Shown here in pieces: positions 1 through 64,000 of a stretch of 64,000 nucleotides of DNA. A program made the translations under genes and the position numbers. The number at the start of each line of letters is the position of its first letter. Position 1 is the first letter of the stretch. Source of the DNA: Phycisphaerae bacterium (GTDB lineage: Bacteria > Planctomycetota > Phycisphaerae > Phycisphaerales > SM1A02); the NCBI GenBank assembly GCA_016873335.1, contig VGXN01000002.1, positions 4,785 to 68,784 of the forward strand, given 5' to 3'. Under the pieces are notes generated by a model. That model worked only from the letters and a program-made list of their open reading frames with translations. It had not been told where the DNA came from and did no database searches.

Positions 1-368
1 AACTGCGCTCGCTCTCGGGTGACGGCACGATCGGGGCAACGCTGCGCTTTGAGGGAATCGTCCGCCGCGCGGAGCGTGACCCCGAGGCGGCGGATGCGGA
101 GCGTGACTTGCTCGCGCTGGACTACCAGACCTATGACCCGATGGCCCAGCGCGAACTCGAAGCGTTGGCCGCGAGCGTGGCAGCGCGGCATGGGCTGAAG
201 TCCATCGTCGCGCTACACAGCCGAGGACGCGTGCGCGTGGGCGAGGTCTCGTTCGTGCTCCAGGTCGCAGCGCCGCACCGCGCCGAGAGCCTCGCCGCAG
301 TCGCCGACTTCATCGATCGGCTGAAGCAGGATGTCCCGATCTGGAAGTGGTCGGTGTGGGCGGTGTAA
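1..368 (+). CDS. moaE: Molybdopterin synthase catalytic subunit MoaE (5'-truncated by window edge)
   Basis: The frame is open from the window edge to the stop at 366-368. The translation ...GATLRFEGIVRR...LDYQTYDPMAQRELEALA...ALHSRGRVRVGEVSFVLQVAAPHRAESLAAVADFIDRLKQDVPIWKW follows the MoaE C-terminal pattern (HR.G...GE, HR.eaF, lK...PiWK). Confidence 0.8.
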   Translation, partial: LRSLSGDGTIGATLRFEGIVRRAERDPEAADAERDLLALDYQTYDPMAQRELEALAASVAARHGLKSIVALHSRGRVRVGEVSFVLQVAAPHRAESLAAVADFIDRLKQDVPIWKWSVWAV

Positions 369-410
369 GGAGCTTGCGCCCTTCGCATCGAATCCGCCAC
401 TCCAGCGTGA

Positions 411-1157
411 TCAACCCAGCACCAGTTTCGCGCCCGCAATCAAGAGCACCGCGGCGAGCGTGATGTTCAGCGCGCGCGGCGTGGCCCGACGGCTGCCCAG
501 GGTCGCGCCGATCAGTCCGCCCAGCGCGGCGCACGCGGCCAGTGGCCACAGGTTCGCCGGCGGCGACCAGCCGCTCTGAACCAGACCCGCGACGCCCGCC
601 GCGGAATTGACGAGGATGAACAGCGACGCCGTCGCCGCCGTGCGCTTGGTGTCAGCCCAGCCCAGGAGCAGCAGCACGGGGCTCAGAAAGATGCCGCCGC
701 CCGTACCCGTGAGGCCAGCGACCAGTCCCAGGACGCCGCCCACGGCGAGCATGAGTGGCAGTTGTGGCGAGCGCATCTCGCGCGTCGCATCGGAAGGCCG
801 CCACGCCAGAGACACCATCCGTGCTGCTGTGAGCACGAGCACGATGCCGATCGCGACCTTGAGCGCGTCAGCGGGTAGTTGAATCATGCCTCCGAAGAAC
901 GCGGCCGGAATCGACGCGGCGGCGAAGGGCCAGAAGAGCGGCCAACGAAAGTGCCCCGCGCGGGCGAACTGCACGAACGCGATGGCGGCGACCAACACAT
1001 TGATCGCGAGCGCTGTGGGGCGCATGACCACGGCCTCGACGCTCATCAACGCCATGACCGCGAGATAGCCCGATGCGCCCGCGTGTCCGACGGCGCCGTA
1101 GAGCGCACCGACGATCAAGAACAGGACGCCGAGGATGGGGAGCGCGTCGTCGCGCAT
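411..1157 (-). CDS. TSUP (TauE/SafE, DUF81) family anion-export membrane protein
   Basis: The 248-aa product is a polytopic Gly/Ala/Leu-rich membrane protein. The N-terminal ...GAVGHAGASGYLAVM... and the second-half repeat ...GLTGTGGGIFLSPVLLLLG... are typical of the TSUP two-repeat architecture. It is the last gene of the minus-strand operon, 9 nt after moaA. Confidence 0.7.
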   Translation of the reverse strand: MRDDALPILGVLFLIVGALYGAVGHAGASGYLAVMALMSVEAVVMRPTALAINVLVAAIAFVQFARAGHFRWPLFWPFAAASIPAAFFGGMIQLPADALKVAIGIVLVLTAARMVSLAWRPSDATREMRSPQLPLMLAVGGVLGLVAGLTGTGGGIFLSPVLLLLGWADTKRTAATASLFILVNSAAGVAGLVQSGWSPPANLWPLAACAALGGLIGATLGSRRATPRALNITLAAVLLIAGAKLVLG

Positions 1158-1166
1158 GGTGAACGA

Positions 1167-2348
1167 CTAGCCGCCGATCGCCGACATTGGGCGCTCGGGC
1201 TGGCGGAACTGGGGCGACGCGATGCCGTGGCCGGGCTGCTTGGTCCATGTCGCGTCGATCAGGAAGTCGCCGATGTGCTCGTCGGTGGTTGCGGAGCGCA
1301 GCAGCGAGCGCAGATCCCACTCAGTCGTGCTGAAGAGGCACGGACGAATCTTGCCGTCGGCGGTGAGGCGGAGGCGGCTGCACGCGCCGCAGAAGGGACT
1401 GCTGATGGGGGCGATGAAGCCAACGCGACCGGGGCGACCATCAGCGAAGGCGAACGAGCGGGCGGTGCTCGAGGGATCGTCGTCGTGGCACGCGACGAGC
1501 GGGAAGCGTTCCTCGATCACGGCCCGCGTCTCTGCGGCGCTCACCCATTTGGAAGCGTCCCAGGCGTGACCGGAGTCGAGCGGCATGTACTCAATGAAGC
1601 GCATGTCGATCGCATACCGTCGGGCCAGTTCCGCGAGGTCCGCCGCTTCGTCATCGTTGAAGCCGCGGATGAGCACGGCGTTGAGCTTGAGCGGCGTCAG
1701 CCCCTCGGCGATCACGGCCTCGACACCCGCAAGGACATCGGCGGGCGAAGAGGTCGAGCGCGTGAGCCGGGCGAAAAGGTCCGCCCGCAGCGAGTCGATG
1801 CTGATCGTGACGCGGTCCAGCCCCGCCGCCTTCCACGCACGCAACGCGTCGCGAGTCAGGAGCGAGGCATTCGTGATCATGGCGATCTCGATGTTCGTCG
1901 CGGCGCGGATGCCGGCGATGATCGCGGTGAGGTCCGGATGCAGCGTTGGCTCGCCGCCCGTGAGGCGGATCTTGTGAACCCCCAACGACTCGGCGATGCG
2001 AGCGACGCGGATGATCTCGCCGGTGGTGAGCAGCGACTCGCGTGGGGCGAAGCGCACTTCGGGTTCCATGCAGTAGGTGCAGCGGAAGTTGCAACGGTCG
2101 GTGATGCTGATCCGCAGGTCGCGGATGGCGCGGCCGTGCGAATCGAGCATGCGGCGAACGGCGCGGATGTGCTCAGGTGCGCGCGGAGGTTGTACAGGGC
2201 GTGAGGGCGCCGTGGCGCGCGGGAACTGGGCAAGCGCAAAGCGACCATCCCGCGCGGCCAGAGCCGCCGCATGGTGCTTCGGGATGGCGGACTCGATCAT
2301 CGACACTGCGACATCTCCACGCACGCGCGTGCTCTGCACCACCATCAA
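1167..2348 (-). CDS. moaA: GTP 3',8-cyclase MoaA (radical SAM, molybdenum cofactor biosynthesis)
   Basis: It has the radical-SAM motif ISITDRCNFRCTYCM, GGEPTL, and the C-terminal auxiliary-cluster motif FCGACSRLRLTADGKIRPCLF. The start ATG overlaps the stop of the upstream CMD gene (ATGA at 2345-2348). Confidence 0.9.
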   Translation of the reverse strand: MMVVQSTRVRGDVAVSMIESAIPKHHAAALAARDGRFALAQFPRATAPSRPVQPPRAPEHIRAVRRMLDSHGRAIRDLRISITDRCNFRCTYCMEPEVRFAPRESLLTTGEIIRVARIAESLGVHKIRLTGGEPTLHPDLTAIIAGIRAATNIEIAMITNASLLTRDALRAWKAAGLDRVTISIDSLRADLFARLTRSTSSPADVLAGVEAVIAEGLTPLKLNAVLIRGFNDDEAADLAELARRYAIDMRFIEYMPLDSGHAWDASKWVSAAETRAVIEERFPLVACHDDDPSSTARSFAFADGRPGRVGFIAPISSPFCGACSRLRLTADGKIRPCLFSTTEWDLRSLLRSATTDEHIGDFLIDATWTKQPGHGIASPQFRQPERPMSAIGG

Positions 2349-2701
2349 TCACCGCGAGCGAACTGCTCGTGCGCCCAGCTCCACGCCGCGACCGTGCGAG
2401 GAAAGCCGACGGTGTTCATCGCGAGAAGGACCGCCTGCTCGACCTCTGCGTGCGTTGCTCCGTGCTGCATCGCTCGGCGAACATGGCTGCGGAGCGCGGA
2501 CTCGAGCCCAGCCCCGACGCAGATTCCGATCTTGATGAGGGACAGCGTCTTGGCGTCGAGCGGGCCGGCCGCCACGACGGCTGAGGCGATGTGCTCATGC
2601 GCGCGGCCGAGGTCCGGGTACTTCTTCACGAAGGCCTTGTATGTCGCGGGGACCTTGCTGCTCTTCTTCGCGGGTGACTTTTTTTGACGTGGTGCGCTCA
2701 T
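2345..2701 (-). CDS. Carboxymuconolactone decarboxylase (AhpD-like) family protein
   Basis: The internal start MSAPRQKK... was chosen because its ATG overlaps the stop of the upstream ORF (ATGA at 2698-2701). The sequence ...LDAKTLSLIKIGICVGAGLESALRSHVRRAMQHGATHAEVEQAVLLAMNTVGFP... resembles the CMD-domain helical pattern. The upstream 94 codons of the track ORF are Arg-rich and overlap the neighbouring gene. Confidence 0.6.
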   Translation of the reverse strand: MSAPRQKKSPAKKSSKVPATYKAFVKKYPDLGRAHEHIASAVVAAGPLDAKTLSLIKIGICVGAGLESALRSHVRRAMQHGATHAEVEQAVLLAMNTVGFPRTVAAWSWAHEQFARGD

Positions 2702-3183
2702 GGGTGTTTGCTCCCGCAGGCCAGCGTGGCTGAAGATCTGTTGGACGGATCGTTCACTGTGTCCGCGACCGAACAAAGAATCGCGTAGTACTCCTCGACA
2801 TCGATGCCGAGCAGCGTGGCTCCGAAGAGTTCGGCCTCGACATGAGACGCGACCTCGCCGTAGTTCACAGAGGGAATGTAGTACGCGATCAACAACGGGA
2901 TCAGATCGTCGACGTTTTCGAACATCGGGTGAATGAACAGGCAGAAGCCGTCCGACGGGTGCTCGCCCAGGCTCTCCACACACGCGAATTCGCCGGGCTG
3001 GAGCGGCTCGGCATCGAATCGGACGCCGAGCGGGTAGCGCACCACGGAACGATCCTCGAGCAGCCGCATCATCCCGCCACGATCCATGGGACCACCGCGG
3101 CGCAGACGCGCGTCCATCGCCTTCGCGACGATGTGGTCACGAAGGGACTGCTGTGCCTCTTCGGCGGTGGGGCGTTGATTCAT
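2698..3183 (-). CDS. Hypothetical protein (161 aa), translationally coupled between NrfD-like and CMD genes
   Basis: This is a clean ORF with ATGA overlaps at both ends (3180-3183 and 2698-2701). Its amino-acid composition is balanced rather than Arg/Ala-biased. I recognise no motif. Confidence 0.55.
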   Translation of the reverse strand: MNQRPTAEEAQQSLRDHIVAKAMDARLRRGGPMDRGGMMRLLEDRSVVRYPLGVRFDAEPLQPGEFACVESLGEHPSDGFCLFIHPMFENVDDLIPLLIAYYIPSVNYGEVASHVEAELFGATLLGIDVEEYYAILCSVADTVNDPSNRSSATLACGSKHP

Positions 3184-4436
3184 GGATGAACTTCCGCGTG
3201 CTCCGCGGCTGCGGAGCTGGCCGTGGTCGCGGCCTCAAAGTCCTGGTCCTCGGTCAGTCGCCCGGTGAGCACGGGCACGGTCACTCGCACGAGGATCGTG
3301 TAGATGAGGATGCCGCCCGCCCAGATGCCCAGTGTGACCAGCGTCTCGTTCATCGTCGGCAGGTACTCGACGATCTCGCCCAGCGGTGTGGGGATGAAGG
3401 CCGGGACGATCATGCCCATGCCCTTCTCGATCCAGATGCCCACGATGAGCATCACGCTTGCGGTCTGCAGCACGGGCAACTTGCGGCTGAGGGGCATGAA
3501 GAGCAGGACCATCGCGACCAGGTTCAGTGCGATCGCGGTCCAGATCCACGGCACGAGCGCCGTCCGGCCATGCAGTCCAAGGAACAGGTACTTGGCCGAG
3601 GCCCCGTGCGCCGAGTCGGTATAGAACTCCGTAAACGCCTCTGAACCGAGCAGGAACATGTTGATCGCGAGCGCGATGGTCACGATGTTCCTCAGCGTCA
3701 AGAAGGCCTTCTCAGGAACCCGATAGGTCGTGAACTTGGCGAGCACCGAGAGCGACAGAATGAGGAACGCCGGCCCTGCCGCGAACGCCGAGGCCAGGAA
3801 CCTAGGCGCGACGACGGCCGAGTTCCAGAAGGGTCGTCCGCCAAGCCCGCTGTACAGGAACGCGGTCACCGTGTGGATGCTGATGGCCCAGACAATGGCC
3901 ACGAAGACGAATGGGATGTAGAAGATCTTGCTGGGCTGACGCCGGCGGTAGGCGCAGTACACGAGATAGCCGCAGATGTGCAGGTTGAGCAGCAGGTAGC
4001 CGTTCAGCACCAGCACATCCCAGGTGAGCATCGAGACCGGGAAGTTGAAACGCATCATCAAGTGCTGAAAGCGATCAGGCCGCCCCAGATCGACCGTGAC
4101 GAAGAGCATCGCCATGATGATCGCCGCCACTGCGAAGAGCTCGCCGAAGATGACCAGGTCATGGAGTTCGCGGTTCTTGTAGATGTAGACGGGGATGACG
4201 AGCATCACCGCCGCGGCCGCCATCCCGACCAAGAAGGTGAAGTTTGCGATGTAGAAGCCCCACGAGACCTGATCGGTCATGCCCGTGGTCGCTAAGCCGT
4301 AGACGAGTTGCTTGCAATACGCGTTGATGCCCAGCAGAACGAACACGGTCAGCAGAAACATCCACGCGTAGTAGCGGGCGTCGCCGACGAAGCTCAGGCG
4401 AAAACAACGGAACAGAAACGTCAGATAGGTTCTCAT
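3180..4436 (-). CDS. NrfD/PsrC-family integral membrane quinol-interacting subunit
   Basis: The 418-aa polytopic membrane protein reads MRTYLTFLFR...YYAWMFLLTVFVLLG...SWGFYIANFTFLVGMAAAAVMLV...DLGRPDRF..., typical of NrfD/PsrC/DsrP/ActC-type subunits. Start M27 of the track ORF was chosen because of the ATGA overlap with the FeS gene stop (4433-4436). Confidence 0.8.
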   Translation of the reverse strand: MRTYLTFLFRCFRLSFVGDARYYAWMFLLTVFVLLGINAYCKQLVYGLATTGMTDQVSWGFYIANFTFLVGMAAAAVMLVIPVYIYKNRELHDLVIFGELFAVAAIIMAMLFVTVDLGRPDRFQHLMMRFNFPVSMLTWDVLVLNGYLLLNLHICGYLVYCAYRRRQPSKIFYIPFVFVAIVWAISIHTVTAFLYSGLGGRPFWNSAVVAPRFLASAFAAGPAFLILSLSVLAKFTTYRVPEKAFLTLRNIVTIALAINMFLLGSEAFTEFYTDSAHGASAKYLFLGLHGRTALVPWIWTAIALNLVAMVLLFMPLSRKLPVLQTASVMLIVGIWIEKGMGMIVPAFIPTPLGEIVEYLPTMNETLVTLGIWAGGILIYTILVRVTVPVLTGRLTEDQDFEAATTASSAAAEHAEVHP

Positions 4437-5554
4437 GTCCGGGCTCCGTTCCACCACTCGGGCGTGCTCGACGCCACGAAGTCCTTCCGAGGCCCGGCCG
4501 CGCCAGGCAGGCAACCATACGCGTCACCCTCTTCGGCCTTGAGCCGCTCGGCGATCGCCACGGCCTCAGGATCAAGCGTGTTCGGGTACCGCTCGTCGAA
4601 GTAGTAGAAGAACCGAGGGAGCGTTCCCACATCCTCCTTGAGCACGAAGACGCGCTTGGTCTTCAGGATCTCCGAGACCTCGGACTTCGGATCAAGCACA
4701 TTCCCGAACTTGCGGGATCCGGTCGGGCAGATCTCCACGCACGCGGGCATCCGCCCCTCGCGTGTGCGGTGCAAGCAGAAATGGCACTTCTCCATCACGC
4801 CCCTTTCGCGTGGGCGATTGGAGAGGTAACTCATGTTGGGGTTGAGTTGTTCCCTCGGCAGGCTGGGCTTGGCGAAGTTGAATCGTCGTGCCCAGTACGG
4901 GCACGCCGCTTCGCAGTACCTGCACCCAATGCACCAGTCATAGTCGATCACGGTGATGCCATCGGGTTCCTGCCATGTTGCTTCGACTGGGCACACCTTG
5001 ACGCAGGGCGGGTTCGCGCACTGGTGGCACTGCACCGGCATGTAGAAGTGGCTGGGATCGGGCACGGTCGGATGGTCGTAGTGGTGGTTTCCCTTCTCGA
5101 CATCGAGCGATCCTCTGGGCATCTCGATCACCCGGATGTACTGGATCTCCGGGCTGCGCGACTGGTTGTTCTCGGCCACGCACGCGTGCACGCACTTGCG
5201 GCACCCGATGCAGCGCGAGAGATTGAGCGCATAGACGAACTCGACGCCCTCCATCGGCTTCACATCTCGAAGGTGCGGGCGCACCGCGTATCGATCCTCC
5301 ACCTTCTTGCGGATGCGTTCGAGCGCCGCCTCCATCTCCTCGGGCGTCATGGCCTTGTAGTGCTTCTGCAGGAACTCATCGAAGTTCGGGACATCATCCG
5401 ACGACAGCTCGCGCAACGGGCTCAACGCAGCCGCCAGCGCCGCCATGCCACCCACGGCCGCCGCCCCGGTGCGAAGGAAACTTCGCCGCGTCTGCTCCGA
5501 TTCAGAACCGGAATGATTTTTGGAAGGTCCCTCCCAGATCCGAATGTCGGTCAT
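4433..5554 (-). CDS. Tat-exported 4Fe-4S ferredoxin-type subunit (NrfC/HybA/DsrO-like)
   Basis: It has a twin-arginine signal (TRRSFLRTGAAAVGGMAALAAA). The cluster motifs are CIGCRKCVHAC, CHQCANPPCVKVCP, CIGCRYCEAACP and CHFC...C.EICP. It overlaps both neighbours by ATGA. Confidence 0.85.
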   Translation of the reverse strand: MTDIRIWEGPSKNHSGSESEQTRRSFLRTGAAAVGGMAALAAALSPLRELSSDDVPNFDEFLQKHYKAMTPEEMEAALERIRKKVEDRYAVRPHLRDVKPMEGVEFVYALNLSRCIGCRKCVHACVAENNQSRSPEIQYIRVIEMPRGSLDVEKGNHHYDHPTVPDPSHFYMPVQCHQCANPPCVKVCPVEATWQEPDGITVIDYDWCIGCRYCEAACPYWARRFNFAKPSLPREQLNPNMSYLSNRPRERGVMEKCHFCLHRTREGRMPACVEICPTGSRKFGNVLDPKSEVSEILKTKRVFVLKEDVGTLPRFFYYFDERYPNTLDPEAVAIAERLKAEEGDAYGCLPGAAGPRKDFVASSTPEWWNGART

Positions 5555-6300
5555 TGGTGGCCTCCCTTGCTGGTCGAGTTCATCGTTTTCGCCGCGTCGA
5601 GTTCACGGAGCCACCGCTGCAGCGGGCTGTGCATCTGGCCGTGATCGTGCGAAGGACTGGCGGGTTGTGCTCCCATGCGGAGCGTGTTGGGACCAGGGAG
5701 TGGTCTGGTGGGCTCGAACTTGGGTGAATGCGGGTTGTGGCACTCGTTGCAGTTGAGGCGACGCTGGGCATCCGAGTGGGTCATCCACGATCCGAGTGTC
5801 TTCCCGTGCGTTCCGCGCTCCCAATCGCGGAAGACCGTTCCGTGACACTGCGCGCACAACTGCGGGGTCTGCGCAAACGGCACGCTGGCTCCGTCCCGCA
5901 GCGTCAGTCGCTCACGATTCTCCGGATCATGGCAGTTGGTGCAGCGGTTGTTCAGCCCGTGCAGCAATCGAATGTCGCCGTGGAAGTTCAGGTTGGCGCC
6001 GGCCGCAGAGTTGGACTGAAAGATCTGGTGGCATCCGTTGCAGTTCTGCGGACTGCCGTCGACGAGGATGTGTGCGGGGTCCGACATCGCCGCCCGCCGG
6101 GGTTTGACGACGAGGTCCCCCCGATCGACCATCGCGGCGGGCGCATAGGTCATTTCACCGTCGCGCGAAAGTGCGAACAGCACCATCGCCAGCGCCACGA
6201 ATCCCATCGGAAGCGACCATCCCAGCCACGCCGCATCGACTCGGGATCCAGGAACGGCGCCAGCCACGATCGGGGGAACAGGTTCAGGTCTCGGCTGCAC
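5551..6300 (-). CDS. Membrane-anchored tetrahaem c-type cytochrome
   Basis: Four CxxCH motifs are present (CNGCH, CTNCH, CAQCH, CNECH), plus one N-terminal TM helix (AAWLGWSLPMGFVALAMVLFAL). The start was set at the GTG at 6300, which is preceded by GGAGG with a 7-nt spacer. The track start at 6432 would run into napD. Confidence 0.75.
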   Translation of the reverse strand: MQPRPEPVPPIVAGAVPGSRVDAAWLGWSLPMGFVALAMVLFALSRDGEMTYAPAAMVDRGDLVVKPRRAAMSDPAHILVDGSPQNCNGCHQIFQSNSAAGANLNFHGDIRLLHGLNNRCTNCHDPENRERLTLRDGASVPFAQTPQLCAQCHGTVFRDWERGTHGKTLGSWMTHSDAQRRLNCNECHNPHSPKFEPTRPLPGPNTLRMGAQPASPSHDHGQMHSPLQRWLRELDAAKTMNSTSKGGHQ

Positions 6301-6430
6301 AGATTGGCCTCCAAATTGGCGAAGTCTACACACTAACGAATTTCGGATATGTTTGTCTACGATATAACAGGCACGGCAAGCTCGGCGTGTGGCGCGAGGC
6401 CAAGGTGTCGGATGACGACGGAGACCGGAC
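6301..6430. promoter_or_regulatory. Divergent promoter/operator region between the cytochrome operon and napDABF
   Basis: This is a 130-bp intergenic spacer between divergent operons. It is locally AT-richer (…gtctacacactaacgaatttcggatatgtttgtctacgatataacagg…) and has a direct repeat GTCTAC at 6324-6329 and 6355-6360. No canonical FNR or NarL box was recognised. Confidence 0.4.
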
Positions 6431-6724
6431 ATGGCGATCAGTGGACTCGTGGTGACGCTCGCAGACGACCCCCTGGGCGAGACGGCACTGGCGGCCCTGA
6501 CCGCTGACTCGCGGCTGACGGTCGGCGAACGATTCGGTCAGCGCCTTGCGCTGGTCGCTGAAACCCCCTGCGCGCGCGACGACCACGACCTCTTCGACGA
6601 ACTCCGTCAGTTGCCCGGCGTCACCCATGTTGACGTGGCCTATGTCCGACTCGACACAGATCCCGACCACTGCGATCACGCTCCCCAAGGCACATCTGCG
6701 AAGGAAACCCATGCTCACCATTGA
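6431..6724 (+). CDS. napD: NapD-like Tat chaperone for periplasmic nitrate reductase
   Basis: The 97-aa product MAISGLVVTLADDP...ALAALTADSRLTVGERFGQRLALVAETP...DLFDELRQLPGVTHVDVAYV has the NapD ferredoxin-like pattern (I.SLVV ... lpGV.s..lvy). It lies immediately upstream of napA and overlaps it. Confidence 0.7.
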   Translation: MAISGLVVTLADDPLGETALAALTADSRLTVGERFGQRLALVAETPCARDDHDLFDELRQLPGVTHVDVAYVRLDTDPDHCDHAPQGTSAKETHAHH

Positions 6725-9128
6725 TCGTCGCACATTCGTCAAAGCATCCGCCATGGCCGCCGCCACCGCCGCGGCATCCGGCTCCGCTCATGCCGTCTCA
6801 CTCCATGTGCTGAACAATCAGCCCGAGGGTTCTTCGCTCACCTGGCAGAAAGCGCCCTGCCGATTCTGCGGCACCGGCTGCCATGTCATGGTCGGCACCG
6901 AGAACGGTCGCGTCGTCGCCATCCAGGGCGACCAGAAGGCCGAGGTCAACAAGGGCTTGCTGTGCGTGAAGGGTTACCACGTGGGCCTGGCGCTCTATGG
7001 CAAAGATCGACTCACCACCCCGATGTTGCGCAAGGACGGGAAACTCGTCCCGATCTCGTGGGACGAGGCCATCGACATCATCGCCAAGCGCATCGCCGAC
7101 AACCCCAAGGCGTTCGCGATGTACGGCTCAGGGCAATGGACCGTCGGAGAAGGCTATGCCGGCAACAAGTTCATGAAGGCCGGACTCGGGAGCAACAACA
7201 TCGACGGCAATCCGCGTCTGTGCATGTCCTCCGCAGTCACCGGGTTCCTCTCGACGTTCGGCGTCGATGAGCCGCCGGGGGCCTACGACGACCTCGACAA
7301 GTGCGATGTCGCCATCATGTGGGGCAACAACATGGCCGAGATGCACCCGGTGCTCTTCTCGCGCCTGGTGGATCGTCGCACGCGCGGCGAGAAGATCACG
7401 ATCATCGACTTCACCACGCGCCGGACCCGCACGAGCGAACAGTCCGACCAGGTCCTGTACTTCAAGCCCAATGGCGACCTTGCCATTGCCAACGGGATCG
7501 CCCACCAGCTCATCAAGAACAACTCGTTCGACAAGGATTTCGTCGAGAAACACTGCAATTTCCGCCAACTCGGCGCGAAGCCCGATGACAAGACCCCGCC
7601 CGACATGCTGGGCGTGCCCATGACCTTTGATGAGTTCGCCAAGGCCGTCGAGCCCTACACCCCGGAAAAGGTGGAGGAACTCTCGGGCGTCCCGGCCGAC
7701 AAGATCCGCATGCTCGGCGAGATGTTTGGCCGACGCGACCTCAAGATCAACAGCCTCTGGTGCATGGGCATGAACCAGCACACAAGGGGGACCGCGATCA
7801 ACTGTCTGGTGCACGGCATCCACCTGCTCAGCGGACACTTCGGCAAGCCGGGCGACGCCGCAACGAGTCTGACCGGTCAGCCGTCCGCCTGCGGCACGGT
7901 GCGCGAAGTTGGCACACTCTGCCACCTTCTCCCCGGCGGAAGACTGGTCGCCAACGCCGAGCACCGCAAGGAAGCGGAAGCGCTCTGGAATGTGCCCGAG
8001 GGACGCATCGGCGACAAGCCTGGGTACCACACCATCGAGTTGTTCAAACGCTTCAACACGCCCACTGACCAGGGCGGTGACATCACCACCGTCTGGGTCC
8101 AGGTCACCAACCCGGGCCAGACCCTCCCGAACCTTCAGCGGAACTTCCGCGAAAAGAAGAACCTCCCGGACAAGTTCCTCATCGTCTCCGATGTCTATCC
8201 GACGGCCACGACCGAACTCGCCGACCTCATCCTTCCCAGCGCGATGTGGGTCGAGAAGAACGGGATGTACGGCAACAGCGAACGGCGGACGCAGCAGTGG
8301 TTCAAGATGGTCCAGCCGCCCGGCGAAGCCCGCGACGACTGCTGGCAGCTCATCGCCGTCTCGAGAAAGCTCATGGACATGGGCGTCGAAGGCATGAAGG
8401 ACAAGGACGGCAAGTGGATCTTCCACACCGCCGACAAGGCCGGAGTCGAAGTGCCGATCTGGGAATGGCCGCACTACTACGACACCAACGTCGACGAGCG
8501 ACTGTTCGAGGAGTACCGCCCCTTCACCACCAAGAAGCACAAGCATCTGGCGCCGTATTCGGAGTATGTCGAGCACCGCGGCATGCGCTGGCCTGTCGTC
8601 CAACAACCCGACGGTTCATGGCGTGAAACCCGTTGGCGTTTCAGCGAGTTCGACGATCCGTTCGTGGCCAAGGGGAAGGGATTCCAGTTCTACCACTCCG
8701 TCAGCAAGGATGACAAGGCACTCATCTGGTTCCGCGCGCACGAGCTCCCGCCCGAGGTGCCAGACCTGGACTACCCCTTCTGGCTCTGCACCGGCCGAGT
8801 GCTTGAGCATTGGCACTCCGGCACGATGACCCGCCGCATTCCGCAACTCCACCGCGCCATGCCCAGGGCGTATGTCGAGATGCACAAGGATGACGCGAGC
8901 CGCTTGGGAATCCAAAACTCCGAAGTCGTCACGGTCAAGAGCCGACGCGGCGAGATCGATCTTCCCGTGTGGATCGGCGGACGAGGCAACCCTCAACCCG
9001 GCGAGGTGTTTGTCCCCTTCTTCGACGAAGGCAAACTCATCAATCTGGTCACGCTCGACGCGTACGACCCGTACTCAAAGCAACCCGACTACAAAAAGTG
9101 TGCCGTGACCATCGTCCGCAAGCCCTAG
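6711..9128 (+). CDS. napA: Periplasmic nitrate reductase catalytic subunit NapA
   Basis: It has a Tat signal (DRRTFVKASAMAAATAAASGSAHA), the 4Fe-4S motif KAPCRFCGTGCHVMV, and then ...GLLCVKGYH..., ...NPRLCMSSAV..., which is the typical NapA sequence. aaggaa lies upstream of the ATG at 6711. Confidence 0.95.
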   Translation: MLTIDRRTFVKASAMAAATAAASGSAHAVSLHVLNNQPEGSSLTWQKAPCRFCGTGCHVMVGTENGRVVAIQGDQKAEVNKGLLCVKGYHVGLALYGKDRLTTPMLRKDGKLVPISWDEAIDIIAKRIADNPKAFAMYGSGQWTVGEGYAGNKFMKAGLGSNNIDGNPRLCMSSAVTGFLSTFGVDEPPGAYDDLDKCDVAIMWGNNMAEMHPVLFSRLVDRRTRGEKITIIDFTTRRTRTSEQSDQVLYFKPNGDLAIANGIAHQLIKNNSFDKDFVEKHCNFRQLGAKPDDKTPPDMLGVPMTFDEFAKAVEPYTPEKVEELSGVPADKIRMLGEMFGRRDLKINSLWCMGMNQHTRGTAINCLVHGIHLLSGHFGKPGDAATSLTGQPSACGTVREVGTLCHLLPGGRLVANAEHRKEAEALWNVPEGRIGDKPGYHTIELFKRFNTPTDQGGDITTVWVQVTNPGQTLPNLQRNFREKKNLPDKFLIVSDVYPTATTELADLILPSAMWVEKNGMYGNSERRTQQWFKMVQPPGEARDDCWQLIAVSRKLMDMGVEGMKDKDGKWIFHTADKAGVEVPIWEWPHYYDTNVDERLFEEYRPFTTKKHKHLAPYSEYVEHRGMRWPVVQQPDGSWRETRWRFSEFDDPFVAKGKGFQFYHSVSKDDKALIWFRAHELPPEVPDLDYPFWLCTGRVLEHWHSGTMTRRIPQLHRAMPRAYVEMHKDDASRLGIQNSEVVTVKSRRGEIDLPVWIGGRGNPQPGEVFVPFFDEGKLINLVTLDAYDPYSKQPDYKKCAVTIVRKP

Positions 9129-9136
9129 GAGATTCC

Positions 9137-9919
9137 ATGTTCAACGCGAACTCATCCTCGCGGTGCTCACCCAAACTGCTCTGGAGCAGCGTCCTGCTGG
9201 TGGCCGGCGCGGCCGTCGCCACGCTTGGGGTCGCGGCGGCGAGTCAGTCCGTGTCAGTCGCTGGGCAGCCCGTGCCCCCAGCCCGTCTGGACACGCAGAT
9301 CCCACGCGGCAATTCCCGTCAAGAAACGATCACATGGCGACTGAACAGTCCTTCGCCCAGGGTCGTTCCCGAGTCACGAGCGAATCCGGCGGCGGTGCCG
9401 GACAAGCTCGCAGCGAGGGTTCGATCGATGGAGCAGCGCGCGTCGCTGCGGGCGTTTGATGGGGCGCCCCCGGTCGTCCCGCACTCCGTCGCCGACCTGA
9501 ACATCCAATCCTGCCTCGCGTGCCATGCCGATGGGCTCAAGGCTGGCGACAAGGTCGCCAAGATGATCTCGCACACCACGCTCACCAACTGCACGCAGTG
9601 CCATGTCGAATCGCAGCCCAACGGTGACCATCCCAACGATCTGTCGCTGGGGAATCTGTTCGTCGGGCTTCGTCCAAGCGGCTATGGCGGCACGCGAGCG
9701 TGGGCAGGAGCACCACCGGTCATGCCGCACACCATGTTCATGCGGACCAACTGCATCAGTTGCCACGGCGAGCACGGATATGACGGGTGGCGCCCGGACC
9801 ATCTGTCCCGAAGCAACTGCGCTCAGTGCCATGTCCCCGCAGCGCAGTTCGAGCAACTCTCCCCAACCTTCGGCATTCCCGACATCGCCGACGGGCAGAC
9901 CACTGCCGATCGGCAATAA
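9137..9919 (+). CDS. napB: Tetrahaem cytochrome c made of two tandem NapB-like dihaem modules
   Basis: aggag lies 5 nt upstream of the ATG at 9137, and there is an N-terminal signal/anchor. Two internally similar modules are visible: GAPPVVPHS...CLACH...NCTQCHV and GAPPVMPHT...CISCH...NCAQCHV. This is the NapB signature (PP.iPH, C..CH, C.QCHV) twice over. Confidence 0.8.
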   Translation: MFNANSSSRCSPKLLWSSVLLVAGAAVATLGVAAASQSVSVAGQPVPPARLDTQIPRGNSRQETITWRLNSPSPRVVPESRANPAAVPDKLAARVRSMEQRASLRAFDGAPPVVPHSVADLNIQSCLACHADGLKAGDKVAKMISHTTLTNCTQCHVESQPNGDHPNDLSLGNLFVGLRPSGYGGTRAWAGAPPVMPHTMFMRTNCISCHGEHGYDGWRPDHLSRSNCAQCHVPAAQFEQLSPTFGIPDIADGQTTADRQ

Positions 9920-9930
9920 GATGAGGCACC

Positions 9931-10617
9931 ATGCACGAGGACCCGGGTCTCTCTCGGCGTGACCTCCTGCGCGGTCGGCTCTTGGGTCAGTTCCTCGGTC
10001 GGCTCGCGCAAGCTGCAACGAACAAGGTTCAGGCGGTGCAGGAAGCTGTCGCCAGCTCCGCCGCGTCGCAAGCGAAACCCGCTGACCCAGACCCGACCGC
10101 CTCGGGCGCGATGGGCCGTCGATTGGCTCTCCCGATCCACCGCCCGCCCGGCGCGATCGATGAAGTCTCGTTCCTCGCTGGCTGCACGCGATGCAATGAG
10201 TGCGTCACAGCTTGCCCCGTTGGTGCGATCGTTCACGCACCGGCCAAGTTCCGCGCCGCGGCGGGAACGCCCATGATCGACCCCCACACGGCGGCGTGCA
10301 TCATGTGCACGGACACTCCCTGCATCACCGCGTGCAAGCCCGGAGTACTCAGGGCCGACCAGCCGCGGGCCATGGGTGTGGCATGGATTCAGACGATGGC
10401 CTGTCTCGCGCACACTGGCTCGTTCTGCACCGTCTGCTCCGAGCAATGCCCGGTGCCTGGCGCGATCGAAGTTCACGCCTGCAAGCCCACGATCCGACCC
10501 GACGCGTGTACCGGGTGTGGCGTATGCGCCAATGTCTGTCCGGCACCAACGAACGCAATCGTCGTCATGCCGCTGGCCGATCGACGGACCAGATCGTCCT
10601 CATCGGGCCACCACTGA
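9931..10617 (+). CDS. napF: NapF-like polyferredoxin (4Fe-4S clusters)
   Basis: It has an N-terminal SRRDLLRG Tat-like remnant and the motif RPPGAIDEVSFLAGCTRCNECVTACP, typical of NapF (RPPwa..e..F...CtrC..C..aC). Further clusters are CIMCTDTPCITAC, C..CSEQCP and CTGCGVCANVCP. Confidence 0.7.
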   Translation: MHEDPGLSRRDLLRGRLLGQFLGRLAQAATNKVQAVQEAVASSAASQAKPADPDPTASGAMGRRLALPIHRPPGAIDEVSFLAGCTRCNECVTACPVGAIVHAPAKFRAAAGTPMIDPHTAACIMCTDTPCITACKPGVLRADQPRAMGVAWIQTMACLAHTGSFCTVCSEQCPVPGAIEVHACKPTIRPDACTGCGVCANVCPAPTNAIVVMPLADRRTRSSSSGHH

Positions 10618-10721
10618 TGAGCGTTGGCCCGTTGGCCCGCTCAACGAGGCAAGGCATCCCGCAATCTCGCCAGCCACGACGCCCCACGCGGGCCGATTCG
10701 GCCACGCCGCCAGTCAACGAG

Positions 10722-10751
10722 AAGGCCCGCCTCGACTTCGAGGCGGGCCTT
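10722..10751. terminator. GC-rich 13-bp hairpin between napF and tRNA-Asn
   Basis: aaggcccgcctcg-actt-cgaggcgggcctt is a perfect 13-bp stem with a 4-nt loop. It has no long U-tract, so it may be a bidirectional terminator or a processing element. Confidence 0.5.
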
Positions 10752-10754
10752 GAA

Positions 10755-10826
10755 CTCCCCCAGCTGGACTCGAACCAGCAACCTGGCGGTTAACAGCCGC
10801 CCGCTCTACCATTGAGCTATAGGGGA
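10755..10826 (-). tRNA. tRNA-Asn (GTT)
   Basis: The minus-strand sequence TCCCCTATAGCTCAATGGTAGAGCGGGCGGCTGTTAACCGCCAGGTTGCTGGTTCGAGTCCAGCTGGGGGAG folds as a cloverleaf. The acceptor stem is TCCCCTA/TGGGGGA, the anticodon stem is GGCGG/CCGCC with loop CTGTTAA, and the T-arm is GCTGG-TTCGAGT-CCAGC. CCA is not encoded. Confidence 0.9.
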
Positions 10827-10926
10827 ATGGAACGAAAATAGTAACGGGGTAGCCCTCATCGTCAAGCGAAGAGGGTTTCTGCAAAGTTCTCAGACCGAAT
10901 TCGCGATAACCACTTACCTGCCCCGC

Positions 10927-10954
10927 TTGCATTGTCGGGCCATTGGCATAGACT
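10927..10954 (+). promoter_or_regulatory. Putative sigma70-type promoter of rpmE
   Basis: TTGCAT (10927-10932), a 16-nt spacer, then TAGACT (10949-10954), about 27 nt upstream of the rpmE ATG. This is a pattern match only. Confidence 0.3.
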
Positions 10955-10980
10955 CAACGACCCGACTTGGAGACAACAGC

Positions 10981-11241
10981 ATGAAGCAAGACATCCATCC
11001 CAAGTATTACCCAGAGTGCAAGGTGAACTACCGCGGCGAAGTCGTGATGACAGTCGGCGCGACCGTTCCAGAACTCAATGTCGAAGTGTGGTCTGGGTCG
11101 CACCCCTACTACACGGGTCAGAAGACCTTCATCGACACGGCGGGTCGCGTCGAGCGGTTCCAGCGCAAGTTCGCCGGCGACTACTTCGGCAAGGACAAGT
11201 CCAAGTCGAAGGGCGCAGCGAAGCCTGACGCGAAGAAGTAG
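10981..11241 (+). CDS. rpmE: 50S ribosomal protein L31 (Cys-poor, non-zinc form)
   Basis: MKQDIHPKYYPECKVNYRGEVVMTVGATVPELNVEVWSGSHPYYTGQKTFIDTAGRVERFQRKF is the L31 signature (MK.DIHP.Y ... HP.yTG.q...dt.GRv.kF). The CxxC pairs are absent. Confidence 0.9.
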   Translation: MKQDIHPKYYPECKVNYRGEVVMTVGATVPELNVEVWSGSHPYYTGQKTFIDTAGRVERFQRKFAGDYFGKDKSKSKGAAKPDAKK

Positions 11242-11265
11242 ATTCGCCATTCTCGAAACACCGTT

Positions 11266-11300
11266 CACCGTGCTCTCCCAAGGAGCACGGTGTTTTGTTT
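11266..11300 (+). terminator. Rho-independent terminator after rpmE
   Basis: A 10-bp stem (CACCGTGCTC / GAGCACGGTG) with a 7-nt loop is followed by TTTTGTTT. It ends 10 nt before the prfA ATG. Confidence 0.7.
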
Positions 11301-11309
11301 CCCCCGCGC

Positions 11310-12389
11310 ATGAACGAACCTGCTGCCAACCTCATCCGAAGGCTCGAGGAAATCGAGAGCGAACATGGTCGCATCGAGAGCCAGTTGAACGATCCCGCGG
11401 TGCTCGTACAGCACACGCAGGTTCGTGCGCTCATGATTCGCCGCACAACGATCGGCGCGACAGTCGATGCGTGGAAACGCTGGAAATGGCGCCGACACGA
11501 GATGGAGTCCGCAGCGACACTGGCAGGTGATGCCGATGCAGCAATCGCGGCGCTTGCCCGCGAGGAGATGCGCCGCGCCGAACAGGAGTGCGATGCCCTG
11601 CTCGCACAACTCGTGCATGAACTGGTGACCGCCGATGACCGAGCCGTCACGCGACTCATCCTGGAAGTTCGCGCTGGCGTCGGTGGCGATGAGGCAAGCC
11701 TGTGGGCGGGCGATCTCATCAACATGTACGGCCGCTACTGCAAGGCCCGCGGTTGGCAGGTGGAGGAGATGGAGTCGAAGGCGGGTGATGTTGGCGGAGT
11801 CACGCATGCTGTCCTTGGGATCACGGGCGATGGAGCCTGGAGCGCACTTGGCTACGAGGGCGGCACACACCAAGTAAAGCGCGTTCCCGCCACGGAGGCG
11901 CAGGGGCGCATTCACACGTCGACCGCCACCGTCGCCGTGCTGCCCGAACCCGAGTCGATCGATGAGAGCATCGATCCATCGGAGGTCCGCGAGACCGTCA
12001 CCACTGCACAGGGTCCGGGCGGGCAGAATGTGAACAAGGTCTCGACGGCCGTTCATCTGGTGCACACGCCGACGGGGATCGAGGTGCGCATGCAGGAAAC
12101 GCGCAGTCAGTTGCAGAACCGCGACAAGGCGTGGCGATTGCTGCGCGCGCGCGTCTTGGAGCGACGAAGCGCCGAAGCGCACGCGCGCCGCGCCACCGAG
12201 CGAAGTGCGATGATCGGTTCGGGCGACCGAGCGGAAAAGATTCGCACCTACCGCGCGAAGGAGAACATCGCGGTCGATCACCGCATCGAGCAGTCATTCG
12301 CGCTCGATGCGCTGCTCGCAGGGGACATGCAGCCGCTGGTGGACGCACTCGCGATCAAAGACATCGCAGACCGTGTTCAGCAGCTCTGA
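11310..12389 (+). CDS. prfA: Peptide chain release factor 1
   Basis: It has the GGQ motif (TTAQGPGGQNVNKVSTAVHLVHTPTGI) and a PAT tripeptide (KRVPATEAQGRIHTSTATVAVLPE), which is RF1-type rather than SPF. The start was set at MNEPAANLI... downstream of the terminator. Confidence 0.9.
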   Translation: MNEPAANLIRRLEEIESEHGRIESQLNDPAVLVQHTQVRALMIRRTTIGATVDAWKRWKWRRHEMESAATLAGDADAAIAALAREEMRRAEQECDALLAQLVHELVTADDRAVTRLILEVRAGVGGDEASLWAGDLINMYGRYCKARGWQVEEMESKAGDVGGVTHAVLGITGDGAWSALGYEGGTHQVKRVPATEAQGRIHTSTATVAVLPEPESIDESIDPSEVRETVTTAQGPGGQNVNKVSTAVHLVHTPTGIEVRMQETRSQLQNRDKAWRLLRARVLERRSAEAHARRATERSAMIGSGDRAEKIRTYRAKENIAVDHRIEQSFALDALLAGDMQPLVDALAIKDIADRVQQL

Positions 12390-12421
12390 CGAGCGAAGCA
12401 CACATCACGCACCGCACGCGA

Positions 12422-13510
12422 TCAGCGCACGGAAAGCACCGCTTCGACATCCGCGGCGCGCGGACCCGCGCGCACGGCGATCGGCACCGTGATGATGCCG
12501 CTGATCCCCGCACGCGGCGTGATGCGGACCGACACTGCGGTTCCATCTTCCGCGCCCGGCGCGGTTGCTGCCAGCTCGACGGTCGCATCGGGCGATGTGG
12601 TCGTCACCGAATCCACCTTCATGTCCTTGAGCTTGAAGACGAAGGTCGCAGTTCCACTTGTCCCTGCCGCAACACGACCCAAGTTCAGTCGCTGCTCGAT
12701 GACCGGGATCTTGGGCTTCTGCGGCGCACGTGTGCTGCGGACGCGCACATCCACGACCCCCGCGCCTGCCGCATCGGTCTCGAACAGCAGATACGGGGGA
12801 AGGGCTGCGCCCTCCGCGGTGCCGGTGACGTCGTACGTCACAACCCACGACGCGCGCGGCGCGTCCTCGGAACCATCGCCGTACTGAATCACCATCTGCG
12901 CCCCCGACATCGAAAGAATCTTGAACGGCTTGCCATCGATCGACTCAAGCACCAACCGACCGATGAGGTTCTTGCCTTCCACGGCGTTCACGTAGGGAGG
13001 AACGCATCGCACCGGCAGCGTCACTTCCGCTCGCACGGGAATGTCGAGCGCGCGAGTGAACCCATTGACCATGATCTTGACGCTTGAGTTTCGCGGACCG
13101 ACTGCCGGCGCGCCATCGAGTTTCAACTTCATCTCGATCGACTTGCCTGGCTCGATGACCTTGCCCACGAGATCGTTTGGTGTCGTGCACTTGCACGAGG
13201 GCTGCACCCCTGTGATGGTGAGCGGCGTGCTGCCCGTGTTGAGGATTTGCACCGTTCCCTCCCCCGCCGTGTTGGGGGCAAGAAAGCCCAGGTCGGCGAT
13301 CGGCGGCTCGGCTGCGAGTGGGGGCGCGGGCGCACCGGTGCGCGGCTGCGCTGGCGTTGCACCTTCGCGCCCGCGGGCAGGCTGCTTCGGTGCATCCGCT
13401 GGCGGCGGTGCTGCCTGCCCTTCCACAGGAGGCGCAGCCGCGAGCGGCATCACCATGCAACACACTGCAGCGGCGAAAGATCGAATGTGCCAGCGGGTTC
13501 CAATTGTCAT
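12422..13510 (-). CDS. Secreted DUF1573-domain protein
   Basis: It has a signal-like N-terminus (MTIGTRWHIRSFAAAVCCMVMPLAAAPP) and the motif NTGSTPLTITGVQPSCKCTT, characteristic of DUF1573. The start is uncertain; the track ORF extends to 13660. Confidence 0.6.
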   Translation of the reverse strand: MTIGTRWHIRSFAAAVCCMVMPLAAAPPVEGQAAPPPADAPKQPARGREGATPAQPRTGAPAPPLAAEPPIADLGFLAPNTAGEGTVQILNTGSTPLTITGVQPSCKCTTPNDLVGKVIEPGKSIEMKLKLDGAPAVGPRNSSVKIMVNGFTRALDIPVRAEVTLPVRCVPPYVNAVEGKNLIGRLVLESIDGKPFKILSMSGAQMVIQYGDGSEDAPRASWVVTYDVTGTAEGAALPPYLLFETDAAGAGVVDVRVRSTRAPQKPKIPVIEQRLNLGRVAAGTSGTATFVFKLKDMKVDSVTTTSPDATVELAATAPGAEDGTAVSVRITPRAGISGIITVPIAVRAGPRAADVEAVLSVR

Positions 13511-13679
13511 GAGGAAACTGCCCAAGGGGGCCCTTTGCTCGGTCGGTTGTAGCCGACCGAGGGACATTTCGTACGCCATTGGTCCCCTTGGAACACAAGT
13601 GGCGGATTCTTGTGCAAAGGCATCATTTTTGGGGGGATTGGCAAAATCTTTCCACTGCAATTTTACAACCTCCAGATTG

Positions 13680-13795
13680 GGGTTATGTTGGGATTGCAGA
13701 TGAGAATCTGCATCAGTCAGCCGAATCGGTTGGCTGATTAACCAAGCCCTTTTCCCTCCCTCCGCCTCCGAGCCTTGTGCTCGGGGGTTTTTTTT
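13680..13795 (+). ncRNA. Candidate small RNA or efp leader: two hairpins, C/U-rich single strand, intrinsic terminator
   Basis: The elements are a hairpin at 13695-13712 (7 bp, GAGA loop), a hairpin at about 13715-13739, the C/U-rich tract gcccttttccctccctccgcc (13746-13765), and then the terminator. The 5' end is not determined. No coding gene on the + strand lies upstream to be terminated. Confidence 0.3.
13766..13795 (+). terminator. Rho-independent terminator (plus-strand orientation)
   Basis: An 8-bp stem (ctccgagc / gctcgggg) with loop cttgt is followed by eight T (13788-13795). On the minus strand there is no T-tract, so the orientation is +. Confidence 0.7.
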
Positions 13796-13913
13796 GGCGA
13801 ACGCTTGGCTTGGCTATCCTCCCCCGCTTCGCGAACCTCACTTCGCGAATCTGCTTCCAGCATTTGGAGGCGCCCTCCGTTCCCTTTCATCCTCGCATTC
13901 TGACAACGCAACC

Positions 13914-14468
13914 ATGAACTCCACCGACCTTCGTCCCGGCATGGCCATCAAACTGGATGGTCGCATGTATGTGATCACGCAGTACACCCATGTCACGCCA
14001 GGCAACCTACGGGCGTTCGTGCAGATCAAGATCAAGGACATCGAGAAGGGAACGCTGCTCGAGAAGCGGCTGCGTTCGGGCGAAGCTGTGGAGCAGGTGG
14101 AACTTGATCGCCGCCCGATGCAGTACTTGTATGCGCAAGGCAAGCAGCACGTGTTCATGGACAATCAGAACTACGAGCAGTTCGAACTCGACCCGGATGT
14201 GGTCGGCGAAATGCCGCTGTATGTACTGCCCGACAAGGAAGTGGTTGTGCTGTGGTGCGATGGGAAGCCCGTGAGCATCGAGATGCCCAACGTCGTCGAA
14301 CTTCTCGTGACGGACACGCCCCCCGGCATCAAGGGCGCGACGGCGACCAACCAACTGAAGGAAGCGACGCTCGAGACAGGTCTGAAGACGCGCGTGCCGC
14401 CCTTCATCACCACTGGCGAGCGCGTGCGCATCAATACGACCGACGGCTCCTACGCAAGCCGCGCCTGA
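13914..14468 (+). CDS. efp: Elongation factor P
   Basis: MNSTDLRPGMAIKLDGRMYVITQYTHVTPGNLRAFVQIKIKD...VELLVTDTPPGIKGATATNQLKEATLETGLKTRVPPFITTGERVRINTTDGSYASRA matches EF-P end to end. Confidence 0.9.
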   Translation: MNSTDLRPGMAIKLDGRMYVITQYTHVTPGNLRAFVQIKIKDIEKGTLLEKRLRSGEAVEQVELDRRPMQYLYAQGKQHVFMDNQNYEQFELDPDVVGEMPLYVLPDKEVVVLWCDGKPVSIEMPNVVELLVTDTPPGIKGATATNQLKEATLETGLKTRVPPFITTGERVRINTTDGSYASRA

Positions 14469-14492
14469 ACGCGCGCAGCGTTGGCGCGCCGC

Positions 14493-15806
14493 TCAGTGCG
14501 GCAGCGGGAATCGACCGCAGAAACTTCGGATTTCCTGCCGAACGCTCTCGCAGACCGTGGCGTCGCCCTTCGATCCCATCACGCGGTCGAGCCACTCCGC
14601 AACGAGCGCCATCTCCTTCTCGCCGAGTCCGCGCGTGGTGAGCGCTGGTGTCCCAAGCCGCAGCCCGCTCGTCACCATCGGTGGACGCGGATCGTTCGGG
14701 ATGCCGTTCTTGTTGCAGATGATGCCCGCGCGTTCGAGCCACTTCTCCGCATCGGCGCCGGTCAGATCCGCGCTGCGCGCGCGCAGATCCACGAGCATCA
14801 GATGGTTGTCCGTCCCACCCGTGCAGAGGCGGTAGCCGCGCTGCATCAATCCGGCGGCAAGCGCCTGCGCGTTCCGAACCACCTGCGCGCAGTACTCGGC
14901 GAACTCCGGGCGCAGCGCCTCGCCAAATGCGAGTGCCTTCGCGGCGATGATGTGCATCAGCGGCCCGCCCTGCGAACCTGGGAAGACCTTGCGGTCGATC
15001 TTCGTGGCGAGTTCCTCGTCGTTGGTGAGCACGAGTCCACCGCGCGGACCGCGAAGCGTCTTGTGGGTGGTCGTGGTCACGACATGCGCATGCGGGAATG
15101 GCGATGGGTGAACGCCCGTCGCACAGAGCCCGGCGATGTGCGCGATGTCCGCCATCAGGAAGGCGCCCACCTCATCCGCGATCGCGCGGAATCGCGCGAA
15201 GTCGATCGTGCGCGGGTACGCGGAGAATCCGCAGATGATGAGCTTCGGCTTGTGCGTTCTCGCGAGCGCGGCAATCTCGTCGTAGTCGAGGCGCTCGGTC
15301 TCCGGATGCAATCCGTAGTCCACGATCTTGTAGAAGGTTCCACTGAAGTTTGGCTTCAGTCCATGGCTGAGATGACCGCCCGCCTTGATCGGCAGGCTGA
15401 GCACGGTGTCGCCTGGATTCATCAGCGCCATGAACGCGGCGATGTTCGCGTTCGCGCCGCAGTGCGGCTGGACGTTCGCAAAGTGGCAGCCAAACAGTTG
15501 CTTGGCGCGTGTGCGGGCGAGATCTTCGACCTGATCATGGAACTCGCAGCCGCCGTAGTAGCGCTTGCCTGGGTAGCCCTCCGCGTACTTGTTCGTCATC
15601 CAACTGCCCGCCGCGTGCATCACCGCCGCACTGACGTGATTTTCACTCGCGATGAGTTCGAGCGTGTGCTCTTGGCGATCGCGTTCACCCGCGAGCATGC
15701 GGGCAAGATCAGGATCACTTGAACGCACCAGGTCAAGCAGCCGCCCGCCCGCGTCGGATTGGTCTGTCGCGGCGTGTGAATGCGTGCGCGCTGGTGCAGT
15801 CGTCAT
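14493..15806 (-). CDS. glyA: Serine hydroxymethyltransferase
   Basis: [15 protein letters not shown]...[17 protein letters not shown]...[16 protein letters not shown] is the SHMT signature, including the PLP lysine. Confidence 0.95.
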
Positions 15807-15850
15807 GCGAGCATCGTAGCCCGTTCGACCGCGATATCGTGCCGCGTCCG

Positions 15851-16414
15851 ATGGAATCCCTGTGCGTGCCGATGTGCGGTGCCGTGCTTCAACTGGAGGC
15901 GCATGGTGGTGCGCTTCGCACCCATTGGCGCGCGACCGCAGGGCGACGCTTCCTTCGACCGCGCCGCGGCGATGATGCGCGGCTGCTTCGCGCTGGAGCG
16001 GCTCTGGTCAGGCGCTGGCAAGGGGGTGGGCCTGTCGACGCGCGCGCGCTTGCATCGCTGCTGCCTGCAGCGGGCGCGTTCACAACCGCGTGCTGGCTGG
16101 CCGCAGCGCGAATCCCACGCGGCTCGACCTGCACCTACACGCAGTTGGCTGAACGCGCGGGTCGCCCCGGTGCAGCGCGCGCAGCCGCTTCAGCGATGGC
16201 GCGCAATCCGCTGCCTCCTTTGGTCCCCTGCCACCGCGTTGTTGCGTGCGGCGGCATCGGCGGTTTCTGCGGTATCGCACCGCAGCGGCAGGGGCACTGG
16301 GCGATCCGGCTGAAGTGCGCGCTGCTGGAGCACGAGCAAGCGGATGCCTCATACACTTCCCCCCCCGCACCACGGGCAACAGGTCGAGCGCAACAACGAA
16401 GGAGTCACGCATGA
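15851..16414 (+). CDS. ogt: Methylated-DNA--protein-cysteine methyltransferase
   Basis: [37 protein letters not shown] carries the PCHR active-site motif. The stop overlaps the ugd ATG (ATGA at 16411-16414). The start M45 was chosen to clear glyA. Confidence 0.75.
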
Positions 16415-18357
16415 AGGTCACGATGGTTGGAACGGGTTACGTTGGCTTGGTCACGGGCGCGTGCTTCGCCGACATGGGCAACACGGTCACATGTCTCGAT
16501 GTGGATGCGTCCAAGATCGAAACGCTCAAGCGCGGCGAGAGTCCGATCTACGAACCTGGACTCGCTGAGATGATCCAGCGGAACGCCCACGCGCATCGCC
16601 TCCACTTCACGACGGACAAGTGGGAGGCGTACCGAGATGCGCGCATCATCTTCATCTGCGTTGGAACGCCAAGCAGCGATGATGGAAGCGCCGATCTGAA
16701 GTATGTGCTTCGAGTGGCAGAGGACATTGCTGATGCGATCGAGCGCGTCGGTTCGGGCGGCGAACCAAAGACGGTCGTTGTGAAGAGCACCGTGCCCGTT
16801 GGAACGAGCCACAAGGTGCGCGACGCGATCCGTGCGAAGACGAAGGTGCCCTTCCATATCGCGGACAACCCCGAGTTTCTGAAGGAAGGCGATGCCATCC
16901 ATGACTTCATGAAGCCCGACCGCGTGGTGTGCGGTGTCGACGATTCCAAAACGGGTGAACTGATGCGCACGCTGTACGACCCGTTTGTGCGCCAAGGCAA
17001 TCCGATCTTCGTGATGGATGTTCGCAGCGCAGAGATGGTGAAGTACGCAAGCAATGCGATGCTCGCCTGCAAGATCTCGTTCATCAATGAGATCGCAAAC
17101 TTGTGTGAGCGAACAGGTGCGGACATCAACTCTGTCCGTGAGGGCATGTGCTCAGACAAGCGCATCGGCAACCAGTTCCTCTACCCCGGTCTCGGCTATG
17201 GCGGCAGTTGCCTTCGTGGATCGCATCTTGTGCGTATCCGAGATGATCATGGCGAGAGCACGCTCCGACTTGACGAACTCTTTACCGGCGCGGGCGATGG
17301 CGTTCATCCGCTGCCTGGCATCGAGGTGCTCTCGTGGTCACCAACTGACCGACCCGCTGCGTTCCGCCCTGCCGAAGGAATCAGTCGGCGCGAGTACCGA
17401 GGGCGCGGCGTGGAGATAACGACTTCATGCGGCACCACGATCGTGATGACTGCGGACCACCCCGTTGTCGTGCTGCGCCGCGGCGCCGAACCACTGGTGT
17501 TCCCGGCAAGCGCCGTGTGTGTGGGCGATCAGTTGCCTCATGTGGCTGGAGCCACTGCAGGCATCTGGACTCGGGAAAGTGCTGATTCGGATGCCATTTC
17601 GGATGGCGGTTCAGGCATCCGCCGCTCTGGTGGTGCTGCCCTGTTGCTCCCCAGCACGGCCGCCCCCGCCCCCCACGGAGGCAGCATTTCGGCTGTTTCT
17701 GGAGGAATTGGCTCGGTAACCGTGGTTTCGGTCCACCAGGTCGATCTCGCAGAACCAGTCTTTTCCGTCGAAGTTCCGGGCGCGCATACCTTCGTGACCT
17801 GTGGCGGGGTGGTCGTTCACAACTGCTTCCCAAAGGACACCCAGGCGGTTGTATCGATGGGGCGCGAACTGGGATTCCCATGCAAACTGAATGCCGCGGT
17901 TCATGAAGTGAACCAAGATCAGCGCCAGCACTTCTGGTCCAAAGTGGAACAGGAGATTGGGTCGGATCTTCGCGGTAAGTCATTGGCATTCTGGGGGGTT
18001 GCGTTCAAGCCAAAGACCGATGACATACGCGAAGCACCGAGCCTGACCCTGATGCAGCGGGCGATCAAGGCGGGTGCAAAGGTGCGGGCGTATGACCCTG
18101 TGGCCCTCGAGCATCTTTCCCATGAGATGCCCGCCGTCAGCCGCGCGGAGGACATGTACAGCGCCCTCGATGGGGCGGAGGCGCTCATCATTTGTACCGA
18201 GTGGGCTGAGTTCCGCGCACCCGACTTCGCGGAGATCCGAAAGCGGCTTGCGCGCCCGATGATTTTTGATGGGCGAAACCTCTTCCGACGGTCGCAAATG
18301 CAGGAGGCGGGGTTTATCTACGCCTCCGTTGGACGCGCCACCGTGCGCCCAAAGTGA
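16411..18357 (+). CDS. ugd: UDP-glucose 6-dehydrogenase precursor containing a mini-intein
   Basis: aaggag lies upstream. The N-terminal Rossmann motif is [20 protein letters not shown]. The sequence ...DNPEFLKEG...KYASNAMLACKISFINEIANLCE...YPGLGYGGS is followed by the 205-aa insert, then CFPKD...FWGVAFKPKTDDIREAP...IFDGRN. Once the insert is removed, the 443-aa product is a full-length Ugd. Confidence 0.9.
   Translation: MKVTMVGTGYVGLVTGACFADMGNTVTCLDVDASKIETLKRGESPIYEPGLAEMIQRNAHAHRLHFTTDKWEAYRDARIIFICVGTPSSDDGSADLKYVLRVAEDIADAIERVGSGGEPKTVVVKSTVPVGTSHKVRDAIRAKTKVPFHIADNPEFLKEGDAIHDFMKPDRVVCGVDDSKTGELMRTLYDPFVRQGNPIFVMDVRSAEMVKYASNAMLACKISFINEIANLCERTGADINSVREGMCSDKRIGNQFLYPGLGYGGSCLRGSHLVRIRDDHGESTLRLDELFTGAGDGVHPLPGIEVLSWSPTDRPAAFRPAEGISRREYRGRGVEITTSCGTTIVMTADHPVVVLRRGAEPLVFPASAVCVGDQLPHVAGATAGIWTRESADSDAISDGGSGIRRSGGAALLLPSTAAPAPHGGSISAVSGGIGSVTVVSVHQVDLAEPVFSVEVPGAHTFVTCGGVVVHNCFPKDTQAVVSMGRELGFPCKLNAAVHEVNQDQRQHFWSKVEQEIGSDLRGKSLAFWGVAFKPKTDDIREAPSLTLMQRAIKAGAKVRAYDPVALEHLSHEMPAVSRAEDMYSALDGAEALIICTEWAEFRAPDFAEIRKRLARPMIFDGRNLFRRSQMQEAGFIYASVGRATVRPK
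17209..17823 (+). mobile_element. Mini-intein (205 aa, no visible homing-endonuclease domain) in ugd
   Basis: It starts with Cys (CLRGSHLVRI, block A). Block B is IVMTADHPVVV (TxxH). The centre is a Gly/Ser/Ala-rich linker. Blocks F/G are VFSVEVPGAHTFVTCGGVVVHN, ending in His-Asn, and the next residue is Cys (+1) of CFPKD. Confidence 0.85.
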
Positions 18358-18529
18358 TCCCCAAACGCTCACCGACCGATCTGAAACATCGGAAAATCAT
18401 GCACTTTTTGGTCTGCGCGCCTTGCGGCGAGGTGGCCAAATGGTCTACATTCCCCCCCGTCGCACGCTGTGCGGCTGGGAGCGAGACCAGTTTCTCGGCA
18501 ACGATTGTCTTAGAAAGGACAGTGCAAAG

Positions 18530-18922
18530 ATGGCAACAATGACCAAGAAGTCGCCCAAGAAGTGGGCGTCAAAGACCACGAAGACCACGAAGAAGACCTT
18601 CAAGCCCACGACCACGACCAAGCAGCGTTCGCGCAGCCAGGTCATCGGTGAACTCGCCGCAGCGAGCGAACTGAAGCGTGGCACCGTGAAGGAGATCTTC
18701 GAAAACCTCACGACGATCATCGGCACCGATCTCGGCAGCCGTGGTCCTGGCGTGTTCTCCTTCTTCGGTCTTGCGAAGTTCAAGACCGTGAAGAAGCCCG
18801 CCACCAAGGAGCGAACCGGCGTGAACCCATTCACGGGTGAGACGCAGGTGTTCAAGGCGAAGCCAGCGAGCAAGAAGGTCCGCATCCGCTCGACCAAGAC
18901 GCTCAACGCCCTCGTCAGCTGA
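18530..18922 (+). CDS. HU/IHF-family DNA-binding protein with Lys/Thr-rich N-terminal extension
   Basis: The core ...RSQVIGELAAASELKRGTVKEIFENLTTIIGTDL...GVFSFFGLAKFKTVKKPATKERTGVNPFTGETQVFKAKPASKKVRIRSTKTLNALV fits the HU fold pattern (R.GRNP.TGE.i.i.a). It is preceded by MATMTKKSPKKWASKTTKTTKKTFKPTTTTKQ. Confidence 0.75.
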   Translation: MATMTKKSPKKWASKTTKTTKKTFKPTTTTKQRSRSQVIGELAAASELKRGTVKEIFENLTTIIGTDLGSRGPGVFSFFGLAKFKTVKKPATKERTGVNPFTGETQVFKAKPASKKVRIRSTKTLNALVS

Positions 18923-19002
18923 TTTTTAGAAGATCCCTTCGAAGACATCTCCGCGACGCGCTGCGTGCAGCGACGAAGCGGCTGTTTGAGAATGCGACAA
19001 TC

Positions 19003-19041
19003 GCGCGCCCCTGCAGTGTTTGCAGGGGCGCGCTTCTTTTT
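19003..19041 (+). terminator. Rho-independent terminator after the HU-like gene
   Basis: A perfect 13-bp stem (gcgcgcccctgca / tgcaggggcgcgc) with loop gtgtt is followed by ttcttttt. Confidence 0.8.
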
Positions 19042-19093
19042 GCGCCCGACATCGTGCCGACAGCGAATCGCGCAGGCGAAGTGTGCGTTGTTC

Positions 19094-20011
19094 CTAGGCG
19101 CTTGCGCCGAGCGCCGTGCGCAGCACACCATCCACCTTCGCAAGCCGCGCGACCGCTTCGTCGCGGGAAAGCCCGCGAACATGCATGAGTATCGCGACTT
19201 TCAACCGCCCCCCCGCCGCACCAAGCAGCGCTGATGCGTCTTCCCGCGCGAGCCCAGAATCGATCATGCGCAGCGTGCGGATGGCACGGTCGACAAGCTT
19301 GTCGTTGGTCGCAGCAACATCCACCATCAGGTTGCCATGCACTTTCCCAAGGCGCGTGAACACCACCGTACTGATGCAGTTCAGCGCGAGTTTCGTGGCG
19401 GAACCGGCCTTCAGCCGCGTGGAGCCTGTCAGCACCTCGGGTCCCGTGGCAAGCATGATGAGGTGATCACACGCGACGGTTCGTGCAAGCGGCGAACACA
19501 CGATGAACGCGGTCAGGCCACCGCGTGAACGCGCCTGTTCGATCGCCCCGATGGCGTAAGGCGTCGTCCCACCCGCAGCGATTGCCACGAGCGCATCTCC
19601 CTTGCCGAAGGCGTGCGCATCGAGTTCAGATTGAATCCCCTCCGGATCGTCTTCGCGCCGCTCGCTGCTGCGCCGAAGCGCCGCATCACCACCTGCGATG
19701 ATGCCGATCACCTGCGATGGATCGCTGCAGAATGTCGGCGGACACTCGGCAGCATCGAGCACGCCCAGTCGCCCCGACGTGCCCGCGCCGCAGTAGAAGA
19801 GCCGACCGCCAGCGCGCATGCGCGGGACGAGTGCGTCGATGAATGCCGCGATCGCTGGCGAGGCATCATGCACGCTTCGGTGAACCGCTGCGTGATCATC
19901 CGCCATGAGTTGCACTTGTTCCAGCGTCGTTCGGAGATCGAAGTCCTCACTGCGGCTGTTGCGCTGCTCCGTCGCAACATGACCGCGGTCAGGCGGGAGT
20001 TCGGGGGTCAT
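19094..20011 (-). CDS. murQ: N-acetylmuramic acid 6-phosphate etherase
   Basis: It is a SIS-domain protein with GGRLFYCGAGTSGRLGVLDAAECPPTF and TGSTRLKAGSATKLALN, the MurQ signature. ATGA overlaps the upstream peptidase gene. Confidence 0.85.
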   Translation of the reverse strand: MTPELPPDRGHVATEQRNSRSEDFDLRTTLEQVQLMADDHAAVHRSVHDASPAIAAFIDALVPRMRAGGRLFYCGAGTSGRLGVLDAAECPPTFCSDPSQVIGIIAGGDAALRRSSERREDDPEGIQSELDAHAFGKGDALVAIAAGGTTPYAIGAIEQARSRGGLTAFIVCSPLARTVACDHLIMLATGPEVLTGSTRLKAGSATKLALNCISTVVFTRLGKVHGNLMVDVAATNDKLVDRAIRTLRMIDSGLAREDASALLGAAGGRLKVAILMHVRGLSRDEAVARLAKVDGVLRTALGASA

Positions 20012-22215
20012 GGCGCGCCGCCTCCATCGTCATCGTCGGCTGTGCCACTTCCATCGCTTCCGTCCTTCGTGCCACCGCGCTCACCGCCCGCGGCGCTCGG
20101 CAGCGGCAGCGGCACAGCGTTCAACTCGCGAACGAAGAATGACCAAGTCGCCGAACGCTCGGCGCCGCCGAAACCGCCGTGACCAGCGCGCGGAAACAGC
20201 AGCATGTCAAAGGGGAAATCGCGGTCCAACAACTTCTGCGACAGTGCCCACGCATTCGAAGGGTGGACATTGTCATCCTGCATGCCGTGAATCAGCAGCA
20301 GCCGACCGCGCAGTTTGTCCGCATGCACGACCGCGCTGCCCGCGTCGTACCCCTCGCGGTTTTCCGCGGGTGTCCGCATGAAGCGCTCGGTGTAGATCGA
20401 GTCGTACTGCCGCCAGTCCACAGGCGCAGCGCGCGCGACGGACACGCTGAACACTTCAGGATGGCGCACCAGCGCGAGCGCAGCCATGTAGCCGCCGTAC
20501 GACATGCCAGTGATGCCGATGCGCTTGGGGTCGATCCCAGGTCGCTGCGCCACCTGCCGCGCGGCGGCAGCCTGATCGTCGAGATCGGGACCGCCGAGCT
20601 TCAGATAGGTCGCGTCCTCAAACGCCTTGCCGCGCCCAGGTGTGCCTCGGTTGTCCACCTGCAGCACTGCGAAGCCGAGTTCGCACTCCTCGCGCGGTTC
20701 GCCGAAACGGTTGAACACCGTCGCGAAGTAGGGACCGCCATAGACATCGACCACGAGCGGGATGGGGCGTTCCGGTGAGAAACCGCTCGGCAGGTGGAGG
20801 ATGCCGTAGAGATCCGTCACGCCATCGGCAGCCTTCAGGGTCAGCAGTTCAGGTGGACGAACGCCCGACTTCGCCCATGGATCATCCGCCTCATCTTGGA
20901 GTGCGATTGTGCGGCTGCCATCCATCGCATGCAGCCTCGCCAGCGGCGGACGCACGAGCGTCTCTTCGGTTGCCACGAACCACGCGCCATCTGGTGAGAC
21001 GTCAAATCGTGAGTAGTGGAGATCACTCGGTGTCAGGCGCCGCTGCCCAGTGCCGTCGAGTCCGACACGCATCAGTTGGGGGTTGATCCGCGTCTCGCTC
21101 GCAAGCGCGGTGTACAGCAGAACGCCCGTCTTCTCATCGACCTGCACGATGCGCCCCGCGGGGAATGTCCCGCTTGTCAGTGGCACCACTCGTCCATCAT
21201 CGAGTGAACGCAACTCGTACTGCTTGAAGCCCGAAGCTTCGGAGGCCCAGATGAAACGCCTGCCGTCGGCGAGGAATCGCAGTTCGGGATCGTGATGATT
21301 CCAACGCGGCTGCATCTCGCGCACCACCGTTCGCACCTGCAGCGACTTCGCATCGGCTGCGCACCATTCGAGCACATCGTGCCTCCGGTTGAGGCGATGA
21401 AAGAGCAGTTCGCGCCCCGATGGCGACCACTCGATTCCGTAGATGTACTGATCCGCACTCCCGACATCGATCGTGCGTATGTGCGCCGCAGGATCGCCCT
21501 TCGGATCGGCGCAGAAAGCGGCCACATCGAGAACTTGCAGACCCGCGATTGGATTGGGATCACCTGGTTTCGGATAGCGCTCCGTTTCCACCTTCGGGCG
21601 CAGCCCCGTGAGCCCTGACAACAGCGTGTAGTCAGGGACTTTGCTGTCATCGAAGCGGTAGAACGCGAGCTGCGAACCGTCAGGGCTCCACCACATGCCC
21701 GTCGTCTGATCGAGTTCCTCGCCGTACACCCAGCTCGCCGTGCCGTAGCGGAGACCGCCGCCACCATCCGTCGTGACCGCGCGTGAATCCGCGTCCACGC
21801 AGGACACGGAGACATTGCCCCGCTTTGACTCGGCGCGCATCGAACCATCCGCCGAAGTGGACACGGGCTGCTGCCGCCCGCGCGCCGGTGGCATCGCACG
21901 CCGCGGCGCACGATCGCTGCGCGGCACACGGTCCGGCGGCTGCGCATCCTCTGCGGCGTCGGTGACGGTTCCTGCCCCAAGATCCACGATGCGCCACTTT
22001 CCTCCGCTCAGCACCCACGCCTTGCCTTGCGCCACATCCCACCGCACCTCGCGGAACCCTTGCCGACGTTCCTTCGAGAATGCGGCGGATTGCCGAACGC
22101 CCTGCGCCGCGCCCGGGAGTTCATCAAACGGAACCCAATCCGCATGCGCGCTGTGCGCGGCGGCGAGCACCGTCCACAGCAGAACCGCACGCAGGCTGGG
22201 AGCGCGAGTCGCCAT
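20008..22215 (-). CDS. Secreted S9-family serine peptidase (dipeptidyl-peptidase IV-like)
   Basis: It has a signal peptide (MATRAPSLRAVLLWTVLAAAHSAHA) and a beta-propeller-like N-terminal region (…WSPDGSQLAFYRFD…). The C-terminal hydrolase has the nucleophile motif GITGMSYGGYMA plus later D and H (…HGMQDDNVH…, …FPRAGHG). Confidence 0.8.
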   Translation of the reverse strand: MATRAPSLRAVLLWTVLAAAHSAHADWVPFDELPGAAQGVRQSAAFSKERRQGFREVRWDVAQGKAWVLSGGKWRIVDLGAGTVTDAAEDAQPPDRVPRSDRAPRRAMPPARGRQQPVSTSADGSMRAESKRGNVSVSCVDADSRAVTTDGGGGLRYGTASWVYGEELDQTTGMWWSPDGSQLAFYRFDDSKVPDYTLLSGLTGLRPKVETERYPKPGDPNPIAGLQVLDVAAFCADPKGDPAAHIRTIDVGSADQYIYGIEWSPSGRELLFHRLNRRHDVLEWCAADAKSLQVRTVVREMQPRWNHHDPELRFLADGRRFIWASEASGFKQYELRSLDDGRVVPLTSGTFPAGRIVQVDEKTGVLLYTALASETRINPQLMRVGLDGTGQRRLTPSDLHYSRFDVSPDGAWFVATEETLVRPPLARLHAMDGSRTIALQDEADDPWAKSGVRPPELLTLKAADGVTDLYGILHLPSGFSPERPIPLVVDVYGGPYFATVFNRFGEPREECELGFAVLQVDNRGTPGRGKAFEDATYLKLGGPDLDDQAAAARQVAQRPGIDPKRIGITGMSYGGYMAALALVRHPEVFSVSVARAAPVDWRQYDSIYTERFMRTPAENREGYDAGSAVVHADKLRGRLLLIHGMQDDNVHPSNAWALSQKLLDRDFPFDMLLFPRAGHGGFGGAERSATWSFFVRELNAVPLPLPSAAGGERGGTKDGSDGSGTADDDDGGGAP

Positions 22216-23129
22216 CAGCCGATCCGCACACTCCGTTGGAACTCCTCAAACCGCTTCTGCACTTCAGCCGGCTGAAGCGAACGCATCCGATCGAGACCGA
22301 AGGACTCGAGCGCGAAGCTGGCGACGACCGTTCCATATCCCATGGCGGACTGCAGCGTGGCGAAGTCGGTTGACCCCTTGCGCGCGATATGCGCCATGAA
22401 GCCGCCGGCAAAACTGTCGCCCGCACCCGTGGGATCAACCACATGCGCCTCATCCACAGGGAACGCCGGCACGAGTGCCAGACCTTGCGGGTGAAAGAGA
22501 ATCGCGCCGTGCTCGCCCTTCTTCACAACGGCGAACTTCGGCCCCATCTCGAGGATGCGGCGCCCAGCGCTGACGGCGTTCCGGAAACCCGTCAGTTCCG
22601 CCGCCTCGCTGTCGTTCACAATGACGCCGTCCACGCGCCGCAGCAACTGCTCGAGATCGCCGCGCGCGGATCGAATCCACAAGTCCATCGTGTCGGCGAC
22701 CACCAACTTCTTCTTCGGGAACTGATCGAGGAAGCCGAGTTGCACACCGGGGTGCGTGTTGCCAAGAAACACGAAGGTGCTGTCGCGAAACGCCTCCGGC
22801 ACTCGCGGCGGCGCTTCCTGCAGCACGCCAACTTCGGTGAAGAGCGTTTCGCGGCGATTGACATCGTTGAAGTAGCGACCGCCCCAGGCAAAGGTGCGCG
22901 AGCCGGGGCGCGTCTCGAGCCCGTCGAGACAGATGCCACCCAACTCGCTCATGATGCGGCGGTGTTCTTCCGGCCAATCGCCTCCCACCACGGCAACAAC
23001 GCGCACGGGCGTCAGACGGCTTGCGGCCGCGGCGAAGTATGCAGCGCTCCCGCCCGAGACGCCCTCTCGGCGTTCTCGCGGCGTGTGCACAGTGTCAATC
23101 CCGATTGTGCCAGTGACGACAAGACTCAC
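22215..23129 (-). CDS. PfkB-family carbohydrate kinase
   Basis: …LVVTGTIGIDTV… is followed by the C-terminal motif VVDPTGAGDSFAGGFMAHIA (the PfkB DTxGAGD signature). The start is a GTG that overlaps the upstream stop (GTGA at 23126-23129). The upstream part of the 466-aa track ORF is Arg-rich shadow. Confidence 0.8.
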   Translation of the reverse strand: MSLVVTGTIGIDTVHTPRERREGVSGGSAAYFAAAASRLTPVRVVAVVGGDWPEEHRRIMSELGGICLDGLETRPGSRTFAWGGRYFNDVNRRETLFTEVGVLQEAPPRVPEAFRDSTFVFLGNTHPGVQLGFLDQFPKKKLVVADTMDLWIRSARGDLEQLLRRVDGVIVNDSEAAELTGFRNAVSAGRRILEMGPKFAVVKKGEHGAILFHPQGLALVPAFPVDEAHVVDPTGAGDSFAGGFMAHIARKGSTDFATLQSAMGYGTVVASFALESFGLDRMRSLQPAEVQKRFEEFQRSVRIG

Positions 23130-23992
23130 GAGGTCATCGTATCGCTGCGCTTGAAGCTGCGTGCCCAACCGATGCCGATGGCGACACCGATCAGCGCGCC
23201 CGCCGTGACATCGAGCGGCATCATGCGTGCAAGCGGCGACAGCGATCCCACGGCGAACTGCGCATCGATCTGCGCGCGAACTTCGCTCGCTGTGATGATC
23301 TGCGCCGCACCCGTCAGCAGGATCGGTGCGATGAACGCGAACACAGGCTGCGCGGCACCCGCCACGAGTCGGAAGACGAGGCCGACCGCGATGCCTCCAA
23401 GAAACGCGCCACCGATCGCCTGACCTTTCATCATGGTGCGCACCACAAACCACGCAACCAGCGGCAGCAGCACTCCTGCGACACCACCTCGGAGCGCTTC
23501 CACATCGAAGTGTTCGCGCCAGAACGGAGCGCTTGGATCGCGGGGAGGGATATCGAGCAGCGGTCCGGACCAGCGGAACACCGTCACTGCGGCAATCGCT
23601 GTGACGACCCCCCACAGCAGCGTTTCCACTCCGAGGACTCGCAGCGATGCGCCCGTGAAAACCGCATCCGATGCGCTGCCGCCTGCCATGCTGAACACCA
23701 TCAAGCCCCAGCCAAGCACGAAGAGTCCGACAACGGCATTGACGGAACGCCCCACCGCTGCGGCAAGCACGGTCAGTGCGGCGTACGTGCCGAGCATCAC
23801 CGCTGCCGTCGCCACAGGCGACTGCGAGAGCACCACGGTCGTTGCAGGAATGCCCAGTCCATCACGTGTCAGCGACGGTGCGACGCACCCCACGACGGTC
23901 GCGGCGAGCAGACCGCCCGCGAGAAGAGCCCCACGCGCGACGACGCGTTCGCTCCCCGCGCGCGGATCGGCTTTCGGCAGGGAGGCGTTCAT
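23126..23992 (-). CDS. Hypothetical polytopic membrane protein
   Basis: There are multiple hydrophobic helices (…GALLAGGLLAATVVGCV…, …VVGLFVLGWGLMVFSM…, …LLWGVVTAIAAVTVF…, …IAPILLTGAAQII…). The start was set at MNASLPKA. The longer track ORF would overlap hutH on the opposite strand. Confidence 0.55.
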   Translation of the reverse strand: MNASLPKADPRAGSERVVARGALLAGGLLAATVVGCVAPSLTRDGLGIPATTVVLSQSPVATAAVMLGTYAALTVLAAAVGRSVNAVVGLFVLGWGLMVFSMAGGSASDAVFTGASLRVLGVETLLWGVVTAIAAVTVFRWSGPLLDIPPRDPSAPFWREHFDVEALRGGVAGVLLPLVAWFVVRTMMKGQAIGGAFLGGIAVGLVFRLVAGAAQPVFAFIAPILLTGAAQIITASEVRAQIDAQFAVGSLSPLARMMPLDVTAGALIGVAIGIGWARSFKRSDTMTS

Positions 23993-24109
23993 GTGCGTGC
24001 TCACGCTGCAGGTGTATCGCATCCCGCGGCAGTGCGCAACGCACCCGCGCTGCGCTTCTGCGCGCCGCCCCCCTCGCAGGGGTATTCTCGGCGCGTGCCC
24101 AGTGCGCTC

Positions 24110-25642
24110 ATGAGCGTGAATGTCGATGGTCGACCGCTGACGCTCCTTGAGGTGCGCGCGGTGGCGGATGGCAGTCCTGTGCAACTCTCGCCCGCGGCGA
24201 AGGAGCGGATGCAGGCGTCGCGTCGTGCGATGCTCGCGCAAGTCGCCACGGGTGGCGCGTTCTATGGCATCAATACGGGGTTTGGCAGCTTTGCGCAGGT
24301 GCGGCTCAGTGCCGAGCAACTCCGCCAGGTCCAAACCAATCTGATCCGATCGCATGCGAGCGGTGTGGGCGAGCTGCTGCCGACGGAGTGCGTTCGCGCC
24401 ACGATGCTCGTGCTCGCCGCGAGCCTCGCGCGCGGACATTCGGGCGTTCGCGCGGAGGTGGTCGAGCGCATCGTTGCGCTGCTCAACGCGGGCATCACCC
24501 CTTGCATCCCTTCGCGCGGATCGGTTGGCGCATCAGGCGATCTCGCGCCGCTCGCGCATTTGGCGCTCGCGCTGCTCGGCGAAGGGCATGTGTCCGTGCG
24601 TGGTGGCGCATTGGATGCGAAGAGCGCGCTGCGCGCAGCGGGCATCGAGCCGCTCGAACTCGATGCCAAGGAAGGGCTCGCGCTCATCAACGGAACGCAC
24701 ATGATGGCCGGGATCGGTGCACTCGCTGCACATGGTGCCCTGCACTTGATGCATGCCGCAGTCTGTGCGAACGCGATGGCGATCGATGCCTGTCGCGCCT
24801 CCGCGGCACCGCTCGATCAGCGCATCCATGCAGCGCGGAACCAACATGGGCAGTCGCGCATCGCCGCGGCGCTCTCATCGCTGCTCGATGGATCCACGAT
24901 CGGTCCCTCGCATGCGAACAGCGATCCGCGCGTGCAGGATCCCTACTCGCTTCGCGCATCACCCCAGGTACTCGGCGCCGTCCTCGATGCCGTGCTCCAC
25001 GCCACGGGCGTGATCGAGGCGGAACTCGGTGCGGTCACGGACAACCCGCTCGTGTTCACCGATGGCGGCGAGTGTGCGATCCTGTCCGGCGCGAACTTCC
25101 ACGGCATGCCGCTGGCCATCTCGCTCGACGTCCTGCGCATCGCGCTCTGTCATTTGGCCGGCATCGCCGAGCGCCGCATCTACTGGGCGTTGTCGGGGCA
25201 TGACCGCGAGAGCCACCTGCCCCCGCACCTCGCGGCGGACGGTGGGTTGCAGAGCGGCTTCATGGTGGTGCAGTATGCGGCCGCCGCATGCTGCAACGAA
25301 CTGCGCACGCTTGCCTATCCATCGAGTGTTGGAAACATCTCCACCTGCGCGGGAATCGAGGATTACAACAGCATGGGAGCCACAAGCGCGCTTCACGCCG
25401 CCGATGCGCTTCGGCTTGCGCGCGACGTGATCGCGTGCGAACTGCTGGTGATGGGTCAGTCGCTCGAACACCAGCGTCCGCTCACCAGCGGTCGCGGTGT
25501 CGAGCGCGCACATGCGATCGTCCGCGAGTGCGCCGCGCCGCTCACCGTGGACCGTCCGCCGGCACCCGATATCGCCGCGATTTCAGCGCGCATCGCAGCG
25601 GGCGCCTTCCGCGTGCCCGCGCTCGACTTGCCTGGGGTATGA
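24110..25642 (+). CDS. hutH: Histidine ammonia-lyase
   Basis: MSVNVDGRPLTLLEV...YGINTGFGSFA...LIRSHA...GSVGASGDLAPLAH contains the MIO-forming ASG triad. The upstream 200 codons of the track ORF were rejected. Confidence 0.9.
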   Translation: MSVNVDGRPLTLLEVRAVADGSPVQLSPAAKERMQASRRAMLAQVATGGAFYGINTGFGSFAQVRLSAEQLRQVQTNLIRSHASGVGELLPTECVRATMLVLAASLARGHSGVRAEVVERIVALLNAGITPCIPSRGSVGASGDLAPLAHLALALLGEGHVSVRGGALDAKSALRAAGIEPLELDAKEGLALINGTHMMAGIGALAAHGALHLMHAAVCANAMAIDACRASAAPLDQRIHAARNQHGQSRIAAALSSLLDGSTIGPSHANSDPRVQDPYSLRASPQVLGAVLDAVLHATGVIEAELGAVTDNPLVFTDGGECAILSGANFHGMPLAISLDVLRIALCHLAGIAERRIYWALSGHDRESHLPPHLAADGGLQSGFMVVQYAAAACCNELRTLAYPSSVGNISTCAGIEDYNSMGATSALHAADALRLARDVIACELLVMGQSLEHQRPLTSGRGVERAHAIVRECAAPLTVDRPPAPDIAAISARIAAGAFRVPALDLPGV

Positions 25643-25675
25643 GTTCGGCGAGCGGATCGACCTACACTCATCGGC

Positions 25676-27340
25676 ATGAGCACCGTCCAAGAGCGTGTCA
25701 TTCGGGCGCCGCGGGGAACCGCGATGACCTGCAAAACCTGGGCCGCCGAGGCTGCGCTTCGGATGCTCATGAACAACCTCGATCCCGAAGTCGCGGAACG
25801 CCCCGACGATCTGATCGTGTACGGCGGTCGAGGGCAGGCGGCGCGCTCGTGGCCCGCGTTTGATGCGATCTGTGCCAGCCTGCGCTCGCTCGCTCCCGAC
25901 GAGACGCTCCTCGTGCAGAGCGGCAAGCCCGTGGGCATCGTCCGCACACATGCCGATGCCCCGCGCGTGCTGATCGCCAACTCCAATCTCGTCCCGCACT
26001 GGGCGACCCAGCAGCACTTCGATGACCTGTGCGCGCGAGGGCTGATGATGTTCGGTCAGATGACCGCCGGCAGCTGGATCTACATCGGCACGCAGGGCAT
26101 CTTGCAAGGGACCTTCGAGACATTCGCCGAGTGTGCACGGCAGCACTTCGGTGGCACGCTGAAGGGCACACTGAATGTCACCGCAGGCTGCGGCGGCATG
26201 GGCGGCGCACAACCGCTCGCCATCACCATGAATGAGGGCACCTGCCTCATCGCCGACATCTGCCGCGAGCGCTTGGAGAAGCGCGTCCACGATCGGTACC
26301 TCGACGAGTGGCATACGGATCTCGACACGGCCATCGACCGTGCTTTGGAACTCAAGCGCCGCAGCGAAGGAATCTCCGTCGGCGTTCTCGCGAACGCAGT
26401 CGATCTGCTGCAGCGGCTCTCCGACCGTGCGGTCGTTCCCGACACACTGACCGACCAGACCAGCGCGCACGATCCGCTCGAGGGCTATTACCCGCAGGGA
26501 CTCACGCGCGAAGCGGCGGATGCGCTGCGCACGCAGGATCCCATTCGCTATCAGGAGCTGAGTACCGCGAGCATGGAGCGGCATGTGCGGCTGATGGTCG
26601 ACTTTCTGCGCGCAGGCAGCAAGGTGTTCGACTACGGGAACAACATCCGTCAGCGCGCGCTCGACCATGGATTTGCGGACGCGTTCGCCTTTCCTGGGTT
26701 TGTGCCCGCCTACATCCGCCCGCAGTTCTGCAAGGGGCGCGGGCCCTTCCGCTGGGCGGCGCTGTCAGGTGAACCCGAGGACATTCGTGTCACTGATGAG
26801 GCGGTCCTGGAACTGTTCCCCAAGGATGAGAGCCTGCGGCGCTGGATCCGCATGGCGCAGAAGCGCGTCGCGTTCCAAGGACTTCCCGCGCGCATCTGCT
26901 GGCTTGGTCTTGGCGAACGCCACCGCGCAGGGCTTCGCTTCAACGAACTGGTTGCACAAGGGAAGGTCAAGGCGCCGATCGTGATCGGGCGTGATCATCT
27001 CGACTGCGGCAGCGTGGCGAGCCCCAACCGCGAGACCGAGGCGATGAAGGACGGCACGGATGCGGTGAGCGATTGGGCGCTGCTGAACTTTGCGGTGAAT
27101 ATCGCGAGCGGTGCATCGTGGGCGAGCTTCCATCACGGCGGTGGCGTCGGCATCGGTTTCAGCCAACACGCCGGACAGGTGATCGTGGCCGACGGAACGC
27201 CCGAAGCGGCGCGGCGTTTGGAGCGCGTGCTCACGAATGATCCGATGACGGGCATCTTCCGCCACGCGGACTCGGGCGAAGAGATCGCACAGCGATGCGC
27301 AGACACGCTGGGGGTGAAGATTCCGATGCGTGATTGGTGA
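25676..27340 (+). CDS. hutU: Urocanate hydratase
   Basis: …[50 protein letters not shown]…[20 protein letters not shown]… is typical of HutU over its full 554-aa length. Confidence 0.9.
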
Positions 27341-27352
27341 ACGCCACTCGGC

Positions 27353-28318
27353 CTAGGCCGAGGTCGCCCGCGTCAGACGATCCTGCACGGCAGACCACAC
27401 ACCGCCCTTCCCTTCGGGGCGTTCCACCACGATCCGCTCGCAGCCGCAGGTATCGGCGCGCCGAAGCATTCCGTAGAGCGCCGCGGCATACTGATCCCCC
27501 ATCGCCGGCATCTCCAGCCGAACATGACCCGCAGGCACTTCCGTCCCAGGCAGACAGATCACTGCGGCGGGTCCGCCGCGACTCAACTCATCCGCGAGCC
27601 CCTCGCGCGGGACGATCACCGCGGGCAGCGTTGGCGCGTAGTGGCGGATCGATGTGCCGGGGCTGTTGCTCTGCTCGATGGCCACATCCACCTCGATCGG
27701 TCCGAGCAGTTCCGTCATGCGTTCAATCGTGATCGATCCGAGACGGCGCACGACAGGCTTGGATTCGGTGAGATCGACAACAGTCGACTCGATGCCGACA
27801 TTGCACGGACCGCCATCAAGCACGATGAGCCCTGTCTGCTCGTGGTAGTCGTCGGCCACATGCTGTGCGGTGGTCGGCGAAACGCCGCCGCTGCGGTTCG
27901 CACTCGGAGCGCTGATCGGCGTACCGAGCGCATACAGCAGACTGCGTGCGAGCGGATGCCGAGGACTGCGAATCGCGATCGTGTCATGTCCACCAGTGGC
28001 CGATGCGGGCACCTCTGGTCGGCGCGGCAGGATGATCGTGAGCGGTCCTGGCCAGCATGCACCGATGAGACGCAGCGAGCGGCGCGTCCAACCTGTCGAC
28101 ACCAGCTTCGCCGCGGCGAGGTCGACGACATGCGCGATGAGTGGATTGCCGACAGGGCGCCGCTTCAGTTCGTAGACGCGCGCGATCGCGTGTTCGTTGA
28201 ATGTGTCGGCGCCAAGTCCATACACCGTTTCCGTGGCGAACGCGACGGCCGATCCGCCGCGCAGCTCGCTTGCGGCGAGCGCGATGCTTGCATCGGTGTA
28301 GGGCAGGATCGCTGCCAT
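27353..28318 (-). CDS. tsaC: L-threonylcarbamoyladenylate synthase (Sua5/YwlC type, with C-terminal Sua5 domain)
   Basis: …GSAVAFATETVYGLGADTFNEHAIARVYELKRRPVGNPLIAHV…SAPSANRSG… is the YrdC-domain signature. The length of 321 aa indicates the two-domain Sua5 form. Confidence 0.85.
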   Translation of the reverse strand: MAAILPYTDASIALAASELRGGSAVAFATETVYGLGADTFNEHAIARVYELKRRPVGNPLIAHVVDLAAAKLVSTGWTRRSLRLIGACWPGPLTIILPRRPEVPASATGGHDTIAIRSPRHPLARSLLYALGTPISAPSANRSGGVSPTTAQHVADDYHEQTGLIVLDGGPCNVGIESTVVDLTESKPVVRRLGSITIERMTELLGPIEVDVAIEQSNSPGTSIRHYAPTLPAVIVPREGLADELSRGGPAAVICLPGTEVPAGHVRLEMPAMGDQYAAALYGMLRRADTCGCERIVVERPEGKGGVWSAVQDRLTRATSA

Positions 28319-28322
28319 ACGT

Positions 28323-30095
28323 TCAGGGCGCTCCCTCGATGACGGCGAGGTCGATTCGGTTCATGGTGAGTCCGGTGCCCATGGCGTTGTAGAGGCGTGC
28401 GAGTGCGCTGTTGTATCCGACTTTGGCGTCGATCTCGGCAAGCCACGCCGACGCGAGACGATCCTGAGCAACGAACTTGGTCTGCAGGAACTCAGGCGTC
28501 AGCAAGGCAAGCGTCTCCTCGAACGCAGCAAGGGAACGCACACTTTCGGCTGCGGCGATGCGGCTCGCGCGCGTCTGCTCGATCAACTCAAAGCTTGCCA
28601 CCACGGATCGGAGCGATGTCTTGACCGTAAACACCGCATTCTCGATGGCGGACTGGTACGCGATCACCGCGCCCGACCGCGCGAGCCGCGCACGGCGGTA
28701 CTCCGCTTCCGCCGCACGGTTTCCGATCGGTTGGCTGAACGCCAACTGCCCGAGATACGACACGAAGTTCGCATCGGCGATCTCATTCATCGCTCCACCG
28801 AATGACCCAGATCCTGGATTGGTGTCTTGCCCCGTCAGCGTGACGCCCGCCTGCAACCCGAGCTGCGGAAGCCGCCCGTTGTCGGCAACCACCATCCCAA
28901 TCGACGCATCATCGATCCGCAGCAGCGCCGTGGCGATCGACGGGTTCTGCTCCATCGTCGACACAAGCGCCTCCCGCAGGTTGTATCGGATCGCCTCCTG
29001 ACACATCGTGTCCACGGGCACCAGCACGGTCTCCGATCCCACGGATGCTGCGGGGTCGTTCATCAGCAACTTCAGGCGGTCGCTTTCATCTCGCGCGCGC
29101 AGGCAGGCACGGATGAGCGCTGACTTTCGCTGCTCGACGATCGCGACCGCCAGCGCGTAGTCGGCGACCGTCGCATCGAAGTTCATGCGGCGTTCCAGCA
29201 CGCTGCGCACATCGTCGCCAACCTTCACCAGCCACGCGGATGCCACGACCTGCTGCCGCGCGGACACCAGCGTCCAGTACTGCGTCTCGACCTGTGCGAC
29301 AAGATCGAGCAGCGTCTTGCGCAGCGACACCACTGCCGCACGGTCACGGTTTTGCGCGAGCCGTATCTGTGCTTCGTTCACATCACTGCCAAACCCCTGC
29401 AGCAACGGCTGATTGATGTTGAAGTTGACCGAGTTGGTCCAGTAGTTCGCGGGGTTGTAGATGCTCTGGATGGACTGCTGGGTGTAGTTCGAATTGAAAG
29501 ACGCATTGATCGTTCCACCAGACACCAGACGCTTCTGAATCCCAGTGGACGCAGTCGTCTGCGAGTTCTCCTGAGCAAATGCATTGTTCAGCCCACCCGG
29601 AATGTTGATTGGCGGCGGCGGAAGTTTGCTGAGCTGATACCCGGTGCCCGCGAGCAGCACCGCATCGAAGGCGGCTTCCGCCTTGACGACATCCGCCTCG
29701 GCGACCGCCTGCTCGATCCGAGCCCCCTGCAGCGAGAGGTTGTTTCGGACCGCGGCCAGCATCGCCGACCGCAGACTGACCTGCACGACGGGATCCGCAC
29801 CGTCCGAGACATCCACTCCAAGCGGGAGGCCCGCTCCGCCATCGCGCGCCTGAGGACCAAGTGCATCGAGTTCCGCGAGCCGCGGCGCCAGTTTTTCAAC
29901 GATCTTGCTCGTGTCCTGCGTGACGGGGCGCAGCGGAGTGGCTTCCCCGGGTGCCGGGGGGTCCGCGCCTTGCCTCGCAATCGCCGCCTCGATGGCACCA
30001 CGCAACTGGTCGTCGCCGCGGTCTGTCCCGATCGGCGCCTCGCAGCCGCCGAGCAGCAGCAGCGCGGCCGTACCCCTCCAAGCCAGTGCCCCCAT
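28323..30095 (-). CDS. TolC-family outer-membrane efflux lipoprotein
   Basis: It has a lipobox (MGALAWRGTAALLLLGGC) followed by a long two-repeat helical protein rich in coiled segments (…LSLQGARIEQAVAEADVVKAEAAFDAVL…, …AEAEYRRARLARSGAVIAYQSAIENAVF…), typical of OEP/TolC. An alternative start is at 30131. Confidence 0.6.
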   Translation of the reverse strand: MGALAWRGTAALLLLGGCEAPIGTDRGDDQLRGAIEAAIARQGADPPAPGEATPLRPVTQDTSKIVEKLAPRLAELDALGPQARDGGAGLPLGVDVSDGADPVVQVSLRSAMLAAVRNNLSLQGARIEQAVAEADVVKAEAAFDAVLLAGTGYQLSKLPPPPINIPGGLNNAFAQENSQTTASTGIQKRLVSGGTINASFNSNYTQQSIQSIYNPANYWTNSVNFNINQPLLQGFGSDVNEAQIRLAQNRDRAAVVSLRKTLLDLVAQVETQYWTLVSARQQVVASAWLVKVGDDVRSVLERRMNFDATVADYALAVAIVEQRKSALIRACLRARDESDRLKLLMNDPAASVGSETVLVPVDTMCQEAIRYNLREALVSTMEQNPSIATALLRIDDASIGMVVADNGRLPQLGLQAGVTLTGQDTNPGSGSFGGAMNEIADANFVSYLGQLAFSQPIGNRAAEAEYRRARLARSGAVIAYQSAIENAVFTVKTSLRSVVASFELIEQTRASRIAAAESVRSLAAFEETLALLTPEFLQTKFVAQDRLASAWLAEIDAKVGYNSALARLYNAMGTGLTMNRIDLAVIEGAP

Positions 30096-30158
30096 GCGCA
30101 CGCGCGACACTTGAAAAATTCCTTCAGGCACTCAGGGATGGTATCCGATAAAAACGGA

Positions 30159-31490
30159 ATGGAGAGAGCATCACTCACGACCGTCCTGTTCACGCACGCA
30201 CTCATCGCTTCATCGCTGCTGCTTCCATGCGCAGTGTTGTCTGCAGCACCGCTGCAGGACGCCGCAGCAGCGTCCGCGAGCAAATCGACGCCGCACTTTG
30301 CCACGGTGACTGCCGACAACGTGTATGTCCGCAGTGGTCCGAGTGTGCAGAGCTCGTATCCCTTCGGCAAGATGAACCGCGGCGATGTGGTTCGCGTCAT
30401 GGAAGAGAACTTCGGCTGGGCGCGCGTGCAGACAGGTGGTCGCGCGTTCTCTGATTCGGTCGGTTACGTGACCGTGGATGATCGTGTGCAGATGTCCACC
30501 GACGGTTCGACCATCACCGCGAGCGCGGTCACTGAGGTGCGTGCCCCAAACATCAGCACCGACTCGACCCCCGAGAGTTCGTGGAAGCAGATCGCGCGGG
30601 TTGAGGCGGGGGCAACGCTGCCTGTCGTGCAGCGGATCGACACCGAACGCGGATCGGTCTGGTCCGTTCGTCTCCCCGACAGCGGCGAGGGCTGGATCAA
30701 CTCGAACTTCCTGCGCCGTGCGACGGCGGATGAGGCGCGCGGCTACGACCAGGAAATCGCGGCGACCGCATCCCATGGCACTGTTCAGCCCGCAGCTGCG
30801 CAGAGCGGCGGCGAAGGTGCCGCGGAGTCCGTCACCCAAGAGACGCTGACGATCGACGGATCGCGCGAGATCGAGAGCAAGACGGTCGAGACCGTTGAGG
30901 CGGTCGAAGTGGTTGTACCCGTCAAGACGGCCGAGCAGATTGCCGCGGAACGGCGACGCGCATTGTTCGCGGAACTCGAAGGAAAGTGGCTGGTGATGAA
31001 AGGCCAGCCGATCGAGTCAGCGGAACTGACCGCGCTGTACGCGGGCTACATGACCCTTGCGGCGGAGCCTGACCTCGAGCGAACCATCAAGGCGACCGCT
31101 GCAACGCGCCTCGAACAGATCGACGTGCAAGAGGATGTGCAGGAGCGCATCGCACAACTGAAGGAGACCAAAGCACGCCTCAACCAAGAGTGCGAGCAGA
31201 TCAACGGCGTGGCATCTGCGATCGAAGCACGCAGCGAGTACACGGCCGTGGGTGTGCTCAACGCATCGATCGTGTACGACGGCAAAACGCTGCCACTGCT
31301 GTTCCGCCTGCAGGATCCCGCGAGCGGTCAGACCGTCGCCTATGTGACGCCTGGCGACGGGTTCCAACTGTCGACCATGGTGGGAACGCTCATCGGCGTC
31401 AAGGGTGACACGGCCTACGACGACGCGCTGAAACTCGACACCATCACGCCGCGCACGATCGACTTCCTCAGCGCGAAGCAGGGCAACTGA
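30159..31490 (+). CDS. Secreted protein with two bacterial SH3-like domains and a coiled-coil C-terminal half
   Basis: It has a signal peptide (MERASLTTVLFTHALIASSLLLPCAVLSAAP). SH3b-like segments are TADNVYVRSGPSVQSSYPFGKMNRGDVVRVMEENFGWARVQ and …ARVEAGATLPVVQRIDTERGSVWSVRLPDSGEGWINSNFL. An alternative start is at 30138. Confidence 0.55.
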   Translation: MERASLTTVLFTHALIASSLLLPCAVLSAAPLQDAAAASASKSTPHFATVTADNVYVRSGPSVQSSYPFGKMNRGDVVRVMEENFGWARVQTGGRAFSDSVGYVTVDDRVQMSTDGSTITASAVTEVRAPNISTDSTPESSWKQIARVEAGATLPVVQRIDTERGSVWSVRLPDSGEGWINSNFLRRATADEARGYDQEIAATASHGTVQPAAAQSGGEGAAESVTQETLTIDGSREIESKTVETVEAVEVVVPVKTAEQIAAERRRALFAELEGKWLVMKGQPIESAELTALYAGYMTLAAEPDLERTIKATAATRLEQIDVQEDVQERIAQLKETKARLNQECEQINGVASAIEARSEYTAVGVLNASIVYDGKTLPLLFRLQDPASGQTVAYVTPGDGFQLSTMVGTLIGVKGDTAYDDALKLDTITPRTIDFLSAKQGN

Positions 31491-31554
31491 ACAGCCGCGC
31501 GCTTCGCGCACCGATTCACTGATCTCGCTAGCATCTCCCGCTCGACTGCAGACA

Positions 31555-31627
31555 GGGGCGTTAGCTCAATTGGGAGAGCGCCGCCTTTGCAAGGCGGAGG
31601 TTATCGGTTCGACCCCGATACGCTCCA
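31555..31627 (+). tRNA. tRNA-Ala (TGC)
   Basis: GGGGCGTTAGCTCAATTGGGAGAGCGCCGCCTTTGCAAGGCGGAGGTTATCGGTTCGACCCCGATACGCTCCA. The acceptor stem has the G3:U70 Ala identity pair, the anticodon loop is TTTGCAA, and the T-arm is TCGG-TTCGACC-CCGA. CCA is not encoded. Confidence 0.9.
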
Positions 31628-31657
31628 TTCCCCTCGCTGCACCGCTGCCCGCGCAGG

Positions 31658-32413
31658 TCACTTCGGCTCTTGTCTGAGCCGCAAAATCGCAGCGGCGCAA
31701 CTGGCAGCCAGTTCAATCCGAAGGATCGACTCGCCGAGCGACATTTGGCGCGCGCCGCGCGAGTGTGCATCGGCGATCTCCTCGGCGCTGAAACCGCCCT
31801 CTGGCCCGATCAACACAAGCACGCCGGCGGCGCCGTCCGCCATCGAGGCCGAACCCGTTGCCGCACATGAGGCGGGCGTCGCTTCGTCCGCGTGCTTGGG
31901 CGGGTGCGCAAGCAGCACACGCAGCGAACGCGCGCGTGCATCGTCGCAGCACTCCGCCACACTCCGCGCGGGAGCGATCTGCGGCACGAAGGGTTGCTTG
32001 GACTGCTTGCACGCCGCGACCAGCACTCGCTGCGCCCTCTGCGCCAGTGCCGCGGAGAAATGCACAACCGAGTGACGGCACTCCAGCGGGATCCATGCGG
32101 CCACCGAAAGCGGCGCAATCGCTTCCAGCAGCGTCGCCAACCGATCCCCCTTGGGAACGGCACTGGCAATCTCGATGCGGGGTGCGCATGGCGTGCGGCG
32201 TTCCACCGTCGTGAACTGCGCGTGAACGGCATCGCCCGAGCCCACGAGCAAGTGCGCGGCAGCCACAGCCCCCCGCCCATCAAAGAGCGTCACAGCATCG
32301 CCATCACGCAAGCGCCTGCTGCCCGCCGCATGGCGTGCTTCGTCCGCACTGATCGCGACACGTCCACCGCCCGGGGAAGCAAACGCAGGGACATGGATCC
32401 ACGGCCCACTCAT
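31658..32413 (-). CDS. rsmE: 16S rRNA (uracil1498-N3)-methyltransferase
   Basis: It has an N-terminal PUA-like region with …HAAGSRRLRDGDAVTLFDGRG… and the C-terminal SPOUT motif LIGPEGGFSAEEI…LGESILRIE.A. ATGA overlaps rsmJ. Confidence 0.85.
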   Translation of the reverse strand: MSGPWIHVPAFASPGGGRVAISADEARHAAGSRRLRDGDAVTLFDGRGAVAAAHLLVGSGDAVHAQFTTVERRTPCAPRIEIASAVPKGDRLATLLEAIAPLSVAAWIPLECRHSVVHFSAALAQRAQRVLVAACKQSKQPFVPQIAPARSVAECCDDARARSLRVLLAHPPKHADEATPASCAATGSASMADGAAGVLVLIGPEGGFSAEEIADAHSRGARQMSLGESILRIELAASCAAAILRLRQEPK

Positions 32414-33084
32414 GCCGAGCGCTCCCGCAGCGCGCGCAGGCCGCGCCCTGCGCCCGCATAGATGTCGTAGCGCACCAGCTTGCTCTCGATTTGCGCGTCC
32501 GGTGGACAGAGCAGGCTCGGCGCGCCATGCGGCCGCTTGACCACGATGCGCCGCGTTCCCGTCGCCGCAGCGGCAAGCAGCAGTGCATCGGCGTCCCCAT
32601 CGTCACCAACCGCAGCTCGCACCAGGCGAATCGACTTCTGCGCGAGCGCACTGCCTTGCTTGGGCGGATACATCGGATCGAGATAGATGGCGGACCATTC
32701 GCCGCGAAGCGTCGGCAGCAGTTCGGTTGCGTTGCCGCCTTGCAACTCGACTCGCGCAGCCACGAGAGACAACTTCGCATCGCTCTGGGCGCGCTGCAGC
32801 CCGTCCGCGAGAACACGCAGCACGATCGGCGAGCGCTCGATCGCGAGAACATCGCTCCCCGCAGCCGCGAGCAGCCAGGCATCACCGCCAAGTCCTGCCG
32901 TCGCATCCACGATCTTGCCGCGTCCGCCGCACGCGCGCACGAGCGCCAACTTCGCCACACCGCGCAGCGACACACGACGGAAGTCGACACAGACCCCGCG
33001 ACCACTTGGGTCGTCGGACCATGCCATTTCCATCCGTCCATCCGGATCGATGCGTGACACGACGGTGGCGTCGGCTTCAACCAT
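32410..33084 (-). CDS. rsmJ: SAM-dependent 16S rRNA m2G1516 methyltransferase RsmJ-like
   Basis: …VVDATAGLGGDAWLLAAAGSDVLAIERSP…VIYLDPMYPPK… matches the RsmJ (DUF548) pattern. The start was set at M16 of the track ORF, clearing the divergent CBS gene. Confidence 0.7.
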   Translation of the reverse strand: MVEADATVVSRIDPDGRMEMAWSDDPSGRGVCVDFRRVSLRGVAKLALVRACGGRGKIVDATAGLGGDAWLLAAAGSDVLAIERSPIVLRVLADGLQRAQSDAKLSLVAARVELQGGNATELLPTLRGEWSAIYLDPMYPPKQGSALAQKSIRLVRAAVGDDGDADALLLAAAATGTRRIVVKRPHGAPSLLCPPDAQIESKLVRYDIYAGAGRGLRALRERSA

Positions 33085-33107
33085 GCCCGCAGTATTACAC
33101 TCGCGGC

Positions 33108-34493
33108 ATGCCGACTGCCACGACCGCACCCGTTTACAGCAGCATTCTCGACACCATCGGCAATACGCCCCTGCTGAAGATCCAGCGGCTCGATACGGGG
33201 CCCTGCGAGCTGTTCGCGAAGCTCGAGAACCTCAATCCAGGGCAGTCGATCAAGGATCGCATCGCGCTCACCATGATCGCGGCGGCGGAGCGGGAGGGGC
33301 GACTGCGCCCGGGCGGTCGCATCATCGAAGCCACCGCAGGAAACACGGGCATCGCGCTGGCGCTCATCGCCGCCGTGAAGGGGTACCGACTGACCGTCGT
33401 GATGCCCGACAAGATGAGCGAAGAGAAGATGGCGCACCTGCGCGCGATGGGCGCGGAGGTCGTGCTGACCCGTTCCGATGTGGAGAAGGGTCACCCCGAG
33501 TACTACCAAGACATGGCGGAGCGCATGGCAGCAAAGGATGCAAACTCCTTCTATGTCAATCAGTTCGGCAACTCGAACAATGTGAAGGCGCACTTCGAGG
33601 GAACGGGACCGGAGATCTGGGAGCAGATGGGCGGACGCATCGATGCCTTTGTGGCGGGCGTCGGGTCGGGTGGCACCATCGCCGGTGTCGGCGCGTTCCT
33701 GAAGGCGCACAACCCGTCCTGCGAGATCGTGCTTGCGGATCCTGTCGGGTCGATTCTGGCGCCGCTCGTGAACGAAGGAAAGACCGTGAAGCCAGGCTCC
33801 TGGCTGGTGGAGGGAATCGGCGAGGACTTCGTCCCGCCGATTCTTGACCTCAAGGTTGTGGACAGCGCGATCGCGGTGTCCGACGCGGAAGCGTTCGCTT
33901 CCGTGCGCGAACTGCTGCGCGCAGAGGGCATTCTTGCGGGATCGAGCGTTGGCGTGCTCATGCATGCGGCGCTGACCTACTGTCGTCGGCAGCGCGAACC
34001 CAAGCGCGTGGTCACACTGATCTGCGACAGCGGCGCGAAGTACCTGTCGAAGATGTACAACGACTTCTGGATGCGGGATCAGGGATTCCTCGGGCGAACA
34101 CCCACGGGCGACCTGCGCGATCTCATCGCGCGGCGCCACGACCTGTGCGAGGACTTTGTGCTGCAGCCGACCGTTCCGCTTGCGATTGCCATTCGCCGCA
34201 TGCGGCTCTTTGGTGTCAGCCAGCTCGCAGTGCTGGATGCCAACGACACCCTGGTGGGCATCATGGACGAGAGCGATGTGCTGCTCGCGCTCGCGCAGCG
34301 ACCGAATGCCGCGGACGCGACCGTGGCCGAGCACATGGTGACCCGCGTCGAGACGATCGCGCCCTCGAAGCCGATCGGCGACCTCTTCCCGATCTTCCGC
34401 GCGGATCGCGTGGCGGTCGTCCATGACGGCAGCCGCTTCTACGGATTGATCACCAAGATCGACCTTATCAACCACTTGCGCAAGCAGGGTTGA
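33108..34493 (+). CDS. Cystathionine beta-synthase (PLP fold-type II domain plus C-terminal CBS pair)
   Basis: …IGNTPLLKIQRL…AKLENLNPGQSIKDRIALTMI…EATAGNTGIALALIAA…GVGSGGTIAGV… is followed by a CBS-pair region (…PLAIAIRRMRLFGVSQLAVLDANDTLVGIMDESDVL…FYGLITKIDLINHL). Confidence 0.85.
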   Translation: MPTATTAPVYSSILDTIGNTPLLKIQRLDTGPCELFAKLENLNPGQSIKDRIALTMIAAAEREGRLRPGGRIIEATAGNTGIALALIAAVKGYRLTVVMPDKMSEEKMAHLRAMGAEVVLTRSDVEKGHPEYYQDMAERMAAKDANSFYVNQFGNSNNVKAHFEGTGPEIWEQMGGRIDAFVAGVGSGGTIAGVGAFLKAHNPSCEIVLADPVGSILAPLVNEGKTVKPGSWLVEGIGEDFVPPILDLKVVDSAIAVSDAEAFASVRELLRAEGILAGSSVGVLMHAALTYCRRQREPKRVVTLICDSGAKYLSKMYNDFWMRDQGFLGRTPTGDLRDLIARRHDLCEDFVLQPTVPLAIAIRRMRLFGVSQLAVLDANDTLVGIMDESDVLLALAQRPNAADATVAEHMVTRVETIAPSKPIGDLFPIFRADRVAVVHDGSRFYGLITKIDLINHLRKQG

Positions 34494-34671
34494 ACGCTGG
34501 GCTTGGCAGTCGCCCTCGTGGCTTGCGCTGCCGAGTGATTTGTGCGACAATTCGCGGCTCCCCTGAACTGGGGACACATCTTCTGCCCGCCTTGCCTCCG
34601 CGCGCGCGGCGGCACAACTCGCTGGGGTCACAGGCGGCACCCCTAACTCTCCACTGAAAGGACAGCGACTC

Positions 34672-35358
34672 ATGCCACGCAACTACGAACTCCTCCTGCT
34701 CGAGTCGATCGAGAACCTTGGTCTCGTTGGCGATGTGGTCAAGGTGCGACCTGGATTTGCACGCAACTACCTCCTGCCCAACGGGATGGCGGAGACACCG
34801 ACCGCAGAGAAGATCGAGGCGCTGAAGGAAGCGCGAGCGATCGCCGAGGCACAGGTCGCCAAGCAGCGTGCCGACCGCGAGGCGCTGATCGCCCGCATGT
34901 CGGGCGTCTCGATCACGCTCGTGCGTGCCTGCAACGATCAGGGCATTCTCTATGGTGCTGTCACGCAGCGTGATATCAGCGATCAACTCATCAGCGAGGG
35001 CTACGGCGTCGACATGCGCGCCGTTCGTCTGAACAATCCGATCCGCCGCGTCAGCACGGAAAGCGTCACCATTCAGTTTGGACGCGATCTGATCGCGGAG
35101 ATCACGGTGATCGTGAAGCCAGACCGCATCATCGAACTTGAAACTCCTGCAAACGCCCCGAGCGGCGACGAGCCTCCGGCGGATGCAGAGCCAAGCGATG
35201 CCGCGGACGCGGCAACGAGCGATGCTGGCAAGCCCGACGGCAAGTCGGGCGGCAAGCCCGAAGGCAAGTCGGGCAGCAAGCCCGAAGGCAAGTCGGGCGG
35301 CAAGTCCGAAGGCAAGTCGGGCGGCAAGCGCCGCGACAAGACTGCCGCAGCGGAGTGA
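34672..35358 (+). CDS. rplI: 50S ribosomal protein L9 with repetitive Lys/Gly/Ser/Glu C-terminal tail
   Basis: MPRNYELLLLESIENLGLVGDVVKVRPGFARNYLLPNGMAE is the L9 N-domain signature, followed by the linker helix and C-domain. After that comes an approximately 75-aa acidic/KPEGKSGG-repeat extension. Confidence 0.9.
   Translation: MPRNYELLLLESIENLGLVGDVVKVRPGFARNYLLPNGMAETPTAEKIEALKEARAIAEAQVAKQRADREALIARMSGVSITLVRACNDQGILYGAVTQRDISDQLISEGYGVDMRAVRLNNPIRRVSTESVTIQFGRDLIAEITVIVKPDRIIELETPANAPSGDEPPADAEPSDAADAATSDAGKPDGKSGGKPEGKSGSKPEGKSGGKSEGKSGGKRRDKTAAAE
35227..35322 (+). repeat. Four tandem 24-nt coding repeats (GKPEGKSG) in the L9 tail
   Basis: ggcaagcccga(c/a)ggcaagtcgggc occurs four times with 1-2 substitutions, in frame with rplI. 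Confidence 0.9.
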
Positions 35359-35524
35359 CGGCGCCGACGGAGCGCGAGCCACACGAATCTCCCGACAGGA
35401 AATCCGCAGATCGGCCGCTCGGATGGTCGATGACCTCCAACGCCGCTCGGCATGCACGGCGCCGCGGTAACCGATGCGTCGGTGTCGAAGCCGCTGCAGA
35501 GCGCACGACAGGGAGATTTGCACC

Positions 35525-35905
35525 ATGGACCTGAGCAGCGCCGGATCGCGACGTGAAGTGCTTCCAGAAACACGCCAGTCCACGACACACAAGTTCTCGA
35601 TCCAAAACTATGAGGGCTACCTCACGATCGGACTCTTCCCCGATGGTCGTCCGGGCGAGATCTTCATCAAGATGAGCAAGGAAGGGTCCACACTCTCGGG
35701 ACTCATCCAGGGATTCTGCCGCGCGTTCAGTTTGTCCCTGCAGCATGGCCTGCCGCTGCGAGACGCCTGCGAGCGCTTCCGCGGCATGCGCTTTGAGCCG
35801 CATGGCAGCACCAGCAATCCAGAGATTCCCGACTGTTCGAGCATCCTCGACTATGTGGCTCGCTATCTCGAGCTGCACTATGTCGAGCGCCGCCGCGCGG
35901 CCTGA
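35525..35905 (+). CDS. Stand-alone TSCPD-domain protein (homologous to the C-terminal domain of class II ribonucleotide reductase)
   Basis: …THKFSIQNYEGYLTIGLFPDGRPGEIFIKMSKEGSTLSGLIQGFCRAFSLSLQHGLPLRDACERFRGMRFEPHGSTSNPEIPDCSSILDYVARYL follows the TSCPD pattern (G.Y.T.....G.P.EiFi...K.GS…G.p…F.G..FeP.G.T.N….SI.DY). The 3' end overlaps the mfd 3' end convergently by 28 nt. Confidence 0.65.
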   Translation: MDLSSAGSRREVLPETRQSTTHKFSIQNYEGYLTIGLFPDGRPGEIFIKMSKEGSTLSGLIQGFCRAFSLSLQHGLPLRDACERFRGMRFEPHGSTSNPEIPDCSSILDYVARYLELHYVERRRAA

Positions 35906-38900
35906 TCCGTTTCGGTCGGTCCACGAAGGCGCTTCAGCAGATCGCGCAGCAGTGCGCGCGGCTGCGGCATCTCGTCGGGACGCCAATACACATCCGTGAG
36001 CCCCGCCTCATCCGCACCACCCACGACACGCACCGAGCCGCGTGCGCGCCACAGCAGCCGTTGAACGCCCGCAGGATCCTGTGCACGGAAGATCAGATCG
36101 CCTTCACGGCGGAGCAGCGCACGCACGCCGAGCATCGTCAGCCGGAGCCGCACCTCCGAGAGCAGGAAGAGATCGAGGACCTCGTCCGGCGGATCGCCGT
36201 AGGCGCTGCGAAGATCGGCGATGGACTTCTCCAGTTCCTCGGGGCTCGCGGCATCGGTCAGGCGTCGGTGCCCCTCGAGTCGGCGGCGATCGCTTGGGAT
36301 GTACGCGCGCGGCAGTGATCCGCGCAATCCCACATCCACCATCGTGTCGATCGAAATCACAGTCGGCTCCGCGCGAAGAGTGCGCACCTCGTGATCCAGA
36401 AGCCTGCAGTACATCTCGTACCCGACCGATGTGATGTGCCCGCTCTGCTCACGCCCGAGCAAGTTGCCTGCACCGCGCAACTCCAGATCGCGCACGGCGA
36501 TCTTGAATCCCGCACCGAGCATCGAACAGTCCTCGAGCGCGTTCAGACGCTTCATCGCTTCGGGCGTGGCGGTGCGACCCTGAGGCAGCAGCAAATAGCA
36601 GTAGGCACGGTGGCTTGATCGTCCGACACGCCCGCGCAACTGGTGCAGTTCCGAGAGGCCAAAGCGGTGCGCGTCATCGATGATCATCGTGTTCGCAGTC
36701 GGGATGTCGATGCCGCTTTCGATGATGGTGGTCGAGACGAGGATGTCCGCTTCGTGCCGCATGAAGCGGCGCATCACATCCTCGAGTTCCCCGTCGCTCA
36801 TCTGACCATGCCCAACCACGATGCGCGCTTCCGGTGCAAGTCGCCGAACCTCGTCCGCAGCAGAGAGGATGTCATGCACGCGGTTGTGCACCCAGAACAC
36901 CTGCCCATCACGCGCCAACTCCCGCGCGATGGCGGATGCGAGGCGTTCACGCTGGTAGGGCATCACCTCCGTCACGATGGCGCGTCGATCGGGAGGCGGA
37001 GTCGTCAGACTCGAAATGTCGCGCAGCCCAAGCATCGCCATGTGCAGCGTGCGCGGAATCGGCGTGGCAGTCAGCGTCAGCACATCCGCCGTCAAGCGGA
37101 ACTCAAAGAGCCGCTGCTTGTGCTCGACACCGAATCGCTGCTCCTCGTCGATGATGACGAGTCCCAGTTCGCGGAAGCGCACATCCGCAGACAGCAGTCG
37201 ATGCGTGCCGATCACGATGTCCACCTGCCCCGCTGCGAGGCGATCGAGAATCTCACGAACCTCCGCATCGGTTCGGAAGCGGCTGACCGATTCGATGACG
37301 AATGGAAACGCACCCATGCGGCTTCGGAAGGTGCGTTCGTGCTGTTCCGCAAGCACGGTGGTCGGCACGAGCAGTGCCACCTGCCGCCCCGCCTGTGCGC
37401 ACTTGAACGCCGCACGCACCGCCACCTCCGTCTTGCCGAATCCGACATCGCCGCACACAAGACGATCCATCGGGCGTGTGGCTTCCATGTCACGCTTCAC
37501 CGCGGCGATCGCCGTCACCTGATCCTCCGTTTCCGTGAAGGGGAACGCACCCTCGAACTCCACTTGCCACTGTGAGTCCGCCGGACACGAGATGCCCACC
37601 GTCGAGTTGCGCACCGCCTGCACGCGAAGGAGCTCACCAGCCAAGTCACGGACCGCTTCGGCGACCTCCTCCTTCTGCCGCTTCCAACGCTTGCTGCCGA
37701 GTCCGCTGAGTTTTGGACGCACGACACCCGCACCCACATACCGCTGCACAAGCGCGACCTTGCTCGTTGGCACGTGAAGGATCGTGTTGCCCTCGAACTC
37801 CAGTTTCAGATGCTCCTCGTCCGCCGCATCCCCCGAAGCGGATGGCATCTGGACGAGTCCGTGATAGAGCGCGATGCCGTGATCGCGGTGCACGACCGCA
37901 TCGCCCGGATCGAAACTGAGGAACGCCTCGCGCGATCTCCCACCGAGCGCAGCCGAGGGCGGCTTTCGGCTGCGCGTTCCAAAGCGGTGGAGCACTTCAT
38001 GCCACGGCAGCACGGCAATTCCTCGCGGTCCATCCTGCCAGACGAACCCGCGGTGCAGATGCTGCTGTTCGAGTCGCAGGGCATCGCCGCGCTCGGGGAG
38101 AAGTTCGCGTGCCCGCTGCAAGTCGCCCGATGTCTCGCAAAGCAGCGCAACATCCGCGCGTTCCGCGAGTGCCTGCACCTGCGCGGTCGCTTCGGGCAGC
38201 GCCTCGGCGAACACGGGCAGCGGCGCGGCGGGAACATCGATCCCTGCCGCGTCATCCACCGACTGCACGAGCACCCCCGCTTCGATCGTGGCGTGGCAGT
38301 GCTGCACGAGTGCACGCAGCGAATCAGCCCACGGGAACACGCCTGCGCCATCCGTGATGCGATCGAGATACGCGCGCGACTGTTCGGCGATCTCTGCCGT
38401 CTCCGCGAGCATCAGCACGCTGCCCTGCGGCATTCGTGGCGCGACTGCCTCAAGCTTCTTCGGATCGAACAGCGTATGAACGCCAAGCAAATCCACTGCG
38501 TCGAGTTTGCGGTCCGTGGCTTGTGTGGCCAGATCGACCTCAAACAGCCCTTCGAGTTCATCGCCGAAGAAGTCCAGCCGCACGGGTGCGAGGGCACCGG
38601 CAGGAAACACATCGATCACGCCCCCGCGCACCGCGAACGAGGCTGGCTGCTCGGCGCTCGGCAGACGGTCATACCCAGCGCGCGTCAGCCACTCGATCAG
38701 CGCCCCGCGCGGCTGTGGACTTCCCATGCGAACAGTCCGCATCATTGCGTCCATGGATGACTCTGCCGGCACTCCCTGCATCAATGCGGGAACGGGCGCA
38801 ACAATCACGCATGGCATCGGCGCACCGCGAGACTCGCGTGAATCATCCGCCGCGTCAGCGGCGTCGACCGCGCACAGCACACGCATTCGCTGCGCTTGAA

Positions 38901-39201
38901 GTTCGGCGGCTTCCTGCCCATCGGGCGCACCCTCAAGCGCAGGAAAGAGCAGCACAGGAACGCTCAGCGACTCAAGTTCCGCGGCTGCCTCATCCGCTTC
39001 ATCGCGGTGCGCCGTCACGAGCAGCAGCGGTCGGTTCGCCGCCAGACTGACGGCGCCTGCGAGCACCGCCGAACTCGAACCGGCAGCGCCTCGGAGCGCA
39101 ATCGGACTGTTCCCACGCGGCAGGGCGATGCGCTGCGCAATCTGCGCAACGGTCTTCGACGACGCGATGCGCCTGAACCACGAAGGACGGGGTGAGTTCA
39201 C
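35878..39201 (-). CDS. mfd: Transcription-repair coupling factor
   Basis: It has a UvrB-homology N-terminal region, the CarD-like segment DPGDAVVHRDHGIALYHGL, and superfamily-2 helicase motifs (LVCGDVGFGKTEVA, LVIIDEEQRFGV, TATPIPRTL, QLRGRVGRS). The start is a GTG overlapping the comEA stop (GTGA at 39198-39201). Confidence 0.9.
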   Translation of the reverse strand: MNSPRPSWFRRIASSKTVAQIAQRIALPRGNSPIALRGAAGSSSAVLAGAVSLAANRPLLLVTAHRDEADEAAAELESLSVPVLLFPALEGAPDGQEAAELQAQRMRVLCAVDAADAADDSRESRGAPMPCVIVAPVPALMQGVPAESSMDAMMRTVRMGSPQPRGALIEWLTRAGYDRLPSAEQPASFAVRGGVIDVFPAGALAPVRLDFFGDELEGLFEVDLATQATDRKLDAVDLLGVHTLFDPKKLEAVAPRMPQGSVLMLAETAEIAEQSRAYLDRITDGAGVFPWADSLRALVQHCHATIEAGVLVQSVDDAAGIDVPAAPLPVFAEALPEATAQVQALAERADVALLCETSGDLQRARELLPERGDALRLEQQHLHRGFVWQDGPRGIAVLPWHEVLHRFGTRSRKPPSAALGGRSREAFLSFDPGDAVVHRDHGIALYHGLVQMPSASGDAADEEHLKLEFEGNTILHVPTSKVALVQRYVGAGVVRPKLSGLGSKRWKRQKEEVAEAVRDLAGELLRVQAVRNSTVGISCPADSQWQVEFEGAFPFTETEDQVTAIAAVKRDMEATRPMDRLVCGDVGFGKTEVAVRAAFKCAQAGRQVALLVPTTVLAEQHERTFRSRMGAFPFVIESVSRFRTDAEVREILDRLAAGQVDIVIGTHRLLSADVRFRELGLVIIDEEQRFGVEHKQRLFEFRLTADVLTLTATPIPRTLHMAMLGLRDISSLTTPPPDRRAIVTEVMPYQRERLASAIARELARDGQVFWVHNRVHDILSAADEVRRLAPEARIVVGHGQMSDGELEDVMRRFMRHEADILVSTTIIESGIDIPTANTMIIDDAHRFGLSELHQLRGRVGRSSHRAYCYLLLPQGRTATPEAMKRLNALEDCSMLGAGFKIAVRDLELRGAGNLLGREQSGHITSVGYEMYCRLLDHEVRTLRAEPTVISIDTMVDVGLRGSLPRAYIPSDRRRLEGHRRLTDAASPEELEKSIADLRSAYGDPPDEVLDLFLLSEVRLRLTMLGVRALLRREGDLIFRAQDPAGVQRLLWRARGSVRVVGGADEAGLTDVYWRPDEMPQPRALLRDLLKRLRGPTETDQAARRRST

Positions 39202-39560
39202 GGTGCTGACACGCTGCACACGGCGTGCGGCTCGACGGCAGCGAGCGTGGCTGGACCGATTCCCTTCACACGCCGCAAGTCTGCGACCCGCGCGAACGGT
39301 CCTTGCGCCTCGCGCGAATCGATGATGCGCTGAGCGACAGCAGGACCGACTTCTGGCAGCAGGCAAAGTTGCGCCGCATCGGCCGCGTTGATGTCGATGC
39401 GCGCTTCATGCACCGCAACATCGGTGCGCGGGCGCGTCCACATCACGTCCACCGCGAGTGCCACGACCACGACGGCGACGAACACGCCGATGGCATGACG
39501 CGCTCGCACGCTCGATCGGACACGGCTGCGTCCACCCGCACCGCGCGCGGCTGCGTTCAC
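39198..39560 (-). CDS. comEA: ComEA-family helix-hairpin-helix DNA-binding protein
   Basis: An N-terminal TM segment (HAIGVFVAVVVVALAV) is followed by IDINAADAAQLCLLPEVGPAVAQRIIDSREAQGPFARVADLRRVKGIGPATLAAV (tandem HhH). The start is a GTG overlapping the upstream stop (GTGA at 39557-39560). Confidence 0.75.
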   Translation of the reverse strand: MNAAARGAGGRSRVRSSVRARHAIGVFVAVVVVALAVDVMWTRPRTDVAVHEARIDINAADAAQLCLLPEVGPAVAQRIIDSREAQGPFARVADLRRVKGIGPATLAAVEPHAVCSVSAP

Positions 39561-41080
39561 TCGTCGCCCCCCCCACTCGCGGCCGTCTGTGACCTTGCCT
39601 GCTGCGCGGGCGCTGCGACCCACGGTCCAAGCGGCTTCGTGAGACGGCGCCTCGCCTTCACGAGCGCTTCCAACGCAGGCTTTGGCATGCCATCACACGT
39701 TGTCAAGCCGCACGCGACGCCGCGCGGCGCATCATCGGCGAGGGTGTTCCAAAGGACCGTCGCGACATGCCCCTTGCTGAGCGCCACCTGGAACATCTGC
39801 CTCGCCCAGATCGACTGGGAGTTTGCGGACCACGGCTCGCGCCAATACCCGGCATTCGGTTCGGCCGAACCGCTCGGCACATCGATCGACACAAAGAGCG
39901 TCTTGCGAAGCGCACGAAGCGCATCGAGCGCAGCGCTCACCTCCAGCAGATCGCGCGTGAGATGGTCGGCGCCCGCCTGACCCATGCAGAACTTCACGAG
40001 AACACAGTCGATGCCAACACCCTCGGTGCCGAGCGTGTCGACCAGCATGGACGGTGTGACCGCGCGCGACAGCGATCCAACGCCCTCGGCAAAGGGTCGC
40101 GGAACTTCGATCATGATCGGCACTTCGCGGCGCGTCTTGCGAAGACCGACCGCGATGCGACGGGTGATCTCGACCATCTGCTCCAACTTCAGCGGCCACC
40201 AGGCGCTGTCGTTGATGCCTGACGCAACGTTCCACATGCCAGTCCGCGGACCGACCAACTCGCCCACCGCCTCCGCGTAGCGCCACACCGCGCTCCGAAG
40301 CGCATCGAAATCGCCGCAGTGCTGCCGCAACCATTCGGGCAGCGCGTGCTCGCGCAGATCGAGCAGCGGACCGACCACGACGACCTTGCCTTGGGATGCC
40401 GTCCAGTCGAGCCACGGCTCCAACGATGAAAAGTCGAATCGCCCCTCCTGCCGCTCGATCACGCTCCAGTCGAGCGGGATCTGCAGAAGGTCAAACCCAC
40501 CCGCTGCCGAGGCGATCGCCCGCTCGCCCGCTCGACCAGTCACGCGAACACCCAGCGTGACCCGCCCTGCGGGACGCGTTTCGTAACGACGGTGCAGTGC
40601 AATTCGCGCATGCGCCACCGCGAGGCGTTCACCCGCTTCCAGCCCCTTCACCAGCGCCTGAGCCGCCTTCCGATCAGCCTCCACGGCATCGGCAGTCGTC
40701 ATCGACGCCGTGAAGTCGCTGCGCGCATCGTTCCACTGCGCGATGGAAGCCGCACACCCAGGGTGATCCCAGACCTGCCACTCCTCACACTTGGCGATAA
40801 ACAGCTTGATGCGATGGCGCGCCAACTCCTGCAACAGCGAGTAGCGCTCCCGCCGCTGCTGCAGCAGGCAGGTCGACAGAGCCAGCCTGCCCATGGACCT
40901 CATCTCGCACTCGACATTCACGGCGAGCGCACTGTCGAGTTCGCTCTCGCAGTCGAGTTTTCCTGGACGAAGCGAAAGCGCACCGGCAACGGAAAGATCG
41001 TTCGCCCCAAGCACATAGCCGTGGCTCGCATCGACCCGCACAGGCGGCTCGTCCATCTTCTCGAACGCAAAGCGAAGCAT
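39557..41080 (-). CDS. Hypothetical protein, possibly a GH10-like TIM-barrel fold
   Basis: The start was set at MLRFAFEKMDEPP, which clears divergent purC. The segment QIPLDWSVIERQEGRFDFSSLEPWLDWTASQGKVVVVGPLLDL...LPEWL resembles the GH10 N-terminal pattern. The expected WDVVNE acid/base motif reads WNVASGIN, so no Glu is present. Confidence 0.4.
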   Translation of the reverse strand: MLRFAFEKMDEPPVRVDASHGYVLGANDLSVAGALSLRPGKLDCESELDSALAVNVECEMRSMGRLALSTCLLQQRRERYSLLQELARHRIKLFIAKCEEWQVWDHPGCAASIAQWNDARSDFTASMTTADAVEADRKAAQALVKGLEAGERLAVAHARIALHRRYETRPAGRVTLGVRVTGRAGERAIASAAGGFDLLQIPLDWSVIERQEGRFDFSSLEPWLDWTASQGKVVVVGPLLDLREHALPEWLRQHCGDFDALRSAVWRYAEAVGELVGPRTGMWNVASGINDSAWWPLKLEQMVEITRRIAVGLRKTRREVPIMIEVPRPFAEGVGSLSRAVTPSMLVDTLGTEGVGIDCVLVKFCMGQAGADHLTRDLLEVSAALDALRALRKTLFVSIDVPSGSAEPNAGYWREPWSANSQSIWARQMFQVALSKGHVATVLWNTLADDAPRGVACGLTTCDGMPKPALEALVKARRRLTKPLGPWVAAPAQQARSQTAASGGGDE

Positions 41081-41176
41081 CGGCACTGGCGAGTGTAGCG
41101 GTCTGCACGAGTCTCCCCCTCGGATAGCGCTTCTGCACGCGTGCGTTCGAGCCCCGTTCCTACACTGCCACCTCCT

Positions 41177-42148
41177 ATGCAGACACGCGCTTGCGACTCG
41201 CTCTTCCAGACGCAACTTGCACTGCCGGGGCGCCGCGCGGGCAAGGTGCGCGATCTCTATTCGCTGCCCGCCGAACAGGGCGCGCCACGGATGCTGCTGG
41301 TGGCGACCGATCGCATCTCGGCATTCGATGTGGTGATGCCGACGCCGATCCCAGGAAAGGGCAGATTGCTGACCACGATTTCGGCAGGTTGGTTCGGGCT
41401 CATTCGGCGCGCGAATCTCGTCGGAGATCATGTGCTCAGTCTCGATGTGCCCGTGTGCGGCGGCATCGATCCTGCTCAGCGCGATGCGCTCGAGGGACGC
41501 ACCATGGTCTGCCGCGCCGCGCAGGTCGTTCCCATTGAGTGCGTCGCGCGCGGCTACCTCGCCGGCAGCGGATGGAGCGAGTACTGCGCCGCGCAGCAGG
41601 TGTGCGGCGTGCCGCTTCCGCGCGGACTGCGGCAGTGCGAGCGGCTGCCGGAGCCGATCTTCACGCCGGCGACCAAGGCAGCGGAGGGGCACGATGAGAA
41701 CATTTCCTTTGCACGCGCCGCCGCGGTCGTCGGGTCATCCCTGATGGAACGCCTGCGCGATCTGACGCTGCGCATCTACTCACTCGCCGCCGAACATGCG
41801 CTCGCGTGCGGGCTGATCTTGGCGGATACCAAGTTCGAGTTCGGCTTCGAACTCGCCCCCGATGGGCGTCCGACCGACCGCCTGCTGCTCGTGGATGAAG
41901 TCCTGACGCCTGACTCGAGCCGCTACTGGCCGCTCGACGGATACGAAGCTGGGCATGATCAACAGAGTTTCGACAAGCAGTTCCTCCGCAACTGGCTGTT
42001 GGAACTTGTCGCATCCGGTCGCTGGGACAAGACGCCACCAGGACCAGAGATTCCTGCAGAGGTCGTTGATGGAACGGCTGCGCGCTACCGTGAAGCGCTC
42101 ACGCGGCTCTTCGGCTCGCGTTCACCAGCGGATCTGCTGCGCCGTTGA
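41177..42148 (+). CDS. purC: Phosphoribosylaminoimidazole-succinocarboxamide synthase
   Basis: …GKVRDLYSL…LLVATDRISAFDVVMPTPIPGKGRLLTTISAGWF…LILADTKFEFG…DEVLTPDSSRYW is the long-form SAICAR synthetase signature. Confidence 0.9.
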   Translation: MQTRACDSLFQTQLALPGRRAGKVRDLYSLPAEQGAPRMLLVATDRISAFDVVMPTPIPGKGRLLTTISAGWFGLIRRANLVGDHVLSLDVPVCGGIDPAQRDALEGRTMVCRAAQVVPIECVARGYLAGSGWSEYCAAQQVCGVPLPRGLRQCERLPEPIFTPATKAAEGHDENISFARAAAVVGSSLMERLRDLTLRIYSLAAEHALACGLILADTKFEFGFELAPDGRPTDRLLLVDEVLTPDSSRYWPLDGYEAGHDQQSFDKQFLRNWLLELVASGRWDKTPPGPEIPAEVVDGTAARYREALTRLFGSRSPADLLRR

Positions 42149-42159
42149 CGGCGGCGCGC

Positions 42160-43002
42160 TCAGCGAAGAGCAGCCTCTGCCACGTTCCGCAGCAGCATCG
42201 CGACCGTCATTGGGCCAACGCCACCTGGTACGGGGCTCATCCAGCCCGCCACCGCAGCCACATCGGGGTGGACATCGCCGACGGTCACTTGCTTTCCGTC
42301 CTTCCCAGCAACGCGGTTGATGCCGACATCCACCACGACAGCACCAGGCTTGATCCACTCAGGCGTGACCAGCGCAGGAACGCCAGCTGCCGCCACCACG
42401 ATGTCCGCTTCACGCGCGATCTTCGGCAGCTCGGTGGTGAAGCGATTCGCACTGATGACCGTGGCTTCGGCGCGCATCAGCAGGGCTGCGATGGGCTTGC
42501 CCACGATGTTGCTTGCACCGACGATCACACATCGCGCACCGCGAAGCGTGGTGCCCGTGTGCTCGATCATCTCGAGCACTGCGAGCGCCGTGCACGGCAC
42601 GAGACTGCGCCGTCCGTAGACGACATTGCCGATGTTGGCTGGGTTTACCCCTTCCACATCCTTCTCTGGCGCAATCAGCGACTGCACGCGTTCGGTGTCG
42701 ACACCCTTCGGCAGCGGCAGGTGCAGCATCATCGCCGTCACCGTCTCATCGGTGTTCATTAGCAGGACCCGACCCGCGATCTCCTCGTATCCGCTGCTTG
42801 CGGGGAGTTGATGCAGTTGGTACTGAATGCCAGCTTCCTCGCAGGTGCGCGCCTGGTTCTGCGCGTAGATCGAAGCCGCACTATCGTCACCCACAAGAAC
42901 CGCATCGAGCCGGACGGAACGGCCGCTGCGAGCGATGCGTTCCCGCAGGGATGCACGCACGGCGGCGCCAAGTTGCTTGCCATCGATGATGCGCGCTCCC
43001 AT
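42160..43002 (-). CDS. folD: Bifunctional methylenetetrahydrofolate dehydrogenase/cyclohydrolase
   Basis: MGARIIDGKQLGAAVR…VLVGDDSAASIYAQNQ…LPLPKGVD…VIVGASNIVGKPIAALL…PVPGGVGPMTVAMLL is the FolD signature. Confidence 0.9.
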   Translation of the reverse strand: MGARIIDGKQLGAAVRASLRERIARSGRSVRLDAVLVGDDSAASIYAQNQARTCEEAGIQYQLHQLPASSGYEEIAGRVLLMNTDETVTAMMLHLPLPKGVDTERVQSLIAPEKDVEGVNPANIGNVVYGRRSLVPCTALAVLEMIEHTGTTLRGARCVIVGASNIVGKPIAALLMRAEATVISANRFTTELPKIAREADIVVAAAGVPALVTPEWIKPGAVVVDVGINRVAGKDGKQVTVGDVHPDVAAVAGWMSPVPGGVGPMTVAMLLRNVAEAALR

Positions 43003-43080
43003 GCGAGCAGCGTAGCGATTGCCCGTATGCTGTTGACCCGGTCAACCACGTTCGGCACACTCCCCGTCTCGGGAACAACC

Positions 43081-44208
43081 ATGATCACATCCATCCTCGC
43101 TCTCCCTCTTGCTGCCCTGCTGCTCACTCAAACCGTTCCTGCCACCCCCATCACGCCGCCGAAGGATGCCGGGAAGGATGCGAAAGCGGGAAAGGCTCCA
43201 GAGCCAACCGAGCCGACACTCCTGCCAGGTTCGCCCGCTCCGTTCCCGCAGATCGAAAAGTTCGTCAAGGGAGAAGAGATCTCATCGTTCAGCCCTGGCA
43301 ACACCTATGTGATCGAGTTCTGGGCAACTTGGTGCGGTCCATGCAAGTCGAGCATGCCGCACCTCAGCGAGGTGCAGGAGAAGTATGCGGACAAGGGAGT
43401 TCGCATCATCAGCATCAGCGACGAAAAGATCGACACTGTCACGAAGTTCCTCGACGATCCGAAGTGGGCAGCCAAGACGCGGTACACGCTCTGCGCGGAT
43501 CCCGACCGATCGGCGTACGACCAGTACATGAAGCCTGCGTTGCAGTCGGGCATCCCGTGCGCGTTCATCGTGAAGGATGGAACGGTGCAGTGGATTGGAC
43601 ATCCGATGCAGATGGACGAGCCGCTTGAGAGCGTGGTCGCCGGCTCCTGGAATGTCAGTGATGCAAAGACATCATTCCTCGGTGCCGCGCAGGCAAAGAA
43701 GGCGCAGCGGCGGCTCTCCGCTGCGCTTCGCGACGCCAACAAGAGCGGCGACTTCACGGAGTTCATGACGATGCTCGACGACGCGATCGCAAAGGCGGAC
43801 GCGGAACCGGCACTCGGCTTGCGCATGCAGAAGTTCCAGCTCCTGCTCGGACCCGTGAACCAGCCCGAGAAGGGCTACGAGCTAGGGCGTGCGCTTGCTG
43901 CGGACTTCACGCAGCGCAAGGAGGCCATGGGGCTCAACCAACTTGCTTGGTACGTCCTCGATGCACCGAAGATCAAGCAGCGAGATCTCCCGTTCGCGCT
44001 CTCGACGGCGGAGGCGGCCGTGACCGCCAGCGGAGGCAAGGACGGTGCGATCCTCGACACGCTCGCCCGCGCACAGTTCGAGTCAGGCAAGGTGTCGGAA
44101 GCGGTCGCGACGCAGAAACTCGCCATCGAGAACACGCCGCCGGGCGACATGCTCGACGAGATGAAGGACACGCTCAAGAAGTACGAGAGCGGCGGAAGTC
44201 CGAAGTGA
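43081..44208 (+). CDS. Secreted TlpA/ResA-like thioredoxin-fold protein with C-terminal helical (TPR-like) domain
   Basis: It has a signal peptide (MITSILALPLAALLLTQTVPA) and the active site EFWATWCGPCKSSMPHL. The C-terminal ~190 aa is helical (…LAWYVLDAP…ALSTAEAAVTASGGKDGAILDTLARAQFESGKVSEAVATQKLAIE). Confidence 0.7.
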   Translation: MITSILALPLAALLLTQTVPATPITPPKDAGKDAKAGKAPEPTEPTLLPGSPAPFPQIEKFVKGEEISSFSPGNTYVIEFWATWCGPCKSSMPHLSEVQEKYADKGVRIISISDEKIDTVTKFLDDPKWAAKTRYTLCADPDRSAYDQYMKPALQSGIPCAFIVKDGTVQWIGHPMQMDEPLESVVAGSWNVSDAKTSFLGAAQAKKAQRRLSAALRDANKSGDFTEFMTMLDDAIAKADAEPALGLRMQKFQLLLGPVNQPEKGYELGRALAADFTQRKEAMGLNQLAWYVLDAPKIKQRDLPFALSTAEAAVTASGGKDGAILDTLARAQFESGKVSEAVATQKLAIENTPPGDMLDEMKDTLKKYESGGSPK

Positions 44209-44226
44209 TCGGGGCGGCAGCGGACT

Positions 44227-45303
44227 TCACCGCACGTCTGTCTCGCGCCCGAGCGCAGCACTCTCGTAGAACGCCGCGATGATCCGCTGCAGTTCGCGGC
44301 CGTCGTTCGCTGTTGCGGCGGGCTCACTGTGTCCGCGGACCAAGTCACCGAAGCGGCGGTACTGCGCGTCCCACGCCGCATCCCACCCACACGGAGGTTG
44401 CACCGCAGCGATCTCATCCCGCAGCTCGCCATCATGCTCCACCACGCTGCGCACTTCGGAACCGAAGATCTCGAAGTGAACGCCCGCCTTCGCCCCGCGC
44501 AGCAGCAGACCATCGCGCGCGACACCCTCAGGGATGTTCGCTGCCCACGCCACATCAATCTCGATCGACAGTCCACCCTCACAGCGCAGCAGCGCAATCG
44601 CGGCGTCTTCCACATCAAAGGTCCCGTCACTCTTGGGCGGGCCGCCCCACATCTCGGGCGATCGGTACGCGGCGATCGGCGATCCAAACCGTGACGCGGT
44701 CGATGCGCTCACGCGCAGCACACGCGGCCAACCCGCAAGATGCAACGCCAAGTCCATCAGATGAACCCCCACATCGATCATGCATCCGCCGCCCGACCGA
44801 CTGCGCGTCGTGAACCAGCCGCCGAGCCCTGGAATGCCGCGCCGCCGCACGCCCCGCGCCTGAATGAAGTCGATCGGTCCGACTGCTCCTGAACGCACCA
44901 TGCGCATCACATGCTGCGAAGCGGGAGATGAACGGCACACAAGCCCCATCTGCAGTCGCCCCTTCGATCTGTCCGCGGCAGCGCAGATCGAATCGCATTC
45001 CGCGACCGTGAGCGCCATCGGCTTCTCGAGCAGCAAGTGCTTGTTCGCCGCCAGCACCGCCTCAGCGCAGCGCGCATGCGCATCCGTCGGTACGGCGACC
45101 GCGACAGCGGTCACCCCCGAGTGCGCCACCAGCGAGTCGAGACTCGTCGCAGCCGTCGCACCGAACTTGGAAGCAAGCCCACGCGCGCGGTCGGGCTGTG
45201 AATCCCAACAGGCCACCACGCGGAAGCCACTTCGCCGCGCCGCGTCCGCATGGACACTGGCAATCCCTCCGCAGCCAACGATCCCAAGCCCGATCTCGGT
45301 CAT
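44227..45303 (-). CDS. Gfo/Idh/MocA-family NAD(P)-dependent oxidoreductase
   Basis: The N-terminal Rossmann motif is IGLGIVGCGGIASVHADAA, followed by …LLEKPMALTVAECD… (the EKP motif). Confidence 0.8.
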   Translation of the reverse strand: MTEIGLGIVGCGGIASVHADAARRSGFRVVACWDSQPDRARGLASKFGATAATSLDSLVAHSGVTAVAVAVPTDAHARCAEAVLAANKHLLLEKPMALTVAECDSICAAADRSKGRLQMGLVCRSSPASQHVMRMVRSGAVGPIDFIQARGVRRRGIPGLGGWFTTRSRSGGGCMIDVGVHLMDLALHLAGWPRVLRVSASTASRFGSPIAAYRSPEMWGGPPKSDGTFDVEDAAIALLRCEGGLSIEIDVAWAANIPEGVARDGLLLRGAKAGVHFEIFGSEVRSVVEHDGELRDEIAAVQPPCGWDAAWDAQYRRFGDLVRGHSEPAATANDGRELQRIIAAFYESAALGRETDVR

Positions 45304-45316
45304 TCCCTAGCATAGA

Positions 45317-46597
45317 GTGGCGATGAGCAGCACCAGGACCGTGATCATTGGTGCGGGGATCGTGGGTCTCTGTACTGCGTACGAACTCCTGCAGCGTGGG
45401 CACGATGTCATCGTGCTGGACCGCGACTCCACGCTGGACGGCGCATCGGCTGGCAACGCAGGGCTCTTCTCGATCGGGCACGCGCCACTCACCAAGCCGG
45501 GCGCGTCGTGGCGCGGTCTGCGGTGGATGCTCGACAGCCGCTCACCGCTCTGGATTCGCCCGAGCCTCTCCCCCGCGCTCCTGCGTTGGTTGTGGACGTT
45601 CCACCGCCACTGCACACCAGGGCATCTTGAGCGCGCCACACGCACACTCTGCGCACTTGGTTGGAGAACTGTGCAAGCGCTTGAAAACGTCCTCGACCGC
45701 GAGGGCATCGACTGCCTCTACAGGCGATGCGGCTGGATGGATCTCATCCTCGATGAACGCAACCTCGATGCAGCACACCGGGAGGGTCGATCACTCGCGC
45801 CCTACGGGTACCGCACGGACCGCATCAGCGGTGCGGAACTGCGGCGGCGTGATCCGGCGTACCGCGACGAGGTTGCGGGTGCGATCCACTACCTCGACAG
45901 CGCGATCTTGCATCCAGGTCTGCTGCTGCGCGGGCTGGTGAACTCGGTCCGTGCGCATGGCGGCGCGGTGCGGCTCGGCTGCGAAGTGGCCGGGTTCGCG
46001 CGCGCGAGCGATGGTCGCTGCATCGGCGCGCGCCTCGAAAGCGGCGAGGTCATTGAAGGCGGGAGCGTGGTGCTCGCCGCGGGCATCTGGTCCGATCCAT
46101 TGGCCGCGCAACTTGGCATTGCAGTCCCCATGCAGGCCGCGCGCGGCTATCACGTGCAGTTGGAGGGGACTGGCGTGTTGCCGCGGCACGGAGGCGTCAT
46201 GCACGAGACATTCGTGGCGTACAACCCGATGGGGTCACAACTTCGACTTGCGGGAACGCTCGAGATCGGACCGACTGGACGCCCGTGGATGCGCAAGCGG
46301 CTTCAGTCGCTGACCGCAGCCGCGCGGCGATATCTGCACGGTGTCGACCGCGCGCATGTCGCCGCCGAGTGGGCGGGCTACCGACCGTGCACTGCCGACG
46401 GCATGCCAGTCATCGGACCCGTGCCGACAATCCCAGGACTTTTCATCGGAACGGGACACGCGATGATGGGACTGATGCTCGGTCCCGTGACAGGCCGAAT
46501 CCTTGCCGCGGATATCTGTGGCGCACAGCAGGAGATCGATCCCGAGCTGCTTGAGTGCATGCGTCCACAGCGGCTCCGCCCCTCGCGCGCTGCCTAG
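45317..46597 (+). CDS. FAD-dependent oxidoreductase (DadA/DAO family)
   Basis: It has the dinucleotide motif VIIGAGIVGLCTAYELLQRGHDVIVLD and C-terminal …RPCTADGMPVIGP…GLFIGTGHAMMGL. The start is the GTG at 45317 or the ATG at 45323. Confidence 0.75.
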   Translation: MAMSSTRTVIIGAGIVGLCTAYELLQRGHDVIVLDRDSTLDGASAGNAGLFSIGHAPLTKPGASWRGLRWMLDSRSPLWIRPSLSPALLRWLWTFHRHCTPGHLERATRTLCALGWRTVQALENVLDREGIDCLYRRCGWMDLILDERNLDAAHREGRSLAPYGYRTDRISGAELRRRDPAYRDEVAGAIHYLDSAILHPGLLLRGLVNSVRAHGGAVRLGCEVAGFARASDGRCIGARLESGEVIEGGSVVLAAGIWSDPLAAQLGIAVPMQAARGYHVQLEGTGVLPRHGGVMHETFVAYNPMGSQLRLAGTLEIGPTGRPWMRKRLQSLTAAARRYLHGVDRAHVAAEWAGYRPCTADGMPVIGPVPTIPGLFIGTGHAMMGLMLGPVTGRILAADICGAQQEIDPELLECMRPQRLRPSRAA

Positions 46598-47493
46598 GAC
46601 AGCGCAAGCCGCGCTGCACCGCGCACGCCACTTGCGTCGCCATGCACTGCGCTGCGCAGCGGCGTCGTGAAAGCATCGGAGAAGAGTCGCTCGCCAAGAA
46701 GCGCAGGTACTCGCTCATAGATCTCGCGAATGTTGCTGAGACCACCGCCGAGCACAATGACATCCGGGTCGATCAGATGCACGACACCAACGAGCGCATC
46801 AGCGAGCCGTGTGCACAGCAGTTCGATCACCCGCTTCGCACGCTCCTCCCCTGCCGCGGCGCGCTCTGCGATCACGGACATCGCCGCCGCCTCTCCACCA
46901 AGCGCCGCGTACTCGTGCTCGAGTGCCGGTCCCGCGAGGAACTGTTCGGTACAGCCGAACAAGCCGCAGTAGCACGGGCGCGAGCGGCGCTCTGCAGCAT
47001 CGGTTCCCGGCATCTGCGTGTGCCCCCACTCCCCGGCGACCGCGTTTCGCCCAACCACGATGCGACCATCGACCACCACGCCTCCACCGATACCCGTCCC
47101 GAGGATCGCAGCGAAAACAACATGCGCGCCAGCGGCTGCACCATCATGCGCCTCACTGAGGGCGAGGCAGTTGGCGTCGTTTGCTCCGCGCACATTTCGG
47201 CGAAGCAGTTTGGACAGATCCCCGATGAGATCCCGACCATTGAGGCACGTGGAGTTTGCGTTGCGGTGCAGACCCGTTCGTGGCGACACGCTGCCCGGGT
47301 AGCCAATGCCGAGAGGACACTCGCACTTCGCCACCGCATCGAGGCGGCGCACCAACTGCGCGATGACAGCGAGTGTCCCCGCGTAATCGCCTTGCGGCGT
47401 CGAGACGCGTGGGCGTTCCACTTCCGTTCCGGAGGCATCCATCAGGCACGCTGCGACCTTCGTGCCGCCGAGGTCGATGCCAATGCGCATCAT
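46594..47493 (-). CDS. ROK-family sugar kinase (N-acetylglucosamine/glucokinase-like)
   Basis: MMRIGIDLGGTKVAA…VRGANDANCLALSEA…AILGTGIGGGVVVDG…GEWGH…RPCYCGLFGCTEQFLAG is the ROK Zn motif. The start overlaps the hutG stop (ATGA at 47490-47493). Confidence 0.8.
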   Translation of the reverse strand: MMRIGIDLGGTKVAACLMDASGTEVERPRVSTPQGDYAGTLAVIAQLVRRLDAVAKCECPLGIGYPGSVSPRTGLHRNANSTCLNGRDLIGDLSKLLRRNVRGANDANCLALSEAHDGAAAGAHVVFAAILGTGIGGGVVVDGRIVVGRNAVAGEWGHTQMPGTDAAERRSRPCYCGLFGCTEQFLAGPALEHEYAALGGEAAAMSVIAERAAAGEERAKRVIELLCTRLADALVGVVHLIDPDVIVLGGGLSNIREIYERVPALLGERLFSDAFTTPLRSAVHGDASGVRGAARLALS

Positions 47494-48443
47494 GACGGAA
47501 CAGGGAGCGCACGGATCACGCAATCGAGCAGCGCGGCGCCAAGACGCGCAGTGCGCCCACCGATATCGAGCGGCGGTGAACACTCCGCAAGTTCGATGCC
47601 CGCCACCTTCCCGCTGCCTGCGATCCGCCGCAGCACACTGCGCAGCGCCGCATCGGGCAGAATGCCCATCGGCGATGGCGCGCTGACGCCAGGCGCACTC
47701 GACGCGAGGAACGCATCGAGATCAATGCTGAGGCAGATGAGATCGACCGATCCGATGAAGCGGTCGACGATGGCTGCCAGAGCGGACTCCTGCGATGCCG
47801 CAAACGCATCCGCATCCACGATCTGTGCGCCATGCGCGGCGGCGGACTGCAGCAGCGCGGGTGTGTTGTGCGCGGGCTGCATCCCAAGCAGCAGGTAGCG
47901 AAAGGGCGCACCGATCAGCGCGCTATGCCCATGCACTTGCAGGAACGGCGATCCCGAGTGGGGATGCCCGCGCGAGAGTGGGCGCATATCGACATGTGCA
48001 TCGATGTTGATGCATCCCACCACCGAACCCCTTGAAGCCGCCTGCACAACGCCAAGCCAGTGTCCAAACGCCTGATCGTGACCGCCGCCGAACACGAGCG
48101 GGATTCCACCACCGACCCGCACTGCTGCGACGGCCGCTGCGAGCGCGCGCTGCCATGCGAGGACATCACTCTTGGGACCTGAGATGTCCCCTGCATCGAA
48201 CAGCGCGAATCCAGCCGGGGCGGGCAAGTTCGCGCACGCGGTCCGAAGCGAGCTTGGCCCCTCCGCGGCGCCTGGTCTCCCGTGATTTGCCCGCACACCC
48301 GCGTCCGAGGGATACCCGATGACCACGAGTGGTCGGCGATGATGCCGCTGCGCAGGTTCCGCATCCCACGGCTGCATCGCCTGATGCCAGCGCTGCGCCT
48401 CGGGCTGCGGTCCATCGTCTCGGCCTCGCCACTGCCACGCCAT
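47490..48443 (-). CDS. hutG: Formimidoylglutamase (arginase/ureohydrolase family)
   Basis: …VVIGYPSDAGVRANHGRPGAAEGPSSLR… is the HutG-type G.p.d.GV..N.GR.GA..GP motif. The metal ligand motifs are GGGHDQAF, INIDAHVDMR and SIDLDAF. Confidence 0.7.
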   Translation of the reverse strand: MAWQWRGRDDGPQPEAQRWHQAMQPWDAEPAQRHHRRPLVVIGYPSDAGVRANHGRPGAAEGPSSLRTACANLPAPAGFALFDAGDISGPKSDVLAWQRALAAAVAAVRVGGGIPLVFGGGHDQAFGHWLGVVQAASRGSVVGCINIDAHVDMRPLSRGHPHSGSPFLQVHGHSALIGAPFRYLLLGMQPAHNTPALLQSAAAHGAQIVDADAFAASQESALAAIVDRFIGSVDLICLSIDLDAFLASSAPGVSAPSPMGILPDAALRSVLRRIAGSGKVAGIELAECSPPLDIGGRTARLGAALLDCVIRALPVPS

Positions 48444-48494
48444 AACCGCGATCCTACGGTTCCCACATGAACGCTGCGCAGTCGCTCCGCGTCG

Positions 48495-49289
48495 CTACTT
48501 GTCGCTGCCGCCAAAGAGTGACTTGAACGCATCCCCGACTTGTTGCAGTCCTTCACCAATCGTGGAACCGCTCTGCTGGAGAACATTGCCCAGCTGCGAT
48601 GTGGCAGACTGCAGACCATTTGAGATCGAAGTGGGCAACCCCTCGATCTGTGCCTTGGCGATCGCCACGATCAGCTGATCCATGAGTTGCGCCGAGATTT
48701 TCGCCGTGACCTGGTCCACTGTGGTCTTGGTGCCGATGTCCTTGACCACGATGTCAGGAATGGTCGCCTCGAGCACCTTGCCGGAGGCGAGTGCGTTCTC
48801 GAGCCGTGCCTTGACTCGAATGTCCGTGATGCGGAGTTCACGCACAGTCACCACGGACTTCGAGGGCGTGGCAGGCGCACCAGTGGTCGGCGCACCTGCC
48901 CCAGCGGAAGAAATGTTGTCGACCACCACCTGCAGATTGATGCGACCATTGACTTCCGACAGATCGACTGTCACACCAGTGATCGCCACCTCCTCGATCA
49001 CGATGTCATCGCTCAGCAGTTCACCCAAGCCAGCCCGCACTTCAACGCGGTCCACCGAGAGCATCGGATCCCCTGCGAATCCCTCGGGTTGTGCCACGAC
49101 AAGCCCGTTTACGTTGGATGAACCAGAGAGCAACCCCAGATGCACTGATCGAACCGAGGTGGTGACGCCGAGCACTCGCGTCCCAGCCGTCGAGACGATG
49201 CGCGCCGCAACAGCATCCAGAAAGAGCAGTGCCATGACCACGACGGCCATCACAAGCACCGCGCCCCCAAGAACGACCTTCTTCACCAT
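48495..49289 (-). CDS. Hypothetical membrane-anchored protein (AsmA/DUF748-like repeats suspected)
   Basis: It has an N-terminal anchor (MVKKVVLGGAVLVMAVVVMALLF) followed by a beta-rich Val/Gly/Ser sequence. Alternative ATG starts are at 49349 and 49367. The 49349 start would overlap the first folE ATG by 2 nt (CATG). Confidence 0.5.
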   Translation of the reverse strand: MVKKVVLGGAVLVMAVVVMALLFLDAVAARIVSTAGTRVLGVTTSVRSVHLGLLSGSSNVNGLVVAQPEGFAGDPMLSVDRVEVRAGLGELLSDDIVIEEVAITGVTVDLSEVNGRINLQVVVDNISSAGAGAPTTGAPATPSKSVVTVRELRITDIRVKARLENALASGKVLEATIPDIVVKDIGTKTTVDQVTAKISAQLMDQLIVAIAKAQIEGLPTSISNGLQSATSQLGNVLQQSGSTIGEGLQQVGDAFKSLFGGSDK

Positions 49290-49377
49290 CGATGAATTGG
49301 AGGCAGTTGAAGCGCTGGGCGCATGAGCCGCGGATCTTGAGTCGCTCATGGGGTTGCAGCCTATCATTCACTCCCCC

Positions 49378-49986
49378 ATGGAGCGTGATGCACCACTCGA
49401 CGCAGAGGCGACCGCCGCACTCGACCACGTCCGCGCACTTCTGAAGTACATCGGAGAGGACCCGACGCGCGAGGGGCTCTTGGACACGCCGCGCCGTGTG
49501 GCGCTCGCGCTGCGCGAGCACTTCGTCGGCTACACGATGGATCCCGCGAAGGAACTGTCGCGCACTTTCTCGGAGATCGAGGGCTACGACCAGATGGTGC
49601 TGCTCACCGGAATCGATGTGCACAGCCACTGCGAACATCACATGGTTCCGTTTGTCGGCAAGGCGCATGTGGCGTACATCCCAAGTGGACGCGTGGTGGG
49701 GCTTTCCAAGTTGGCGAAGGTCGTGGAGATTTACGCCAAGCGACTTCAGGTGCAGGAAAAGTTGACCGCGCAGATCGCCAACAGCATTCAAGAGCACCTG
49801 CAGCCACTCGGCGTCGCGGTCGTCGTCCAGGCGCGGCACTTCTGCATGTGCTACCGCGGCGTGCGCCAGCCACATGCGTGGACGACCACCAGCAAGTTGA
49901 CGGGCGTGTTCTTGGAGGACCCAGCCACGCGCAGCGAGTTCTTGCGCCTCATCTCCATCGGGCAAGAACCCGCAACAGGCTTCTGA
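49378..49986 (+). CDS. folE: GTP cyclohydrolase I
   Basis: …IGEDPTREGLLDTPRRVA…HSHCEHHMVPFVGKAHVAYIPSGRVVGLSKLAKVVEIYAKRLQVQEKLT… is the FolE signature. An alternative start is at 49348. Confidence 0.9.
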   Translation: MERDAPLDAEATAALDHVRALLKYIGEDPTREGLLDTPRRVALALREHFVGYTMDPAKELSRTFSEIEGYDQMVLLTGIDVHSHCEHHMVPFVGKAHVAYIPSGRVVGLSKLAKVVEIYAKRLQVQEKLTAQIANSIQEHLQPLGVAVVVQARHFCMCYRGVRQPHAWTTTSKLTGVFLEDPATRSEFLRLISIGQEPATGF

Positions 49987-49999
49987 AACGGACCGCGGA

Positions 50000-50962
50000 T
50001 CAGCCCGCGCGCCCGACCGCATCGATCGCGATGCACTCGAACGCCACGTGCGCAGCAAGCAGCGCGGTGATCCCGGCGACATCGCGCGCGGGACAGACCT
50101 CAACCACATCCGCACCAACCAGCTGCGCGCCTGCGAACGCGCGCACCTGAGCAAGCAGCGCACCCGACGACAGTCCGCCACACACGGGAGTTCCCGTGCC
50201 AGGCGCAAAGGCGGGATCCGCACAGTCCATATCGCACGAGAGATAGAGCGGCGCATCACCGATGCGGCGCCGAAACGACTGCACATGCGCTGCGGCATCC
50301 GCCGCATTCGCATGGAACGCAGCCGCAGGAATCGTTGTCATCCCCTTGTCGCGCGCAAAGGCGAGATCATCGAGCGTGTTCAGTCCGCCGCGCTGCCCAA
50401 TCAGCAGCGTGCGCGTGGGATCGATGCATCCATCCTCGACTGCCCGCCGCAGAAAGGACGCGTGGCTGAACGGCTCGTTCCACACGCGGTCCACCGTGTC
50501 GACATGCGCGTCAAGGACGACCAATGCCAGTCCGCTTCCAGGCCGACCGCAGCGTTCCCATGCGGCGCGAATGTTGGCGAGCGACACCGAGTGATCGCCA
50601 CCAAGCGCCAACAGGTGCGCGCCGGCACCGCCGAGCGTCTTCGCGAAGTCCGTGACCAGATCGAGATTGTCCGCACAGGAGAAGGGCGCCACGGGCGCAT
50701 CACCCGCATCTGCCAAGGAGAACACCTTCGCAATGTCCACCTGCAACTCAATGCTCGCGGGCTTCACATACTGGCTCGCTTCACGCACCGCACGCGGACC
50801 GAAGCGCGCTCCGGGGTGGAAGGTCGTGCCACCATCGAATGGGATGCCGTACACGACCCAGTCGTGCGTTCCCGCCGCATCTTCCAATCGAGGAAAGCGC
50901 ATGAATGTGGCGAGCCCAGCGAACCGCGGCTGAACCCTTCCGCTCGGCAGTTCTGTCGGCAT
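50000..50962 (-). CDS. Arginase-family ureohydrolase (agmatinase/guanidino-acid hydrolase-like)
   Basis: …FAGLATFMRFP…GIPFDGGTTFHPGARFGPRAVREAS… is followed by the Mn ligand motifs LGGDHSVS, VLDAHVDT and SCDMDCADPAFAPGTGTP. It lies 24 nt downstream of astD on the same strand. Confidence 0.8.
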   Translation of the reverse strand: MPTELPSGRVQPRFAGLATFMRFPRLEDAAGTHDWVVYGIPFDGGTTFHPGARFGPRAVREASQYVKPASIELQVDIAKVFSLADAGDAPVAPFSCADNLDLVTDFAKTLGGAGAHLLALGGDHSVSLANIRAAWERCGRPGSGLALVVLDAHVDTVDRVWNEPFSHASFLRRAVEDGCIDPTRTLLIGQRGGLNTLDDLAFARDKGMTTIPAAAFHANAADAAAHVQSFRRRIGDAPLYLSCDMDCADPAFAPGTGTPVCGGLSSGALLAQVRAFAGAQLVGADVVEVCPARDVAGITALLAAHVAFECIAIDAVGRAG

Positions 50963-50986
50963 GTGCGCAGGATAATCGGGCGCGGA

Positions 50987-52492
50987 TCAGAAGGGATCCA
51001 TGCCTGGCGGCAGTGGCGCAGCGTCGGTTCGCTCCTCCAGGTGGGCAACGGGGAACGCACAGGAGTCCACGCCAAACGCCGCTGCAGGCCGATGATTCCC
51101 CGACAATCCAAGCCCGCCGAACGGCAAGCGACTGCTCGCGCCCGCAGTGCCGACATTCCAGTTCACGCAGCCAGCGCGAAGCCGCGGCGAGATCGCTTGC
51201 CAGCGCGCAGCGTCCGCCGTGAAGACAGCCGCGGCAAGACCGAAGCGTGTGGCATTCGCCTGCTCCACCGCCTCGTCATCGCTGTCCACCACCGCCACCT
51301 GCAGCAGTGGACCGAAGACCTCCTCATCCGCCTCGGCACTGAAACGGTCGACACGAAGCACGCCTGGCGTCAGGAACCAGCCTTCGCGTGCGGGCGCGCG
51401 TGCCGCGAGCAGCGACACGCACCCTTCGCGCACGCGCCGCGACTGGAACGCGACCACCGCCTCACGCGCGGCTTCACGGATGAGTGGCCCCATGAACACA
51501 CCCGCCTCGTCGCCACCACCCACACGAAGCCGTGAAGCGACTTCCACCAACAAATGCATGAACGCATCCGCGACGCCGCGCTGCACGATCACGCGGCGCG
51601 TGCACGTGCAGCGTTGCCCTGCCGTCGCGAACGCGGACCGCACGCACTCCACCACCGCTTGCTTGAGATGGCAATCATCGAGCACGATGGCGGGATTGCT
51701 GCCGCCCATCTCAAGCGCCACGATGCGCCCCGGTCGATCGAGATTCGCCTGCAGGATCCGCCGACCCACGGGCCACGATCCCGTGAACAAGATGCCATCG
51801 ATGTGCTCGTGCGCGGCAAGCGCCGCAGCGCCCCCAGCGCACGCTTGCACCACGTTGAAGACACCCGGCGGAAATCCTGCCGCGTCCGCGAGCTCGGCGA
51901 GCAGCTGCCCGACCGCTGGCGTGCGTTCACTCGGCTTGAGCACCACCGTGTTGCCAAGCAGCAGCGCGGGCACGAAGTGACCGTTGGGCAGGTGGGCAGG
52001 AAAGTTGAACGGCCCAAAGACCGCCATCACGCCGTGCGGACGAAACGCACAGACACCGCGCCGCGTCGGCGACAGATCGACGCCAAACCCCCGCACGCGA
52101 TCGAGTGTGCGTTCCTCCACCGTGATCGTCACCTTCTCCGCGAGCGCCTTCGCTTCCAGGAGCGCCTCCCCGCGCGTCTTGCCCACCTCGAGCACCAGCA
52201 GATCCGCGATGCGCGACTCGTTCGCCACCACGACATCACGCCAGCGCAGCAGCGCCGCGTGCCTTTCTTGTGCAGCCGTACACGCCCACGCTCGCCCCGC
52301 CGAACGCGCAGCGGCGACCGCACGGTCAATGTGCGCACGCACGGGGGCGGCGTTCCACACGATGGTGGTCGGCTGCGAAGGATCGGCGCTGCAGATCATC
52401 TCCTCCCCCGCCGCGGGAAGCGTGTGCCAAGAACCGCCGATGAAGTCCGCGGGAGCTTGGCGCAGGAACCCGCGCCGGACCGCCTCGCTCAT
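50987..52492 (-). CDS. astD: N-succinylglutamate 5-semialdehyde dehydrogenase
   Basis: It is collinear with E. coli AstD as I recall it: RPHGVMAVFGPFNFPAHLPNGHFVPALLLGNTVVLKPSE, ALEMGGSNP, AGQRCTC.RR, and the AstD-specific C-terminus VNWN…GASSRLPFGGLGLSGNHRPAA…PPGMDPF. Confidence 0.85.
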   Translation of the reverse strand: MSEAVRRGFLRQAPADFIGGSWHTLPAAGEEMICSADPSQPTTIVWNAAPVRAHIDRAVAAARSAGRAWACTAAQERHAALLRWRDVVVANESRIADLLVLEVGKTRGEALLEAKALAEKVTITVEERTLDRVRGFGVDLSPTRRGVCAFRPHGVMAVFGPFNFPAHLPNGHFVPALLLGNTVVLKPSERTPAVGQLLAELADAAGFPPGVFNVVQACAGGAAALAAHEHIDGILFTGSWPVGRRILQANLDRPGRIVALEMGGSNPAIVLDDCHLKQAVVECVRSAFATAGQRCTCTRRVIVQRGVADAFMHLLVEVASRLRVGGGDEAGVFMGPLIREAAREAVVAFQSRRVREGCVSLLAARAPAREGWFLTPGVLRVDRFSAEADEEVFGPLLQVAVVDSDDEAVEQANATRFGLAAAVFTADAARWQAISPRLRAGCVNWNVGTAGASSRLPFGGLGLSGNHRPAAAFGVDSCAFPVAHLEERTDAAPLPPGMDPF

Positions 52493-53577
52493 GCGCGGCT
52501 CCGACGGCGCGGCGCTGCACCGCTGCGGCGGCGTGCGCCCGTCAGCGGCACTGCACGCCCCTGCGCATCGAACGCCGTGACGGCGATCTTCGTTCCCTTC
52601 GATGCTCCGAGCGTTTCAATGACGCGCTCGGGCAGCAGCAGTGTTCCTGCGCGAAGCGAGAATCCGCTGCGCACAGCACGGAATCCTCGCGCACCCGCGC
52701 AGGAGACGATCCCGCGGTGGGAACCGCGCGCGCCCGCGCCACCAAGCGGCAGCACCGCCGATGCGTTCACGATCGGAATGTTCGCCGTCACTGCTTCGAG
52801 ATAGGGACCGCCATCGAACGGATCGACATGCTCCTGCGGCTGGAATCCGAGCTTCGTCAGCATGTGCAGCGCAGGCAGCGTTTCATCGCCGACCTTGCCC
52901 ACCAACTGGCGCGCCTCGGGTGGCAGCAGCGACGTGTAGATCTCGACGGACGGGAAGAGCTTGAGGATGAACTCCTTGCTGCGCTGATTGAACGTGTCCG
53001 CTTCGGTGTACGAAAGATTGATGAAGCGGCGTCCGAGATAATCCCACAGCGTCGATCGACTGTCGGTCGTGAGCGCACCCATCATCTCCGCGATGATGCG
53101 CTTCTGAAACTGCTGCGGGCGAGCGGCGATGAACTGGAAACGCGTATGGGAGAGGAACGCGCCAAGCTTCTGCGGATGACCGCGGTATCCGGGCGCGAGA
53201 ATCAGTCCGCCAATCTCGCTTGGTCCACTCTCATCCTTGTCCAGTTGGATCGTCACATGCACCTGGCCCGTTCCGAGATCCTTGCTGTAGTGCTCGCGGC
53301 GTCGCACGCGAAAGAACAGGTGCGGGTGACCTGGCCATGAAATCCGCGAATACACCGTGCTTGTGCCGACCACCGACCCCGAGTCCGCGTCCTCCAGGAC
53401 GAACACGAACTCGCGTCCGCGGGCGTCACGCACCGAGCCCGCGAACGCGCGGTGGCTCCGATCAAGTTTCGCGGCGAGCGCATCACGATCCTGCGGCAGA
53501 TTGAAGGAGTGCACGAGCCGCGCAAGCTTCAGCAGCTGCGGCATGTCCTCGACGGTCGCTTCACGGATGACGAACAT
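52489..53577 (-). CDS. astA: Arginine N-succinyltransferase
   Basis: It is collinear with E. coli AstA as I recall it: …FVFVLEDADSGSVVGTS…, …SEIGGLILAPGYRG…LGAFLSHTRFQFIAA…IIAEMMG…, …LWDYLGRRFINLSYTEAD…, …DPFDGGPYLE…. ATGA overlaps astD. Confidence 0.85.
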   Translation of the reverse strand: MFVIREATVEDMPQLLKLARLVHSFNLPQDRDALAAKLDRSHRAFAGSVRDARGREFVFVLEDADSGSVVGTSTVYSRISWPGHPHLFFRVRRREHYSKDLGTGQVHVTIQLDKDESGPSEIGGLILAPGYRGHPQKLGAFLSHTRFQFIAARPQQFQKRIIAEMMGALTTDSRSTLWDYLGRRFINLSYTEADTFNQRSKEFILKLFPSVEIYTSLLPPEARQLVGKVGDETLPALHMLTKLGFQPQEHVDPFDGGPYLEAVTANIPIVNASAVLPLGGAGARGSHRGIVSCAGARGFRAVRSGFSLRAGTLLLPERVIETLGASKGTKIAVTAFDAQGRAVPLTGARRRSGAAPRRRSRA

Positions 53578-53578
53578 G

Positions 53579-55051
53579 TCACGCCACCTTGCCGAGCGCG
53601 CGCTCGATGATCTCGAAGACGGGAGTGAACTGCGCGGGCTCCATCACGCCAATGGGCGGCAGCAGACGCAGGTGATAGGGATCGTGACCACAGGTGAGCG
53701 CAATGACACCCTCGTCGAACATCGCTTTGAGCAGCACATTCAAGCGCTCCTTGCTGCCGCCGAGCGGTGAGAGACGCATCATGCCGCCCGTGCCACCGAC
53801 ATGCGAAAGCTGCGGTCGCCCGAAGCTGTCGAGGACAGGCGGGAAGAACTCGGGGCGGCGCCGCACAAGATCCTCGGCTCGTTCGCGGAACGCGCGGTGC
53901 AGCGCAGCGATGCGCCCACTCGGTCCGTAGTAGCCGCCGTCGCGCAGCGTTTCGAGCGCACGCCGACCGACATGGAATGCGCTCGCACTCGCGCTGAAGG
54001 TGCCCGCAAGCAGCCCAGGCTGCGGGTTGAACTCCTCGCGGAACAGACACGCACACACTTGACTCAGTTTTCCAACGGTGGCGACATCGATGTACTCACC
54101 GAGCCCGAGCGTCTCAAACGCAAACATGCACTCGGTGCGACCGAACGATTGCACTTCATCCGCCCACACCGGGATGCCGCTCTCGCGGCAGATGCGCATG
54201 AGTGCTTCAAAGTACGAGCGCGGCGCAACGCGGAAGCCGCCCTCACCCTGCACCAACTCCATCACGAAGCACGCGTGCTGCTTCGGATAGCGCGCGACAA
54301 GTTGCTTCAGATGCCAGACAGCGATTTCGGTCGAACGAGCGCCGAGCGTCTCGTCGTAGAACGGCATGTAGTCGACGAGGATGTTCTGCACCAGACCCTG
54401 CCGATAGCCGGCCGTGTCGCCGATCTGACTCATGGTGGTCGAGCGCCCCATGAAGCAGTCGGCGAAGGCGATGATGCGCGGTGCGCTGCCCGTCTTCTGC
54501 TGGCACACCTTGAGTGCGTTCTCATTCGCCATGCAACCGGAGTTGGTGATGAAGCAGTGGCGCAGCGCGCTCGTGCGCGCCGCCTCCTTCTGGAGGATCT
54601 CAGCGACCGCGAGCACATCGGCATTGGGCTGCAAGTGGCCGCCCATGCAGATATCCGAGAGCGCGCCGATCACGGCGGCCTCCACCATGCGGGGATCCGA
54701 GTGTCCAAACATGTGAACGCCGATGCCGCTGATCATGTCCCACTTGACGCTGCCATCGGCGAGCTGCACCAGCGCGCCATTGCCGATGCCCGCACCGATG
54801 TAGGGGTACATCGTGGGCCGCCCGCGGAGCGTGTTGTGCTGCTGCAGCCACGCCGCAGCGGCGGCCGCGCGCGCAGGATCCGCTGGCCGAACGCCGGTGA
54901 TTCCCGCCTGGAAACGCCGCAGTTCCGACAGAATCGCATCGACCGCGGCGCGAACGGCGGGCACCTGCATCAGCGGCGGCGTTCCATCGAGCGCACTGAC
55001 ACTCGCAGCAGTCGCAGCGGGTTGGGTGGGCGCCGAGGTCATGTTCGGCAT
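53579..55051 (-). CDS. Class-III (PLP fold-type I) aminotransferase with N-terminal extension
   Basis: …FITNSGCMANENALK…, …VMELVQGEGGF…, …IPVWADEVQSFGRTE…, …DVATVGKLSQV… (Schiff-base Lys context). At 490 aa it is longer than AstC/ArgD and lysine-6-aminotransferase-like by eye. Confidence 0.75.
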   Translation of the reverse strand: MPNMTSAPTQPAATAASVSALDGTPPLMQVPAVRAAVDAILSELRRFQAGITGVRPADPARAAAAAAWLQQHNTLRGRPTMYPYIGAGIGNGALVQLADGSVKWDMISGIGVHMFGHSDPRMVEAAVIGALSDICMGGHLQPNADVLAVAEILQKEAARTSALRHCFITNSGCMANENALKVCQQKTGSAPRIIAFADCFMGRSTTMSQIGDTAGYRQGLVQNILVDYMPFYDETLGARSTEIAVWHLKQLVARYPKQHACFVMELVQGEGGFRVAPRSYFEALMRICRESGIPVWADEVQSFGRTECMFAFETLGLGEYIDVATVGKLSQVCACLFREEFNPQPGLLAGTFSASASAFHVGRRALETLRDGGYYGPSGRIAALHRAFRERAEDLVRRRPEFFPPVLDSFGRPQLSHVGGTGGMMRLSPLGGSKERLNVLLKAMFDEGVIALTCGHDPYHLRLLPPIGVMEPAQFTPVFEIIERALGKVA

Positions 55052-56265
55052 GGTACGGGCGGGCGTTCCATGATCCGCTGCATCAGCAGCGCAAGAATCG
55101 CGGCGCGCTCACACAAGCTGTTCACCACCACAAACTCATCCGTGCGGTGCAAGTTGCCGCCGCGGACACCCAGTCCATCCAAGCATGGCAGACCCGCATG
55201 CTGCAGCACATTCGCATCGCTTACGCCACCCGTGGCAACCGCAGTGCACACGCATCCCACCTTCGCCGCGCACTCGACTGCGCACGCCGCGAGCGCTTGC
55301 ACCGCTTCGGTCGCCGGCTTCGAAGGGCGGTTGTGCAGCACTTGAACCGTCACGCGCGGCAGCGCGGACTCGCCCGTCGCAATCGCACGCAGTACGCGTT
55401 CCACTTGCGCGCGCGCCGCTGTGCTGAAGTACCGCGCATTGCCCCACGCTGCCGCATCGGCAGGCACGACATTGGTCGCACCACCGCCTTCGAGCGGACC
55501 GATGTTCAGAATGCAGCCGTTCGCGGGATCGTTCGCCGCAAGCACGGTGCAGATGGACTGCGCAAGCGCATGCACCGCCGACACCCCGCGCGCCGCGTCA
55601 CGCCCCGCATGCGCCGCGCGCCCCTTTGCATCGATGCGAAACTGCGCAGAACCGGGGCGTTCCATCACGAAGTCGCTGCCCACGGCGGGCTCAAGCACGA
55701 GTCCGACATCACACTCCTGCGCCACGCGCTCCAGGATCGCCGTGCTTCGGAAACTTCCCGTCTCCTCGTCGGCGTTCAGCAGGAATGTCCAGTGTGGGTG
55801 CACGCCGACTTCCGCAAGCGACTCGAGCGCCGCGAGTGCCACGATCAGACCACCTTTCATGTCCGCTGCGCCAGGGCCCTCGCGCATGCCCCCCTGCTCC
55901 GCGCCCAGTGATCGGAACGCTCCGAAGGGATCGTGCACCGTGTCAAGATGACCGCTGAGCAGCAGTTTCGGTCCGCCCGAGCTGCCGCCGCTCCGCGCGA
56001 TGAGCACATCGCCTTCATCGTCGCCCGACGCTCCTTCGCGCAGCCACTGCGGACGGTCGCCACCCTTCACGCGTTCCACACGCGCACCGAGCGCCTCGAG
56101 CCGCGTACGCATCCACACGCGCGCCGCATCAAGCCCCGGCCGATGACCGCAACCTGTCGGAACTGCGACAAGCGCCGCAAGATCCGCCTCCATCGATCCA
56201 CGCCTTCGATGCGCCGCATCGATCACGCGCTGCTCGGCGGCGGTGACCCGCGCATCACCGCCCAC
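55039..56265 (-). CDS. M20-family metallopeptidase/deacylase (CPG2/DapE/ArgE-like)
   Basis: …LLLSGHLDTVHDP…, …GPGAADMKGGLIVAL…, …NADEETGS…, …GGATNVVP… The start is the GTG at 56265, preceded by GGAGG with a 6-nt spacer. It overlaps the end of dapF by 11 nt. The rest of the 668-aa track ORF overlaps dapF out of frame. Confidence 0.75.
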   Translation of the reverse strand: MGGDARVTAAEQRVIDAAHRRRGSMEADLAALVAVPTGCGHRPGLDAARVWMRTRLEALGARVERVKGGDRPQWLREGASGDDEGDVLIARSGGSSGGPKLLLSGHLDTVHDPFGAFRSLGAEQGGMREGPGAADMKGGLIVALAALESLAEVGVHPHWTFLLNADEETGSFRSTAILERVAQECDVGLVLEPAVGSDFVMERPGSAQFRIDAKGRAAHAGRDAARGVSAVHALAQSICTVLAANDPANGCILNIGPLEGGGATNVVPADAAAWGNARYFSTAARAQVERVLRAIATGESALPRVTVQVLHNRPSKPATEAVQALAACAVECAAKVGCVCTAVATGGVSDANVLQHAGLPCLDGLGVRGGNLHRTDEFVVVNSLCERAAILALLMQRIMERPPVPCRT

Positions 56266-57226
56266 GACACACCTCCAGCGCACCACCCCAGACGCCATCG
56301 AACACATGCGTGGCTGGTCCCCGCATACGAACGGAACCACCCTGCGCATCCCACTCAATCCGCAGCCGTCCCCCCGGCAAGTCGATGTCTGCCGTGTGCG
56401 CGCAACGTTCTTCCAGAGCGCCCGCCACCAGCACGGCACTCGCACCCGTCCCGCACGCGAGCGTGATGCCCGAGCCGCGTTCCCATGTCCGCATGCGAAG
56501 ATGATCGCGCGCGCAGACCGCCGCGAAGTGCACATTGATGCGCTGCGGGAAGAACGCGTGATGCTCGATCGCTGCGCCCACACGCTCAAGCGGAACGCGA
56601 TCGGGATCACCGCACCAGAACACGATGTGCGGATTGCCCATCGACACAAGCGTCGCGGTCGGCTCGGTACGCGAAGCGTTCCACCACCCAAGGTCGGCAT
56701 CCGCATGACTGCCGACGCGAGCAGCATGCGCTGCGATCGCCTCGCGCCACATCGCCTGATCGAAGCGAACACCCACAAGCCGATCGTCGTTCGATGCGCC
56801 ACCCCAACGCACGCCCATCCGCGCGGCGGACAAGATCGGCGCACCCATGTCGACTTCCGCCTCGGACACGAGCCCATCGGCTCCGCGCCACCACCGGACC
56901 GCGAGCACGCCGCGCCCCGTTTCCACGCGCAGCGGATTCGCGGCAGAAATCCCGCGGTCCACCACGAACTTCGCCACACAGCGCAGTCCGTTGCCGCACA
57001 TCTGCGCCTCGCTGCCGTCGGCGTTGAAGATGCGCATGCGCGCATCGGCTGCGCAGCCCACGCTCGGGCGAGCCACCAGAATCACCCCATCACCGCCGAT
57101 GGCGGTGTGCCGATCGCTCACCGCGCGAGCGAGCGCCGCGGGATCCTGCACATGCTCCGCGTCGGCATCGACATACACATAGTCGTTGCCGATGCCGTGC
57201 ATCTTGCTGAAGCGGATGGCGTTCAT
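56255..57226 (-). CDS. dapF: Diaminopimelate epimerase
   Basis: MNAIRFSKMHGIGNDYVYVD…FNADGSEAQMCGNGLRC…VSMGNPH…WERGSGITLACGTGASA includes both catalytic Cys motifs. Confidence 0.9.
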   Translation of the reverse strand: MNAIRFSKMHGIGNDYVYVDADAEHVQDPAALARAVSDRHTAIGGDGVILVARPSVGCAADARMRIFNADGSEAQMCGNGLRCVAKFVVDRGISAANPLRVETGRGVLAVRWWRGADGLVSEAEVDMGAPILSAARMGVRWGGASNDDRLVGVRFDQAMWREAIAAHAARVGSHADADLGWWNASRTEPTATLVSMGNPHIVFWCGDPDRVPLERVGAAIEHHAFFPQRINVHFAAVCARDHLRMRTWERGSGITLACGTGASAVLVAGALEERCAHTADIDLPGGRLRIEWDAQGGSVRMRGPATHVFDGVWGGALEVCRGR

Positions 57227-58683
57227 GCGTCTGGTCGCCGTACTTCGCCAAGGTCGATGACCACCTTGCCGCGGCGATAGAAGTCCGCGTTGATGCGGTC
57301 GCGGTCGATGAAGGTGAACACCAGTCCATTCACGCCCGTCGCGTCCGCGTAGGCGAAGTCGCCCCAGTGCGGTCCTGCGTAGCGGCGGTTGTCATAGGAC
57401 TGCGCGTGGTTGTGAAAGTGGAAGAGCGCGTCGTAGCCCGCCTCGAACATGTTGTTGGATGCCTCGAAGCGCACATCACTGCCCACCTGCACGGGCGTGA
57501 ACTCCACCAGTTCATAGCGCCCCTGCGCATCGAGCCGCAGCAAACCGCCATACTCGGTGCGGCGATCCGCCTGATCACGGTCCGCGATCTCGAACAGATG
57601 CCCCTTCAGCGGCGGTTGACGAAGCGCGTCCCGGGCCACCAGCACCGCAGCGCAGTCGCCCCAGTCGAGGTTCGACGCATGCGCGCGCGGCGTCTCCGCC
57701 AGTTCCGTGCCATACCCCTCGAAGGACGCGCTGTAACGCCGCTCATTCTGTGCGGCCAGCGCCAGGGAAATGTCCTCAAAGAGCTCGTCGCGTGAACGCG
57801 TCAGGAGCGTCGGCTGCGTTCGCGCGACTGCAACGATCACGGCAATGTCCCGCGGCTCAAGCGAAGCGCGGACATCGGGCGGCAGCTTTGCCGCAGCAGC
57901 GCGAGCCTCTTCCCAGAACGCTCGTTTCTCGGGCCTCAGCAGCGCACGCATCCAGAGAATCTCCTCACGGTTCGACGGGATCACGCCGAGATCGTTGGCG
58001 CAGCGGCGCATGTCAAGCACAAACGAGTCGGTCGTTGCAAGCGACTGGTCCGCGAGCAAGTCAAGAATGCGTTGGCGTTCACCCGTGGCGAGCAGCAGCT
58101 CCCAGCAGCGGGCGCGAAGGTTCGCCTCCTTGATCGGATCGCTGCGCAGCAGCAGATCGAGCAGCACCTGCGGCACGCGCTCCTTCCCCCAGAGTTTGCA
58201 CAGCGCGTGATACTCAGGGCGATCGAAGAGTTTGACCGCGAGGATCGGCAGCGGAACCGCCCACGCGCGCACGAGCGTCTGCGTCATGTCCTTCCAGCCA
58301 AGCAGTGCGATGCGGCGACACACCTCGGTGCGCCACTCGTACTGCAGCATGCGCGGCAGGTTGATCTCAAGGACGGACTTCAGCCCCTCTGGGTCGTAGC
58401 GAATCAGCCGCTCCCAAGCCTCGTCGCGCAGTTCGCGCACATAGTCAGACTGCACCACGATGCGCCGCAGCGCCTTCAGGTAGGCGGGATTGGTGGGATC
58501 CGCGTCCAGCAGTTGCATCGCAGCGAGTTGCCGTGCGGGCACGAGGTCGGTGCGCCCGAGCGACTCAAGCGGATCGCCTGCCGGCGTTGCTGCGCAGGAC
58601 GCCATCCATACGCACGAGAATGTCAGCAGCCCTCGCCAACAGCGGCGCAGCAGCCGCGGGCGCGTGCCTTCCGTGGCGTTCAT
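57223..58683 (-). CDS. Hypothetical lipoprotein-like protein with C-terminal HxH...D motif region
   Basis: The N-terminus MNATEGTRPRLLRRCWRGLLTFSCVWMASC is signal/lipobox-like. The middle is helical. The C-terminal …TEYGGLLRLD…ALFHFHNHAQSYDNRRYAGPHWGDFAYADATGVNGLVFTF is faintly reminiscent of JAB/MPN metallo-motifs. The stop overlaps the dapF start (ATGA). An alternative start at 58725 would abut the nfu ATG. Confidence 0.5.
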   Translation of the reverse strand: MNATEGTRPRLLRRCWRGLLTFSCVWMASCAATPAGDPLESLGRTDLVPARQLAAMQLLDADPTNPAYLKALRRIVVQSDYVRELRDEAWERLIRYDPEGLKSVLEINLPRMLQYEWRTEVCRRIALLGWKDMTQTLVRAWAVPLPILAVKLFDRPEYHALCKLWGKERVPQVLLDLLLRSDPIKEANLRARCWELLLATGERQRILDLLADQSLATTDSFVLDMRRCANDLGVIPSNREEILWMRALLRPEKRAFWEEARAAAAKLPPDVRASLEPRDIAVIVAVARTQPTLLTRSRDELFEDISLALAAQNERRYSASFEGYGTELAETPRAHASNLDWGDCAAVLVARDALRQPPLKGHLFEIADRDQADRRTEYGGLLRLDAQGRYELVEFTPVQVGSDVRFEASNNMFEAGYDALFHFHNHAQSYDNRRYAGPHWGDFAYADATGVNGLVFTFIDRDRINADFYRRGKVVIDLGEVRRPDA

Positions 58684-58725
58684 GGCTGCAGTGTAAGGAG
58701 TTCGATCTACACTTCGCTTCGCCAT

Positions 58726-59007
58726 ATGCCATCATCACGAACCAACCGAAGTGAAGCGCGCAGTGACAGTGGCGGCAGCGATGCACTGTTGCCGCGGGTT
58801 CGCGCCGTCGTGGACTTGATGCGCCCTGACATTCAGGCGGACGGCGGCGATGTCGAAGTGGTGGCCGTCGCGGCGGGCATTGTGCAGGTTCGGCTGCATG
58901 GAGCGTGTGTGGGCTGCCCCTCCAGCCGCATGACGTTGCAAGACGGACTGGCGCAGTTGCTACGCGAGCGAATCCCCGAGGTTTCGGGGGTCGAAGCGAT
59001 CAAGTAG
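58726..59007 (+). CDS. NifU C-terminal-domain (Nfu-type) Fe-S cluster carrier
   Basis: …VRAVVDLMRPDIQADGGDVEVVAVAAGIVQVRLHGACVGCPSSRMTLQDGLAQLLRERIPEV is the Nfu CxxC signature. Confidence 0.75.
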   Translation: MPSSRTNRSEARSDSGGSDALLPRVRAVVDLMRPDIQADGGDVEVVAVAAGIVQVRLHGACVGCPSSRMTLQDGLAQLLRERIPEVSGVEAIK

Positions 59008-59091
59008 GAACGGCTGCCCGCAGGAGGAGACACAGACTTGGGCAGGGTGGCACCGGAGGGAGCGCCCAGGTGCGAACGAGATCACGTGCGC

Positions 59092-59325
59092 TCAGGCGCC
59101 GCCTTCAGCGGGCCGAATCTGACCAATGACGTTCTTGGTGGGGTCGACTGCTCCAGCGAGAATCTGCTCCGCCACTTCCTTGCGGTGGACGGCGACCTCA
59201 CGAGGAAACTCAAAGGCAATGCGCACACGGTCACCCTTGATGGAGGCAATGCGAACGATGCCGATCGGTGACGCGGGGTTCCCGATGACGACCTCTTCGC
59301 CTTCTCGTCGAGTGATGACCAGCAT
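59092..59325 (-). CDS. csrA: Carbon storage regulator CsrA
   Basis: MLVITRREGEEVVIGNPASPIGIVRIASIKGDRVRIAFEFPREVAVHRKEV is the CsrA signature (MLiLtR..gE.i.Ig…i.v..i.g..VriGi.AP..v.v.R.Ev). AGGAGG lies 9 nt upstream of the ATG. Confidence 0.9.
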   Translation of the reverse strand: MLVITRREGEEVVIGNPASPIGIVRIASIKGDRVRIAFEFPREVAVHRKEVAEQILAGAVDPTKNVIGQIRPAEGGA

Positions 59326-59530
59326 GCCGTCGGACCTCCTGCCCTGATGCAGCGGGACTTCGCCCGCTGACTTGGTCGGTTCGCCTCCGGCGCACCGTGC
59401 GCCTTCCCTGCGAACAGCTTGGACGACTGTCATCGACCAAGCATCCAACCCACTTGAAGGGTAACCAAGATGGACCTCACGGCGATAAAAATGCGGCAAA
59501 TCAAGCCAAAATTGACCGTTATCGGAGCAT

Positions 59531-59566
59531 AAAAAAGCCCCCGCGTCGGGCCAGTGACGCGGGGGG
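59531..59566 (-). terminator. Rho-independent terminator downstream of mraZ (minus strand)
   Basis: On the minus strand it reads GCCCCCCGCGTC-ACTGGCCC-GACGCGGGGGC followed by TTTTTTAT. It has a 10-bp GC stem and sits about 185 nt after the mraZ stop and about 205 nt upstream of csrA. Confidence 0.75.
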
Positions 59567-59749
59567 CGCAATAACAGCGGCTCCACGCCGACTGTCCGTG
59601 CCCTATCGCCGTCCTGGCTGCGGCACGCCCGAGGGCCATCCGTGGCCCGATGTTCGTGCTCAGGCTGCGCGTCCCTGCAGCGCCCAAGCGTTGTCGATCC
59701 GCGCCCGCATCCTTGCCGGCGCGCGAGGGCTAGTGAGCGTGGCGGTCCT

Positions 59750-60220
59750 TCACCGCGCTCCCCCCTGTCGTGCATTCATCAACTGATTGGCCTGCTGCCA
59801 CAGCGATGCCGTGGTCGCAGTCCTGTCCTTCGCCCCGGCCTTCCATGCCGCGGATGCGATGAGTTCGAGATGATCGCGCACGCCGAGAATCACGATGGAT
59901 CCTGCCAAGCCAAAGCGCGTCAAAAGCCGATCTGGAATTCGCACGCGGCCAGCCGTGTCGAGCGGGCAGCGCGCGGCCTGGCTGTAGAACGATCGCTCGA
60001 AGCGGCGCAGCACATCGTCGCCGATCAACGATCCCTCTTGACTCATTGCCAGACGCTCGAATGTCTTGCTCGGCCACAGCGTCAGCACATCGTCCGCTCC
60101 AGGCACCGCCACAAAATGGTCGCCATTCACCGTTGGATTGAGCACTTCGCGCAGCTCCCTCGGAATGGCCAGACGCTGCTTGGCATCGAGACTGTGTTCG
60201 TATTCGCCGAGGAAGAGCAT
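59750..60220 (-). CDS. mraZ: Transcriptional regulator MraZ
   Basis: MLFLGEYEHSLDAKQRLAIPRELR… and …YSQAARCPLDTAGRVRIPDRLL…VILGVRDHLELI give two SpoVT/AbrB-like halves, each with the DxxxR motif. Confidence 0.85.
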   Translation of the reverse strand: MLFLGEYEHSLDAKQRLAIPRELREVLNPTVNGDHFVAVPGADDVLTLWPSKTFERLAMSQEGSLIGDDVLRRFERSFYSQAARCPLDTAGRVRIPDRLLTRFGLAGSIVILGVRDHLELIASAAWKAGAKDRTATTASLWQQANQLMNARQGGAR

Positions 60221-60290
60221 CGTTGCGGTCCATGGGTGACTGCGCTCACTATACCCACTACGCCCCACTTTGCAACACTTCTCAACAAAA

Positions 60291-60375
60291 ATTGAAGTTT
60301 ACGCCACACATTGAAGTGCCTGCACAAGGTCCGAGAAGAAAAAAGGAGTGCACTCTTGAACCATAAGTCATTGAA
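60291..60375. repeat. ATTGAAGT/ATTGAA direct repeats in the AT-rich mraZ / flavin-reductase intergenic region
   Basis: ATTGAAGT occurs at 60291-60298 and 60310-60317 (19-nt period). ATTGAA occurs at 60370-60375 and cTTGAA at 60355-60360. This is the most AT-rich stretch I saw in this part of the window. Confidence 0.35.
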
Positions 60376-60453
60376 AAACGCATAGTTGTGGACAAGTTTT
60401 CTTATCGCCCTACACTCGCAGTGGCCGTAAGGACAACTGGAGACGCACCTCGC

Positions 60454-61020
60454 ATGCAGACTGACAGGCCAGCAGCCATTCGTTCGAGCGTTGCACATGT
60501 GCTTGACCTTGTGCCTGCTTCCAGATTTCTGCTGACAGCAGCATTCGGTGAACTGCGAAGCGCGGTCATGGTGCGCTTTGTGCAGCAGGTCGCAACACAG
60601 CCGCCGATGCTGCTCATCGCGATGGAAAAGGGACACACCACTTCCCCGATCATCCGCGACGCTCGGAACTTCGCGCTGTGCGTTCTTGATCGGCAGGAAC
60701 GCGTTCTCCCTCGGATGTTTGCCCAGTCGCCTGATCAAGGTGTCGATGCATTCCTCACGGTGCCGCACCTCACGGTGCCCGGCGGCGCGCCCGTACCCAC
60801 GCGGGCGCTCGGGTACATCGCGTGCGAAGTGGTGCGCCATCTCGATATTGAGGCGGATCACGAGGTCTACATCGGCATGGTCCATCACGCAGCGCTGCTC
60901 GATTCGAGCCGCAGCAAGGGACCGCGCCCAGGCGGATCAGGCGCGCATCGTTCCGCTGCGAAGCGTTCGAAGCGAAAGGCGCGTGTGACACGCGTAGCAT
61001 CCCGTCGCCGCGGCGGATGA
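60454..61020 (+). CDS. Flavin reductase-like (FMN-binding split-barrel) domain protein with basic C-terminal tail
   Basis: …FLLTAAFGELRSAVMVRFVQQVATQPPMLLIAMEKGHTTSPIIRDARNFALCVL…GAPVPTRALGYIACEVVRHLDIEADHEVYIGMV follows the flavin-reductase domain pattern. An alternative GTG start is at 60388. Confidence 0.6.
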   Translation: MQTDRPAAIRSSVAHVLDLVPASRFLLTAAFGELRSAVMVRFVQQVATQPPMLLIAMEKGHTTSPIIRDARNFALCVLDRQERVLPRMFAQSPDQGVDAFLTVPHLTVPGGAPVPTRALGYIACEVVRHLDIEADHEVYIGMVHHAALLDSSRSKGPRPGGSGAHRSAAKRSKRKARVTRVASRRRGG

Positions 61021-62240
61021 ACGCGCGCGGCAGATCTGCCGCTCCCGAATCCTCTCACGCCGCGCACCACACTGCTTCGATGATTGCGAACGACTCCAAC
61101 CTGTTCGCGTGGAATTACCGCGCGCGCGCCGCGGAACTCGGCGCACCGATCGTGCCGATCATCGATGCGCATGCGCATGTGGCCGGACTTGACGCGGCGC
61201 CGATCCTGAAGGAGGCAATGGACCTCTACGGCATCGAGCAGATCTGGAGCATGACATCGAACATCGATGATGTCGAGGGACTCCGCCGCATCCTCGGCGA
61301 ACGCATCGCGTTCATTGCGATCCCCAATTGGCGTGCGCCCAATCTGCGCGAGAGCCACGGTCACGGCTACGCGCAGCAGATCCGCAAGTACCACGCGCTC
61401 GGTGCGCGCGTCGCCAAGTTCTGGGCAGCTCCGCGCGGCATCGACATGGGAACGCAAGCGGGCGATCCTGCCCTCATGCGCCTCGACAATCCCGTGCGCG
61501 TCGCGGCGATCGAGACAGCCGTTGAACTTCGCATGACGCTCATGGTGCACGTCGCGGACCCAGACACATGGTTTGCCACCAAGTACGCCGACGCGGCGAA
61601 GTACGGCAGCAAGCGCCAACAGTACGAACCGTTCGAGTCGCTGATGGATCGCTTTCCTGTGCAGTGGATCGCGGCCCACATGGGAGGTTGGCCCGAGGAC
61701 TTGGACTTCCTGGATGGACTGCTCGAGCGGCATCGAAATCTCGTACTCGACGCGAGTGCGACAAAGTGGATGGTGCGGGAAATCTCACGCCATCCACGCG
61801 AACGCGTCCTGCAGTTCTTCACGCGCTGGCGCGACAGACTGCTCTTCGGTTCGGACATCGTCACGAGCAACGCACATCTCACCGAAACGCCCGGTGGCAC
61901 CGAAATGGATTCCAAGGCGCAGAGCCGCGAGAGCGCGTTTGACCTCTATGCGAGCCGCTACTGGGCACTGCGAACGCTCTGGGAAACGGATTGGATTGGA
62001 AGCAGCCCCATCGCCGATGGCGATCTCGCGCTCGTCGATCCGAGCCGCTCGCCGAAGGATTCGCCGACACTGCGCGGCATGAAGTTGCCGCGTGAACTGC
62101 TGCTGCCATTCCTGCGGGAGAACGCGCAGCGAATCCTGCGCGAGGCGGTGCAGCGCAGCGCAAATCAACCCACCGCGCAGCGCGAGTCACTCCACGCGAC
62201 CAGCCAGCGCACCAGCGCCAATCGATCATCCGGCGCGTAA
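61017..62240 (+). CDS. Amidohydrolase-2 (TIM-barrel metal-dependent hydrolase) family protein
   Basis: …IIDAHAHV… (HxH metal motif), …LMVHVADP…, …IAAHMGG…, …LLFGSDIV… The ATG overlaps the upstream stop (ATGA at 61017-61020). An alternative start is at 61080. Confidence 0.65.
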   Translation: MNARGRSAAPESSHAAHHTASMIANDSNLFAWNYRARAAELGAPIVPIIDAHAHVAGLDAAPILKEAMDLYGIEQIWSMTSNIDDVEGLRRILGERIAFIAIPNWRAPNLRESHGHGYAQQIRKYHALGARVAKFWAAPRGIDMGTQAGDPALMRLDNPVRVAAIETAVELRMTLMVHVADPDTWFATKYADAAKYGSKRQQYEPFESLMDRFPVQWIAAHMGGWPEDLDFLDGLLERHRNLVLDASATKWMVREISRHPRERVLQFFTRWRDRLLFGSDIVTSNAHLTETPGGTEMDSKAQSRESAFDLYASRYWALRTLWETDWIGSSPIADGDLALVDPSRSPKDSPTLRGMKLPRELLLPFLRENAQRILREAVQRSANQPTAQRESLHATSQRTSANRSSGA

Positions 62241-63082
62241 CAGCCCGCAGCGCCTGCCCCCCGAAAGCACGAGGCGTGCACAAGGTCCGCGCCCGCCGCG
62301 AGCGCCCACCAACCGCAGTATCCCCACCACGTCAGCGGCACGCCTGCAACCGGTCGCTGCAGCAGCGCGATGTCGGCCGCGCGCCAGATCGCGCTCGGCG
62401 TTCCACAGGTCTCCGACACGATCAACCGATCCTCCATGCGCAAGCGACGTGCATGCCGCTGCGTCTCGGTCACCCAACGCGCCGATGCCGGCACCATCAG
62501 CACCAGATCGGCACCCGCAAGCACGGCGCGTCCGACCGCTGCGAACGCTTCAGCAGCATCGATCGCACTCGGGCGATCCCCGATGGCGATGATCACTCCC
62601 GTCGACTCGGCAAGTCCGAGATCTTCGCGAACAGACGCACGAACATCCGTACCGTCCGCACGCGCCTGGTCGGTACAGCGAGCGAACAGCGATGCCGCCG
62701 ACTCACTGCACCGAAGCGCGAAACCAACGGCGGGCTGTGCAGACACGGCACATGCAACCTCGCCAAGCGCACGGCGCACCAGTGGAGCCACCGCGGGTCC
62801 GTGGCAGTGCACTTCACGCGGCAGCACACCACGCGAGCGCACCCAGTCGCGCAAGCGACGCGCAGCAAGCGATGCAATCCCCAGCGGAGGAACGATCACG
62901 CGCGGCACACATCCACGCACAAGTGACGCGACGGGGGCTCGACCCTCGGCACCGATCAGCACGCATGGCTCCGCATCGGCAGGCAGCGCAGCCGCTGCAC
63001 TCCAGCCCACGGGCGCCGTCGTCTGCACCACATGCAGCACGCCGCTGCGCGGCAAGTGCGCCAGCGACCCCGCACCCATCAC
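62165..63082 (-). CDS. Hypothetical protein (305 aa)
   Basis: The ORF is translationally coupled (ATGA at 63079-63082) to the upstream lipoprotein gene. I recognise no confident motif. The 3' end overlaps the convergent amidohydrolase gene by 76 nt. Confidence 0.45.
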   Translation of the reverse strand: MMGAGSLAHLPRSGVLHVVQTTAPVGWSAAAALPADAEPCVLIGAEGRAPVASLVRGCVPRVIVPPLGIASLAARRLRDWVRSRGVLPREVHCHGPAVAPLVRRALGEVACAVSAQPAVGFALRCSESAASLFARCTDQARADGTDVRASVREDLGLAESTGVIIAIGDRPSAIDAAEAFAAVGRAVLAGADLVLMVPASARWVTETQRHARRLRMEDRLIVSETCGTPSAIWRAADIALLQRPVAGVPLTWWGYCGWWALAAGADLVHASCFRGAGAAGCYAPDDRLALVRWLVAWSDSRCAVG

Positions 63083-63741
63083 TTCTTCACGCCCAGCCGT
63101 CCACCGAGTTCGCGGCGCGGATGCTCGTAAAACAGCTTGGCCACATCCTCACCAATCTGTGCGGCGAGTTTGTCCTCGACCTCGCGTCGACCCGCGCTCG
63201 TTTCGAGCAGTGATGGATTGATGTCGAGCAGATCGCTCTGCACCGCTTGAGTGCCCACCGTTGGCCAGAGGCGCTTTCCATTCGCCGCATCAACCACCTT
63301 CACCAACACAACCGCCTCGGGGCCACCTTCCTTGCGACCGCCGGCGAGCACGAACTCGTCGATCTCCACATAGATGACCTGCTCCGCGCCAAGCGACTCG
63401 CCAATGCGCTGAATGGACACGGGCTTCGATGCGGTATCGAGCCTGCGAGCAAGCGCCACCGAATCGCGCGTCGAGATCACTTCAGGCACCACATCGTTCT
63501 CAAGGAGTTCCGTGCCCGCCGCATCGCCGATCTCCACACGCAGCGCGACACGGGACATGCGGTTCTGCTTGTCATCCACGATCACGATCGTCTTGCGCGG
63601 CTGCAGTGCGTACGCCGCGGGCTCCTTCGGCGGACCCTGCAGGATGTAGTTGGCTGGGATGATGTAGTTGCAGCCCGCCACGACAGTCGCCGCACACAGC
63701 AGCGCGCACGCACAGCGAATGGAAGCGGAGGTGGTGTTCAT
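63079..63741 (-). CDS. Hypothetical lipoprotein
   Basis: MNTTSASIRCACALLCAATVVAGCNY has a signal peptide with lipobox VAGC. The start overlaps the upstream stop (ATGA at 63738-63741). Confidence 0.6.
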   Translation of the reverse strand: MNTTSASIRCACALLCAATVVAGCNYIIPANYILQGPPKEPAAYALQPRKTIVIVDDKQNRMSRVALRVEIGDAAGTELLENDVVPEVISTRDSVALARRLDTASKPVSIQRIGESLGAEQVIYVEIDEFVLAGGRKEGGPEAVVLVKVVDAANGKRLWPTVGTQAVQSDLLDINPSLLETSAGRREVEDKLAAQIGEDVAKLFYEHPRRELGGRLGVKK

Positions 63742-64000
63742 TTGCGTTTGATCCCTCGGTCGGGGTACTTGTCCTCGATATGGTCGTAGAACAGGTACGC
63801 CACCATATCGACGAATGTCTTCTGCAGACCGATCTCGATCTCGCGTGCGCCCGCTTGCGCCTTGCCGATGCCTTCCATGTCGGGGAACTTCGCGATCACC
63901 TGAAACTCCTCCGCATAGGAATCGGGGTCGATGCCATCGCGCTCGACGATGCCGATGTTCGCGCCAGCCACACCATCCCACAGGAAGCTGTTGCCGAGCG
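63738..64000 (-). CDS. Hypothetical protein, 5'-truncated by window edge
   Basis: The frame is open from the window edge (…LGNSFLWDGVAGANIGIVERDGIDPDSYAEEFQVIAKFPDMEGIGKAQAGAREIEIGLQKTFVDMVAYLFYDHIEDKYPDRGIKRK). The composition is balanced and it is coupled to the next gene. Confidence 0.5.
   Translation of the reverse strand, partial: LGNSFLWDGVAGANIGIVERDGIDPDSYAEEFQVIAKFPDMEGIGKAQAGAREIEIGLQKTFVDMVAYLFYDHIEDKYPDRGIKRK

Follow-up and report, generated by a model that had tools for sequence, protein, structure and literature searches.

A periplasmic nitrate reductase (Nap) system that has neither NapC nor NapGH raises the question of which enzyme delivers electrons to it. The system considered here lies in a 64,000-nucleotide stretch of DNA, hereafter the window, from a lake-water planctomycete whose assembly comprises 2.0 Mb in 228 contigs and is 90.4% complete. 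The locus codes for NapA, for a NapB of the tandem tetrahaem kind and, as cytoplasmic helpers, for NapD and NapF. The electron source of this Nap is most likely a module transcribed in the opposite direction and made up of a tetrahaem cytochrome c, an FeS protein and an NrfD-family membrane subunit, with the flow presumably running towards Nap; this trio is the sole candidate encoded beside the system. Our best explanation, to which we assign a joint probability of about 0.6, combines two propositions: 1) that Nap is fed by a general quinol module of the Cbc4 / DsrOhPh-tetrahaem type; and 2) that a 161-residue protein encoded with the module is a chaperone of the FeS subunit.

Gene content and junctions of the locus

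All eleven genes were confirmed (Table 1), and these checks bore out both the divergent arrangement of napD-napA-napB-napF against a string of seven minus-strand genes and the content of that string as given in the sequence-only reading.

Table 1. Features of the nap locus, with window coordinates
Feature	Position	Strand	Evidence
moaE, 3' part	1..368	+	edge of Moco biosynthesis island extending upstream on contig
TSUP/TauE-family permease, 248 aa	411..1157	-	PF01925 121.8 bits
moaA, GTP 3',8-cyclase (probable start)	1167..2306	-	TIGR02666 342 vs cut-off 284
CMD/AhpD-family protein, 118 aa, no CxxC	2345..2701	-	Pfam CMD 50.5 bits
161-aa cytoplasmic protein	2698..3183	-	no Pfam or NCBIfam family
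NrfD-family membrane subunit, 418 aa, DsrP-like	3180..4436	-	PF03916 146 bits; ~10 TM segments
4x[4Fe-4S] protein, 373 aa, DsrO/NrfC/PsrB-like	4433..5554	-	RRSFLR (Tat), four Cys clusters
Tetrahaem cytochrome c, membrane-anchored, CbcS-like	5551..6300	-	four CxxCH, one TM helix
Divergent control region, 130 bp	6301..6430	none	interval between the two operons
napD, 97 aa, NapA-specific chaperone	6431..6724	+	Pfam NapD 23.7 bits, below 28-bit cut-off
napA, Mo-bisPGD catalytic subunit, Tat signal MLTIDRRTFVKA	6711..9128	+	NCBIfam NF010055 904.1 vs cut-off 904
NapB-like tetrahaem cytochrome, 260 aa, signal peptide	9137..9919	+	Pfam NapB 41.2 vs cut-off 25.1
napF-type poly-ferredoxin, 228 aa	9931..10617	+	NapG 93, MauM/NapG 74, NapF 58 bits, all below cut-offs

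The best solved relatives of the catalytic subunit are the NapA structures 3ml1, 2nya and 1ogy (E 1e-215 to 1e-222). Its ATG start, which was checked, yields MLTIDRRTF, a Tat motif, and produces an overlap of 14 nt with napD, a gene whose size and place before napA are conserved in six related loci (L004, L005, L026, L027, L030 and L085). The NapB-like protein has its four CxxCH motifs in two NapB-like modules, and four haem motifs also occur in its orthologues located after napA. The napF-type protein is probably cytoplasmic; its SRRDLLRG motif is followed by no hydrophobic h-region, and the homologue in locus L009 possesses a true Tat signal and adjoins NapH. On the other strand, the best start of the cytochrome gene is a GTG at 6300 with GGAGG 8 nt upstream; a longer frame reaching back to 6432 is unlikely and would abut napD. 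This start-codon assignment defines the control region between the two operons, within which no sigma-70-like promoter was called.

Exact ATGA overlaps were present at 5551, 4433, 3180 and 2698. A fifth had been claimed at 2345, between the CMD gene and moaA, where the sequence reads GATTGATGG, that is TTGA or TGATG rather than ATGA. N-terminal conservation with the L004 orthologue sets in at residue 14 of the long moaA frame, and GGAG stands upstream of the GTG at 2306. These features place the moaA start, probably this GTG or the ATG at 2300, about 40 nt downstream, so that a short gap probably separates the CMD gene from moaA. Between moaA and the TSUP gene, the gap of 9 nt was correctly described, but would not be the only gap in the string. 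The CMD gene adjoins moaA also in L004, L085 and L019, and moaA is followed by the TSUP gene in the first two of these as well; of about 19 nap-linked loci, only 5 have MoaA as a neighbour. The contig carries, immediately upstream, mobA-moaB-moaC-moeA and moaD-moaE (their six products were located at C2:1224-5143 by tblastn with L004 proteins). The Moco genes are a lineage-specific island and no part of the module, and the link of moaA to the trio is not a conserved coupling.

A putative quinol-oxidising module and its 161-residue companion

The three subunits of the trio retain the features expected of an electron-transfer module. Across 47 homologues of the cytochrome the four CxxCH motifs are invariant and a single N-terminal TM helix is present. 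The cytochrome itself matches the NrfH and NrfB models only weakly; the G070 orthologue has a weak match to PF03264 (21.6 bits). The FeS protein scores 178 bits with the DsrO model (cut-off 200), 145 with QrcC and 104 with NrfC, its solved relatives being ArrB, PsrB and ActB, and 16 of its 16 cluster cysteines are invariant. In the NrfD-family subunit, the invariant residues D116, S135 and K338 align to H139, S164 and R395 of ActC, which are named functional residues of the quinone site and gate (PMC8076601). With the Asp and Ser of the quinone site and the Lys of the gate thus retained, the FeS protein carrying a Tat signal and the cytochrome a membrane anchor, it is plausible that the trio forms a quinol-oxidising module. 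Within the window's clade the trio is 82-92% identical.

The 161-residue protein, for which searches of Pfam and NCBIfam returned no family, is conserved alongside the module in both Planctomycetota and Verrucomicrobiota. Its AF2 model (pLDDT 92.7) has a zincin-like fold without the HExxH motif. The predicted complex with the FeS protein scored 0.79, whereas the best of three controls scored 0.04. Of 80 solved complexes 58 attain that mark, as do 2 of 110 mismatched pairs; at least 71% of contacts agreed between runs, and the pLDDT of the partners was at least 85. The predicted interface includes FeS-protein residues 23-28 (RRSFLR) and 206-213. This modelled binding to the twin-arginine motif makes the protein a candidate chaperone that would serve the FeS subunit in Tat proofreading or assembly; the fold and the predicted twin-arginine binding are the new elements here.

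The most likely route is the following. The NrfD/DsrP-like subunit would oxidise menaquinol at a periplasm-facing quinone site. The electrons would cross the Tat-exported FeS protein by way of its four [4Fe-4S] clusters and reach the membrane-anchored cytochrome, from which they would go, presumably, to the tetrahaem NapB and finally to NapA. Before export, the candidate chaperone would hold the twin-arginine signal of the FeS protein together with an unfinished cluster site. The module would be a general quinol:periplasmic-cytochrome oxidoreductase, which in most relatives probably serves an octahaem cytochrome of the HAO family that is likely to be a nitrite reductase. In the window's clade that enzyme was lost and Nap was retained.

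Distribution of the module and competing routes to Nap

The reported lack of NapC/NirT and NapG/NapH in the window holds for the whole assembly: NapC/NirT (PF03264) had no match in it, no NapH match exceeded the cut-off, and similarity to NapG was confined to the napF gene. There is only a slight chance that the real input is a canonical napC or napGH lying in the tenth of the genome that the assembly lacks. The incomplete and fragmented assembly allows for such a gene, but NapC/NirT and NapH are also absent from three 99% complete genomes with the same nap-trio pairing (the closed genome G270, G136 and G137), and the nap operon, inside which napC or napGH is located in known systems, is complete here. 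Eight open frames of the assembly combine good codon bias with at least two haem motifs, and the only tetrahaem frames among them are the CbcS-like cytochrome and the NapB-like protein.

Co-occurrence was counted by hand in a sample of 401 Planctomycetota genomes. An NrfD-like gene was present in 79 and a NapA-like gene in 82; both occurred in 51, against about 16 expected by chance, and in 38 no more than a few kb separated the two, in divergent as well as collinear layouts. The window's clade (support 99) is nap-divergent throughout. The phylogeny and synteny of the NrfD subunit reveal a recurrent pairing with nap, but among the 92 nearest relatives 55 encode the octahaem cytochrome directly after NrfD. 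The module occurs widely among Planctomycetota, Verrucomicrobiota and Elusimicrobiota, and in many relatives (Opitutae-type Verrucomicrobiota, Elusimicrobiota) the surrounding 10 kb contain no nap and no octahaem gene. The module is, by its gene neighbourhoods, general-purpose and not Nap-specific.

One could regard the trio as a relic or pathway-level neighbour that delivers nothing to Nap, its true partner being the octahaem cytochrome or another acceptor. On the NrfD tree, octahaem linkage requires 5 changes and nap adjacency at least 13; the window's clade is nested inside an octahaem-linked clade (support 96); and in three loci (L009, L047, L067) the module-adjacent nap has its own NapG and NapH, so that adjacency there may be only pathway-level. 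We nevertheless consider this explanation unlikely. The octahaem homologue is absent from the window's own assembly and from four nap-paired relatives that are 99-100% complete (G270, G070, G300, G137), and the trio is intact, highly conserved and locked by ATGA overlaps, and therefore under selection with nap as its only linked acceptor.

About equally improbable is a route in which alternative complex III (ACIII), encoded elsewhere, feeds Nap via c-type cytochromes while the trio serves another periplasmic acceptor. The genome does contain a second NrfD-family gene, in an ActB-C-D-E-F-like string beside caa3 oxidase genes on contig C11, and a pentahaem ActA-like frame on C127. There is also a published precedent in the cytochrome bc-type complex Qcr, which feeds Nap in Campylobacter jejuni (PMC6195509), so that NapC and NapGH, the two Nap inputs named in the sequence-only reading, are not the only ones known. 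However, the ACIII genes sit with oxidase genes away from nap, the recurrent nap-trio adjacency would be left unexplained, and searches of the genome for an octahaem cytochrome, NrfA, NirK and NirS yielded no alternative acceptor for the trio. The proposal that the trio is the quinol dehydrogenase feeding Nap accordingly draws on the retained quinone-site residues, the adjacency and the near-complete relatives without NapC, NapH or the octahaem cytochrome; what falls away is a dedication to Nap, given the octahaem-linked loci, those without nap and those with NapGH.

Relation to described systems

A close match by described architecture is Cbc4 of Geobacter sulfurreducens (CbcS/CbcT/CbcU, GSU0068-0070), a proposed menaquinol:cytochrome c oxidoreductase with an identical three-part make-up: a membrane-anchored tetrahaem cytochrome c, a four-[4Fe-4S] protein and a haem-free integral membrane subunit (bioRxiv 10.1101/2025.04.14.648717). 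Cbc4 differs in being discussed for extracellular electron transfer, with no Nap link described and no 161-residue companion reported. Similarly, a tetrahaem cytochrome is encoded together with proteins like DsrO and DsrP at the 'DsrOhPh-tetrahaem' locus, which is known from cable bacteria, other Desulfobulbales and some Gamma- and Betaproteobacteria. This locus lies away from dsrMK and is present also where sulfur metabolism is lacking; it has no reported link to nap, and cable bacteria add the small TM protein TMH1 in place of the 161-residue cytoplasmic protein. In Thermosulfurimonas dismutans, a Hao homologue, NrfD, a 4Fe-4S protein and a TM cytochrome c are encoded beside napMADGH, with a guessed role in nitrite reduction (PMC5276818). 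This is the same kind of module beside nap and resembles the octahaem-bearing relatives, whereas the window lacks both the octahaem gene and napGH.

With classical Nap the window shares NapA, which is closest to heterodimeric NapAB enzymes, as well as NapD, NapF and a NapB-type cytochrome; it departs from it and from the Qcr-fed Campylobacter system in having no NapC or NapGH, a tandem tetrahaem NapB and an NrfD-type input. Escherichia coli NrfABCD follows a shared logic, in which electrons from the oxidation of quinol by NrfD reach a periplasmic N-oxide reductase through a multihaem cytochrome, NrfC being the Tat-exported protein with four clusters. Yet the scores of the window proteins fall far short of the Nrf cut-offs (NrfD 28 vs 348, NrfC 104 vs 378, NrfB 19 vs 184), and the E. 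coli cytochrome is soluble and pentahaem, whereas that of the window is membrane-anchored and tetrahaem, with Nap as the putative acceptor. Finally, likeness to DsrMKJOP is seen in the NrfD-family subunit, which passes the NCBIfam DsrP equivalog model (415.5, cut-off 350), has about 10 TM segments and carries a gate-position Lys as in Desulfovibrio vulgaris DsrP. The cytochrome differs in having four haems against three in DsrJ, and the DsrO score of the FeS protein is below its cut-off; dsrA was not found in the genome, nor dsrMK beside the trio. NCBIfam would mislabel the subunit as DsrP, and public records already give these Phycisphaerae proteins that misleading name.

Gene content of the nap locus

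The assembly is a metagenome-assembled genome from lake water (2.0 Mb in 228 contigs, 90.4% complete), and the nearest matches of its proteins are in the Phycisphaerae (Planctomycetota). The window covers positions 4785-68784 of its contig C2, and a search of sequencing runs turned up 15 DNA sets from lake water and no RNA set. All eleven genes that the sequence-only reading had proposed for the locus are present (see table). Of the five ATGA overlaps that it had placed between the minus-strand genes, those at 5551, 4433, 3180 and 2698 are exact, but the fifth junction (2345) reads GATTGATGG. Because the stretch of MoaA conserved with its orthologue in L004 (L-numbers denote homologous loci of other genomes) starts at residue 14 of the long open reading frame, and a GTG at 2306 has GGAG upstream, the CMD and moaA genes are probably about 40 nt apart, like those of L004, where the spacing is 39 nt. 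For the tetrahaem cytochrome the most likely start codon is a GTG at 6300 with GGAGG 8 nt upstream, which would leave a divergent spacer of 130 bp. A scan of positions 1-11200 found no promoter in this spacer and no terminator within the minus-strand gene string, the counts being at or below the shuffled expectation.

Genes of the nap locus, with positions in the window
Feature	Position	Strand	Characteristics
TSUP/TauE permease	411-1157	-	
moaA	from 1167	-	
CMD	2345-2701	-	
161-aa protein	2698-3183	-	without any family
NrfD-family protein	3180-4436	-	about 10 TM segments
FeS protein	4433-5554	-	Tat-exported (RRSFLR), four Cys clusters
Tetrahaem cytochrome	5551-6300	-	one TM helix, four CxxCH motifs
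napD	6431-6724	+	
napA	6711-9128	+	Tat motif MLTIDRRTF at start; NF010055 904.1, cut-off 904
NapB-like cytochrome	9137-9919	+	four CxxCH in two NapB-like modules
NapF/NapG-family ferredoxin	9931-10617	+	

With its Tat signal, N-terminal 4Fe-4S domain and Mo-bisPGD domains (Pfam Molybdop_Fe4S4, Molybdopterin and Molydop_binding), NapA has the predicted make-up of a catalytic subunit, and its nearest solved structures are the NapA subunits 3ml1, 2nya and 1ogy (E 1e-215 to 1e-222). In another genome (G390:C232:8098-10495) two frames that overlap share the NapA beside the module between them (residues 2-454 and 446-801), owing to a frameshift or an assembly error. The NapB-like protein passes the Pfam NapB model (41.2, cut-off 25.1), yet it is not dihaem, and phmmer matched it to no solved NapB; it is built as a tandem of two NapB-like dihaem modules. 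Four haem motifs are likewise present in the subunits encoded after napA in L006, L008, L017 and L018, so this form is common in these Nap systems. The product of the napF gene scores higher with NapG models than with NapF, all of them below cut-off. Since its motif SRRDLLRG is not followed by a hydrophobic h-region, unlike the true Tat signal of its homologue beside a NapH gene in L009, the gene is probably of the napF type and its product cytoplasmic.

Affinities of the cytochrome/FeS/NrfD module

The membrane subunit can be assigned to the NrfD/PsrC family by its profile matches together with a quinone-site acid, a serine and a gate residue. It matches PF03916 (Pfam NrfD) with 146 bits and the NCBIfam DsrP equivalog NF045798 with 415.5 against a cut-off of 350, whereas the QrcD, HybB and NrfD models give 45, 40 and 28 bits. 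In a HMMER alignment to Rhodothermus ActC (6f0k), its D116, S135 and K338 correspond to H139, the quinol-deprotonating residue, S164, a conserved quinone-site serine, and R395, the mid-membrane gate, which is a lysine in D. vulgaris DsrP (Calisto and Pereira, PMC8076601). As all three are invariant among ten aligned homologues, down to 44% identity, at positions functional in ActC, the module looks competent for a quinol reaction on the periplasmic side. The FeS protein is matched best by the DsrO model (178.3, below the cut-off of 200), followed by QrcC, ArrB, TtrB and NrfC. The cytochrome reaches 18-20 bits with NrfH models; with its AlphaFold2 model (pLDDT 80.6) Foldseek found nothing at E <= 0.001, and VIA-align matched the TM helix only (Z <= 3.1).

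Measured against DsrMKJOP, the module passes the DsrP model but fails that of DsrO, its cytochrome has four CxxCH motifs and no match to the trihaem DsrJ, no dsrMK-like genes lie in the operon and no dsrA was found in the assembly, on which grounds we rejected a Dsr complex. Phycisphaerae orthologues (P0059, P0088) are labelled 'sulfate reduction electron transfer complex DsrMKJOP subunit DsrP' in public records. Because a Nap-linked protein passes the model though its genome lacks dsrA, this label is likely to be a systematic mis-annotation, and a model that tags proteins as sulfate-reduction subunits in genomes without dsrAB can mislead metabolic inference from metagenomes. Membership in NrfABCD was discarded, since the scores lie far under the cut-offs (NrfD 28 vs 348, NrfC 104 vs 378, NrfB 19 vs 184) and there is no NrfA partner, the sole Cytochrom_C552 (NrfA) match in the assembly being a marginal 24.6 bits on an ActA-like pentahaem open reading frame. 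Nor is the trio an alternative complex III (ACIII): its FeS protein (373 aa) lacks a molybdopterin-like domain, its cytochrome has four haems against the five of ActA, the operon holds no ActD, ActE or ActF, and a separate, true ACIII is encoded on contig C11.

The description that the trio does fit is that of Geobacter Cbc4 (CbcS/CbcT/CbcU) and of the 'DsrOhPh-tetrahaem' loci, namely a unit without a catalytic subunit, in which a tetrahaem cytochrome anchored by a TM helix is combined with a four-cluster FeS protein exported by Tat and a haem-free membrane subunit resembling DsrP. The function of Cbc4, which has the same three-part architecture, is given as unknown, and a distant NapC/NrfH-like haem core has been reported in CbcS (bioRxiv 10.1101/2025.04.14.648717); the 'DsrOhPh-tetrahaem' locus of cable bacteria and others, likewise of unknown function, has been called a 'candidate alternative complex III' (PMC13047784).

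Genomic partners of the module and the probable electron route to Nap

Among 401 sampled Planctomycetota genomes, a close NrfD homologue occurs in 79 and a NapA-like gene in 82; both are present in 51, against about 16 expected by chance, and within a few kb of each other in 38, these counts having been made by hand and related genomes being non-independent samples. Within the same order, 14 genomes were sampled and 13 have no match to the NrfD subunit, nor has the single one of the same family; the module is accessory. The same absences ruled out a housekeeping respiratory complex, an idea prompted by the 80-92% identity among Phycisphaerae.

A scan of species representatives returned at least 595 related loci, the best 80 of which belong to Planctomycetota, Verrucomicrobiota (Opitutae, Pedosphaera, Limisphaerales) and Elusimicrobiota. 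The proteins of the window were mapped on 102 loci, every one of which has the three trio genes together, and 92 loci entered a maximum-likelihood tree of the NrfD subunit. In 55 of these 92 the NrfD gene is directly followed by that of an octahaem cytochrome (L008:9259-10707, L012:9955-11466 and some 50 further loci). This protein, about 490 aa long, carries a signal peptide and eight CxxCH motifs, is a member of the HAO family (best solved relative 4qo5, E 1.7e-49, then HAO and HDH entries) and is a probable quinol-fed nitrite or hydroxylamine reductase. Many loci of Verrucomicrobiota and Elusimicrobiota have the trio alone, mostly followed by a homologue of the 161-aa protein.

The nap genes adjoin the module in four layouts: 1) divergent, without the octahaem gene, in the window's clade (L004, L005, L026, L027, L030, L085) and in a deep clade (L017, L018, L019) that holds most of the nap-paired sampled genomes. 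2) Collinear, after the octahaem gene (L006, L007, L008, L045). 3) Divergent, with the octahaem gene present (L072). 4) A more distant NapA with its own tetrahaem cytochrome, NapG and NapH (L009, L047, L067). The window's clade comprises seven rows (support 99), six with divergent nap and the seventh a short contig, and is nested among octahaem-linked loci (support 96); over the whole tree octahaem linkage requires 5 changes and nap linkage at least 13. From this nesting and these counts, the window's lineage lost the octahaem gene while keeping nap, and nap joined or left the module many times. By tblastn, no octahaem homologue was found in the assembly, and none was found in genomes G270, G070, G300 and G137; a search of the assembly for a counterpart of the nos cluster in L004 also gave nothing. 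Also adjoining the module in L004 (11703-13103) is a gene whose product, about 466 aa long and free of haem motifs, has a signal peptide and matches Alginate_exp, an outer-membrane barrel, weakly; it recurs beside the module in several genomes, with weaker homologues in L006, L008, L038, L045, L067 and L101, and is absent from the window.

The string CMD-moaA-TSUP follows the module in the window, L004 and L085; MoaA is also encoded near nap in L019, L030 and L067, and the remaining nap-linked loci lack it. On the contig, mobA, moaB, moaC, moeA and the convergent pair moaD-moaE lie upstream of the window. Molybdenum cofactor genes next to their main client are ordinary for molybdoenzymes, and we read the arrangement as such an island outside the conserved module, its link to the trio being incidental. 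The suggestion that moaA is coupled to the trio as part of one unit is accordingly not borne out, given the probable gap before moaA and the missing MoaA of most nap-linked loci. The CMD/AhpD-family protein has no CxxC and is repeatedly paired with moaA (L004, L085, L019; 70-79% identity across genomes).

The textbook quinol-oxidising partners of Nap are NapC and NapGH, to which Qcr has been added more recently, and gene-based surveys of nitrate reduction rest on these. The absence of NapC/NirT and NapG/NapH, which had been noted for the window, extends to the whole assembly: PF03264 (NapC/NirT) has no match, no NapH lies above cut-off (the top score, 54.5 bits, comes from within a frame of 751 aa on a different contig), and the sole NapG-like match is the napF gene itself. 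As the assembly is incomplete, five Planctomycetota genomes, 99-100% complete and with the nap-trio pairing, were also searched. G270 (one closed contig), G136 and G137 gave neither a NapC/NirT match nor an above-cut-off NapH match, and in G070 the sole PF03264 signal near nap is a weak one (21.6 bits) on the trio's own cytochrome, which hints at a distant NapC/NrfH-like haem core in this protein.

We put the probability that the trio is the quinol input to Nap in this organism at roughly 0.6. The original proposal that it feeds Nap is thereby partly supported: the trio very probably is a quinol input, but it is a general module shared with other systems, of which the HAO-type octahaem cytochrome is the commoner partner. 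The most economical reading makes it a general menaquinol:periplasmic-cytochrome oxidoreductase, with Nap as its only linked acceptor in this organism. Quinol would be oxidised at the NrfD subunit, and electrons would pass through the four Fe-S clusters to the anchored tetrahaem cytochrome, and from there by way of the tetrahaem NapB to NapA; the only two four-haem open frames in the assembly are both in this locus. Where a relative has both enzymes, nitrate reduction and nitrite reduction of the HAO type could be supplied by a single module. As no NrfA, NirK, NirS or octahaem enzyme was seen in the assembly, nitrate reduction ends, as far as can be seen, at nitrite.

The main rival route to Nap is through ACIII, whose gene string (an ActB fragment and ActC, D, E and F; C11:27781-38274) adjoins genes of a caa3-type oxidase, with an ActA-like pentahaem frame on a separate small contig (C127:1942-2595). 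That another respiratory complex can take this part is known from C. jejuni, in which Qcr feeds Nap (PMC6195509); supply by ACIII, however, leaves the recurrent adjacency of nap and the trio unexplained. ACIII with the caa3 oxidase is the aerobic branch of the organism.

As to precedent for supply by the trio, we found no published assignment of such a module to Nap; no Nap-linked complex is among those described in a review of the NrfD family (PMC8076601), and in Thermosulfurimonas a Hao/NrfD/FeS/cytochrome locus adjoins napMADGH (PMC5276818). The locus is read here as a Nap system probably wired through an NrfD module of the Cbc4 / DsrOhPh type. If this is true, Planctomycetota, Verrucomicrobiota and uncultured lineages related to them respire nitrate through an unstudied complex that may conserve energy and also seems to feed an HAO-type nitrite reductase, and a physiological role that can be tested would be at hand for the orphan modules of Geobacter (Cbc4) and cable bacteria (DsrOhPh-tetrahaem).

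The 161-aa protein and its predicted complex

The 161-aa protein has no signal peptide and travels with the module in Planctomycetota and Verrucomicrobiota, its invariant residues including H17, R49, E65, N107, E118, Y132, Y133 and C137. In the deep clade with divergent nap, the NrfD gene is followed by small ORFs (L018, L019), which were rejected as relatives of this protein (hhalign probability <1%). The AlphaFold2 model, built with 29 homologues, has a pLDDT of 92.7 and a pTM of 0.84. Neither phmmer against the PDB nor Foldseek at E <= 0.001 returned a match, and matches in the Atlas were to unnamed clusters only, with leads to peptidase M78/U49 at 0.81. By VIA-align, minimal zincins and proteins of the IrrE/ImmA type come closest in fold, at mid-range Z of 6.6-8.9: 6d2s (Z 8.9, rmsd 5.1 over 116 residues), 4jiu (Z 7.9, 3.3 over 100), 8sln (Z 7.8) and 4qhf (Z 6.6). 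Because the helix after the sheet has no HExxH, the model is read as a dead zincin-like fold, and a protease role was ruled out on the same ground.

A predicted complex of this protein with the FeS protein scored 0.79, whereas none of three controls exceeded 0.04. In the calibration sets, 58 of 80 solved complexes and 2 of 110 mismatched pairs attain this mark, although these counts hold only roughly as we supplied our own alignments. At least 71% of contacts are shared between runs, with partner pLDDT of at least 85. On the FeS protein the predicted interface comprises residues 23-28 (the twin-arginine motif RRSFLR), 189-191 and 206-213 (the third cluster motif), R24 contacting Y133 and C137, and C208/I209 contacting H17 of the 161-aa protein. 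The prediction supports binding at the twin-arginine motif and would fit a Tat-proofreading or cluster-insertion chaperone as a candidate role; the 161-aa protein has no sequence or fold likeness to the known REMP families (NapD, TorD/DmsD/NarJ). For a family without annotation, the predicted chaperone offers a concrete binding hypothesis.

These strands can be drawn into a bolder proposal, which we hold tentatively and with the odds somewhat against it: the module would be a distinct, unpublished class of Nap quinol dehydrogenase beside NapC, NapGH and Qcr, which may pump protons through its DsrP-like subunit and so make periplasmic nitrate reduction electrogenic, and the 161-aa protein would be the founder of a new chaperone family for Tat proofreading or Fe-S assembly, in which a dead zincin fold grips RRSFLR.

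In many genomes Cys/Gly-rich stretches (GGCGCSG..., CGCGGGCSCH) immediately precede the twin-arginine motif in FeS homologues (for example L060:91-1116, L030:8829-10004, L048:8943-10004) and form the C-termini of 161-aa homologues (for example L081:11274-11780, L089:1381-1899, L079:11278-11793), a pattern suggesting that metal or clusters are handled at the predicted interface.

Follow-up and report, generated by a model that had tools for sequence, protein, structure and literature searches.

A gene for UDP-glucose 6-dehydrogenase (ugd) that is about 200 codons too long raises the question of what the extra codons encode, and what becomes of the enzyme that they interrupt. In the window, as the whole 64-kb stretch of DNA analysed here is called, ugd occupies positions 16411..18357 (+). 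Its true start is the ATG at 16411, preceded by a Shine-Dalgarno-like AAGGAG 7 nt to the 5' side, the stop codon lies at 18355-18357, and the 648 codons before it encode a precursor with a predicted mass of ~70.0 kDa, compared with 443 aa in intein-less orthologues. A sequence-only reading of this DNA had recognised the excess length and ascribed it to a mini-intein at the catalytic cysteine. Three Ugd domains are strongly matched in the precursor (Pfam PF03721, PF00984 and PF03720), the central PF00984 being split, and this three-domain architecture together with the GGxCxxKD catalytic motif identifies the product as a UDP-glucose 6-dehydrogenase. Its TIGR03026 score is well above the cut-off (438.6 bits vs 189.8), while the TuaD equivalog cut-off is missed (482.7 vs 700, the precursor being the only form scored) because of the insert. 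Within the window there is neither a second ugd nor a further intein. An exact-sequence look-up of the Ugd protein returned no record, and its nearest match is P0001 at 98%. Immediately upstream lies an ogt-like gene (15719..16414, +) with a methylated-DNA-protein-cysteine methyltransferase DNA-binding domain (PF01035, E=8.6e-24), whose TGA stop overlaps the ugd start as ATGA and whose own start codon is uncertain; a related locus (L005) has the same ogt-like/ugd arrangement.

The insert spans positions 17209..17823 (+), in frame with ugd, and its translation is exactly 205 residues (20,994 Da), CLRGSHLVRIRD…TFVTCGGVVVHN (CLRGSH…VVVHN), from Cys1 to His204-Asn205. It separates an N-extein of residues 1-266 (16411..17208, +), which ends in …LYPGLGYGGS, from a C-extein of 177 residues plus stop (17824..18357, +), which reads CFPKD…TVRPK and continues as CFPKDTQ directly after the junction. 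The boundaries given in the sequence-only reading, between GYGGS and CFPKD, were thus correct to the base, and the IVMTADHP motif and low-complexity middle that it described are both present. An N-terminal splicing lobe (intein residues 1-117; 17209..17559, +) carries block A (C1-L-x-G4) and block B (T81-x-x-H84 within IVMTADHP; 17449-17460, +). A C-terminal splicing lobe (residues 163-205; 17695..17823, +) carries block F (VFSVEVPGAHTFVT) and block G (GGVVVHN). Between them lies a Gly/Ser/Ala-rich linker of 45 residues (118-162; 17560..17694, +), predicted to be disordered, at the place where relatives have a LAGLIDADG homing-endonuclease domain. The mini-intein designation itself also holds, as no endonuclease Pfam domain (LAGLIDADG, HNH or other) is matched in the insert even at E <= 1.

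Since the insert stands directly before the motif cysteine (codon 17824..17826, +), the residue at position +1 is, as judged from the conserved motif, both the splice-junction nucleophile and, once spliced, the catalytic cysteine of GGSCFPKD, in agreement with the earlier proposal. The covalent thiohemiacetal/thioester role of this cysteine is established for Cys276 of human UGDH (PMC3265891), with which the window Cys+1 is equated by the conserved motif rather than by residue-level alignment. In-silico excision restores GYGGSCFPKD, as had been anticipated: the 443-aa product aligns without gaps over this motif with solved UDP-glucose dehydrogenases (3gg2, E=8.5e-131; 2y0c/2y0e), and PF00984 is then matched over profile positions 1-93/94. 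The same residues are contiguous (GYGGS-CFPKD) in two intein-less 443-aa orthologues, P0010 and P0013, to which the exteins are 83.5% and 81.9% identical, respectively.

Based on motifs, homology, a predicted HINT fold, selection and the existence of orthologues with an empty site or a full-length intein, the insert is very probably a genuine class-1 mini-intein located directly before the catalytic Cys of Ugd and belonging to the 'udp' allele. Residues C1, G4, T81, H84, P85, S186, E188, T194, G200, H204 and N205 do not vary among 15 mini-inteins that share only 26-34% identity outside the clade, and among 102 extracted inteins all start with Cys, while 101 end with HN and 101 contain TxxHP. 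The expectation of Hint profile matches was borne out for the C-terminal region, where TIGR01443 scores 21-23 bits vs a cut-off of 15.6, but not for PF14890 (26-30 bits, 30.3 at best, vs 35.8; E=4.4e-7) or TIGR01445 (18-20 bits vs 24.5; E=1e-3), both of which stay below their cut-offs. The homologues P0121, P0128 and P0157, at 40.9-54 bits, lie above the PF14890 gathering score. A PDB sequence search with the insert gave weak matches to the Pyrococcus horikoshii (Pho) RadA and Mja KlbA inteins. In an exhaustive HMMER search with the intein, both junctions are visible in at least 16 of the 57 matches, as GxGGS/C…H[NQ]/C[FL]PKD or GGH/C…HN/CI[PS]xDP (slashes mark the junctions), and several further matches are fragments with one junction. 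With the intein alone as query, a word-indexed protein search gave no match, although P0001-P0006 are in the same database, which looks like a limitation of the tool.

The structural prediction points in the same direction. An AlphaFold2 model of the intein has a mean pLDDT of 79.7, with values mostly >90 in the N-lobe, >90 in the C-lobe and <50 in the linker, and all of the top 50 Foldseek matches in the PDB are inteins or HINT domains, the best being the Pho RadA intein 4e2t (E=8e-11, TM 0.67/0.79). The insert thus has a HINT fold, as far as a predicted model can tell. Blocks F and G in its C-lobe can be aligned with their counterparts in the inteins of Npu DnaB and Pho RadA. In the alignment, position 4 of block F is Asp in these two and in the Ssp DnaB intein but Ser in the window intein. 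As this Ser is invariant over the whole allele, it represents a family trait rather than a lesion. An assembly artefact was considered and ruled out, as was chance, because independent JGI, ENA and NCBI assemblies share the same insert at the same site.

Related Phycisphaerales show what may have happened at this locus. In a conserved order of SHMT-ogt-ugd-HU-SIS-DPPIV, ugd occurs in three states: with the mini-intein (L001-L004), with a full LAGLIDADG intein (L005/P0007; PF14528, 56.9 bits) and empty (L006/P0013), where the site reads GGCGGCAGT/TGCTTTCCAAAGGAC. Full, mini and empty states at one syntenic site constitute a classic homing cycle, and the full and empty states are interleaved when ordered by extein identity. 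Exteins within the mini-intein clade are 93-99% identical. The nearest inteins outside this clade are P0007-P0009 (locus L005), with identities of 45-52% over the N-lobe and 55-57% over the C-lobe. They share locus, synteny and insertion point with the window and keep an endonuclease region of ~285 residues with the two LAGLIDADG-type motifs LGLYLAEGH and LLSGMWHGDGS, PF14528 lying at the position of the window linker; the window intein instead has its 45-residue disordered linker, which is without detectable similarity to that region. A possible relic, suggested by MAFFT placing 'DAISDGGSGIRRSGG…AALL' under 'GMWHGDGSWSKVRGG…SALL', was not significant by Smith-Waterman comparison of the linker with the endonuclease, which against 500 shuffles gave z scores of -0.6 to 2.6, mostly ~0. 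As the linker holds no significant remnant, we infer decay of the endonuclease in situ from synteny and from the nearest-relative status of these inteins. The 780-aa protein P0182 of the P0007 cluster, considered as a possible case of ongoing endonuclease deletion, is only a C-terminally aberrant or truncated call; in all other assemblies examined the reading frame is intact.

Selection acts very differently on the parts of the gene. Among six mini-intein orthologues, with an extein dS of ~0.4-1.0, dN/dS is 0.01-0.07 in the exteins (0.01-0.05 in the N-extein, 0.02-0.07 in the C-extein), 0.05-0.16 in the N-lobe, 0.10-0.38 in the C-lobe and 0.24-1.38 in the linker. The central 45 residues evolve neutrally, while purifying selection acts on the lobes and, with greater force, on the exteins. 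In-frame indels in the linker bring the total intein length among mini-intein orthologues to 189-217 aa. Purifying selection on the exteins and the splicing lobes suggests that the window precursor is spliced.

Following what is proposed for the family, the ~70 kDa precursor would be translated with its central, active-site domain interrupted and should be catalytically dead until the HINT domain has run the canonical four-step reaction. An N-S acyl shift at Cys1, aided by Thr81 and His84 of block B, would be followed by attack of Cys+1 to give a branched intermediate, by cyclisation of Asn205 aided by His204, and by an S-N shift restoring the peptide bond. The products would be a 443-aa (~49 kDa) Ugd with GYGGSCFPKD and a free intein of ~21 kDa. 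Historically, the ancestor would have been a full LAGLIDADG intein of the type that related Phycisphaerales still have at this syntenic site; it would have lost its endonuclease domain and received the disordered, neutrally drifting linker in its place. The mini-intein would now be fixed in one Phycisphaerales clade and passed on vertically, with selection preserving its splicing competence, since Ugd would be destroyed by imprecise loss or by a failure to splice. Assuming that the genome has no further ugd outside the window, it is a sound conclusion that Ugd activity would depend wholly on splicing.

Alternatively, the mini-intein could have been domesticated as a conditional switch, e.g. 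a redox switch, in which thiols of Cys1/Cys+1 or the clade-specific C74, C104 and C198 gate the supply of UDP-glucuronate. The junction residues are indeed Cys1 and Cys+1, and elsewhere disulfides with the active-site Cys give oxidation-sensitive splicing (PMC4031507, citing Callahan 2011, Chen 2012 and Nicastri 2013). In addition, all 11 members of the mini-intein clade have C74 and C198, neither of which is present in the full-length P0007-P0009, and the mini-intein has persisted over the extein divergence given above. However, imprecise loss at a catalytic site would be lethal to the gene, a cost that fully accounts for both persistence and purifying selection. Cys1/Cys+1 is simply the chemistry of the whole allele (as seen in the Cys start of every extracted intein), and the clade-specific cysteines may reflect phylogenetic inertia, given how similar the exteins of the clade are. 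Moreover, physiologically relevant conditional splicing was undemonstrated as of a 2014 review (PMC4031507). Such a switch is therefore unlikely, and redox-conditional splicing of the window intein would be speculation by analogy (PMC4031507). Slightly less likely still is the stronger version, that this Phycisphaerales clade has kept the endonuclease-free intein as a post-translational gate on UDP-glucuronate synthesis, and not just for want of a way to lose it, with oxidation or metal binding reversibly blocking splicing via Cys1, Cys+1 and the clade-specific invariant cysteines C74, C104 and C198. If this were true, the supply of envelope-polysaccharide precursors would respond to redox stress.

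It is quite improbable that the insert is a splicing-dead relic and this ugd copy non-functional, i.e. pseudogenised at the protein level. The two profiles below their cut-offs, the Ser in block F and the loss of the endonuclease with a linker drifting neutrally could be read in this way. Against it stand the low dN/dS values that six orthologues, with dS reaching ~1, show in exteins (0.01-0.07) and lobes (0.05-0.38), the retention and invariance of all canonical catalytic residues, a frame left intact in all assemblies examined other than that of P0182, with linker indels that are all in frame, and the lack of a compensating second ugd in the window. The weakest alternative, in which the insert stays in the mature enzyme or only cleaves, as a structured insertion of another kind or a bacterial intein-like (BIL) domain, could appeal to BIL and Hedgehog HINT folds lower in the Foldseek list (ranks 23, 27, 32 and 37), but is effectively refuted by the splitting of the invariant GGSCFPKD motif, by the two orthologues with an empty site, by the joint presence of Cys1, TxxH, the C-terminal His-Asn and the +1 Cys, by best structural matches that are all true inteins and by homologues that have a LAGLIDADG homing endonuclease.

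The reading as a splicing mini-intein has consequences for how the gene is described. Its product is properly annotated as an intein-containing UDP-glucose 6-dehydrogenase rather than as a 648-aa fusion or hypothetical protein. The locus offers a clean natural series of empty, full LAGLIDADG and mini states at a single syntenic site, where the contrast in selection between lobes and linker can be measured. Being compact and tolerant of a floppy 45-residue loop, this Cys1/Cys+1 mini-intein of a mesophile-like bacterium could also modestly extend the toolbox of protein engineering. The current understanding of inteins is left unchanged by it.

Among solved structures, the closest is the Pho RadA mini-intein (4e2t, 4e2u, 2lqm), with which the window intein has the HINT fold in common. 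Blocks B, F and G align between the two, although identity is only 18-19%, and they differ in position 4 of block F (Asp in Pho RadA, Ser in the window), in the host protein and in the +1 residue. The Pho RadA intein likewise interrupts its host at a catalytic motif, the P-loop. Resemblance to the redox-sensitive inteins (PMC4031507) is one of residue identity only: with Cys at both junctions, a Cys1-Cys+1 disulfide is chemically possible in the window intein as well.

Homologous inteins also occur in WecC-type dehydrogenases (UDP-ManNAc dehydrogenase-like), e.g. P0121 with E=6e-17 to the window intein. They occupy the same structural site, the catalytic Cys, in a paralogous host, with junctions GGH/C…HN/CIPxDP. 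Such hosts are very common: the best 120 matches listed are all 911-970 aa long, and all but one of these have an intein or LAGLIDADG domain among their precomputed Pfam annotations. The JGI label of these proteins already reads '…dehydrogenase/intein/homing endonuclease'.

The 'udp' intein allele of UDP-glucose 6-dehydrogenase itself has been published in Halobacteria (Soucy et al. 2014, PMC4071816). Its listed members comprise M. jannaschii NP_248048.1 (InBase 'Mja UDP-GD'), other Methanococci, Thermococcus gammatolerans, Dictyoglomus and a Fervidibacteria bacterium (PMC4071816; PMC4760082), and UDP-GlcDH inteins are also listed in Novikova et al. 2016 (PMC4760082) and in PMC2874743. That the window and M. 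jannaschii inteins share one site rests on the literature, which assigns the latter to the same allele (PMC4071816). The M. jannaschii protein was not among the exhaustive HMMER or GTDB tblastn matches, and no Methanocaldococcus stood among the at least 120 metagenomic clusters listed in a profile search with WecC-type intein proteins. MJ1054 (NP_248048.1) is now annotated as a WecC-type enzyme, which would put the Mja intein at the paralogous GGH/C site.

A tblastn search of GTDB species recovered relatives of the window intein in 105 of them; plasmid and phage collections gave no tblastn match. Of 80 loci kept, 67 have the junctions GxGGS/C…HN/CFPKD and two have GGH/C…HN/CIPxDP, and at least 67 GTDB species representatives, including 19 Halobacteria, have an intein at the Ugd site. 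By size, the inteins in GTDB species fall into 15 mini, 8 intermediate and 46 full-length forms. The allele was seen in Actinomycetota, Myxococcota, Planctomycetota, Dormibacterota, Chloroflexota, Gemmatimonadota and others, a bacterial range far exceeding the two cases listed for bacteria in 2014. The window intein is accordingly not rare and belongs to an insertion site that has already been described.

Comparison with the halobacterial members is the most direct. GWGGS/C…HN/CFPKD junctions are found in Halorubrum (L033, L058), Halobacterium salinarum DSM 3754 (L076), Natronomonas (L035) and others, i.e. in the same host family and with GxGGS/C…HN/CFPKD junctions identical to those of the window. 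Sequence similarity (tblastn E 1e-12 to 2e-7; N-lobe identity of 31-42%) and junctions together indicate that the window insertion point is the same as that of the halobacterial Ugd inteins, and that the inserted sequences are homologous. Cys1/Cys+1 chemistry and the Ser of block F are likewise common to the window and the 'udp' members. The differences lie in host and size: the host phylum of the window intein, Planctomycetota (Phycisphaerales), is not among the 'udp' phyla listed in PMC4071816 and PMC4760082, and with 205 aa the intein is a mini form, while the members in Halobacteria, and most of the others recovered, are 449-509 aa long with LAGLIDADG.

The UDP-glucose 6-dehydrogenase gene (ugd) lies within a 703-codon ORF on the + strand (16246-18357), and its start was taken as the biologically sensible ATG at 16411, 7 nt downstream of an AAGGAG motif, giving a product of 648 residues. 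The 205-residue insert (17209-17823, +; CLRGSH…IVMTADHP…AHTFVTCGGVVVHN) sits between …LYPGLGYGGS and CFPKDTQ. Translation matches the residues and junctions quoted in the sequence-only reading, which had placed the insert correctly to the base. Pfam recognizes three UDP-glucose/GDP-mannose dehydrogenase family domains in the product, the central one split by the insert, and the nucleotide-sugar dehydrogenase model TIGR03026 (NCBIfam) reaches 438.6 bits, its cut-off being 189.8. Once the 205 residues are excised in silico, the central domain spans profile positions 1-93 of 94, and the 443-aa product aligns without gaps across …PGxGYGGSCFPKD… with the solved UDP-glucose dehydrogenases 3gg2 (E=8.5e-131) and 2y0c-e from Burkholderia, so that removal of the insert does restore the Ugd active-site motif, as had been claimed. 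In human UGDH, Cys276 is known to form thiohemiacetal and thioester intermediates (PMC3265891); judging by motif conservation, the Cys of GGSCFPKD would be its equivalent and the covalent nucleophile of the window Ugd. Upstream, the TGA stop of an ogt-like gene (15719-16414, +; PF01035, E=8.6e-24) overlaps the ugd start codon as ATGA, which suggests translational coupling; an identical 4-nt overlap is called in a relative with a full-length intein (L005, 2390-3004 and 3001-).

Sequence models give a consistent answer on the insert, although not with uniform strength. In the intein HMM check proposed earlier, the C-terminal region model TIGR01443 passes its cut-off (21-23 bits vs 15.6), whereas PF14890 (Intein_splicing; 30.3 bits vs 35.8, E=4.4e-7) and the N-terminal region model TIGR01445 (about 20 bits vs 24.5) stay below theirs. 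A PDB sequence search with the insert returned weak matches, to inteins only (Pho RadA, Mja KlbA). The structural test is clear as far as a predicted model can be: AlphaFold2, run on an alignment of 15 mini-inteins, gave an all-β model with pLDDT >90 at residues 1-117 (N-lobe) and 163-205 (C-lobe) and <50 in the 45-residue linker between them (118-162). The top 50 Foldseek matches in the PDB are exclusively inteins and HINT domains, the best being the Pho RadA intein 4e2t (E=8e-11, TM 0.67/0.79). Members of the alignment outside the clade are just 26-34% identical to the window intein, and the residues invariant across all 15 are canonical intein positions: C1 and G4 (block A), T81, H84 and P85 (block B), V184, S186, E188 and T194 (block F), and G200, H204 and N205 (block G). 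Block F position 4 is Ser here, in contrast to Asp in the Npu DnaB, Ssp DnaB and Pho RadA inteins; the whole family has this Ser without exception, so it is a trait of the allele rather than damage. No endonuclease domain is detectable in the insert by Pfam search and, with intein residues and a predicted HINT fold present, the insert is therefore a mini-intein, as first proposed.

Selection was compared among six orthologous mini-intein genes (Nei-Gojobori), with dN/dS of 0.01-0.07 in the exteins (the flanking host parts), 0.05-0.16 in the N-lobe, 0.10-0.38 in the C-lobe and 0.24-1.38 in the linker, where in-frame indels make total intein length vary from 189 to 217 aa. Enzyme and splicing machinery are constrained and the linker is not, a pattern expected if Ugd is needed and splicing is the sole route to making it. 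The pattern argues strongly against the insert being a dead relic. Synonymous divergence among the six genes reaches about 1, so vertical inheritance of the mini-intein goes back a long way. An antisense 202-codon ORF spans the linker (17381-17989, -); given the neutral evolution of the linker and its indels of varying length, this ORF is almost certainly an artefact of high GC rather than a gene. Third-position GC is 0.62 in the intein vs 0.74 and 0.71 in the exteins (overall GC 0.63 vs 0.58-0.60), and intein dS tends to surpass extein dS in the same genome pairs, differences that weaker selection on codon usage or a separate history of the intein could account for.

Close relatives, found with the whole 648-aa protein in Phycisphaerales metagenome assemblies, occur in three states. 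Six proteins of 632-660 aa (P0001-P0006) carry the same mini-intein in exteins 93-99% identical to those of the window; three of 914-936 aa (P0007-P0009) carry at the identical insertion point a 471-490-aa intein with a LAGLIDADG domain (PF14528, 56.9 bits), its motifs LGLYLAEGH and LLSGMWHGDGS also being visible by eye; and others are insert-free 443-aa proteins, the intein-less Ugd sequences sought for comparison with the spliced product. All states share the neighbourhood SHMT - ogt - ugd - HU - SIS-domain protein - DPPIV peptidase. Extein identity to the window is 81.5% for the full-intein P0007 and 83.5% for the empty P0010, which are 87.6% identical to each other, so that intein states interleave by extein identity. 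The closest non-mini inteins are those of P0007-P0009 (N-lobe 45-52%, C-lobe 55-57% identity). The series is a textbook homing cycle as described in PMC4071816, in which an empty site would be invaded by an endonuclease-bearing intein whose endonuclease then decays to leave a mini-intein. Local alignment scores for an endonuclease relic in the linker were not significant against shuffled controls. A 12-residue tandem duplication, ALGRLDATTVEQ, is present in one or two copies in the endonuclease-proximal region of the full-length intein; its copy number differs within the P0007 cluster (90% identity) between P0177, P0178 and P0181 and P0007, P0179 and P0180, an example of ongoing indel turnover. 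The HU-type DNA-binding protein directly 3' of ugd (18524-18922, +; PF00216, E=4e-10) keeps its position in all syntenic ugd loci and has an N-terminal Lys/Thr-rich extension of ~35 residues (MATMTKKSPKKWASKTTKTTKKTFKPTTTTKQRSRS…). The only Rfam gathering-threshold matches within the window are tRNA-Asn(GTT) (10754-10827, -) and tRNA-Ala(TGC) (31555-31627, +).

With its active-site motif and central domain interrupted, the precursor (70.0 kDa; all masses predicted) would be inactive. Splicing by the canonical class-1 route would open with an N-S shift at Cys1, followed by trans-thioesterification to Cys+1, cyclisation of Asn205 and an S-N shift, presumably yielding 49.0-kDa Ugd and a free 21.0-kDa intein. 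Redox control of this splicing, raised earlier, is speculative and argued by analogy: active-site disulfides confer oxidation sensitivity on other inteins (PMC4031507), and C74 and C198, missing from full-length relatives, never vary within the mini-intein clade, yet neither observation is evidence of regulation in the window intein.

With the intein as sole query, an exhaustive HMMER search returned 57 cluster representatives, at least 16 of them with both junctions (GxGGS|C…H[NQ]|C[FL]PKD, or GGH|C…HN|CI[PS]xDP in the paralogous WecC-type dehydrogenases), together with several one-junction fragments and a few PurL proteins. The WecC-type version is abundant and carries the JGI label '…dehydrogenase/intein/homing endonuclease'. 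Homologous inteins (E about 1e-9 to 1e-4) lie inside PurL (FGAM synthase; AIRS, AIRS_C and FGAR-AT_linker domains) at …HYGN|C…HN|CVGVPTVGGE in P0128, P0157, P0170 and locus L079, meaning that a single intein lineage is housed in unrelated proteins. When the 205-aa intein was the only query, a word-indexed protein search gave zero matches at E <= 0.001; P0001, whose intein is 98-100% identical, sits in the same database and was recovered with the full-length query.

In a GTDB scan with one genome per species, whose counts are lower bounds from a search pattern biased towards the block G of the window intein, relatives are encoded in 105 species. Bacteria account for 61 of the 80 retained loci: Actinomycetota (35), Myxococcota (8), Planctomycetota and Dormibacterota (5 each), Chloroflexota (3), Gemmatimonadota (2), and Acidobacteriota, Thermotoga and Eisenbacteria (1 each). 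The Halobacteria hold 19, including cultured Halorubrum, Halobacterium salinarum DSM 3754, Natronomonas, Halovenus and Halorutilus. The junction GxGGS|C…HN|CFPKD is found in 67 of the 80 and the WecC-type junction in 2; by size, 15 inteins are mini (167-239 aa), 8 are intermediate (320-381 aa) and 46 are full-length (449-509 aa).

The original observation is confirmed and its mini-intein interpretation supported, with the anatomy, residues, predicted fold, constraint, and empty and full orthologues of the element documented here. The element is of value for annotating the gene correctly and illustrates the homing cycle neatly; it would not surprise a specialist. A UDP-GlcDH host was mentioned in a 2010 review (PMC2874743), and Soucy et al. 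2014 (PMC4071816) named the 'udp' allele in UDP-glucose 6-dehydrogenase, listing 7 halobacterial, 2 bacterial and 6 other archaeal members, M. jannaschii NP_248048.1 among the latter. Novikova et al. 2016 (PMC4760082) listed 10 UDP-GlcDH inteins in Euryarchaeota. The window element is a new Planctomycetota mini-intein of this already catalogued allele, which the counts given here show to be widespread.

Follow-up and report, generated by a model that had tools for sequence, protein, structure and literature searches.

Genomes that lack astB and astE are annotated as having an incomplete AST pathway. The stretch of DNA analysed here (64 kb, hereafter the window), from a lake-water planctomycete of the Phycisphaerales, carries AstA- and AstD-like genes in one string with an M20 amidohydrolase, a class-III aminotransferase and an arginase-fold ureohydrolase. 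As a sequence-only reading of the window had claimed, AstB and AstE were not detected by tblastn with the E. coli proteins across the 64 kb, the sole match reaching 23 bits (E = 0.76). Which pathway does this string serve, and which enzymes would stand in for AstB and AstE? The analysis revealed that the cluster is genuine and conserved, a variant of the succinyl-CoA-dependent route from arginine/ornithine to glutamate for which no description was found in the searchable literature. The gene identities and their conservation were observed directly, while every substrate named below is a prediction from sequence.

Layout and conservation of the gene string

The genes of the string, from first to last, are as follows:

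58725..57223, minus strand, 500-aa hypothetical protein with a lipoprotein-like N-terminus (ORF, matching no family)
57226..56255, minus strand, dapF, diaminopimelate epimerase (TIGR00652, PF01678)
56265..55039, minus strand, M20 metallo-amidohydrolase (PF01546 and PF07687; GTG start)
55051..53579, minus strand, class-III (omega) aminotransferase (PF00202)
53577..52489, minus strand, AstA-like N-succinyltransferase (PF04958)
52492..50987, minus strand, AstD-like aldehyde dehydrogenase (PRK09457)
50962..50000, minus strand, arginase-fold ureohydrolase (PF00491)

The six genes from dapF to the ureohydrolase, previously read as one co-directional string, all lie on the minus strand, and the five junction lengths of that reading were recovered exactly, namely an 11-nt overlap, a 13-nt overlap, a 1-nt gap, an ATGA overlap and a 24-nt gap in order from dapF. 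Its family calls (DapF, M20, aminotransferase, AstA, AstD and ureohydrolase) agree with the Pfam and NCBIfam scores, and every catalytic and metal motif of the cluster enzymes is intact. DapF scores 259 bits on TIGR00652 (cut-off 115), matches PF01678 and carries both catalytic-Cys motifs, MCGNG and ACGTG, in its translation. Two in-frame ATGs farther upstream are possible alternatives to the GTG start of the M20 gene. The 500-aa open reading frame, absent from the earlier gene string, is co-directional and stands first, its stop overlapping the dapF start by ATGA; it has no match in Pfam or NCBIfam, and a family-less ORF of similar size was also observed 5′ of dapF in loci L001, L003 and L096.

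Conservation was counted in 57 related species-level Phycisphaerales genomes with enough flank to judge. The dapF-M20-aminotransferase-AstA-AstD string recurs in 52 of these 57 genomes, an arrangement far beyond chance. The aminotransferase gene was located immediately 5′ of AstA in 56 of the 57 loci, with M20 and dapF upstream in 52, and the wider region from mraZ to a folD-like gene (PF00763/PF02882) is syntenic across relatives. In 80 related genome loci, each spanning at most 21 kb, neither AstB nor AstE was found. The association of all these genes is kept in relatives only in part: the string as far as AstD stands, but of the 69 judgeable Phycisphaerales loci just 19 have the ureohydrolase directly after AstD, with five more placing it 0.8–3.2 kb off and 23 lacking it within at least 5 kb. 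Clusters without it hold no other conserved same-strand gene after AstD. Among 66 loci of other phyla with a homologous M20 gene, none has dapF beside it. We regard dapF as probably a housekeeping gene in lineage-specific synteny, and propose that the upstream lipoprotein-like gene is a neighbour of the same kind.

Enzyme families and the predicted route to glutamate

Our preferred reading, held with moderate confidence, is that the M20, aminotransferase, AstA and AstD core carries out a succinyl-CoA-dependent conversion of ornithine, possibly also of arginine, to glutamate, with the ureohydrolase as an accessory entry enzyme and with dapF and the lipoprotein gene as syntenic neighbours. The first step would fall to the AstA-like enzyme, which matches PF04958 over its full length (306 bits), scores under the TIGR03243 cut-off (233 vs 284 bits) and shares 29% identity with E. 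coli AstA over the full length of 346 residues; its sole solved relative is AruF (1yle). His229, the predicted catalytic residue of proteobacterial AstA enzymes (PMC12375414), is present in E. coli AstA and P. aeruginosa AruF, while the window protein and all eight aligned Phycisphaerales sequences have Gly at this position. The enzyme is proposed to be an ornithine and/or arginine N2-succinyltransferase, adding the succinyl group at N2 of the amino acid.

The aminotransferase matches PF00202 with 137 bits, falls far under the cut-offs of all NCBIfam models and is extended at its N-terminus by about 80 aa. Its best solved structures are the GABA aminotransferases PuuE and GabT (about 90 bits), and identity with E. 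coli AstC is 27% across part of the length. An assignment as AstC orthologue was rejected: the argD/astC subfamily model gives 105 bits where 410 are required, and the nearest structures are GABA aminotransferases. We propose an N2-succinylornithine 5-aminotransferase, a GabT-like enzyme that would act on the free delta-amine of N2-succinylornithine and give N-succinylglutamate 5-semialdehyde.

The AstD-like dehydrogenase is the best-conserved orthologue of the cluster. It scores 469 bits on PRK09457, under the NCBIfam cut-off of 514, and 450 bits on TIGR03240, with the next aldehyde dehydrogenase family at 273 bits, and is 43% identical to E. coli AstD. Its top three PDB matches are solved AstD structures (324–348 bits), the best SSADH reaching 229 bits. 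The motifs EMGG, GQRCT and FGGLGLSGNHRP are all present; the last, at residue 458, is the FGG.G.SGNHRP motif found at residue 442 of E. coli AstD, so the AstD-specific C-terminus recognized in the earlier reading is borne out in both proteins. The proposed activity is that of an N-succinylglutamate 5-semialdehyde dehydrogenase, which would oxidize the semialdehyde to N-succinylglutamate.

For the last step, the top NCBIfam family of the M20 protein is NF005602/PRK07338 (291 bits, about 100 bits ahead of the others and below the curated cut-off of 357), for which NCBIfam gives only the name "hydrolase". Its best solved structure is carboxypeptidase G2 (CPG2; 1cg2, 111 bits), an enzyme that hydrolyses the N-acyl-L-glutamate amide bond, as a succinylglutamate desuccinylase would have to. 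No variation was seen at H106, D135, E167/E168, E192 or H373 among 10 Phycisphaerales sequences (alignment A2), and we take these residues to match the metal and catalytic ligands of CPG2. The protein does not match the DapE or ArgE equivalog models, with 58 bits on TIGR01246 (cut-off 362), 79 on PRK13009 (284) and 84 on TIGR01892 (298), and with 58–102 bits over the DapE and ArgE models as a whole. Of the 48 metagenomic loci from other bacteria that could be judged, 29 encode a bona fide PRK07338 protein directly 5′ of astA, the astA-adjacent homologues scoring 419–578 bits. The gene astB is present in 17 of the 18 PRK07338-astA loci with enough flank, as in the Legionella pneumophila locus L173 with the order M20-AstA-Aldedh-AstB, while astE was found beside a PRK07338-type M20 gene in none of 66 distant loci. 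This M20 family is thus linked to ast genes across phyla, and the window protein is well supported as a predicted N-succinyl-L-glutamate desuccinylase, a functional replacement of AstE that would release glutamate and succinate from N-succinylglutamate. The earlier suggestion of an M20-for-AstE exchange is strengthened by the affinity to PRK07338 and CPG2 and by the astA-linked family without astE, and is tempered by the sub-threshold PRK07338 score of the window protein.

The ureohydrolase and competing readings

The ureohydrolase (PF00491, 243 bits) passes the agmatinase model TIGR01230 (190 bits, cut-off 174) and falls under that of PRK02190 (247 bits, cut-off 302), and database sources label its homologues agmatinase. 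Among solved structures, the nearest are GpuA (219 bits), proclavaminate amidinohydrolase (PAH, 194 bits) and GbuA (187 bits), with agmatinases at 163–171 bits; PAH acts on an N-alpha-acylated arginine analogue. The enzyme has a long, GpuA-like loop A, an 'RRA' motif, and HAS, not HGT, following the catalytic His. The residue at Lys67 is Lys in all 120 orthologues, whereas GbuA (Arg72) and GpuA have Arg there and agmatinases Glu. Arg72 of GbuA is a basic residue from the neighbouring subunit that caps the pocket, and the Arg at this L2* position of guanidino-acid hydrolases has been proposed as a carboxylate binder (PMC9772407). The amine of agmatine is held by Glu78 in BtAGM, by Glu69/Trp68 in EcSpeB and by an aromatic residue after DAHxDT (PMC8125230, PMC7370999). 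The window enzyme is without these residues, with Lys67 at the Glu site, the two-residue Trp68 insertion missing and Val at the position of Tyr155/Trp165. Because its pocket resembles those of guanidino-acid hydrolases, with an invariant Lys where agmatinases have Glu, the ureohydrolase is probably not an agmatinase; on the question of pocket and relatives raised by the sequence-only reading, it falls nearest to GpuA, PAH and GbuA.

We propose that the ureohydrolase provides an accessory, urea-releasing entry step on L-arginine or N2-succinylarginine, which would take the guanidino group off arginine, acting either ahead of succinylation, like an arginase, or after it. The cluster encodes no AstB step, and its conserved core would thus work at the level of ornithine. 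Where the ureohydrolase directly follows AstD, the gaps are 23–98 nt, and this adjacency persists over AstA identities of 54–94%, in several separate sub-clades. Orthologues were also found alone in unrelated neighbourhoods, and in the complete genome CP071923.1 the gene is kept beside a truncated AstD remnant; these contexts, together with its absence from most clusters, suggest that the ureohydrolase may have an independent function.

It is possible, though doubtful, that the ureohydrolase has no functional connection with the cluster, that it is an agmatinase or a guanidino-acid hydrolase of general use which just shares conserved synteny, and that the cluster catabolizes ornithine only. 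The pass on TIGR01230, the labels of the homologues, the absence from most clusters and the unrelated contexts are all consistent with this, and the synteny from mraZ to the folD-like gene implies that the adjacency to AstD is partly inherited. However, the acidic and aromatic pocket residues of agmatinases are missing from a protein that is nearer to GpuA, PAH and GbuA, the closely spaced adjacency persists over the whole range of AstA identities in separate sub-clades, and the gene survives where AstD is just a fragment.

Rather unlikely, in our estimate, is the role first suggested for the enzyme, in which AstA would succinylate arginine, the ureohydrolase would replace AstB by hydrolysing N2-succinylarginine to N2-succinylornithine and urea, and the M20 enzyme would replace AstE. 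The slot after AstD, which is that of AstB in Legionella-type M20-astA-astD-astB operons, speaks for this role, as do the pocket suited to an anionic guanidino substrate, with an invariant Lys at L2* in place of the Arg of guanidino-acid hydrolases or the Glu of agmatinases (PMC9772407), and the AstD-ureohydrolase adjacency that recurs in several sub-clades. PAH, moreover, is the second-closest solved relative. On the other side, adjacency is limited to 19 of 69 clusters and 23 lack the gene within at least 5 kb, orthologues stand alone in unrelated neighbourhoods or beside an AstD pseudogene remnant, and no position of AstA differs between clusters with and without the ureohydrolase. No description of an N2-succinylarginine ureohydrolase activity was found in the searchable literature. 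A route through an ornithine succinyltransferase, fed by an arginase-like step, fits the data at least as well.

It is very unlikely that the cluster, or its dapF-M20-aminotransferase part, is the succinylase branch of diaminopimelate/lysine biosynthesis, in which M20 would play the part of DapE, the aminotransferase that of DapC and the AstA-like protein perhaps that of a DapD analogue: M20 enzymes include DapE, dapF overlaps the start of M20 and lies upstream of it in 52 of 57 loci, and dapF-M20 occurs as a lone pair without the other three genes in L096 and L099, but the M20 protein reaches 58–79 bits on DapE models against 291 on PRK07338, its family is tied in other phyla to ast genes and never to dapF (0/66), the aminotransferase-AstA-AstD unit stands free of dapF-M20 in L088, and an AstD-type dehydrogenase, the best-conserved orthologue here, has no use in that pathway. 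The DapE/DapC caveat of the sequence-only reading is weakened by the DapE scores and the other phyla, and retains the lone dapF-M20 pairs in its favour. Within Phycisphaerales, M20 is tied more faithfully to dapF than to aminotransferase-AstA-AstD. A second role of the M20 enzyme as the DapE of the lineage is a possibility, and would explain its fixed place between dapF and the ast genes.

Comparison with known systems and meaning for the Phycisphaerales

With the canonical AST systems (astCADBE of E. coli, aruCFGDBE of Pseudomonas) the cluster shares the AstA family (29%), AstD (43%, with the same C-terminal motif) and the logic of N2-succinylation, omega-transamination, oxidation and desuccinylation to glutamate. 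It differs from them in lacking AstB, AstE and the His229 of AstA, in a GabT-like aminotransferase in place of AstC, and in having an M20 enzyme, joined in part of the genomes by an arginase-fold hydrolase. The Legionella-type M20(PRK07338)-astA-astD-astB operon, which is uncharacterised and whose M20 is labelled 'hydrolase' or 'carboxypeptidase G2' by sources, has the same M20 family upstream of astA and no astE; however, its AstA and AstD are of the proteobacterial type, AstB is retained, and no aminotransferase gene separates M20 from AstA, whereas the window has a divergent M20 (291 bits vs the cut-off of 357), dapF upstream and the ureohydrolase in the AstB slot. In astNOP of Acinetobacter baumannii, AstO is an ornithine succinyltransferase and AstN a transaminase, a pair dedicated to ornithine; an aminotransferase adjoining an AstA-family transferase and a succinyl route without AstB are common to both systems, but AstN is an AstC homologue and the AstD and AstE steps come from the canonical operon (PMC12375414), whereas the window holds AstD and M20 inside one cluster. 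The ureohydrolase shares the basic cap residue from the neighbouring subunit, loop A and 'RRA' with GpuA and GbuA of P. aeruginosa, human AGMAT/GDAH and PAH, and differs in its cap Lys instead of Arg, HAS instead of HGT and its context of succinyl-amino-acid catabolism. Carboxypeptidase G2 of Pseudomonas sp. RS-16, the nearest solved structure to M20 (111 bits), is periplasmic and cleaves folate, whereas the window M20 belongs to the separate PRK07338 lineage, with no signal peptide noted.

These comparisons suggest that the widespread PRK07338 M20 family, including that of Legionella pneumophila, may be the missing desuccinylase, an assignment that would complete the pathway in many genomes and provide a function for a large uncharacterised family. 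If the ureohydrolase did act on N2-succinylarginine, this would be a new enzyme activity. It would then be the first N2-succinyl-L-arginine amidinohydrolase, and some Phycisphaerales would have a urea-releasing AST pathway, running through AstA, ureohydrolase, GabT-like aminotransferase, AstD and M20, in which unrelated folds have displaced AstB and AstE, an outcome that we rate as improbable. Phycisphaerales are heterotrophs that abound in fresh and marine waters, and few of them have been cultured. From the cluster they would be expected to use ornithine and arginine from degraded protein and, where the ureohydrolase is present, to release urea rather than ammonia as the by-product.

Gene order and family assignment of the seven-gene string

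The string consists of seven genes lying head to tail on the minus strand.

58725..57223, minus strand: hypothetical protein of 500 aa, the first of the seven
57226..56255, minus strand: dapF (TIGR00652)
56265..55039, minus strand: M20 hydrolase, with PRK07338 as the nearest NCBIfam family
55051..53579, minus strand: class-III aminotransferase, nearest in structure to GABA aminotransferases
53577..52489, minus strand: AstA-family transferase (PF04958)
52492..50987, minus strand: AstD-type aldehyde dehydrogenase, matched by solved AstD structures
50962..50000, minus strand: UH, an arginase-fold hydrolase resembling GpuA, PAH and GbuA

Neighbouring genes overlap by 4, 11 and 13 nt at the first three junctions, are 1 nt apart at the fourth, overlap by 4 nt at the fifth and are 24 nt apart at the sixth, and a scan for promoters and terminators inside the string gave no signal above chance. 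At its 3′ end the string is met by the convergent folE (49348..49986, plus strand). The G+C content of the window is about 64%, and its nearest relatives are Phycisphaerales/Planctomycetota metagenome-assembled genomes from lake water, with AstA proteins 92–94% identical to that of the window in JBJTUC010000032.1, RFON01000013.1, VGYQ01000007.1 and SYGP01000042.1. The stretch was also found in many lake-water metagenome runs. Every family named in the sequence-only reading was borne out by Pfam and NCBIfam, the C-terminal AstD motif was found in the window protein, and tblastn with AstB and AstE of E. coli MG1655 gave no match in the window; the earlier observation is therefore confirmed in all its details by the family matches and by tblastn with the E. 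coli Ast proteins. The wider region from mraZ to a folD-like gene (PF00763/PF02882) is syntenic among the relatives, which tempers any inference from adjacency alone.

In tblastn comparisons with E. coli, the identities were 43% for AstD, 29% for AstA and 27% over a partial length for AstC. The window AstD is a clear orthologue of AstD: the three solved AstD structures scored 324–348 bits with it, whereas no succinate-semialdehyde dehydrogenase scored above 229 bits. The AstA-like protein matches PF04958 over its full length, yet it is divergent. His229, which E. coli AstA shares with P. aeruginosa AruF and which a study of A. baumannii treated as a predicted catalytic residue (PMC12375414), is replaced by Gly at residue 230 of the window protein (52489-53577, minus strand) and in every aligned Phycisphaerales homologue. 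Judged by sequence comparison, the aminotransferase is not AstC, its closest solved structures being GABA aminotransferases. In two contigs of a lineage with about 44% G+C (L110, 7950-10772, and L170), a bona fide PRK07338 M20 gene (481 bits) has downstream of it an aminotransferase gene whose product is 39–43% identical to the GabT-like enzyme of the window, linking this subfamily to M20 beyond Phycisphaerales; both contigs stop within the aminotransferase gene.

The 500-aa hypothetical protein (57223-58725, minus strand) has a lipoprotein-like N-terminus, is translationally coupled to dapF (ATGA) and matched no family in Pfam or NCBIfam, and family-less ORFs of similar size lie upstream of dapF in three related loci (L001, L003 and L096). 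It was considered as a hidden AstB analogue and rejected on its lipoprotein-like signal and lack of a family match. A second arginase-fold gene and two histidine-utilisation genes also lie in the window.

48443..47490, minus strand: second arginase-fold gene, barely passing the HutG model (232 bits, cut-off 229)
23510-25642 and 25676-27340, plus strand: hutH and hutU, 20 kb from the second arginase-fold gene

A place for the second arginase-fold gene in the succinyl pathway was rejected: it passes HutG, and the window contains hutH and hutU as well, which makes formimidoylglutamase the simpler assignment; the 20-kb distance indicates that the histidine-utilisation genes are dispersed and form no operon. 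Together with nearby DPP-IV-type peptidases, the hut genes fit a lifestyle of peptide and amino-acid degradation. Elsewhere in the window, a UDP-glucose/GDP-mannose dehydrogenase (16246-18357, plus strand, 703 aa) is enlarged by about 250 aa inserted between the central domain and the C-terminal one, and this insertion gives a weak match to an intein-splicing domain (26 bits, cut-off 36). A PALP and CBS-domain protein resembling cystathionine beta-synthase (32583-34493, plus strand, 636 aa) is extended by about 190 aa at its N-terminus. A redox cluster (1167-9919) comprises minus-strand genes for a MoaA-like radical SAM protein, an NrfD-type membrane subunit, a 4Fe-4S protein and a multihaem cytochrome, opposite plus-strand genes for a molybdopterin oxidoreductase (860 aa) and a NapB-like cytochrome.

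Conservation of the cluster among Phycisphaerales

When species-representative genomes were scanned with an AstA alignment, 481 of them proved to carry a relative, and the best 80 of these, all Phycisphaerales/Planctomycetota metagenome-assembled genomes, were surveyed by tblastn in slices of up to 21 kb, with gene-order counts restricted to the 57 loci having enough flank. In 56 of these 57 loci AstA is directly preceded by the aminotransferase, and in 52 of them dapF with M20 lies upstream. Neither AstB nor AstE was detected in the slices from the 80 genomes. UH behaves differently: it follows AstD directly in 19 loci and lies 0.8–3.2 kb downstream in five, but it is missing over at least 5 kb in 23 loci and over 1.2–5 kb in a further 22. 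In clusters lacking UH, AstD is not followed by any alternative conserved gene on the same strand, the neighbours being an opposite-strand class-II aminoacyl-tRNA synthetase-like gene and sulfatase-like or CotH genes. The cluster also occurs in parts: the aminotransferase, AstA and AstD stand on their own in L088 and the aminotransferase and AstA in L089, while in L096 (5611-9221) and L099 (about 5672-9200) the hypothetical gene, dapF and M20 stand on their own and are followed by opposite-strand genes, indicating that within Phycisphaerales M20 remains with dapF when the cluster splits.

The M20 hydrolase and ast operons without astE

The window M20 scored 291 bits against PRK07338 (cut-off 357), a family that carries just the name 'hydrolase', has carboxypeptidase G2 as its nearest solved relative and is far from DapE and ArgE. 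Its nearest characterised relative cleaves N-acyl-L-glutamates. An M20 alignment, run against metagenomes, yielded homologues 30–41% identical on contigs of 33–70% G+C, representing other lineages, and these distant proteins are bona fide members of PRK07338 (419–578 bits). An E. coli-like astA lies immediately downstream of M20 in 29 of the 48 distant loci having downstream sequence; among the 18 of these 29 whose downstream flank reaches 3.5 kb or more, astB was present in 17 and astD in seven. Neither astE nor dapF was found at any of the 66 distant M20 loci. The PRK07338-type M20 family therefore belongs regularly to ast operons lacking astE.

One group of the distant proteins corresponds to Legionella proteins whose names go no further than 'hydrolase', 'glutamate carboxypeptidase' or 'carboxypeptidase G2'; the L. 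pneumophila locus (L173, 8001-13117) reads M20-AstA-Aldedh-AstB. The arrangement M20(PRK07338)-astA-astD-astB without astE occurs in Legionella and many uncultured bacteria, as at L173, L109, L112, L115, L118, L131, L134, L160 and L107, the order in the last being astC-M20-astA-astD-astB. We strongly infer that the M20 enzyme would act as a succinylglutamate desuccinylase, and the Legionella protein, being amenable to genetics, is a good candidate for the missing enzyme. No published statement of this role for M20 was found in the literature searched, which likewise offered nothing relevant on a ureohydrolase or amidinohydrolase acting on succinylarginine, on M20 in relation to AstE, on AST in Planctomycetes or on the Legionella ast operon. 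A Phycisphaerae genomics paper does not discuss arginine or lysine metabolism, and on DapL in Planctomycetes the literature searched gave no usable statement.

Substrate of the ureohydrolase and the proposed route

UH scores above the cut-off of one agmatinase model but below that of another, and its nearest solved structures are a guanidinopropionase, proclavaminate amidinohydrolase and a guanidinobutyrase, with agmatinases behind. Published structural work points to a residue on loop L2* of the neighbouring subunit that contacts the far end of the substrate. In GbuA this is Arg72, the proposed carboxylate binder (PMC9772407); the Burkholderia agmatinase has Glu78 there, and plant arginases have Asn99 (PMC7370999). 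Beside it, Trp68 of E. coli SpeB makes a cation-pi contact with the amine of agmatine (PMC8125230). UH has Lys67 at the L2* position, which is Lys in all 120 of its closest homologues too, lacks the two-residue insertion that bears Trp68, and resembles GpuA and GbuA in loop A and the 'RRA' motif. UH is therefore unlikely to be a genuine agmatinase and probably acts on an anionic guanidino compound. N2-succinylarginine, L-arginine and 4-guanidinobutyrate would each fit, and they are not separable by sequence alone.

The conserved core would be an ornithine-level succinyl route, in which AstA would succinylate, the GabT-like aminotransferase would carry out a delta-transamination, AstD would oxidise and M20 would desuccinylate. 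Here and in near relatives, UH would most plausibly feed this route from arginine, freeing urea either before or after succinylation. We hold the core model, with M20 as the AstE analogue, with moderate confidence. Ornithine enters the AST pathway of E. coli and Pseudomonas in a parallel manner. The ornithine entry through AstO-AstN in A. baumannii likewise parallels the proposed route (PMC12375414).

UH orthologues with 54–58% identity occur in unrelated neighbourhoods (L091 and L092), and in the complete genome CP071923.1 (L090, 9012-11011) an intact UH stands 9 nt after an AstD fragment (residues 228-498, the C-terminal 55%), the remainder of the cluster being gone from this locus. This 5.09-Mb genome was deposited as 'Leptolyngbya sp. 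15MV', and the other closest relatives of the ureohydrolase are all Phycisphaerae/Planctomycetota. That UH is functionally unrelated to the cluster is possible, if on the unlikely side. Slightly more doubtful is the original proposal that UH converts N2-succinylarginine to N2-succinylornithine and urea: UH does occupy the place of AstB in the Legionella-type operon, but its linkage to the cluster is patchy, it also lives outside the cluster, and no conserved AstA position differs with UH presence in a way that would mark a switch between arginine and ornithine, a weak test because UH may sit elsewhere in genomes scored as without it. It is very improbable that dapF, M20 and the aminotransferase form a diaminopimelate pathway; dapF, with both catalytic-Cys motifs and 259 bits to TIGR00652, looks like an active housekeeping gene, and its position looks like lineage-specific synteny because the M20 family never adjoins dapF outside the clade, though a dual, DapE-like role for M20 is conceivable.

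Under the core model, the cluster would be a new form of an established pathway. Its GabT-like aminotransferase, the lack of AstB and an optional UH are particular to Phycisphaerales. The proposed displacement of AstE by M20 is widespread and apparently unannotated.
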